Shown here: piece by piece, positions 1 through 32,000 of the stretch
How the letters are laid out: the number at the start of each line of letters is the position of its first letter
Position numbering within the stretch: position 1 is the first letter of the stretch
DNA from: Mycobacterium tuberculosis H37Rv
GTDB lineage: Bacteria > Actinomycetota > Actinomycetes > Mycobacteriales > Mycobacteriaceae
Assembly (NCBI RefSeq): GCF_000195955.2
Contig: NC_000962.3
Span: forward strand, 2,970,001 to 3,002,000
DNA length: 32,000 nt
Direction of reading: 5' to 3'
Position numbers and translations under genes: made by a program
The notes under the pieces: model-generated
Told to the model about the DNA's origin: nothing
Database searches by the model: none
Seen by the model: only the letters and a program-made list of their open reading frames with translations

Positions 1-16
1 CCAGTATCGCGCACCA
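1..16 (+). tRNA. Last 16 nt of a tRNA gene cut by the window edge (T-stem 3' half, acceptor 3' strand, ACCA). Acts as the attL core.
   Basis: CCAGTATCGCGCACCA is identical to 10983-10998, where it is preceded by ACTGG-TTCAATC to give a 5-bp T-stem and 7-nt T-loop. It ends in discriminator A plus CCA. The anticodon is outside the window. From memory phiRv2 sits at a tRNA-Val gene. Confidence 0.6.
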
Positions 17-62
17 GTGTTCGAGCAGGTCAGGCCTGGTTTTTACCGGGCCTTCGCCGTTT

Positions 63-83
63 CCGCGCAATAAACGCGCAATA
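63..83 (+). promoter_or_regulatory. Putative integrase arm-type site pair (P' arm): CCGCGCAATAAACGCGCAATA
   Basis: 21-bp exact direct repeat of 10833-10853. Internally it is 2x CGCGCAATA phased 11 bp apart. It lies about 45 bp inside the attL core. Confidence 0.55.
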
Positions 84-122
84 GTGCCGCCGCTGGGTGC
101 GCCCCACGGAGGAGTTTGCTAA

Positions 123-554
123 ATGACCACCACGCCCCGACAACCCCTGTTCTGCGCCCACGCCGACACCAACGGCGACCCGGGCCGCTGCGCCTGCGGC
201 CAGCAGCTCGCCGACGTCGGCCCGGCCACCCCGCCACCGCCCTGGTGCGAACCGGGCACCGAACCCATCTGGGAGCAGCTCACCGAACGATACGGCGGCG
301 TCACAATCTGCCAGTGGACACGATATTTTCCGGCCGGCGACCCGGTGGCTGCCGACGTGTGGATCGCCGCCGACGATCGTGTCGTTGACGGCCGGGTGCT
401 GCGCACCCAACCGGCGATTCACTACACGGAACCGCCCGTGTTGGGGATCGGCCCGGCGGCGGCCCGCCGGCTGGCCGCTGAGCTGCTCAACGCCGCCGAC
501 ACCCTCGACGACGGCCGCCGGCAGCTAGACGACCTCGGCGAACACCGGCGGTGA
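123..554 (+). CDS. Rv2645: Hypothetical protein, first gene inside attL (143 aa)
   Basis: ATG ORF with GGAG 9 nt upstream. Its stop overlaps the GTG of the next gene (GTGA). The N-terminus (LFCAHADTNGDPGRCAC) has a paralogous remnant at 11041-11334. Confidence 0.75.
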   Translation: MTTTPRQPLFCAHADTNGDPGRCACGQQLADVGPATPPPPWCEPGTEPIWEQLTERYGGVTICQWTRYFPAGDPVAADVWIAADDRVVDGRVLRTQPAIHYTEPPVLGIGPAAARRLAAELLNAADTLDDGRRQLDDLGEHRR

Positions 555-1549
555 ACACCGCGACCCGGGTCCGGCTGGCCCGCAAACGCGCCGACCGGCT
601 CAATCTGAAACTAATCAAGAACGGCCACCACTTCAGGTTGCGTGACGCCGACGAGATCACGCTGGCGGTCGGGCACCTAGGGGTGGTGGAAGCCTTCCTG
701 GCGGCGGCCAAGTCGCAAAACAAGCCGCCCGGTCCGCCGCCGAGCCTCCACGCCCCGCCATCCTGGCGGCGCGACATCGACGACTACCTGCTCAACCTGA
801 ACGCCGCCGGTCAACGCCCAGCGACGATCCGGCTACGCAAGACGGTGCTGTGCGCAGCCGCCCACGGCCTCGGCCGCCCACCCGCCGACGTCACCGCCGA
901 ACACCTCCTGGACTGGCTAGGCAAACAGCAGCACCTCTCCCCAGAGGGCCGCAAAACCTATCGCAGCACGTTGCGGGGCTTCTTCGTGTGGGCCTACGAA
1001 ATGGACCGGGTGCGCGACTATGTCGCAGACTCCCTGCCTAAGGTGCGCTGCCCGAAACAGCCGCCCCGCCCGGCCGGCGACGACGTCTGGCAAGCGGCGC
1101 TGGCCAAGGCCGACCGTCGAATCGAGCTGATGATCCGCCTAGCCGGTGAGGCCGGGCTGCGACGCGCCGAAGCCGCCCAGGCGCACACCGGCGACTTGAT
1201 GGACGGCGGGCTTCTCCTCGTTCACGGCAAAGGTGGTAAACGCCGTATTGTGCCGATCAGCGACTACTTGGCCGCGCTCATCCGCGACACCCCGCACGGC
1301 TACCTGTTCCCCAACGGCACCGGCGGCCACCTCACCGCCGAACACGTGGGAAAACTCGTCTCCCGGGCATTACCCGGTGACGCGACCATGCACACCCTGC
1401 GGCACCGATACGCCACCCGCGCCTACCGCGGCTCCCACAACTTGCGAGCTGTACAACAACTTCTCGGTCACGCCTCGATCGTGACAACAGAACGCTACAC
1501 AGCGCTGTGCGACGACGAGGTGCGCGCCGCAGCAGCAGCCGCATGGTGA
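551..1549 (+). CDS. Rv2646: Tyrosine recombinase / phage integrase family protein (332 aa)
   Basis: Catalytic signature present: RLAGEAGLRRAE (Arg), HTLRHRYATRAY (H-x-x-R), LLGHASIVTTERYT (His/Tyr). A SAM-like N-terminal core-binding region is also present. Confidence 0.9.
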   Translation: MNTATRVRLARKRADRLNLKLIKNGHHFRLRDADEITLAVGHLGVVEAFLAAAKSQNKPPGPPPSLHAPPSWRRDIDDYLLNLNAAGQRPATIRLRKTVLCAAAHGLGRPPADVTAEHLLDWLGKQQHLSPEGRKTYRSTLRGFFVWAYEMDRVRDYVADSLPKVRCPKQPPRPAGDDVWQAALAKADRRIELMIRLAGEAGLRRAEAAQAHTGDLMDGGLLLVHGKGGKRRIVPISDYLAALIRDTPHGYLFPNGTGGHLTAEHVGKLVSRALPGDATMHTLRHRYATRAYRGSHNLRAVQQLLGHASIVTTERYTALCDDEVRAAAAAAW

Positions 1550-1562
1550 GTCGCCCTGGCGT

Positions 1563-2027
1563 TTGCTGCAGCCGATCGGCGTCACCCCCGACAGGCGGCT
1601 CGTATTCGGCCAGCGGCGGCTCGAGGCTGCACGGCTGCTCGGATGGGAGCGCATCCCGGTGCACGTGTGCCACACGATCGCCGACGTGGTCGACCGGGCC
1701 AAAGCCGAACGCTCCGAAAACACGCTTCGCAAGGATTTCACCCCCTCGGAGCTGCTCGCCGCTGGTCGCCGGATCGCCGAGCTGGAACGGCCGAAAGCCA
1801 AACAGCGGCAACGCGAAGGCGGCGACCATGGCCGCCAGGCTCGATATTCTGGCTTAGGCTCCATGGAGCCTAAGCCAGAATCAGAGCGCGATGCCCACAA
1901 AGCCGACACTGCCATCAGCGAAGCCCTCGGCATCTCCCGCGGCCACTACCAGCGGCTCAAACGAATCGACAACGCAACCCGCAGCGAAGCTGGCTACCGG
2001 GATGGTTTAAACGGTTGGAGCGGCTGA
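1563..2027 (+). CDS. Rv2647: ParB-like nuclease/partition-family domain protein, apparently 5'-truncated
   Basis: LLQPIGV...GQRRLEAARLLGWERIPV and the ELERPKAKQRQREGG motifs are typical of ParB/Srx-fold proteins. Similarity starts abruptly at the TTG, 14 nt after the integrase stop. The usual N-terminal strand is absent. The reference start (GTG at 1659, from memory) would cut the conserved motif. Confidence 0.6.
   Translation: MLQPIGVTPDRRLVFGQRRLEAARLLGWERIPVHVCHTIADVVDRAKAERSENTLRKDFTPSELLAAGRRIAELERPKAKQRQREGGDHGRQARYSGLGSMEPKPESERDAHKADTAISEALGISRGHYQRLKRIDNATRSEAGYRDGLNGWSG
1846..1881. repeat. 36-bp perfect palindrome ATTCTGGCTTAGGCTCCATGGAGCCTAAGCCAGAAT
   Basis: Checked base by base; the sequence equals its own reverse complement and is centred on CCATGG. 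It lies in-frame (12 codons, SGLGSMEPKPES) in the linker of the ParB-like ORF. Confidence 0.95.
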
Positions 2028-2108
2028 CCGCCGGTGCCCGGGATGGGCCCCGGCGGCAACTTGTCCAACGGGCGACGCTCACGTCCACGCTTGCGCAGCT
2101 CATCTTCG

Positions 2109-2136
2109 TGAACCGCCCCGGCATGTCCGGAGACTC
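2109..2136. repeat. IS6110 left terminal inverted repeat
   Basis: 28 bp, matching the reverse complement of 3436-3463 at 25 of 28 positions. Confidence 0.95.
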
Positions 2137-2159
2137 CAGTTCTTGGAAAGGATGGGGTC

Positions 2160-2486
2160 ATGTCAGGTGGTTCATCGAGGAGGTACCCGCCGGAGCTGCG
2201 TGAGCGGGCGGTGCGGATGGTCGCAGAGATCCGCGGTCAGCACGATTCGGAGTGGGCAGCGATCAGTGAGGTCGCCCGTCTACTTGGTGTTGGCTGCGCG
2301 GAGACGGTGCGTAAGTGGGTGCGCCAGGCGCAGGTCGATGCCGGCGCACGGCCCGGGACCACGACCGAAGAATCCGCTGAGCTGAAGCGCTTGCGGCGGG
2401 ACAACGCCGAATTGCGAAGGGCGAACGCGATTTTAAAGACCGCGTCGGCTTTCTTCGCGGCCGAGCTCGACCGGCCAGCACGCTAA
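2160..2486 (+). CDS. Rv2648: IS6110 transposase OrfA (HTH, 108 aa)
   Basis: ATG ORF with GGATGGGG upstream. IS3-family OrfA with HTH and leucine-zipper-like region (ELKRLRRDNAELRRANAILK). Confidence 0.95.
   Translation: MSGGSSRRYPPELRERAVRMVAEIRGQHDSEWAAISEVARLLGVGCAETVRKWVRQAQVDAGARPGTTTEESAELKRLRRDNAELRRANAILKTASAFFAAELDRPAR
2432..2438 (+). promoter_or_regulatory. Programmed -1 ribosomal frameshift heptamer TTTAAAG (orfA to orfB)
   Basis: The zero frame reads ATT TTA AAG. A shift gives TTT AAA in the orfB frame, which is open from here to 3421. This is standard IS3-family behaviour. Confidence 0.8.
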
Positions 2487-3421
2487 TTACCCGGTTCATC
2501 GCCGATCATCAGGGCCACCGCGAGGGCCCCGATGGTTTGCGGTGGGGTGTCGAGTCGATCTGCACACAGCTGACCGAGCTGGGTGTGCCGATCGCCCCAT
2601 CGACCTACTACGACCACATCAACCGGGAGCCCAGCCGCCGCGAGCTGCGCGATGGCGAACTCAAGGAGCACATCAGCCGCGTCCACGCCGCCAACTACGG
2701 TGTTTACGGTGCCCGCAAAGTGTGGCTAACCCTGAACCGTGAGGGCATCGAGGTGGCCAGATGCACCGTCGAACGGCTGATGACCAAACTCGGCCTGTCC
2801 GGGACCACCCGCGGCAAAGCCCGCAGGACCACGATCGCTGATCCGGCCACAGCCCGTCCCGCCGATCTCGTCCAGCGCCGCTTCGGACCACCAGCACCTA
2901 ACCGGCTGTGGGTAGCAGACCTCACCTATGTGTCGACCTGGGCAGGGTTCGCCTACGTGGCCTTTGTCACCGACGCCTACGCTCGCAGGATCCTGGGCTG
3001 GCGGGTCGCTTCCACGATGGCCACCTCCATGGTCCTCGACGCGATCGAGCAAGCCATCTGGACCCGCCAACAAGAAGGCGTACTCGACCTGAAAGACGTT
3101 ATCCACCATACGGATAGGGGATCTCAGTACACATCGATCCGGTTCAGCGAGCGGCTCGCCGAGGCAGGCATCCAACCGTCGGTCGGAGCGGTCGGAAGCT
3201 CCTATGACAATGCACTAGCCGAGACGATCAACGGCCTATACAAGACCGAGCTGATCAAACCCGGCAAGCCCTGGCGGTCCATCGAGGATGTCGAGTTGGC
3301 CACCGCGCGCTGGGTCGACTGGTTCAACCATCGCCGCCTCTACCAGTACTGCGGCGACGTCCCGCCGGTCGAACTCGAGGCTGCCTACTACGCTCAACGC
3401 CAGAGACCAGCCGCCGGCTGA
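2435..3421 (+). CDS. Rv2649: IS6110 transposase OrfB (DDE/rve integrase core), expressed as an OrfAB fusion by -1 frameshift
   Basis: DDE-type core: WVADLTYV, HHTDRGSQYTS, SYDNALAETINGLYKTE. The frame is open from the slippery site. The first in-frame Met in the ORF track is at 2537. Confidence 0.9.
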   Translation, partial: KDRVGFLRGRARPASTLITRFIADHQGHREGPDGLRWGVESICTQLTELGVPIAPSTYYDHINREPSRRELRDGELKEHISRVHAANYGVYGARKVWLTLNREGIEVARCTVERLMTKLGLSGTTRGKARRTTIADPATARPADLVQRRFGPPAPNRLWVADLTYVSTWAGFAYVAFVTDAYARRILGWRVASTMATSMVLDAIEQAIWTRQQEGVLDLKDVIHHTDRGSQYTSIRFSERLAEAGIQPSVGAVGSSYDNALAETINGLYKTELIKPGKPWRSIEDVELATARWVDWFNHRRLYQYCGDVPPVELEAAYYAQRQRPAAG

Positions 3422-3435
3422 GGTCTCAGATCAGA

Positions 3436-3463
3436 GAGTCTCCGGACTCACCGGGGCGGTTCA
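3436..3463. repeat. IS6110 right terminal inverted repeat
   Basis: 28 bp, partner of 2109-2136. Confidence 0.95.
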
Positions 3464-3705
3464 TCGGCGGCCTTGCGTGCCTGCTCAGCCTGGCGGCGCC
3501 AAGCCTCATAGCGACGCCGAATCTCCCTCTCAATCGCGCGCTGCACACCCATCCGGAACTGATCCTGGACACGCTGCTGCTGCCGAACCCAACGCTCAAG
3601 CTCACGCCGGTAGTCGTTGACTGATCTCGCCACCCAAAATCACCCCTCTTGACCCTCTTGGTTCTCTTTTTGGCGGCGTGGGCGACCCGGCACCCCTAAG
3701 TCTCC

Positions 3706-3769
3706 GGGCCGTGCGGGCCGCTGGGAGCCGAAAGGTTGCTAAAGTTCTCCCTTTTTGCCCGCACGACCC
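3706..3769 (-). terminator. Possible stem-loop downstream of the capsid gene
   Basis: GGGCCGTGCGGGC (3706-3718) pairs with GCCCGCACGACCC (3757-3769) at 12 of 13 positions, with a 38-nt loop. There is no U-tract, so its function is uncertain. Confidence 0.25.
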
Positions 3770-3794
3770 GAAAAGGGCCGCCCACGCCTGGCAC

Positions 3795-5234
3795 CTACGC
3801 GGTGGTCTGCACCTTCAGCACGCGGAACGCATTGTCCACCAGCACATCAGAACCGACTCGGAACCAGCAGAAGAATCCGCGCTGTCCGGTCGGTCGGCGG
3901 TTGCCGCCGAACACGTGCGGCACCAGCTCCACCGTCGACCCGACCCGGTCGGTGATGATGAACTGCTTCCAGTCGCCAAGCACCAGCGGGTAATTGGTGG
4001 CGGTCACCGCCGCGTCCACGGTGTCCATGTTCGACACCTCCCAGATGTGTTTCCCGGCCAGCATCGGCGGGCTGGCGTGCAGCGATGGGAATTTCAGCGC
4101 CCCATTCGCGGTTTCCGCCTGGCGCAGCACGTTGATGGTGGACAAGTTCGCCGCGAACGCGCTGTTGGATTGAAAGCGCGGCGGCAACGCCGACTGCAGC
4201 GCGTAAACGTCGGCGGCTACAACGGCTTCCGTCCCCGCGCCGGTGACGGTGTAGTCCGCGGTGCCGGTCAGTGCGGAGACGAATCCGGTGGGCTCGCCGT
4301 TGCCGGAGCCGCTGACGAACGCCGCCGCCTGCAGCTGCTCAACCGAATCCGCTAGGACGCGGCCCACCTCTGCGACGAATCCGGCGGCGTCACCCTCAAT
4401 CTCGAGACTGAACGGAATCCAGCAGGAGCCACGGTAGCTCGGCACCGCCGGCTGGGCCAGCGTTGGCGAATCGTCGGACACCTCCTGGGCTTCGGAGTAC
4501 CAATGAGCCTCGGCGCCTTCGGAGGTCACGCCCCGCCAAACCTCGGAGGTCGTTTGCACCACCCTCGCCACCTGCCGGATCGGATTCGTTGAACCATCAC
4601 CCGACAGCAGAATCGCCGGATCCAGCGCCGCCGGGATCAAAAACCCGCCGGCGGTGTCCACCAAGCCCATTGCTCGCTGCTCGGCGGCCACCGCGGCCGC
4701 CTCACGCCACGCGGCCGCTTCCCGGTCGGTCCAGGTCGTGTGCCCCGCAACAGGGTTCGAAACCCTCTTGACGAACGCCCCCAGGTAGTCGCGGTTGCCG
4801 GTGGCCGCCAGCCAGCGCTGCGCCCACGACGTCGACTGCGGCGGCCCGGTGCGGCACAAGGTTTCCGCGGCTTCCGCCGCCCGCGACGACATCAGGCCAT
4901 CGCGCACACAAACGTCCAGTGTGCGAAACGCGATGTCGCGCAACGAGTTGCCCGGCGGCGCGTCGCCGTCGTCGCCGCCGGTGGGAGCACCGGGCACCAC
5001 CCTCAGCTCACCGGCCCGGCAGCGGCGCAGCGCCTCCTCGGCTTCGCGGCCGCGGCGGCGCTGCTCCGCCCGCAGTTCCTCGGCGTGGCGTGTCAGCGCC
5101 TGAAAACGTTGCGCCACATCACCGGTCAGGTCGCCCTCGACGGAGTCGAGGAGCTGTTTTGCCGCGGAACGGGTTTCGTCGAGGCTGAGCTGTTTGATGT
5201 CGCCATCGTCAGCGAAATGTTGTTCATTAGTCAT
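3795..5234 (-). CDS. Rv2650c: HK97-fold major capsid protein with N-terminal delta/scaffold-like coiled coil (479 aa)
   Basis: The ORF follows the prohead protease gene by 7 nt. Length, N-terminal coiled-coil region and synteny are typical of HK97-like capsids. I recall the annotation as a phiRv2 phage protein. Confidence 0.85.
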   Translation of the reverse strand: MTNEQHFADDGDIKQLSLDETRSAAKQLLDSVEGDLTGDVAQRFQALTRHAEELRAEQRRRGREAEEALRRCRAGELRVVPGAPTGGDDGDAPPGNSLRDIAFRTLDVCVRDGLMSSRAAEAAETLCRTGPPQSTSWAQRWLAATGNRDYLGAFVKRVSNPVAGHTTWTDREAAAWREAAAVAAEQRAMGLVDTAGGFLIPAALDPAILLSGDGSTNPIRQVARVVQTTSEVWRGVTSEGAEAHWYSEAQEVSDDSPTLAQPAVPSYRGSCWIPFSLEIEGDAAGFVAEVGRVLADSVEQLQAAAFVSGSGNGEPTGFVSALTGTADYTVTGAGTEAVVAADVYALQSALPPRFQSNSAFAANLSTINVLRQAETANGALKFPSLHASPPMLAGKHIWEVSNMDTVDAAVTATNYPLVLGDWKQFIITDRVGSTVELVPHVFGGNRRPTGQRGFFCWFRVGSDVLVDNAFRVLKVQTTA

Positions 5235-5241
5235 GAGAGAG

Positions 5242-5775
5242 TTACCAATCCATCAGGGCTAACCTGGCTTCGGCTAGCGAACGGGAAACGACTGCAAGCG
5301 ATTCCGCGCGCACACCGGCGATCTGCGCGCCCAGATAGGCCGGAACGCCGGTCAAGGAGACCTCCAACAGCGCCGCCTCGACCCGCACGATCACATCCCC
5401 TTCCCGGCGGTCCCGGATCGGCCGGAAACCCACCGAAAACGCGTCCACCACACCAGCTTTCACATTCGCCAGGGCCTCGTCGCCGTCCGGGGTGTTCGCA
5501 AGCTCGAACGCCCCGAACAAGCCGTGAGGCTCCTCACGCAGCTCGACGGCCCGGCCAACCGGGTAGCGGGTTCGAGCGTCGTGGGAGACCAGCAGCTTCA
5601 CCTTGTGGCCGCGCTCAGCGATGGAGCGCCGAAAAGCGCCAGGAGCGAACATTTCCCGGAACTCGCCGTCGAGGTCGCGGACGGTGGTCACCTCGCCATA
5701 AGGCACGATGACGCCGTACACGGTGCGGCCCTCACCAGGCCGCAGCTCGGCCGTGCGGAAAAGGATGCTACTCAA
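5242..5775 (-). CDS. Rv2651c: HK97-family prohead maturation protease
   Basis: FRTAELR...GRTVYGVIVPYGE...LVSHD...FSVGF resembles the S78/U35 prohead protease family. Start is uncertain: TTG at 5775 (177 aa) or TTG at 5802 (186 aa). Confidence 0.8.
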   Translation of the reverse strand: MSSILFRTAELRPGEGRTVYGVIVPYGEVTTVRDLDGEFREMFAPGAFRRSIAERGHKVKLLVSHDARTRYPVGRAVELREEPHGLFGAFELANTPDGDEALANVKAGVVDAFSVGFRPIRDRREGDVIVRVEAALLEVSLTGVPAYLGAQIAGVRAESLAVVSRSLAEARLALMDW

Positions 5776-5927
5776 AATTCGGCCACCGCCTAGCAGACGC
5801 AAGAAACGCGCGGAATCGCTTGTGGCGCATGGCGGCCGCTATCCGGGTTCCAGCCGCCCCGCGGCGACTGCCCGGCGTCGGCGGATGCCGAGATGCCAAA
5901 CTCGATTGTATCACACACAAAAGGTCA

Positions 5928-6554
5928 TCACCGGTCTGGGGCGAACGGGTTGAACTCGTCGTCGTCGGGGTCCCCCGCCGCCGCCAGCACAGCAGCCAAA
6001 TTCGCCTCAGCGCTTGGCGTGCACCCCAATTCGCGCGCGAGCACCAAAACGTCCCTCGTCGCGGCCCGGGCCGCGGCCACGGCAGGATGCACCGTCACCC
6101 GTCGGCTGCGGGCGTTCGTCGCGATGAAACCCTGTTCACGGTAGGCTGTTACAGCCTGCATGAGCTGATCCCAGGCGACGCAGAAGGAGGTCAGCACCCC
6201 AAGGTCGGACTCCTTCAGCAGGTTTAATGCCGCAAGCTCGGGAACGACGCGCCCCCACATGTCTTTAGCGCCTGGCGGCAACCAATCCGGGCATTCCGGC
6301 GCAACACGCTCGAACGCCGCCGGTGGTGTAACCCGCCGGCCGCCAGAATCACGGCCCGGCGAGCGGCCGCCGAGGAGTTTCAACTGCGCCGGCGCCGGCG
6401 CGGGACCACGCCTACCCATTTTCAACACCACCCTCCTCTTTCCGGGTTTCGGGTCGCGAATGCCATGATGCCAAAAAACGCCCCATAAAACTTGAGCGCG
6501 CACACGCTCTCCCACCGTGGCGGTGTCCGGTCGGGCGGTTGCTGGCGATGGCAA
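5928..6554 (-). CDS. Rv2652c: Phage terminase small subunit, P27 family
   Basis: GRRGPAPAPAQLKLLGG...PECPDWLPPGAKDMW...L..LNLL...D...L..FCVAWD matches the P27-type TerS pattern. Homology begins at Met46 (ATG at 6419), which has AGAGGAGGG upstream, so the real start is probably 6419 rather than 6554. Confidence 0.8.
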   Translation of the reverse strand: MPSPATARPDTATVGERVRAQVLWGVFWHHGIRDPKPGKRRVVLKMGRRGPAPAPAQLKLLGGRSPGRDSGGRRVTPPAAFERVAPECPDWLPPGAKDMWGRVVPELAALNLLKESDLGVLTSFCVAWDQLMQAVTAYREQGFIATNARSRRVTVHPAVAAARAATRDVLVLARELGCTPSAEANLAAVLAAAGDPDDDEFNPFAPDR

Positions 6555-6585
6555 CCCACCCCCCCTACCTGCGGGTTTCGGGTTT

Positions 6586-6909
6586 TCACTGTTTGCTGTC
6601 GGGTTCGTCGGGGAAGTGATACGGATGCCAGCCGAGCTTCATCCCCGCCTCAAGCCGGCGCTGCTCATCGTCGAGATGCATCGACAACAGCGCCAGTTCG
6701 GCTGTGTCGTCGTCGATTTCGTGTGATGTCGCCACCATCTCGGCGTACGCTCGGCGGATAGCCTCGAGGTCGCGCTGCCGTTGGGCGCGGCGCTGCTCGG
6801 CGGACGGAACGTCGGCCGGCCAACCATGTTGCCGCCCAACGCGATTCCGACGCGGGGCGTTGAGCCCTGCGGCGATGGCTGGCTGGCGTTTAGTGCGCTT
6901 GTGGGTCAA
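6586..6909 (-). CDS. Rv2653c: Hypothetical prophage protein (107 aa, TTG start)
   Basis: TTG at 6909 with AAGGAG 8 nt upstream. From memory it has been reported as the toxin-like partner of Rv2654c. No motif I can assign. Confidence 0.6.
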   Translation of the reverse strand: MTHKRTKRQPAIAAGLNAPRRNRVGRQHGWPADVPSAEQRRAQRQRDLEAIRRAYAEMVATSHEIDDDTAELALLSMHLDDEQRRLEAGMKLGWHPYHFPDEPDSKQ

Positions 6910-6988
6910 TGATGGGCTCCTTTCTCCCTGGAAAATGATGTGATCGACGGTGTTCCGGGTGTCCGACAGTCGGGTTCTCTCGGCGGGC

Positions 6989-7234
6989 TCACGGCGGATC
7001 ACCCCGGTCGACGGCCGCCGCCGCGGCGGCCGTCGCGGCGAACAAAACGGCCGCGACGCCGTGCGACTCCGCCACAGCGCGGACCAACGCTCGCGCAAGC
7101 TCGACGGCCGCGGTCCGCCATGCGCCCGCGGCGTCGCCGGCCAGCGCGGCGGCCGAAGCCTCGACTGGCGGGCCGCCGACAAGCTCGTCCGCGGCGGCCA
7201 GCAACGTCCGAGCAGCCAACGCGTGGCCGCTCAT
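6989..7234 (-). CDS. Rv2654c: Ala-rich small prophage protein (81 aa), the TB7.7 antigen
   Basis: The sequence MSGHALAARTLLAAADELVGG... matches Rv2654c as I remember it. Its ATG overlaps the stop of the upstream gene (ATGA at 7231-7234). Confidence 0.75.
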   Translation of the reverse strand: MSGHALAARTLLAAADELVGGPPVEASAAALAGDAAGAWRTAAVELARALVRAVAESHGVAAVLFAATAAAAAAVDRGDPP

Positions 7235-8658
7235 CGGGCGCCGTCCCGAGCGCTAGCCGCCGCTCGACCTCGGCAGGGCCGGCATTTGCCGGCGGCCTTG
7301 GCCTCAGTACTGAGGAGCTTGTTGGGGCATCCCGGCCCGGAGCACAGCGGCGCGTCGCCGTTGGGGTGCCCGTTGGGCGCCGGCGGCTCGTACGGCAAGT
7401 CGCCCGCCTCCGGGAGATCGGTTGCATCGGTTGCGCCGGTTGCATCACCGGGATCGCCAACCGGCGGTGAAACCGCGGAAACCGCGGAAACCGATAAATC
7501 TCGTTCCTCGGGGGTTTCGTCGTCGGCAGAGAGATACCGGGACCACGCATCCTCGAACTGGGTCCGCGAATACCCTTTGTAGGGTGGTTCGCCACCACTG
7601 TGCTGGAACTTCGGCCCGATGCCGTATCTGCCGAGCCGGGTCGCGAGGCCGCGCGCGTCGAGCGGGTCGCCGCGGCGGATGGAGCCCCACGGTCCCTCCT
7701 CCATCCGGTTCAGTCCGGTCAGGATGTCGCTGGTGCGCATCCGGTCCCGGTCGCTGAAGACTCGACGGATATCCCGCAGCAGCAGCACGCCTATGCTGGG
7801 CTTGGCTCCTCGATTTGCGGTTGCATCCGTTTCTGCGGTTGCACGGGCGGTTTTGGGCCAGTGCCCGCCCGCGGTGTCAGCAACCGCAACCAGGGACTCC
7901 CAGACGTCGGCGCGCCGGTCGGTCACCCCGTCCGGCATCGCCGGCCAACCGCTTTCCAGCGGGTTAATGGCGGCCGCCCAGTTCGCCAACCGGTCGTGCA
8001 GCTTCTCGGCCTCGGGGCCGTTGACGCGGGGGCGCCACGGCTCCACGGGTTCGGTTGGTGCCCTCCTGCGCATCCTCACCACGATCGACCGAGACATGAT
8101 GGTGTCGGGCAGGTCGTCGAGGCCGGCCAAGGCGACCGCACAGTACGCTGGCAGTTCCTCGGTCTCAACGATCTTGCCGCGGATGACGCAGCGGCCCGCG
8201 ACGGCTCCCTTGCGGTGGCCGGCGTTGATCACGCCGCGAATTTCCTCGTGTTCTTTAGCTTTCGGGCCAAACAGGGTGTCACACTCGTCGTACAGGACGG
8301 TCGGCCGCCCGACCGGATCGGCCACCCGACGGAACAGGTAGGCCGGTGTGCAGTTGATGGCATGCACCGGCCGGGGCACTAGCGGTTCCGTGACTTCGAG
8401 TGCGCGGCTCTTGCCAGAGCCGGGTTCCGGTGACAAAAAAGCGATTCGGGGCGTTGAGTCCCACGCCTCCATAAACCAGCAATGCGCAATCCAGAGGGTG
8501 TGCGCGATCAGTTCATGGTCGCTTGGATAGACTACGAACCGCCGCAAGAATGCCCTAATGTCGTCGAGCAATTCGGCGCCGACCGGCGGCATCGGCTGGC
8601 CGTCCTCGTCACACCAGATCGGGTCGGGATAGTCACGGCCGTAGGGGATGTCAGCCAT
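7231..8658 (-). CDS. Rv2655c: DUF3631-type P-loop protein, putative replication (primase/helicase-like) protein with C-terminal zinc ribbon (475 aa)
   Basis: Walker A SPEPGSGKSRALE. C-terminal CSGPGC...CRPC. The ATG at 8658 lies 1 nt after the upstream stop. The longer ORF (to 8916) overlaps Rv2656c and was rejected. Confidence 0.8.
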   Translation of the reverse strand: MADIPYGRDYPDPIWCDEDGQPMPPVGAELLDDIRAFLRRFVVYPSDHELIAHTLWIAHCWFMEAWDSTPRIAFLSPEPGSGKSRALEVTEPLVPRPVHAINCTPAYLFRRVADPVGRPTVLYDECDTLFGPKAKEHEEIRGVINAGHRKGAVAGRCVIRGKIVETEELPAYCAVALAGLDDLPDTIMSRSIVVRMRRRAPTEPVEPWRPRVNGPEAEKLHDRLANWAAAINPLESGWPAMPDGVTDRRADVWESLVAVADTAGGHWPKTARATAETDATANRGAKPSIGVLLLRDIRRVFSDRDRMRTSDILTGLNRMEEGPWGSIRRGDPLDARGLATRLGRYGIGPKFQHSGGEPPYKGYSRTQFEDAWSRYLSADDETPEERDLSVSAVSAVSPPVGDPGDATGATDATDLPEAGDLPYEPPAPNGHPNGDAPLCSGPGCPNKLLSTEAKAAGKCRPCRGRAAASARDGAR

Positions 8659-8659
8659 C

Positions 8660-9052
8660 TCAGACCACCACCCGCCGAATGTAGGCGTCACGCCGACGCT
8701 GGATCTCCCGAGAGACCGCCGGCCAGTCGGCGGCGGCGGATACGTCACGTGATGCCTCGGCCGACGCGGCCTGGCACGTCTCCACCCGGAGTGCCCAATG
8801 CCGAGCAGCGTCGCAGATCGCGGCCCATTTGACCGGGTCGGTGTCGTCGAGGTCGCACCACGCCGGGGTGCCGGCCATCGGCCATTCCACGGCGGCGGCC
8901 AGGGTCGGTGCGACATACTCGTGCACCGACCACCACGACACGGCGCGGGACGCGGTAGGATCGGTGCTAGACGGTGTGGCGACTGTCGCGGGTGCCCGGT
9001 CCTCTGTGGCCGGGCATCGTCGCGTCGGCGGCGACCCGCCGACGGCGGTCAT
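8660..9052 (-). CDS. Rv2656c: Hypothetical prophage protein (DUF2742-like, 130 aa)
   Basis: Tightly packed in the operon, with a 4-nt overlap with the upstream gene. The WWSVHEYVAPTL...GTPAWCDLDDTDPVKWAA pattern recalls a mycobacterial prophage family. Confidence 0.65.
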   Translation of the reverse strand: MTAVGGSPPTRRCPATEDRAPATVATPSSTDPTASRAVSWWSVHEYVAPTLAAAVEWPMAGTPAWCDLDDTDPVKWAAICDAARHWALRVETCQAASAEASRDVSAAADWPAVSREIQRRRDAYIRRVVV

Positions 9053-9309
9053 GCGGCACCACCGAACGGGTGCATGGCGCCGTCGACCTCATCGCGGCGC
9101 AGACGGACGAGGCGGGTGCCGGAGCGGTATCCGCGTAGGCGGCCGTCGGCGATCATCTGGCGGACCGTGCGGTCGGTGACCGCTAGATATTCGGCGGCCT
9201 CACTGATCGTGATGTACCGCCGTGACAACGGGGGAGCGTCTGCCATGCCGGGCCTTTCGGTCTCGTGAGAGACCGTCCACCCGAGACTCGGCGACGGGAA
9301 CGCGCACAT
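9049..9309 (-). CDS. Rv2657c: Excisionase/AlpA-like helix-turn-helix DNA-binding protein (86 aa)
   Basis: YITISEAAEYLAVTDRTVRQMIADGRLRGYRSGTRLVRLRRDEVD is a classic MerR/Xis-type winged HTH. An internal Met (MADAPPL) is an alternative start. Confidence 0.8.
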   Translation of the reverse strand: MCAFPSPSLGWTVSHETERPGMADAPPLSRRYITISEAAEYLAVTDRTVRQMIADGRLRGYRSGTRLVRLRRDEVDGAMHPFGGAA

Positions 9310-9325
9310 GCGCGCACCGGAAAAT

Positions 9326-9691
9326 TTACCCGCCTAGCTGGCTCAAGCGCAAGCATAATGCGCTGAACGGAATTACGTGTCGCGCCTCTGCTATTGATGG
9401 ATCGTCAGCGTCGGGGATGGTCGACGTTCTCAGCTCGTGAAGCTTCGCCCCGAAACCGTCGAGGATCGCCGCGGCGGTCATCTCGGATATCGGCGCATAC
9501 TTTCGGCATGCCCGGCATTCGAGTTTCCACTCGATATGGCGGCCCCACTGTGTTTCGGTGAAGCGGGTGTTCGACCGCATCTGTATGTGCCCGCCGGCGG
9601 GTCGTTCGTCGTCGATCCAGGCGATGATGAGCGCTCCCGGTTCGTCGTCGCAGTTGCACATAACTACGTACTTAACCGCATCGGCCATCAT
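9326..9691 (-). CDS. Rv2658c: Cys-rich hypothetical prophage protein (about 120 aa)
   Basis: The ATGATG start overlaps the integrase TGA by 1 nt (9691), implying translational coupling. It has CNC...CRAC cysteine pairs. The 293-aa upstream extension in the ORF track is antisense-like low complexity inside the integrase gene. Confidence 0.6.
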   Translation of the reverse strand: MMADAVKYVVMCNCDDEPGALIIAWIDDERPAGGHIQMRSNTRFTETQWGRHIEWKLECRACRKYAPISEMTAAAILDGFGAKLHELRTSTIPDADDPSIAEARHVIPFSALCLRLSQLGG

Positions 9692-10818
9692 CACATCTCC
9701 TGGTTCTCGGCCAGTTTGCTTAACAGTGCGGCGATTTCGCGGTCCCGGCCCTTGGCGGCGTGCTGGTAGCGGAGTGCGGCGCCGGCTGTGCTGTGTCCTA
9801 GCCGCTGCATCAGTTCGGCCAGTGTGGCGCCGGTGGATGCAGCCAACACGGCGCCGGAGTGTCGAAGGTCGTGCACCCGTAAGTCTGGTCGGCCGGCGGC
9901 TTTTCGGGCCTTGTAGAACATGCGGTACAGCGCCGAGGGTGCTAGGTGACGGTTGGGGTCGTTGACCGATGGGAACAGCAGGGACTCCCGGCCGGGGTTG
10001 ACGTGTTTGTGAAGGTGGTCTTCGATGGCGGGTATCAGATGTGGCGGGATACTTATGTCGCGCACTCCCGCATCGCTTTTCGGTGTCGTCACCTTGAAGC
10101 CTTCGCCCACCCGAACGACAGCCCGCCGCACCCGCGCAACCTCGCCGTGCAGGTCGATGTCTTTGCGGCGTAATTCGGTCAGCTCGCCGTAGCGCATGGC
10201 CAGCCATGCCGCCATCAGCACGAACGCCTGGTAGGGGTCGGGCATGGCTTTGGTGATGGTTTCCAGCTCGTCGAGGGTGGCGGGCCTGATCTTGTGGACG
10301 CGGCGGGCGGTGGACGCGCCTGAGATGCGGCAGGGGTTGGAGTCGATCAGGTCGTCGGCCAAGGCGGTCTGCATGATTGCGCGCAGCAAGCTGTAGGAGT
10401 GTGCCCGCATGGTCGGTGTGCCCACGGCGGTGGTGGCGTACCAGCGGCGCACGGCGGCCGGGGTGATGTCGCGTAGGTCGGTGTCAGCGAAGGTGGCCAG
10501 GATGTGGTTGTCCAGCAGTTTGCGATAGTGGGCGCGGGTGCGGTCCTTGATTCCACGCTGCTTCAGCCATCCTTCGGCGTACTCACCGAATGGGGCTCCG
10601 GGGCGGTCTTCCTGACCCGATGCCGGGGACCATAGTTGTCGGTCGATTTCGCGGCGGCGGTCGGTGAGCCATGCTTCGGCGTCGATCTTGGCGTTGAAGG
10701 TTTTGGGGGCGATGTACACGCGGCCGTCGGGGCCGGTGTAGCTGGCTTGCCAGCGGCCGGAGTTGAACTGTCGGATGCGACCGAATTTGCGTCTCTGACG
10801 CTTGCCGGTTTGCGTCAC
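9691..10818 (-). CDS. Rv2659c: Tyrosine integrase with N-terminal arm-binding (AP2-like) domain (375 aa, GTG start)
   Basis: GRWQASYTGPDGRVY...DAEAWL N-terminal domain. Catalytic RYGELTELRRKD, HDLRHSGA, LGHSTAGAALRYQH. It lies next to attR and to the arm-type repeat. Confidence 0.92.
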   Translation of the reverse strand: MTQTGKRQRRKFGRIRQFNSGRWQASYTGPDGRVYIAPKTFNAKIDAEAWLTDRRREIDRQLWSPASGQEDRPGAPFGEYAEGWLKQRGIKDRTRAHYRKLLDNHILATFADTDLRDITPAAVRRWYATTAVGTPTMRAHSYSLLRAIMQTALADDLIDSNPCRISGASTARRVHKIRPATLDELETITKAMPDPYQAFVLMAAWLAMRYGELTELRRKDIDLHGEVARVRRAVVRVGEGFKVTTPKSDAGVRDISIPPHLIPAIEDHLHKHVNPGRESLLFPSVNDPNRHLAPSALYRMFYKARKAAGRPDLRVHDLRHSGAVLAASTGATLAELMQRLGHSTAGAALRYQHAAKGRDREIAALLSKLAENQEM

Positions 10819-10832
10819 TGTCGTCCCCTGTC

Positions 10833-10853
10833 CCGCGCAATAAACGCGCAATA
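10833..10853 (+). promoter_or_regulatory. Putative integrase arm-type site pair (P arm), 15 bp upstream of the integrase start
   Basis: Exact copy of 63-83 (CCGCGCAATAAACGCGCAATA). Confidence 0.55.
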
Positions 10854-10962
10854 AGAGACTACATCAGATGCCGCTTGCTTCCGCACGCTTCCGGGGGTAC
10901 TGTTGTCTATGTCGCCTGGTCAGAGGCTTTCTGTACAGGTCAGACAGTATCCCACCGGCCCA

Positions 10963-11190
10963 CTAGTGAAACTGGTTCAATCCCAGTATCGCGCACCACG
11001 ATTGACCTGCGGTTTCATCCACAAAATCTGGGCTGCGTGAACTAAATGTGAACTGACTCGGTGCAACCACCGAAAGGTTCCTCTGTTCCGTGCCCACGCC
11101 GACACCGACGGTGACCCCACCAGATGCGCCTGCCGCCCGCTGGCTAGCCTGGCCTGTTGCTGCAAGCGCCTGGTCGACGCCCGCTATCAC
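10963..11190 (-). CDS. Rv2660c: Reference-annotated 75-aa ORF (vaccine antigen Rv2660c); coding status doubtful
   Basis: The ORF exists and its sequence (VIAGVDQALAATGQ...AILGLNQFH) matches Rv2660c as I recall it. However, its last 12 codons are antisense to the attR tRNA fragment. It also lies antisense to a plus-strand frame with higher third-position G/C. Confidence 0.3.
   Translation of the reverse strand: MIAGVDQALAATGQASQRAAGASGGVTVGVGVGTEQRNLSVVAPSQFTFSSRSPDFVDETAGQSWCAILGLNQFH
10971..10998 (+). other. attR: displaced 3' fragment of the tRNA (T-arm, acceptor 3' strand, CCA)
   Basis: ACTGG-TTCAATC-CCAGT-ATCGCGC-A-CCA. No complementary 5' acceptor strand (GCGCGAT) occurs in the roughly 75 nt upstream, so this is not a full tRNA. 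The last 16 nt are identical to 1-16. Confidence 0.8.
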
Positions 11191-11334
11191 GCTGTTGTCG
11201 CGTCCACCGAACTCACCGAGGCACGCCGCACCCGCGCAACCGAGCTGACGGAGCTGATCACCACCGCGCTCGCCTTCTGCGAACGGCTGCAAACGGTCGT
11301 TGAGGGTGACCGGCGGGCTGAGGTGACCCGATGA
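11041..11334 (+). pseudogene. Start-less, frameshifted remnant paralogous to Rv2645
   Basis: An open frame of 97 codons encodes ...LFRAHADTDGDPTRCAC..., compared with Rv2645 LFCAHADTNGDPGRCAC. By eye about 32 of 36 nt are identical over the conserved block. It has no in-frame ATG/GTG/TTG until its last codons, and the GTG at 11060 is out of frame. G/C at third positions is high. Confidence 0.55.
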
Positions 11335-11576
11335 GCGGCGGCTGGCTCGCCGAGCACCTCGGCCTGTCCACAAACCGGCTCCGGCACGAACTCGCAGACC
11401 GGCTCGACGCGCACTACGGGCCACCCGCACAGAACAGGGAGCTCGCGCGGCCGAGCCTGCGGATTATCAACGAGGGCACTGATGGATGACCTGACGCGGC
11501 TCCGGCGCGAGCTTCTGGACCGATTCGACGTGCGGGACTTCACAGACTGGCCTCCAGCATCGCTGCGAGCCCTCAT
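11187..11576 (-). CDS. Rv2661c: Reference-annotated 129-aa ORF; probably a shadow ORF
   Basis: The Arg/Ser-rich product lies antisense to three translationally coupled plus-strand ORFs. Confidence 0.25.
   Translation of the reverse strand: MRARSDAGGQSVKSRTSNRSRSSRRSRVRSSISALVDNPQARPRELPVLCGWPVVRVEPVCEFVPEPVCGQAEVLGEPAAAHRVTSARRSPSTTVCSRSQKASAVVISSVSSVARVRRASVSSVDATTA
11331..11489 (+). CDS. Unannotated small ORF (52 aa) with HTH-like segment
   Basis: Its ATG overlaps the stop of the upstream frame (ATGA). Its own stop overlaps the ATG of the next ORF by 8 nt. G/C at third positions is high. WLAEHLGLSTNRLRHEL looks HTH-like. It is below the 60-aa cut-off of the ORF track. Confidence 0.45.
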   Translation: MSGGWLAEHLGLSTNRLRHELADRLDAHYGPPAQNRELARPSLRIINEGTDG

Positions 11577-11754
11577 CGCGACCTACGACCCCTGGATCGA
11601 CATGACGGCCAGCCCGCCACAGCCTGTATCGCCCGGAGGGCCTCGACTCCGACTCGTGCGATTAACCACCAACCCATCCGCGAGAGCAGCCCCTATCGGA
11701 AACGGTGGGGACTCTTCTGTTTGCGCTGGTGAGAAACAGTGCCGCCCACCGTAG
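11482..11754 (+). CDS. Rv2662: Hypothetical protein (90 aa)
   Basis: ATG ORF coupled to the preceding small ORF. No recognisable domain. Confidence 0.55.
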   Translation: MDDLTRLRRELLDRFDVRDFTDWPPASLRALIATYDPWIDMTASPPQPVSPGGPRLRLVRLTTNPSARAAPIGNGGDSSVCAGEKQCRPP

Positions 11755-11816
11755 CGGCCTGCGCGTGGCAATTGACCGACCTGACCCGAGTAGCCGCCAG
11801 TGGGCTGTAAGCCATT

Positions 11817-11850
11817 CTTTACGGCAGCCTGTTGTAAAGGTAACGTTTAC
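11817..11850. promoter_or_regulatory. Operator-like inverted repeats and -10 element upstream of the BrnT-like operon
   Basis: CTTTAC (11817-22) N11 GTAAAG (11834-39) N5 GTTTAC (11845-50). TAACGT (11841-46, fits TANNNT) ends 6 nt before the GTG at 11853, as expected for a leaderless mycobacterial transcript. Confidence 0.45.
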
Positions 11851-11852
11851 AC

Positions 11853-12086
11853 GTGGAGGTGAGGGCTAGCGCCCGCAAGCACGGCATCAACGACGACGCC
11901 ATGCTCCACGCATACCGCAACGCGCTGCGCTACGTCGAACTGGAATACCACGGCGAAGTTCAACTGCTGGTGATCGGCCCCGACCAAACCGGGCGCCTTT
12001 TAGAGCTGGTCATCCCAGCAGACGAACCACCCCGGATTATCCACGCCAACGTACTACGCCCGAAGTTCTACGACTACCTGAGGTGA
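11853..12086 (+). CDS. Rv2663: BrnT-like (COG2929-like) putative toxin (77 aa)
   Basis: ARKHGI..D...[14 protein letters not shown] and [12 protein letters not shown] align by eye with the BrnT pattern KHG..F, G....G.LL.VV, R.IS.R.A. The N-terminus is short compared with canonical BrnT. Confidence 0.5.
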
Positions 12087-12096
12087 TGAGATAAGA

Positions 12097-12351
12097 GTGA
12101 AGCACAAGACCGACATTGACGAGTGGCTCGACACGATCGAGCCCAACCCGGCCGACGCCCACGATGCCAGCCACCTGCGGCGCATCATCGCCGCGAAAGA
12201 AGCGGTCCAAACAGCCGAATCTGAGTTGCGGGCCGCAGTGAATGCTGCCCGCGCCGCCGGCGACACCTGGGCAGCCATCGGCGTCGCCCTCGGCATCACC
12301 CGCCAGGCCGCGTTCCAACGGTTCGGGCCACACAGCACAGCGAGCCCCTAA
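12097..12351 (+). CDS. Rv2664: HTH protein, putative cognate antitoxin (84 aa)
   Basis: GTG lies 10 nt after the upstream stop, with GAGGTG upstream. The C-terminal motif [24 protein letters not shown] closely parallels GASWSDIGKSMGVTKQAAQKRFVP in ClpC2 (13896-14654). Confidence 0.55.
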
Positions 12352-12435
12352 ACCGGCGCGCCTCCGCGGTGGAGTTGACGACGACCAGACAGGGCCGAAG
12401 CGGAGTCACAGCGTCTGGCCGACACACGTGGCGTC

Positions 12436-12593
12436 GTGTTTGCTAGGCATGGGTTTTGTGTTTGCTGTCCCCCACAACCCCAGACCCGTACAAATCCCCA
12501 GACCCCTACACACAGCGACACGGCGACCCGCCGTCTCCTGAGTGTGTTTGCTAAAATTTCGTTTGTTCTGGTCGATCACTTATTGTGTTTGCC
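12436..12593 (+). repeat. Four direct copies of GTGTTTGC in an ORF-poor, AT-richer spacer
   Basis: Copies start at 12436, 12458, 12544 and 12585, all on the plus strand. GTTTGCTAAA (12546-55) also occurs at 114-123. TGTTTGCTGTC (12459-69) also occurs at 6590-6600. Confidence 0.8.
12477..12509 (+). repeat. Tandem-like 15-bp direct repeat CCCCAGACCC(G/C)TACA, two copies 18 bp apart
   Basis: 12477-12491 and 12495-12509 differ at one position. Confidence 0.8.
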
Positions 12594-12698
12594 GGTTTTG
12601 GCGATGGGCTTGATTCCTCTGACAGCAACACCAGTTGGCCCCTTCCTGGCCAGGACGTGATAGACCACGCTGGTGGGTCATGCGCACCGGAGCACCCG

Positions 12699-12980
12699 AT
12701 GATCGTCGTCCGTACGGCCGAGGCGGCCGAGCAGGCCCTGACTGAGGGCCAGCTGGTCTGCCCCCGCCGCGGATGTGGCGACACCTTGCGGCGGTGGCGA
12801 TATGGACGGCGCCGGCATGTGCGCAGCCTCGGCTCGCAGGTGATCGATGTGCGGCCCCAGCGGGTGCGTTGCCGCAGATGCGAAAGCACCCATGTGCTCC
12901 TGCCAGCGGCGCTACAGCCACGCCTAGGGCGCGGCGGCGGCGGCCAGTTACGTCCAGGGGTGTGGTGTACGGGCAGGTAA
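12699..12980 (+). CDS. Rv2665: Arg-rich zinc-ribbon protein fragment (93 aa), resembling the N-terminal domain of some actinobacterial transposase-associated proteins (DUF6431-like)
   Basis: CPRRGCG...RWRYGRRRHVR...RVRCRRCESTHVLLP is a CxxxC...CxxC ribbon followed by THVLLP. The frame degenerates into Gly/Arg-rich sequence just before the IS1081 fragment. Confidence 0.45.
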   Translation: MIVVRTAEAAEQALTEGQLVCPRRGCGDTLRRWRYGRRRHVRSLGSQVIDVRPQRVRCRRCESTHVLLPAALQPRLGRGGGGQLRPGVWCTGR

Positions 12981-12999
12981 GGCCGGTGGGCGTGTCGTA

Positions 13000-13852
13000 G
13001 CCCAGTAGTGGGCGGTCATCGCGTGATCCTTCGAAACGACCAGCAAAAGTCAATCGAAGGAAATGACGCAATGACCTCTTCTCATCTTATCGACACCGAG
13101 CAGCTTCTGGCTGACCAACTCGCACAGGCGAGCCCGGATCTGCTGCGCGGGCTGCTCTCGACGTTCATCGCCGCCTTGATGGGGGCTGAAGCCGACGCCC
13201 TGTGCGGGGCGGGCTACCGCGAACGCAGCGATGAGCGGTCCAATCAGCGCAACGGCTACCGCCACCGTGATTTCGACACCCGTGCCGCAACCATCGACGT
13301 CGCGATCCCCAAGCTGCGCCAGGGCAGCTATTTCCCGGACTGGCTGCTGCAGCGCCGCAAGCGAGCTGAACGCGCACTGACCAGCGTGGTGGCGACCTGC
13401 TACCTGCTGGGAGTATCCACTCGCCGGATGGAGCGCCTGGTCGAAACACTTGGTGTGACAAAGCTTTCCAAGTCGCAAGTGTCGATCATGGCCAAAGAGC
13501 TCGACGAAGCCGTAGAGGCGTTTCGGACCCGCCCGCTCGATGCCGGCCCGTATACCTTCCTCGCCGCCGACGCCCTGGTGCTCAAGGTGCGCGAGGCAGG
13601 CCGCGTCGTCGGGGTGCACACCTTGATCGCCACCGGCGTCAACGCCGAGGGCTACCGAGAGATCCTGGGCATCCAGGTCACCTCCGCCGAGGACGGGGCC
13701 GGCTGGCTGGCGTTCTTCCGCGACCTGGTCGCCCGCGGCCTGTCCGGGGTCGCGCTGGTCACCAGCGACGCCCACGCCGGCCTGGTGGCCGCGATCGGCG
13801 CCACCCTGCCCGCAGCGGCCTGGCAGCGCTGCAGAACCCACTACGCAGCCAA
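13000..13852 (+). mobile_element. IS1081: IS1081 (IS256 family) fragment with its 3' part deleted
   Basis: The transposase N-terminus is MTSSHLIDTEQLLADQLAQASPDLLRGL... The diagnostic primer-region sequence CGACACCGAGCAGCTTCTGGCTG is at about 13090. Homology ends near 13853. The left end is approximate and no IR was verified. Confidence 0.85.
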
Positions 13853-25114: not shown

Positions 25115-25945
25115 ATGCCAGTTACCTACGACGACTTCCCCAGCCTGCGCTGCGAAATCCACGACCAACCTGGTCACGAAGGCGTGCTGGAGCTGGTGCT
25201 GGACTCCCCCGGGCTGAACTCGGTCGGGCCGCACATGCACCGCGACCTTGCCGACATCTGGCCGGTGATCGATCGCGACCCGGCCGTGCGCGTGGTCTTG
25301 GTCCGCGGTGAAGGCAAGGCCTTTTCCTCCGGCGGCAGTTTCGACCTGATCGCCGAAACCATCGGCGACTACCAGGGCCGGCTGCGCATCATGCGCGAGG
25401 CCCGCGACCTGGTGCTCAACCTGGTCAACTTCGACAAGCCGGTGGTGTCGGCGATTCGGGGCCCGGCCGTCGGTGCGGGTCTGGTTGTCGCGCTGCTCGC
25501 CGACATTTCGGTGGCGGGCCGCGCCGCGAAGATCATCGATGGGCACACCAAACTCGGGGTCGCCGCGGGGGATCACGCGGCGATCTGCTGGCCCCTGCTG
25601 GTCGGCATGGCCAAGGCCAAGTACTACCTGCTGACCTGCGAGCCGCTGTCCGGGGAGGAGGCCGAACGCATCGGTCTGGTCTCCATCTGCGTCGACGACG
25701 ACGATGTGCTCCCCACCGCAACACGCCTGGCGGAGCGGCTCGCCGCTGGCGCGCAAAACGCCATCCGCTGGACCAAACGCAGCCTCAATCACTGGTATCG
25801 CATGTTCGGTCCCGCCTTCGAAACGTCGCTCGGGCTGGAGTTCATCGGGTTCGGTGGTCCCGACGTCCGGGAAGGCCTGGCCGCGCACCGCGAAAAGCGC
25901 CCCGCGCGGTTCGGCGCCGACCCCGATCCCGGCGCCGGCAGCTGA
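25115..25945 (+). CDS. echA15: Enoyl-CoA hydratase/isomerase family protein (276 aa), probably leaderless
   Basis: Crotonase fold: [37 protein letters not shown] (25102-07) ends 7 nt before the ATG. Confidence 0.9.
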
Positions 25946-26003
25946 GCACAGTTCGGCGCGCCTGTGCACACGTGTCGGCGGATAGGTCTACCGTCGAAAT
26001 CTG

Positions 26004-26168
26004 TGACCTCCGCCGGCGACGATGCAGAGCGCAGCGATGAGGAGGAGCGGCGCTTGACCTCCGCCGGCGACGATGCAGAGCGCAGCGATGAGGAGGAGCG
26101 GCGCTTGACCTCCGCCGGCGACGATGCAGAGCGCAGCGATGAGGAGGAGCGGCGCTTGACCTCCGCCG
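26004..26168 (+). repeat. MIRU-type 51-bp tandem repeat, three exact copies plus a 12-bp partial (the MIRU26/VNTR2996 locus, from memory)
   Basis: 26004-54, 26055-105 and 26106-56 are identical. Each unit translates in-frame as SAGDDAERSDEEERRLT. Confidence 0.95.
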
Positions 26169-26737
26169 AGCCGGCCCTATTCCGCGAGGCAGTAGCGGCG
26201 ATGAACGCTGTCACCGTGCGGCCGGAAATCGAACTCGGCCCTATCCGACCGCCGCAGCGGCTAGCTCCGTACAGCTATGCGCTGGGAGCCGAGATCAAGC
26301 ATCCCGAACTCGACGTCATTCCGGAGCGTTCCGAGGGCGACGCCTTCGGCCGGCTGATCATGCTGTATGACCCGGACGGCTCCGATGCATGGGACGGCAC
26401 TATTCGCCTGGTCGCCTATGTCCAGGCCGACCTGGACTCGAGTGAAGCCGTCGACCCCCTGCTGCCCGAGGTGGCATGGAGTTGGCTGGTGGACGCGCTG
26501 ACAGCGCGCACCGACCAGGTGAGGGCCCTGGGCGGCACTGTCACCGCCACCACATCGGTGCGATACGGCGACATCTCCGGGCCGCCGCGCGCTCACCAGC
26601 TGGAGCTACGGGCGTCATGGACGGCGACCACCCCCGATCTGGGCGCCCATGTCCAGGCGTTCTGCGACGTCCTGGAGCACGCGGCCGGCCTGCCGCCAGC
26701 CGGGGTCACCGACCTGGGCTCGCGGTCACGCGCCTGA
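26105..26737 (+). CDS. Rv2680: Conserved hypothetical protein (DUF3000-like, about 210 aa), with start codon and N-terminus supplied by the MIRU array
   Basis: The frame is open from the GTG at 25964 through all repeats. The TTG at 26105 sits at a repeat junction. The conserved part seems to begin around PALFREAVAAM. Confidence 0.7.
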   Translation: MTSAGDDAERSDEEERRLTSAEPALFREAVAAMNAVTVRPEIELGPIRPPQRLAPYSYALGAEIKHPELDVIPERSEGDAFGRLIMLYDPDGSDAWDGTIRLVAYVQADLDSSEAVDPLLPEVAWSWLVDALTARTDQVRALGGTVTATTSVRYGDISGPPRAHQLELRASWTATTPDLGAHVQAFCDVLEHAAGLPPAGVTDLGSRSRA

Positions 26738-26738
26738 C

Positions 26739-28055
26739 ATGTGCCCCGAGCCGTCTCACGCGGGAGCTGCTGAGTCCGAAGGCACGGAATCGGAACCCAC
26801 CCCCTTGCTCCGGCCCGCCGGTGGGATACCGGATCTGTGTGTGACCGTCGGTGAAATCGCCGCTGCCGCAGAACTACTGGACCGCGGGCGCGGACCGTTC
26901 GCGGTAGACGCCGAGCGGGCGTCGGGTTTCCGCTACTCCGGCCGCGCCTACCTGATTCAGATCCGGCGGGCCGAGGCCGGCACCGTACTGATCGACCCGG
27001 TCAGCCACGGCGGTGACCCGTTGACCGTGCTGGCGCCGGTCGCCGAGGTGCTCAGCACCAACGAGTGGATCCTGCACTCCGCCGATCAGGATCTGCCCTG
27101 TCTCGCCGAGGTCGGTATGCGACCGCCAGCGCTATACGACACCGAGCTTGCCGGGCGCCTGGCCGGGTTCGATCGAGTGAACCTGGCGGCCATGGTCGAG
27201 CGGTTACTTGGACTGGGATTGACCAAGGGCCACGGCGCGGCCGACTGGTCCAAGCGCCCGCTACCCTCGGCCTGGCTGAACTACGCGGCGTTGGACGTGG
27301 AACTGCTCATCGAACTACGCGCGGCGATCTCGCGGGTGCTGGCCGAGCAAGGCAAAACCGATTGGGCTGCGCAGGAATTCGAGCACCTGCGGTCGTTCGA
27401 ATCAAGGCCACCCCCAGCGGCCGCCCGGCAGGACCGCTGGCGACGAACCTCGGGTATCCACAAAGTGCATGACCGGCGGGGGCTGGCCGCGGTCCGCGAA
27501 TTGTGGACAGCGCGTGACCGAATCGCCCAGCGCCGCGACATCGCGCCCCGCCGGATCTTGCCGGACTCGGCCATTATCGATGCCGCCATCGCCGACCCAA
27601 AGTCAGTCGACGACCTTGTCGCGTTACCGGTGTTCGGCGGACGCAACCAACGTCGCAGCGCGGCTGTGTGGTGGGCGGCACTGGCAGCCGCACGCGAAAG
27701 CCCAGATCCGCCGGAGATCGCCGAACCGGCAAACGGGCCGCCGCCGCCGGGGCGGTGGGTCAGACGGAAACCGGCAGCCGCCGCACGGCTGGATGCGGCG
27801 CGCGCGGCGCTGACGGAGGTGTCGCAACGGGTGCGGGTACCGACCGAGAACCTGGTCTCACCTGATCTGGTGCGACGGCTGTGTTGGGAATGGGAGGACA
27901 TCTCGCAGAGTTCTCCAGACCCGATTGCCGCTGTCGAGGCGTACCTGCGCACCGGCCAGGCACGGGCCTGGCAGCTCGAACTAGTGGTCCCCATCCTGAC
28001 CGCGGCGTTGACAGGGGCTCCGGACGCCGGCGCCCAGGGCGATGATGGCTCTTAG
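26739..28055 (+). CDS. rnd: Ribonuclease D (DEDD 3'-5' exonuclease plus HRDC domains, 438 aa)
   Basis: [13 protein letters not shown]...[13 protein letters not shown] and YAALDVELL are DEDDy motifs. HRDC-like region: [25 protein letters not shown]. Confidence 0.9.
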
Positions 28056-29968
28056 TCGAGATGTTCTGGAATCGCGTCGGACGCACACACCCCGGTACCC
28101 AGCGCGGCGACCCAGCCGGTGATCCGCCGGGCCACGTCCTGGTCGGTAAGCCCCAGATCGGCCAGCACCTCGCTTCGAGACGCGTGCTCGTAGAACTCCT
28201 GCGGCAACCCGACATCGCGGCAGGGCACGTCGATCTCCGCGCGCCGCAGCGCGGCCGACACCGCTGACCCCGCCCCACCGTTGACCCCGTTGTCCTCTAG
28301 CGTGACGAGCAGCTTGTGCTGCACCGCCAGTTCGCGCACACCGTCAGACACCGGCAACACCCAGCGCGGGTCGATCACCGTCACACCGATCCCCTGGTTG
28401 TGCAGCCGCTTGGCCACCGCCAACGCCATCGGTGCGAACGCGCCGATGGCCACCAACAGGACGTCGTGGTTCAAACCATCGGCGGGCGCCGCCAGCACAT
28501 CCACGCCTCCACGCCGCTCCAAAGCCGAAATATCTTCTCCCACATCACCTTTGGGGAACCGTAACGCCGTCGGGCCGTCGTCGACGTCGAGCGCCTCGCC
28601 GAGTTCTTCACGCAACCGGGTGGCGTCTCTGGGCGCTGCCACCCGGATGCCGGGCACGATACCCAGCATCGACAAGTCCCACATTCCGTTGTGGCTGGCG
28701 CCGTCGCTACCGGTGATCCCGGCACGGTCCAGCACCATGGTGACCGGCAGCTTGTGCAGCGCCACATCCATCATGATCTGGTCGAACGCCCGGTTCAGGA
28801 ACGTCGAGTAGATCGCCACCACGGGGTGCAGCCCACCCATCGCCAACCCGGCCGCCGACGTCATCGCGTGTTGCTCGGCGATCCCGACGTCGAACAATCG
28901 ATCCGGGAAGCGCTGCCCGAACGCGGTCAGCCCGGTGGGGCCCGGCATGGCCGCGGTAATGGCCACGATGTCACGGCGTTTCTGGGCGTAGCCGATAAGT
29001 GCATCAGAGAAGGTCGCCGTCCAGCCTGGGCCGGCCACCTTGGTGGCTTGTCCGGTGGCCGGATCGATCGGGACCGTGGAATGCATCTGCTCGGCCTGGT
29101 CGGCCTCGGCCGGCGGGTAGCCCATGCCCTTGCGGGTGACGACGTGCACGATCACCGGTGCACCGAAGCGCCGCGCGCTGCGCAGCGCGACCTCCACCGC
29201 CCGCTCGTCATGGCCGTCGACCGGGCCGACGTACTTCAACCCGAGGTCGGTGAACAGCAACTGCGGCGACAGCGAGTCCTTGATGCCGGCCTTGACGCTG
29301 TGCAGGAATCGAAACCACAGACCGCCGACAAGCGGCACCGCGCGCACCAGGTCGCGGCCCGTCTCCAGCGCCTGCTCGTAGGCCGGCTGCAGCCGCAGCG
29401 TGGCCAGATGGTCGGCGACGCCCCCGATTGTGGGCGCGTAGCTGCGCCCATTGTCGTTGACCACGATAATCACCGGCCGGCGGGATGCGGCGATATTGTT
29501 CAGCGCCTCCCAGCACATACCGCCGGTGAGCGCACCGTCACCGACCACCGCGACCACATGCCGGTTGCGGTGTCCGGTCAACTCGAACGCCTTGGCCAAC
29601 CCGTCCGCGTACGACAGCGCCGCGCTGGCGTGGCTCGACTCCACCCAGTCGTGCTCGCTCTCGGCACGAGACGGATACCCCGACAACCCGCCCTTCTTAC
29701 GCAGGGTTGCGAAGTCCTGGCTGCGTCCGGTCAACATCTTGTGGACGTAGGCCTGGTGACCGGTGTCGAAGATGATCGGATCGTGCGGCGAGTCGAATAC
29801 CCGGTGCAGCGCCAAGGTGAGTTCCACCACTCCCAGGTTCGGCCCCAGATGCCCCCCCGTGGCGGCAACCTTGTGGATCAGGAACTCACGGATCTCGGCG
29901 GCCAGCTCCCGAAGCTGCGCCTGGGAAAGGTGCTGCAGATCAGCGGGCCCGCGGATCTGTTGCAGCAT
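28052..29968 (-). CDS. dxs1: 1-deoxy-D-xylulose-5-phosphate synthase (638 aa)
   Basis: TPP motif [32 protein letters not shown] and DVGIAEQHA are also present. Confidence 0.97.
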
Positions 29969-30111
29969 TTCGCTAGTGTACGCAGCAACCCCCCCATTGG
30001 CCCAGCATGCGGCCGCCGATCAAAAGGGCCGAACCACTTTGATAGCGTCGGTGGCCGGCGCGCCGGGAAGCCTGGTCGGCGACTCATTGTCATCCAACTC
30101 CGGAGTTCGAT

Positions 30112-30609
30112 ATGAAGGTAAACATCGACCCAACCGCGCCCACCTTTGCGACGTATCGTCGGGATATGCGTGCCGAGCAAATGGCGGAGGACTATCCCGT
30201 CGTAAGCATCGATTCCGACGCGCTGGATGCTGCCCGCATGCTCGCAGAGCATCGTCTGCCTGGACTATTGGTCACCGCCGGAGCGGGCAAACAGTATGCG
30301 GTACTCCCTGCCTCACAGGTCGTGCGCTTCATCGTGCCCCGCTATGTGCAAGACGATCCCTTACTGGCCGGTGTGCTCAACGAATCGACGGCCGACCGGT
30401 GCGCCGAGAGATTGAGCGGCAAAAAGGTCCGCGACGTGTTGCCTGACCACCTGGTCGAGGTTCCCCCGGCTAACGCCGACGACACCATCATCGAGGTGGC
30501 CGCGGTGATGGCACGGCTGCGCAGCCCATTGCTCGCGGTGGTCAAAGACGGCTCGCTGCTCGGGGTGGTCACCGCATCGCGCCTGCTTGCTGCGGCACTG
30601 AAGACTTGA
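30112..30609 (+). CDS. Rv2683: CBS-domain pair protein (165 aa)
   Basis: GGAG upstream of the ATG. Two CBS-like repeats ([15 protein letters not shown]; [16 protein letters not shown]). Confidence 0.8.
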
Positions 30610-30613
30610 CCTC

Positions 30614-31903
30614 GTGAGCGTCGTCGCGGTCACCATCTTCGTGGCGGCCTACGTTCTGATTGCCAGCGATCGCGTCAACAAGACGATGGTGGCGCTGACC
30701 GGCGCGGCGGCCGTGGTCGTCCTACCAGTGATCACATCCCACGACATCTTCTATTCCCACGACACCGGAATCGACTGGGACGTCATTTTCTTGTTGGTGG
30801 GCATGATGATCATCGTCGGAGTGCTGCGGCAGACGGGGGTGTTCGAATACACCGCGATCTGGGCCGCCAAGCGCGCCCGCGGCTCGCCGCTACGCATCAT
30901 GATCCTGCTGGTATTGGTGAGCGCGTTGGCGTCAGCCTTGCTGGATAACGTCACCACGGTGTTGTTGATCGCGCCGGTCACGCTATTGGTGTGCGACCGG
31001 TTAAACATCAACACGACGTCGTTCCTGATGGCCGAAGTCTTCGCCTCCAACATTGGTGGCGCCGCGACGTTGGTGGGTGACCCGCCGAACATCATCGTGG
31101 CCAGCCGGGCGGGATTGACGTTCAACGACTTCATGCTGCACTTGACACCGCTGGTAGTCATTGTGCTGATCGCCCTCATCGCTGTGCTGCCCCGCCTGTT
31201 CGGCTCGATCACGGTCGAAGCCGATCGAATTGCCGATGTCATGGCGCTCGACGAGGGTGAAGCCATCCGCGACCGCGGACTGCTGGTCAAATGTGGCGCC
31301 GTGCTGGTGCTGGTGTTCGCGGCCTTCGTCGCCCATCCGGTGCTGCACATCCAGCCTTCTCTAGTGGCGCTGCTGGGCGCTGGGATGCTGATCGTGGTCT
31401 CGGGTCTGACGCGATCCGAGTATCTATCCAGCGTCGAGTGGGACACGCTGCTGTTTTTCGCCGGGCTGTTCATTATGGTCGGAGCGCTGGTCAAGACCGG
31501 TGTCGTCAACGATCTCGCGCGGGCAGCGACCCAGCTGACCGGCGGCAATATTGTGGCCACCGCGTTCCTAATCCTCGGCGTCTCCGCCCCGATCTCGGGA
31601 ATTATCGACAACATTCCCTACGTCGCCACGATGACGCCCCTCGTCGCGGAGCTGGTCGCGGTCATGGGGGGTCAACCCAGCACCGACACCCCCTGGTGGG
31701 CGCTGGCCCTGGGTGCCGACTTCGGCGGCAACCTGACCGCAATCGGCGCCAGCGCGAACGTCGTCATGCTCGGAATCGCCCGGCGCGCAGGAGCTCCCAT
31801 CTCGTTCTGGGAGTTCACCCGCAAAGGGGCGGTGGTCACGGCCGTCTCGATCGCGCTCGCGGCGATCTACCTGTGGTTGCGGTACTTCGTGTTGTTGCAC
31901 TGA
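30614..31903 (+). CDS. arsA: ArsB/NhaD-superfamily (CitMHS-like) integral membrane permease (429 aa)
   Basis: About 10-12 hydrophobic helices. The GTG lies 4 nt after the CBS gene stop. In M. tuberculosis it is named arsA although it is a permease, not the ATPase. Confidence 0.85.
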
Positions 31904-31982
31904 CCATCTGTATTGCCGACAGACCTGTAGCACCAGACGACGCCGCGATGAGCGGCCTACGAGAAGATTCGGAGGATGGCCG

Positions 31983-32000
31983 ATGAGCATCATCGCCATC
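31983..32000 (+). CDS. arsB1: Start of a second, paralogous permease gene (partial, runs off the window)
   Basis: ATG AGC ATC ATC GCC ATC (MSIIAI) parallels the VSVVAV start of the preceding permease. The identity is from remembered synteny. Confidence 0.4.

Follow-up and report, generated by a model that had tools for sequence, protein, structure and literature searches.

A probable remnant of an older phiRv2-like element beside valU, opposite Rv2660c and Rv2661c in Mycobacterium tuberculosis H37Rv

Features around the right attachment site of phiRv2

The window, by which we mean the whole 32,000-nt stretch analysed here, is M. tuberculosis H37Rv at about 2,970,001-3,002,000, and positions are numbered from its first nucleotide. 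The att core CCAGTATCGCGCACCA is present as an exact repeat at 1-16 and 10983-10998, and the displaced tRNA-Val end that contains the second copy matches the end of the M. simulans tRNA-Val(GAC) in 28/28 nt. A valU duplication of 28 nt has been described for phiRv2, and the DNA to the right of attR occurs in phiRv2-negative strains as well (Houghton et al. 2013, PLoS One 8:e80047, PMC3861185). Since phiRv2-negative strains have it, this DNA was in place before phiRv2 arrived and does not belong to the prophage. The features of the region are listed in Table 1. An earlier sequence-only reading of the window had given the overlaps that join ORF52 to the preceding frame and to Rv2662, and had placed Rv2660c and Rv2661c antisense to the plus-strand frames; the coordinates agree on each of these points. 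A proteogenomics smORF, 'tORF 72,141', has been reported at the Rv2660c locus on the opposite strand.

Table 1. Features at and to the right of the phiRv2 attR, with Rv2645 for comparison
Feature	Position	Strand	Remarks
Rv2645 of phiRv2 (comparison)	123-554	+	N-motif (residues 8-25) fused to 'Rv2645-core' domain (residues 28-125)
ncRv12659, starvation-induced sRNA	10911-11082	+	Starts inside phiRv2, crosses attR, ends where N-motif coding begins
Rv2660c, 75 aa, H56 vaccine component	10963-11190	-	Most likely an antisense shadow ORF
tRNA-Val (valU), displaced 3' end; attR of phiRv2	10971-10998	+	Core in common with attL at 10983-10998
GTG AAC TAA, disabled start of small-protein gene	11037-11045	+	T11043 shifts GTG 11037 out of frame and makes a stop
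Open frame, 97 codons + TGA	11041-11334	+	Complete helical-hairpin 'VVEGDxRA' domain (residues 29-95) after an N-terminal Cys/His motif
61-nt stretch in common with the 5' end of Rv2645 (144-204)	11080-11140	+	Encodes PLF[C/R]AHADT[N/D]GDPxRCAC
Rv2661c, 129 aa	11187-11576	-	Most likely an antisense shadow ORF
ORF52, 52 codons	11331-11489	+	ATGA overlap with 11041-11334; own GAGG Shine-Dalgarno; first of two tandem paralogs
Rv2662	11482-11754	+	8-nt overlap with ORF52; first ~60 residues homologous to M. gastri 62-aa and 66-aa ORFs
Rv2663 (11853-12086) and Rv2664 (12097-12351) with upstream inverted repeat	11785-12365	+	Toxin-like and helix-turn-helix (HTH) module

The small-protein family of the plus-strand frame and its relatives

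The translation of the frame at 11041-11334, which has 8 Cys codons, reads TKCELTRCNHRKVPLFRAHADTDGDPTRCAC... By direct reading, no ATG, GTG or TTG was found in frame before the last few codons in H37Rv, which bears out the earlier statement that the frame has no usable start; the nearby GTG had rightly been called out of frame, but it lies at 11061-11063 and not at 11060. L003 and L004, contigs that represent at least 17 samples and otherwise show 1 mismatch in 3.96 kb, lack T11043. Without this nucleotide, GTG 11037 is in frame and opens a 98-aa protein (P0001) beginning MNKCELT. The T-less ORF was found in some M. tuberculosis complex isolates, not in H37Rv. In H37Rv the gene has probably lost its start codon through a 1-nt indel, which would make it a pseudogene that has kept its domain intact.

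An exhaustive phmmer search assigned 47 proteins to the 'VVEGDxRA' family at E<=1e-3. The family HMM, built from 37 members with the M. tuberculosis sequences left out, matched just one of the 581 open segments in the window, namely the frame at 11041-11334 (E=1.9e-26, HMM positions 6-72). A hairpin was predicted for its product by AlphaFold2 with a pLDDT >90 over residues 33-98; the codon score of the frame is +0.27 per codon, and its dN/dS against M. gastri and M. simulans is 0.34-0.40. We conclude that the frame encodes the entire domain of an unannotated ~70-aa helical-hairpin protein family and lacks only a start codon. Pfam, PHROGs and NCBIfam contain no family for this frame, Rv2645, ORF52 or Rv2662, and Foldseek against the PDB returned just generic helical hairpins for its product (E>=1). 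No match was obtained when the region, the frame and Rv2645 were compared with 50,697 phage records by blastn and tblastn. A word-indexed protein search with the frame and with ORF52 plus Rv2662 returned M. tuberculosis complex variants only, many of them frameshift artefacts; the relatives of the family came to light only when HMMER was run exhaustively and the M. gastri locus was considered.

The family gene occupies a characteristic position: phiRv2-like elements open with it at their left end, and it is read in the direction of the neighbouring tRNA. Its distance from the 3' end of a tRNA, or from a tRNA-Val fragment, is ~70-150 bp (usually 100-150 bp) in M. tuberculosis, M. simulans, M. 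gastri, L006 and L010, the neighbours outside M. tuberculosis being tRNA-Val GAC (M. simulans), tRNA-Arg CCT (M. gastri), tRNA-Arg CCG (L006) and a tRNA-Val fragment (L010). Coupling to the following gene by a 4-nt (ATGA) overlap is seen in M. tuberculosis, M. gastri, M. simulans, L006, L010, L012 (where it is visible on a 636-nt contig) and L013/L014, the last of which keep left-end position and coupling without a tRNA. A tRNA is not adjacent to the family gene in L007 and L013.

The next two genes of the plus strand are related to each other, ORF52 and Rv2662 being 50% identical over 26 aa (E=3e-4). ORF52 matches its positional homologue in M. gastri (66 aa) weakly (E=0.002), and its codon score of +0.19 is ambiguous. 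A repeat had hinted that ORF52 might be the N-terminus of an Rv2646-like integrase, and this candidate was rejected (E about 1). Rv2662 is 43% identical over 49 aa to the M. gastri ORF at L009 8323-8511 (E=2e-10). Its codon score is +0.38 in the N-terminal half and -0.33 in the C-terminal half, and a terminator-like hairpin lies inside the gene at 11691-11710; the C-terminal third of Rv2662 looks like a non-coding extension. The block that follows, Rv2663-Rv2664, carries the PHROG labels 'toxin' and 'HTH DNA binding protein'. M. simulans, M. gastri and M. shottsii carry it at 82-88% DNA identity, with flanks that differ from species to species, and its dN/dS is 0.12-0.14. It is the best-conserved part of the stretch, a module that travels with phiRv2-like elements.

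Element genes were compared by blastp of defined ORFs, as tblastx was noisy from grouped E-values. The sequence-only reading had proposed a search for intact versions in other mycobacteria, and an element with an integrase was indeed found in M. simulans (contig NZ_OCVX01000005), directly after the same tRNA Gly-Cys-Val cluster as in M. tuberculosis. Its order is family homologue, Cys-rich ORF, Rv2646-like integrase, Rv2663/Rv2664 homologues (88% DNA identity), capsid-like ORF and Rv2655c-like primase. In the Logan contig L014 the same left-end arrangement precedes a capsid (49% identical to Rv2650c), a protease (53%, Rv2651c) and an integrase (58%, Rv2646). M. gastri has an integrase-less cassette beside tRNA-Arg, in which a family gene with an internal deletion accompanies homologues of ORF52, Rv2662 and Rv2663/64 in the same order, and host genes follow directly. 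DNA likeness between M. tuberculosis and M. gastri is confined to the Rv2663-64 block and the last ~100 nt of the family gene; the ORF52/Rv2662 region has diverged at the DNA level. In both cassettes, two small ORFs take the place of the Cys-rich ORF and the integrase of M. simulans.

The frame had previously been described as a remnant of an Rv2645 paralog, and a formal alignment confines that description to the N-terminus. The DNA at 11080-11140 is 80% identical to 144-204 over 61 nt, and 15/18 residues are identical there (pairwise BLASTP, E=1e-8, residues 8-25 of Rv2645). Similarity ends at this point: the remainder of Rv2645 does not align to the frame, and nearly invariant columns of the Rv2645-family core, W-C...W-R...VW...D...GR...I...ARxLAAELLNAAD, are missing from it in a multiple alignment, the frame belonging to a different family. 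The stretch in common is an accessory CxH...CxC motif, the first Cys of which is Arg in the 11080-11140 copy. Its N-terminal form, CxH...GD...CxC, is present in the frame but missing from most Rv2645 homologues, and the Cys/His motif also occurs in P0051, L006, L007 and P0036. The motif does not define the Rv2645 family.

Origin of the DNA right of attR and of Rv2645

The stretch from 10999 to about 12365 is probably all that survives, a left end, of an older element, a phiRv2-like prophage or a satellite-like element, which integrated at valU before phiRv2 did. The earlier reading had likewise proposed an older, related element at the same tRNA that decayed and was pushed to the right, and the relatives in M. 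simulans and L014, together with the presence of the stump in phiRv2-negative strains, speak for that proposal. The stump adjoins the tRNA 3'-end attachment site that the intact M. simulans relative also uses. Integration of the older element would have regenerated the tRNA-Val 3' end, so that phiRv2 could later use the same valU site, and the arrival of phiRv2 would then have placed the old stump just outside attR. What remains of the older element would be, all on the plus strand, the hairpin-family gene, the coupled ORF52/Rv2662 paralogs and the Rv2663-Rv2664 module, its integrase, structural genes and old attR presumably having been lost since.

Some observations speak against this reading. 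An integrase gene is absent between 10999 and 13000, and a sensitive tblastn search of 11300-11860 for an integrase relic gave nothing significant; a 12-nt exact match across the stop codon of the M. simulans integrase is not statistically convincing as a relic. No second copy of the tRNA end, which would mark the old attR, was found within 5 kb downstream in M. tuberculosis, where the best matches were at the level of shuffled sequence, or within 8 kb in M. simulans, M. gastri or L006, and the right boundary of the stump is therefore undefined. An IS1081 fragment in the interval from valU to clpC2 might mark the deletion. Since two small ORFs replace the Cys-rich ORF and the integrase, a deletion in an M. 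simulans-type arrangement would not by itself give the stump.

The cassette from the family gene to Rv2664 could instead be a functional integrase-less hitchhiker beside tRNAs that resembles a cis-mobilisable element and persists by means of its toxin-like module, but we regard this as unlikely. It would become active only after a phiRv2-type element had inserted beside it, whose outward, repressor-controlled and starvation-induced promoter would read through attR as it would through attP. If this reading were true, ORF52 and Rv2662, with the first gene in T-less strains, would be the real starvation-induced proteins of the 'Rv2660c locus'. We consider it quite improbable that the ~1.3-kb unit, instead of being a decayed stump, forms a mini-element in its own right, cis-mobilisable, lacking an integrase but moved by phiRv2-like integrases acting in trans, and stabilised by the toxin-like module. 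Such a unit would account for essentially one integrase-less gene set recurring at two tRNAs (tRNA-Val in M. tuberculosis, tRNA-Arg in M. gastri), for the host genes right after the M. gastri copy, and for the sharp homology boundaries of the Rv2663-64 block across four species. However, direct repeats or an attR at the flanks were found in neither M. tuberculosis nor M. gastri, both species have a damaged family gene, and the divergence of ORF52/Rv2662 is what would be expected if two prophages had decayed independently and kept an addictive module.

The older-prophage reading also bears on Rv2645. In L006, the motif-bearing family gene and the Rv2645-core are two separate ATGA-coupled genes, the core gene being 57% identical to Rv2645 (E=1.5e-35), and a fused Rv2645-type form that is 39% identical (P0036, contig L001, soil metagenome) lies beside a tRNA-Val. 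Rv2645 looks like a deletion fusion in which only the N-motif of the family gene was kept and joined to the following gene. The N-motif of phiRv2's own first gene would thus have been joined to the next gene to give Rv2645, and this would account for the 61 nt in common.

The 61-nt imperfect duplicate has already been published, and Houghton et al. (PMC3861185) took it for host DNA picked up by phiRv2, for example by imprecise excision, in a region that is otherwise ordinary host sequence. The two copies do lie at similar distances from the att core, 143 nt and 97 nt. The spacers between core and motif do not align, though a captured block should include them, and the differences between the copies are biased to synonymous ones (4 synonymous codon changes, dN/dS 0.25), which implies long separate evolution under protein constraint. 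Furthermore, the motif occurs in the distant, element-borne P0051, L006 and L007 as well as in the soil-metagenome fusion beside tRNA-Val, and the supposed host gene is the hallmark left-end gene of phiRv2-like elements. Host capture accordingly seems quite improbable to us, and the duplicate is better explained by deletion fusion.

Strand assignment, transcription and known systems

The sequence-only reading had set the plus-strand frames in conflict with Rv2660c and Rv2661c, and this conflict stands. On a scale on which true genes average +0.37 and off-frames -0.28, Rv2660c scores -0.09 and Rv2661c -0.11 per codon, values in the off-frame range. Third-position G/C had been estimated at three quarters or more for all three plus-strand frames; this is about right for the frame at 11041-11334 (0.73, or 0.78 from 11080) and for ORF52 (0.81), but Rv2662 reaches only 0.67. 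Rv2661c itself has a GC3 of 0.75, and its third codon positions are the same bases as those of the frame at 11041-11334 and of Rv2662. Because these wobble positions coincide, Rv2661c stays open, and GC3, ORF openness and block identity (76% for the plus frames vs 73% for Rv2661c) cannot separate the two strands. Equivalent antisense frames are open in L006, L007, L008 and L010 too. The C-terminus of Rv2660c (WCAILGLNQ...) had been read as the reverse complement of the tRNA fragment over its last 12 codons; the tail is antisense to the tRNA, as Houghton et al. had noted for valU, over ~9-10 of the last 11 codons. Minus-strand RNA for Rv2660c or Rv2661c was not detected in seven strains or conditions, Rv2660c peptides were not found by targeted mass spectrometry, and an alternative plus-strand ORF is annotated at the Rv2660c locus in M. 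canettii (PMC3861185). Based on codon statistics, profile homology restricted to the plus strand and these published RNA and peptide negatives, Rv2660c and Rv2661c are most likely antisense shadow ORFs.

It is very improbable that Rv2660c, and possibly Rv2661c, are real minus-strand genes expressed in an untried in-vivo condition, with incidental plus frames. In favour are the T cells of infected people, which respond to recombinant Rv2660c, the benefit of this antigen to the H56 vaccine, two spectra reported once from BCG (cited in PMC3861185), the openness of both ORFs and the GC3 of Rv2661c. Against it stand off-frame codon scores, a GC3 borrowed from plus-strand wobble positions, homology and RNA found on the other strand, and a tail that would overlap a functional valU in phiRv2-negative strains.

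The earlier reading had also mentioned a published report of a starvation-induced plus-strand small RNA at the locus. This is the paper of Houghton et al. (PMC3861185), which says so, and the match to Rfam RF02659 agrees with it, being full-length on the plus strand (216.7 bits, gathering score 209, E=2e-52). The RACE ends of ncRv12659 are at 2980911 and 2981083; transcription across Rv2660c/Rv2661c is plus-strand with a start site inside phiRv2, and some reads extend beyond the 3' end of ncRv12659 (PMC3861185). It is probable that ncRv12659 is also the leader of a plus-strand operon transcript. From these data and the anatomy of the region, we infer that the stump, which has no mapped promoter of its own, would be transcribed by read-through. 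In phiRv2-negative strains, weak read-through would come from the tRNA operon, and in phiRv2-positive strains the stump would be read from phiRv2 outward, from the starvation-induced promoter at 10911. In circular phiRv2 this promoter would cross attP into Rv2645-46-47, and in the chromosome it would cross attR into the homologous old operon, with ncRv12659 as the processed 5' piece and the abundant product. The abundance and starvation induction of ncRv12659 may thus reflect an attP-crossing phage promoter that now reads into the old operon.

Most sequence observations at this locus were published by Houghton et al. 2013 (PMC3861185). What is new is the identity of the family, the T-less 98-aa variant, the left-end position, the relatives in M. 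simulans and M. gastri, and Rv2645 as a fusion. A conserved, element-borne operon on the opposite strand adds weight to the view reached in 2013 that the H56 vaccine component Rv2660c is misannotated, and the plus-strand products to look for at the locus can now be named. valU would have taken up elements more than once in the ancestry of M. tuberculosis, and the hairpin family could serve as a marker for finding where phiRv2-like elements have their left ends in mycobacteria. Our account differs from that of Houghton et al. (PMC3861185) for the same locus, in which the duplicate was read as phage-captured host sequence and the region right of attR was treated as host core; theirs proposed no earlier valU integration and had neither the conserved element-borne family nor the ORF52/Rv2662 homologues.

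Rv2661c, an Arg- and Ser-rich product, resembles other antisense 'shadow' ORFs of high-GC DNA in its borrowed wobble positions, rare stops and low-complexity composition. Rv2660c departs from them in that it is partly tRNA antisense and became a vaccine component.

Tandem accretion at one tRNA att site has precedents in the ICE/CIME arrays of Streptococcus thermophilus and in stacked islands at enterobacterial tRNA genes. There, too, a second element uses the regenerated att, the resulting order is tRNA, new element, att and old element, and the older of the two decays, with loss of its integrase. The M. tuberculosis stump differs in that its far end carries no third att copy and its mobility is putative.

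Among the closest known systems are phiRv1 and phiRv2, the prophage-like elements of the M. tuberculosis complex (RD3, RD11). phiRv2 has the capsid, protease, DUF3631 primase and Rv2646-type tyrosine integrase in common with the L014 and M. simulans relatives of the stump, and the same layout, with a left-end plus-strand operon followed by minus-strand structural genes. Unlike them, the M. tuberculosis stump retains just the left-end operon and the Rv2663-64 module, and phiRv2 in turn differs in that only the N-motif of its own first gene appears to remain, fused into Rv2645.

A complete small-protein domain outside attR

Immediately outside attR of the prophage phiRv2, the plus strand carries an open frame at 11041-11334 (window positions; the offset to H37Rv coordinates is 2,970,000), and direct reading confirmed that it lacks a usable start codon. 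The "matching" GTG described in the sequence-only reading is indeed out of frame, at position 11061 rather than 11060. A word-indexed protein search with the frame returned matches only from the M. tuberculosis complex. Exhaustive HMMER searching of 1.84 billion representatives returned 47 proteins at E<=1e-3, small proteins of ~70-100 aa with the consensus ...L.GAR..RA.EL.E..ADA.AFCERL..VVEGD.RA, referred to here as the hairpin family. Of the window's 581 open segments across six frames, a profile built from 37 members, with M. tuberculosis sequences left out, matched exactly one, the plus frame 11041-11331 (E=1.9e-26, HMM positions 6-72). AlphaFold2 gave a confident two-helix hairpin over residues 32-97 with a disordered N-terminus; a fold search with this hairpin returned generic hairpins only, and no Pfam, PHROG or NCBIfam model matched the frame. 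The domain is complete, and the missing start is its only defect. T11043 is absent in at least 17 M. tuberculosis complex samples that otherwise show 1 mismatch over 3.96 kb, which places GTG 11037 in frame and gives an ORF of 98 aa. In the sequence at 11037-11056, GTGAACTAAATGTGAACTGA, GTGAACT is tandemly duplicated, which yields three very short ORFs that overlap one another (GTG-AAC-TAA, ATG-TGA and GTG-AAC-TGA); the sequence lies inside the small RNA ncRv12659, at the disabled start of the small-protein gene.

Features at the phiRv2 ends and positions of the Rv2663-Rv2664 module
Feature	Position	Strand	Remark
phiRv2	1-10998
att core CCAGTATCGCGCACCA	1-16 and 10983-10998
tRNA-Val 3' fragment	10971-10998		28 nt
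ncRv12659	10911-11082	+	Rfam model match
Rv2660c	10963-11190	minus
Rv2661c	11187-11576	minus
ORF52 (52 codons)	11331-11489	+	overlaps stop codon of the open frame as ATGA
Rv2662	11482-11754	+
Rv2663-Rv2664 module	11785-12365 (window); 9262-9844 (M. simulans, L008); 8555-9085 (M. gastri, L009); 11194-11731 (M. shottsii, L002)

The features described in the sequence-only reading are confirmed, with minor corrections. The claimed ATGA junction and the 8-nt overlap between ORF52 and Rv2662 are both present. Third-position G/C, claimed to be about three quarters or more, was 0.73 for the frame and 0.81 for ORF52, and fell short in Rv2662 (0.67). Neither GC3, ORF openness nor block identity discriminates the strands: Rv2661c has its third codon positions on bases that also serve as third positions in the frame and in Rv2662, and the antisense frames of relatives are open as well. 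A codon log-likelihood model, for which 17 of the window's long genes were the training set (true frames 0.37±0.16, off-frames -0.28±0.26), favoured the plus frames over Rv2660c and Rv2661c. The plus-strand scores were +0.27 (frame, from 11080), +0.19 (ORF52) and +0.38 (N-half of Rv2662), against -0.33 for the C-half of Rv2662, -0.09 for Rv2660c and -0.11 for Rv2661c. The proposed conflict of the plus frames with the two annotated genes is supported. ORF52 and Rv2662 each have their own predicted GAGG-type ribosome-binding site, read directly from the sequence. Comparison with relatives put dN/dS at 0.34-0.48 in the frame and Rv2662, and at 0.12-0.14 in Rv2663/64. A terminator-like hairpin (11691-11710) lies inside the Rv2662 tail, and the C-terminal third (11617-11754), whose codon usage is of the non-coding type, is not matched by any part of the 62-aa homologue in M. 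gastri; the ancestral stop codon was probably a different one from that annotated.

Relatives and a probable older element at tRNA-Val

A genome scan returned six loci; M. tuberculosis itself was not among them, possibly through masking. In M. simulans, a tRNA Gly-Cys-Val cluster as in M. tuberculosis is followed ~110 bp on by an 82-aa family member, a 92-aa Cys-rich ORF, an Rv2646-like tyrosine integrase (30% over 260 aa, E=2e-28) and Rv2663/Rv2664 homologues (88% DNA identity), with minus-strand capsid-like and Rv2655c-like genes beyond. Contig L014 has a left end like that of M. simulans, then an integrase, capsid and protease with 58%, 49% and 53% identity to Rv2646, Rv2650c and Rv2651c. 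Beside tRNA-Arg(CCT) in M. gastri, a family gene with an internal deletion precedes ATGA-coupled 66-aa and 62-aa ORFs, Rv2663/64 homologues and then host genes. The 62-aa ORF matches Rv2662 (43% over 49 aa, E=2e-10), and both M. gastri ORFs form one tandem-paralog family with ORF52 and Rv2662. Family genes also lie downstream of tRNA-Arg(CCG) in L006 and, in L010 (7962-8177), ~110 bp after a 34-nt tRNA-Val 3' fragment (7819-7852). Intact versions in other mycobacteria thus exist, and the gene order of the M. tuberculosis stump is conserved, which supports the proposal that an older element at the tRNA was followed by a stacked integration. The stump is also present in strains without phiRv2 (PMC3861185).

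L010, a mycobacterium-like MAG, possibly shows a further displaced or stacked arrangement. Its tRNA-Val fragment, 97% identical to window 10965-10998, escapes tRNA detection, and the surrounding DNA holds a tRNA-Leu 740 bp upstream and a full-length IS1081-like element on the downstream side. M. simulans has another tRNA-Val (CAC) on the opposite strand, immediately before the Gly-Cys-Val cluster; an excisionase-like HTH_17 ORF flanks it (L008 6779-6970 and 7247-7319), and this tRNA, too, seems to carry an integrated element.

On the right, homology to relatives stops just past the Rv2664 stop codon (~12352-12365). Neither an old attR nor a convincing integrase relic was found. An IS1081-type transposase fragment (Rv2666, 12946-13852; 84.6% identity to the full-length copy in L010) may mark the deletion that took the rest of the old element. 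Rv2663-Rv2664, a PHROG "toxin" and an HTH protein, is a discrete mobile module: M. simulans, M. gastri and M. shottsii carry it at 82-88% identity, each between different flanks. It is preceded by a conserved GTAAAG...CTTTAC inverted repeat, and the M. shottsii copy lies within a prophage, just downstream of an Rv2645 homologue.

phiRv2 itself has two unrelated tyrosine integrases, at 551-1549 (Rv2646) and 9691-10851 (Rv2659c). Integrases of the Rv2646 type occur with the left-end family gene in L014 (58% identity) and in M. simulans (~30%); neither is significantly similar to Rv2659c. Rv2645-47 and Rv2650c-59c, now split by IS6110, were possibly once separate elements. Just inside both phiRv2 ends is an exact 20-nt repeat, CGCGCAATAAACGCGCAATA (64-83 and 10834-10853; chance expectation 0), whose copies would flank the att core in circular phiRv2; it is probably what Houghton et al. 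call the "putative repressor binding site" (PMC3861185), or else represents integrase arm sites.

Origin of Rv2645

The claimed similarity of the frame to Rv2645 is real over 61 nt (80%; 15/18 residues), and full alignment adds nothing outside this stretch, so that the label "Rv2645 paralog remnant" needs correction. The common stretch encodes a CxH...GD...CxC motif, which is missing from most Rv2645 homologues and is carried by some hairpin-family members (P0051, L006, L007) and by one distant Rv2645-type protein adjoining tRNA-Val (P0036, L001). L006 has a hairpin gene with the motif and, ATGA-coupled behind it, a motif-less Rv2645-core gene with 57% identity to Rv2645 residues 28-125. On the simplest reading of these sequences, an in-frame deletion fused a hairpin gene to an Rv2645-core gene to give Rv2645, and the M. 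tuberculosis copy beyond attR represents the unfused form. Houghton et al., who described the 61 nt as an "almost exact duplication" within Rv2645, interpreted it as host sequence fused into that gene (PMC3861185). In a comparison of the two M. tuberculosis copies, the motif showed four synonymous codon changes (dN/dS 0.25), and the spacers from att core to motif did not align, so that a recent capture of DNA from the host is disfavoured.

Transcription across attR and previous descriptions

Starvation induces plus-strand read-through from a promoter at 10911, inside phiRv2; phiRv2-negative strains show faint read-through from the tRNA (PMC3861185). In such elements, transcription of the left-end operon would normally start at the far end of the circle and cross attP, as in Houghton's model for Rv2645-47 (PMC3861185). 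After stacking, the outward phiRv2 promoter would face the equivalent operon of the older element across attR, and ncRv12659 may be the stable 5' piece of the operon transcript crossing it.

The small-RNA report mentioned in the sequence-only reading is Houghton et al. 2013, in which most of that reading's finding is already published: a starvation-induced plus-strand sRNA starting inside phiRv2, with RACE-mapped ends (2980911-2981083) equal to the Rfam match, plus-strand transcription across both Rv2660c and Rv2661c, a plus-strand ORF at the locus in M. canettii annotations, Rv2660c peptides undetectable by targeted mass spectrometry, and a Rv2660c C-terminus antisense to valU (PMC3861185). 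The tail is the reverse complement of the tRNA fragment over ~9-10 codons, not the 12 previously counted. A 2024 proteogenomics study describes a novel microprotein smORF, "tORF 72,141", opposite Rv2660c and upregulated in starvation (PMC11682046), which may be ORF52, Rv2662 or another frame. A literature search of incomplete coverage found no description of an earlier integration at valU or of the hairpin family. Relative to these reports, the identification of the family, its intact relatives, the fusion origin proposed for Rv2645 and the start-codon polymorphism are new here.
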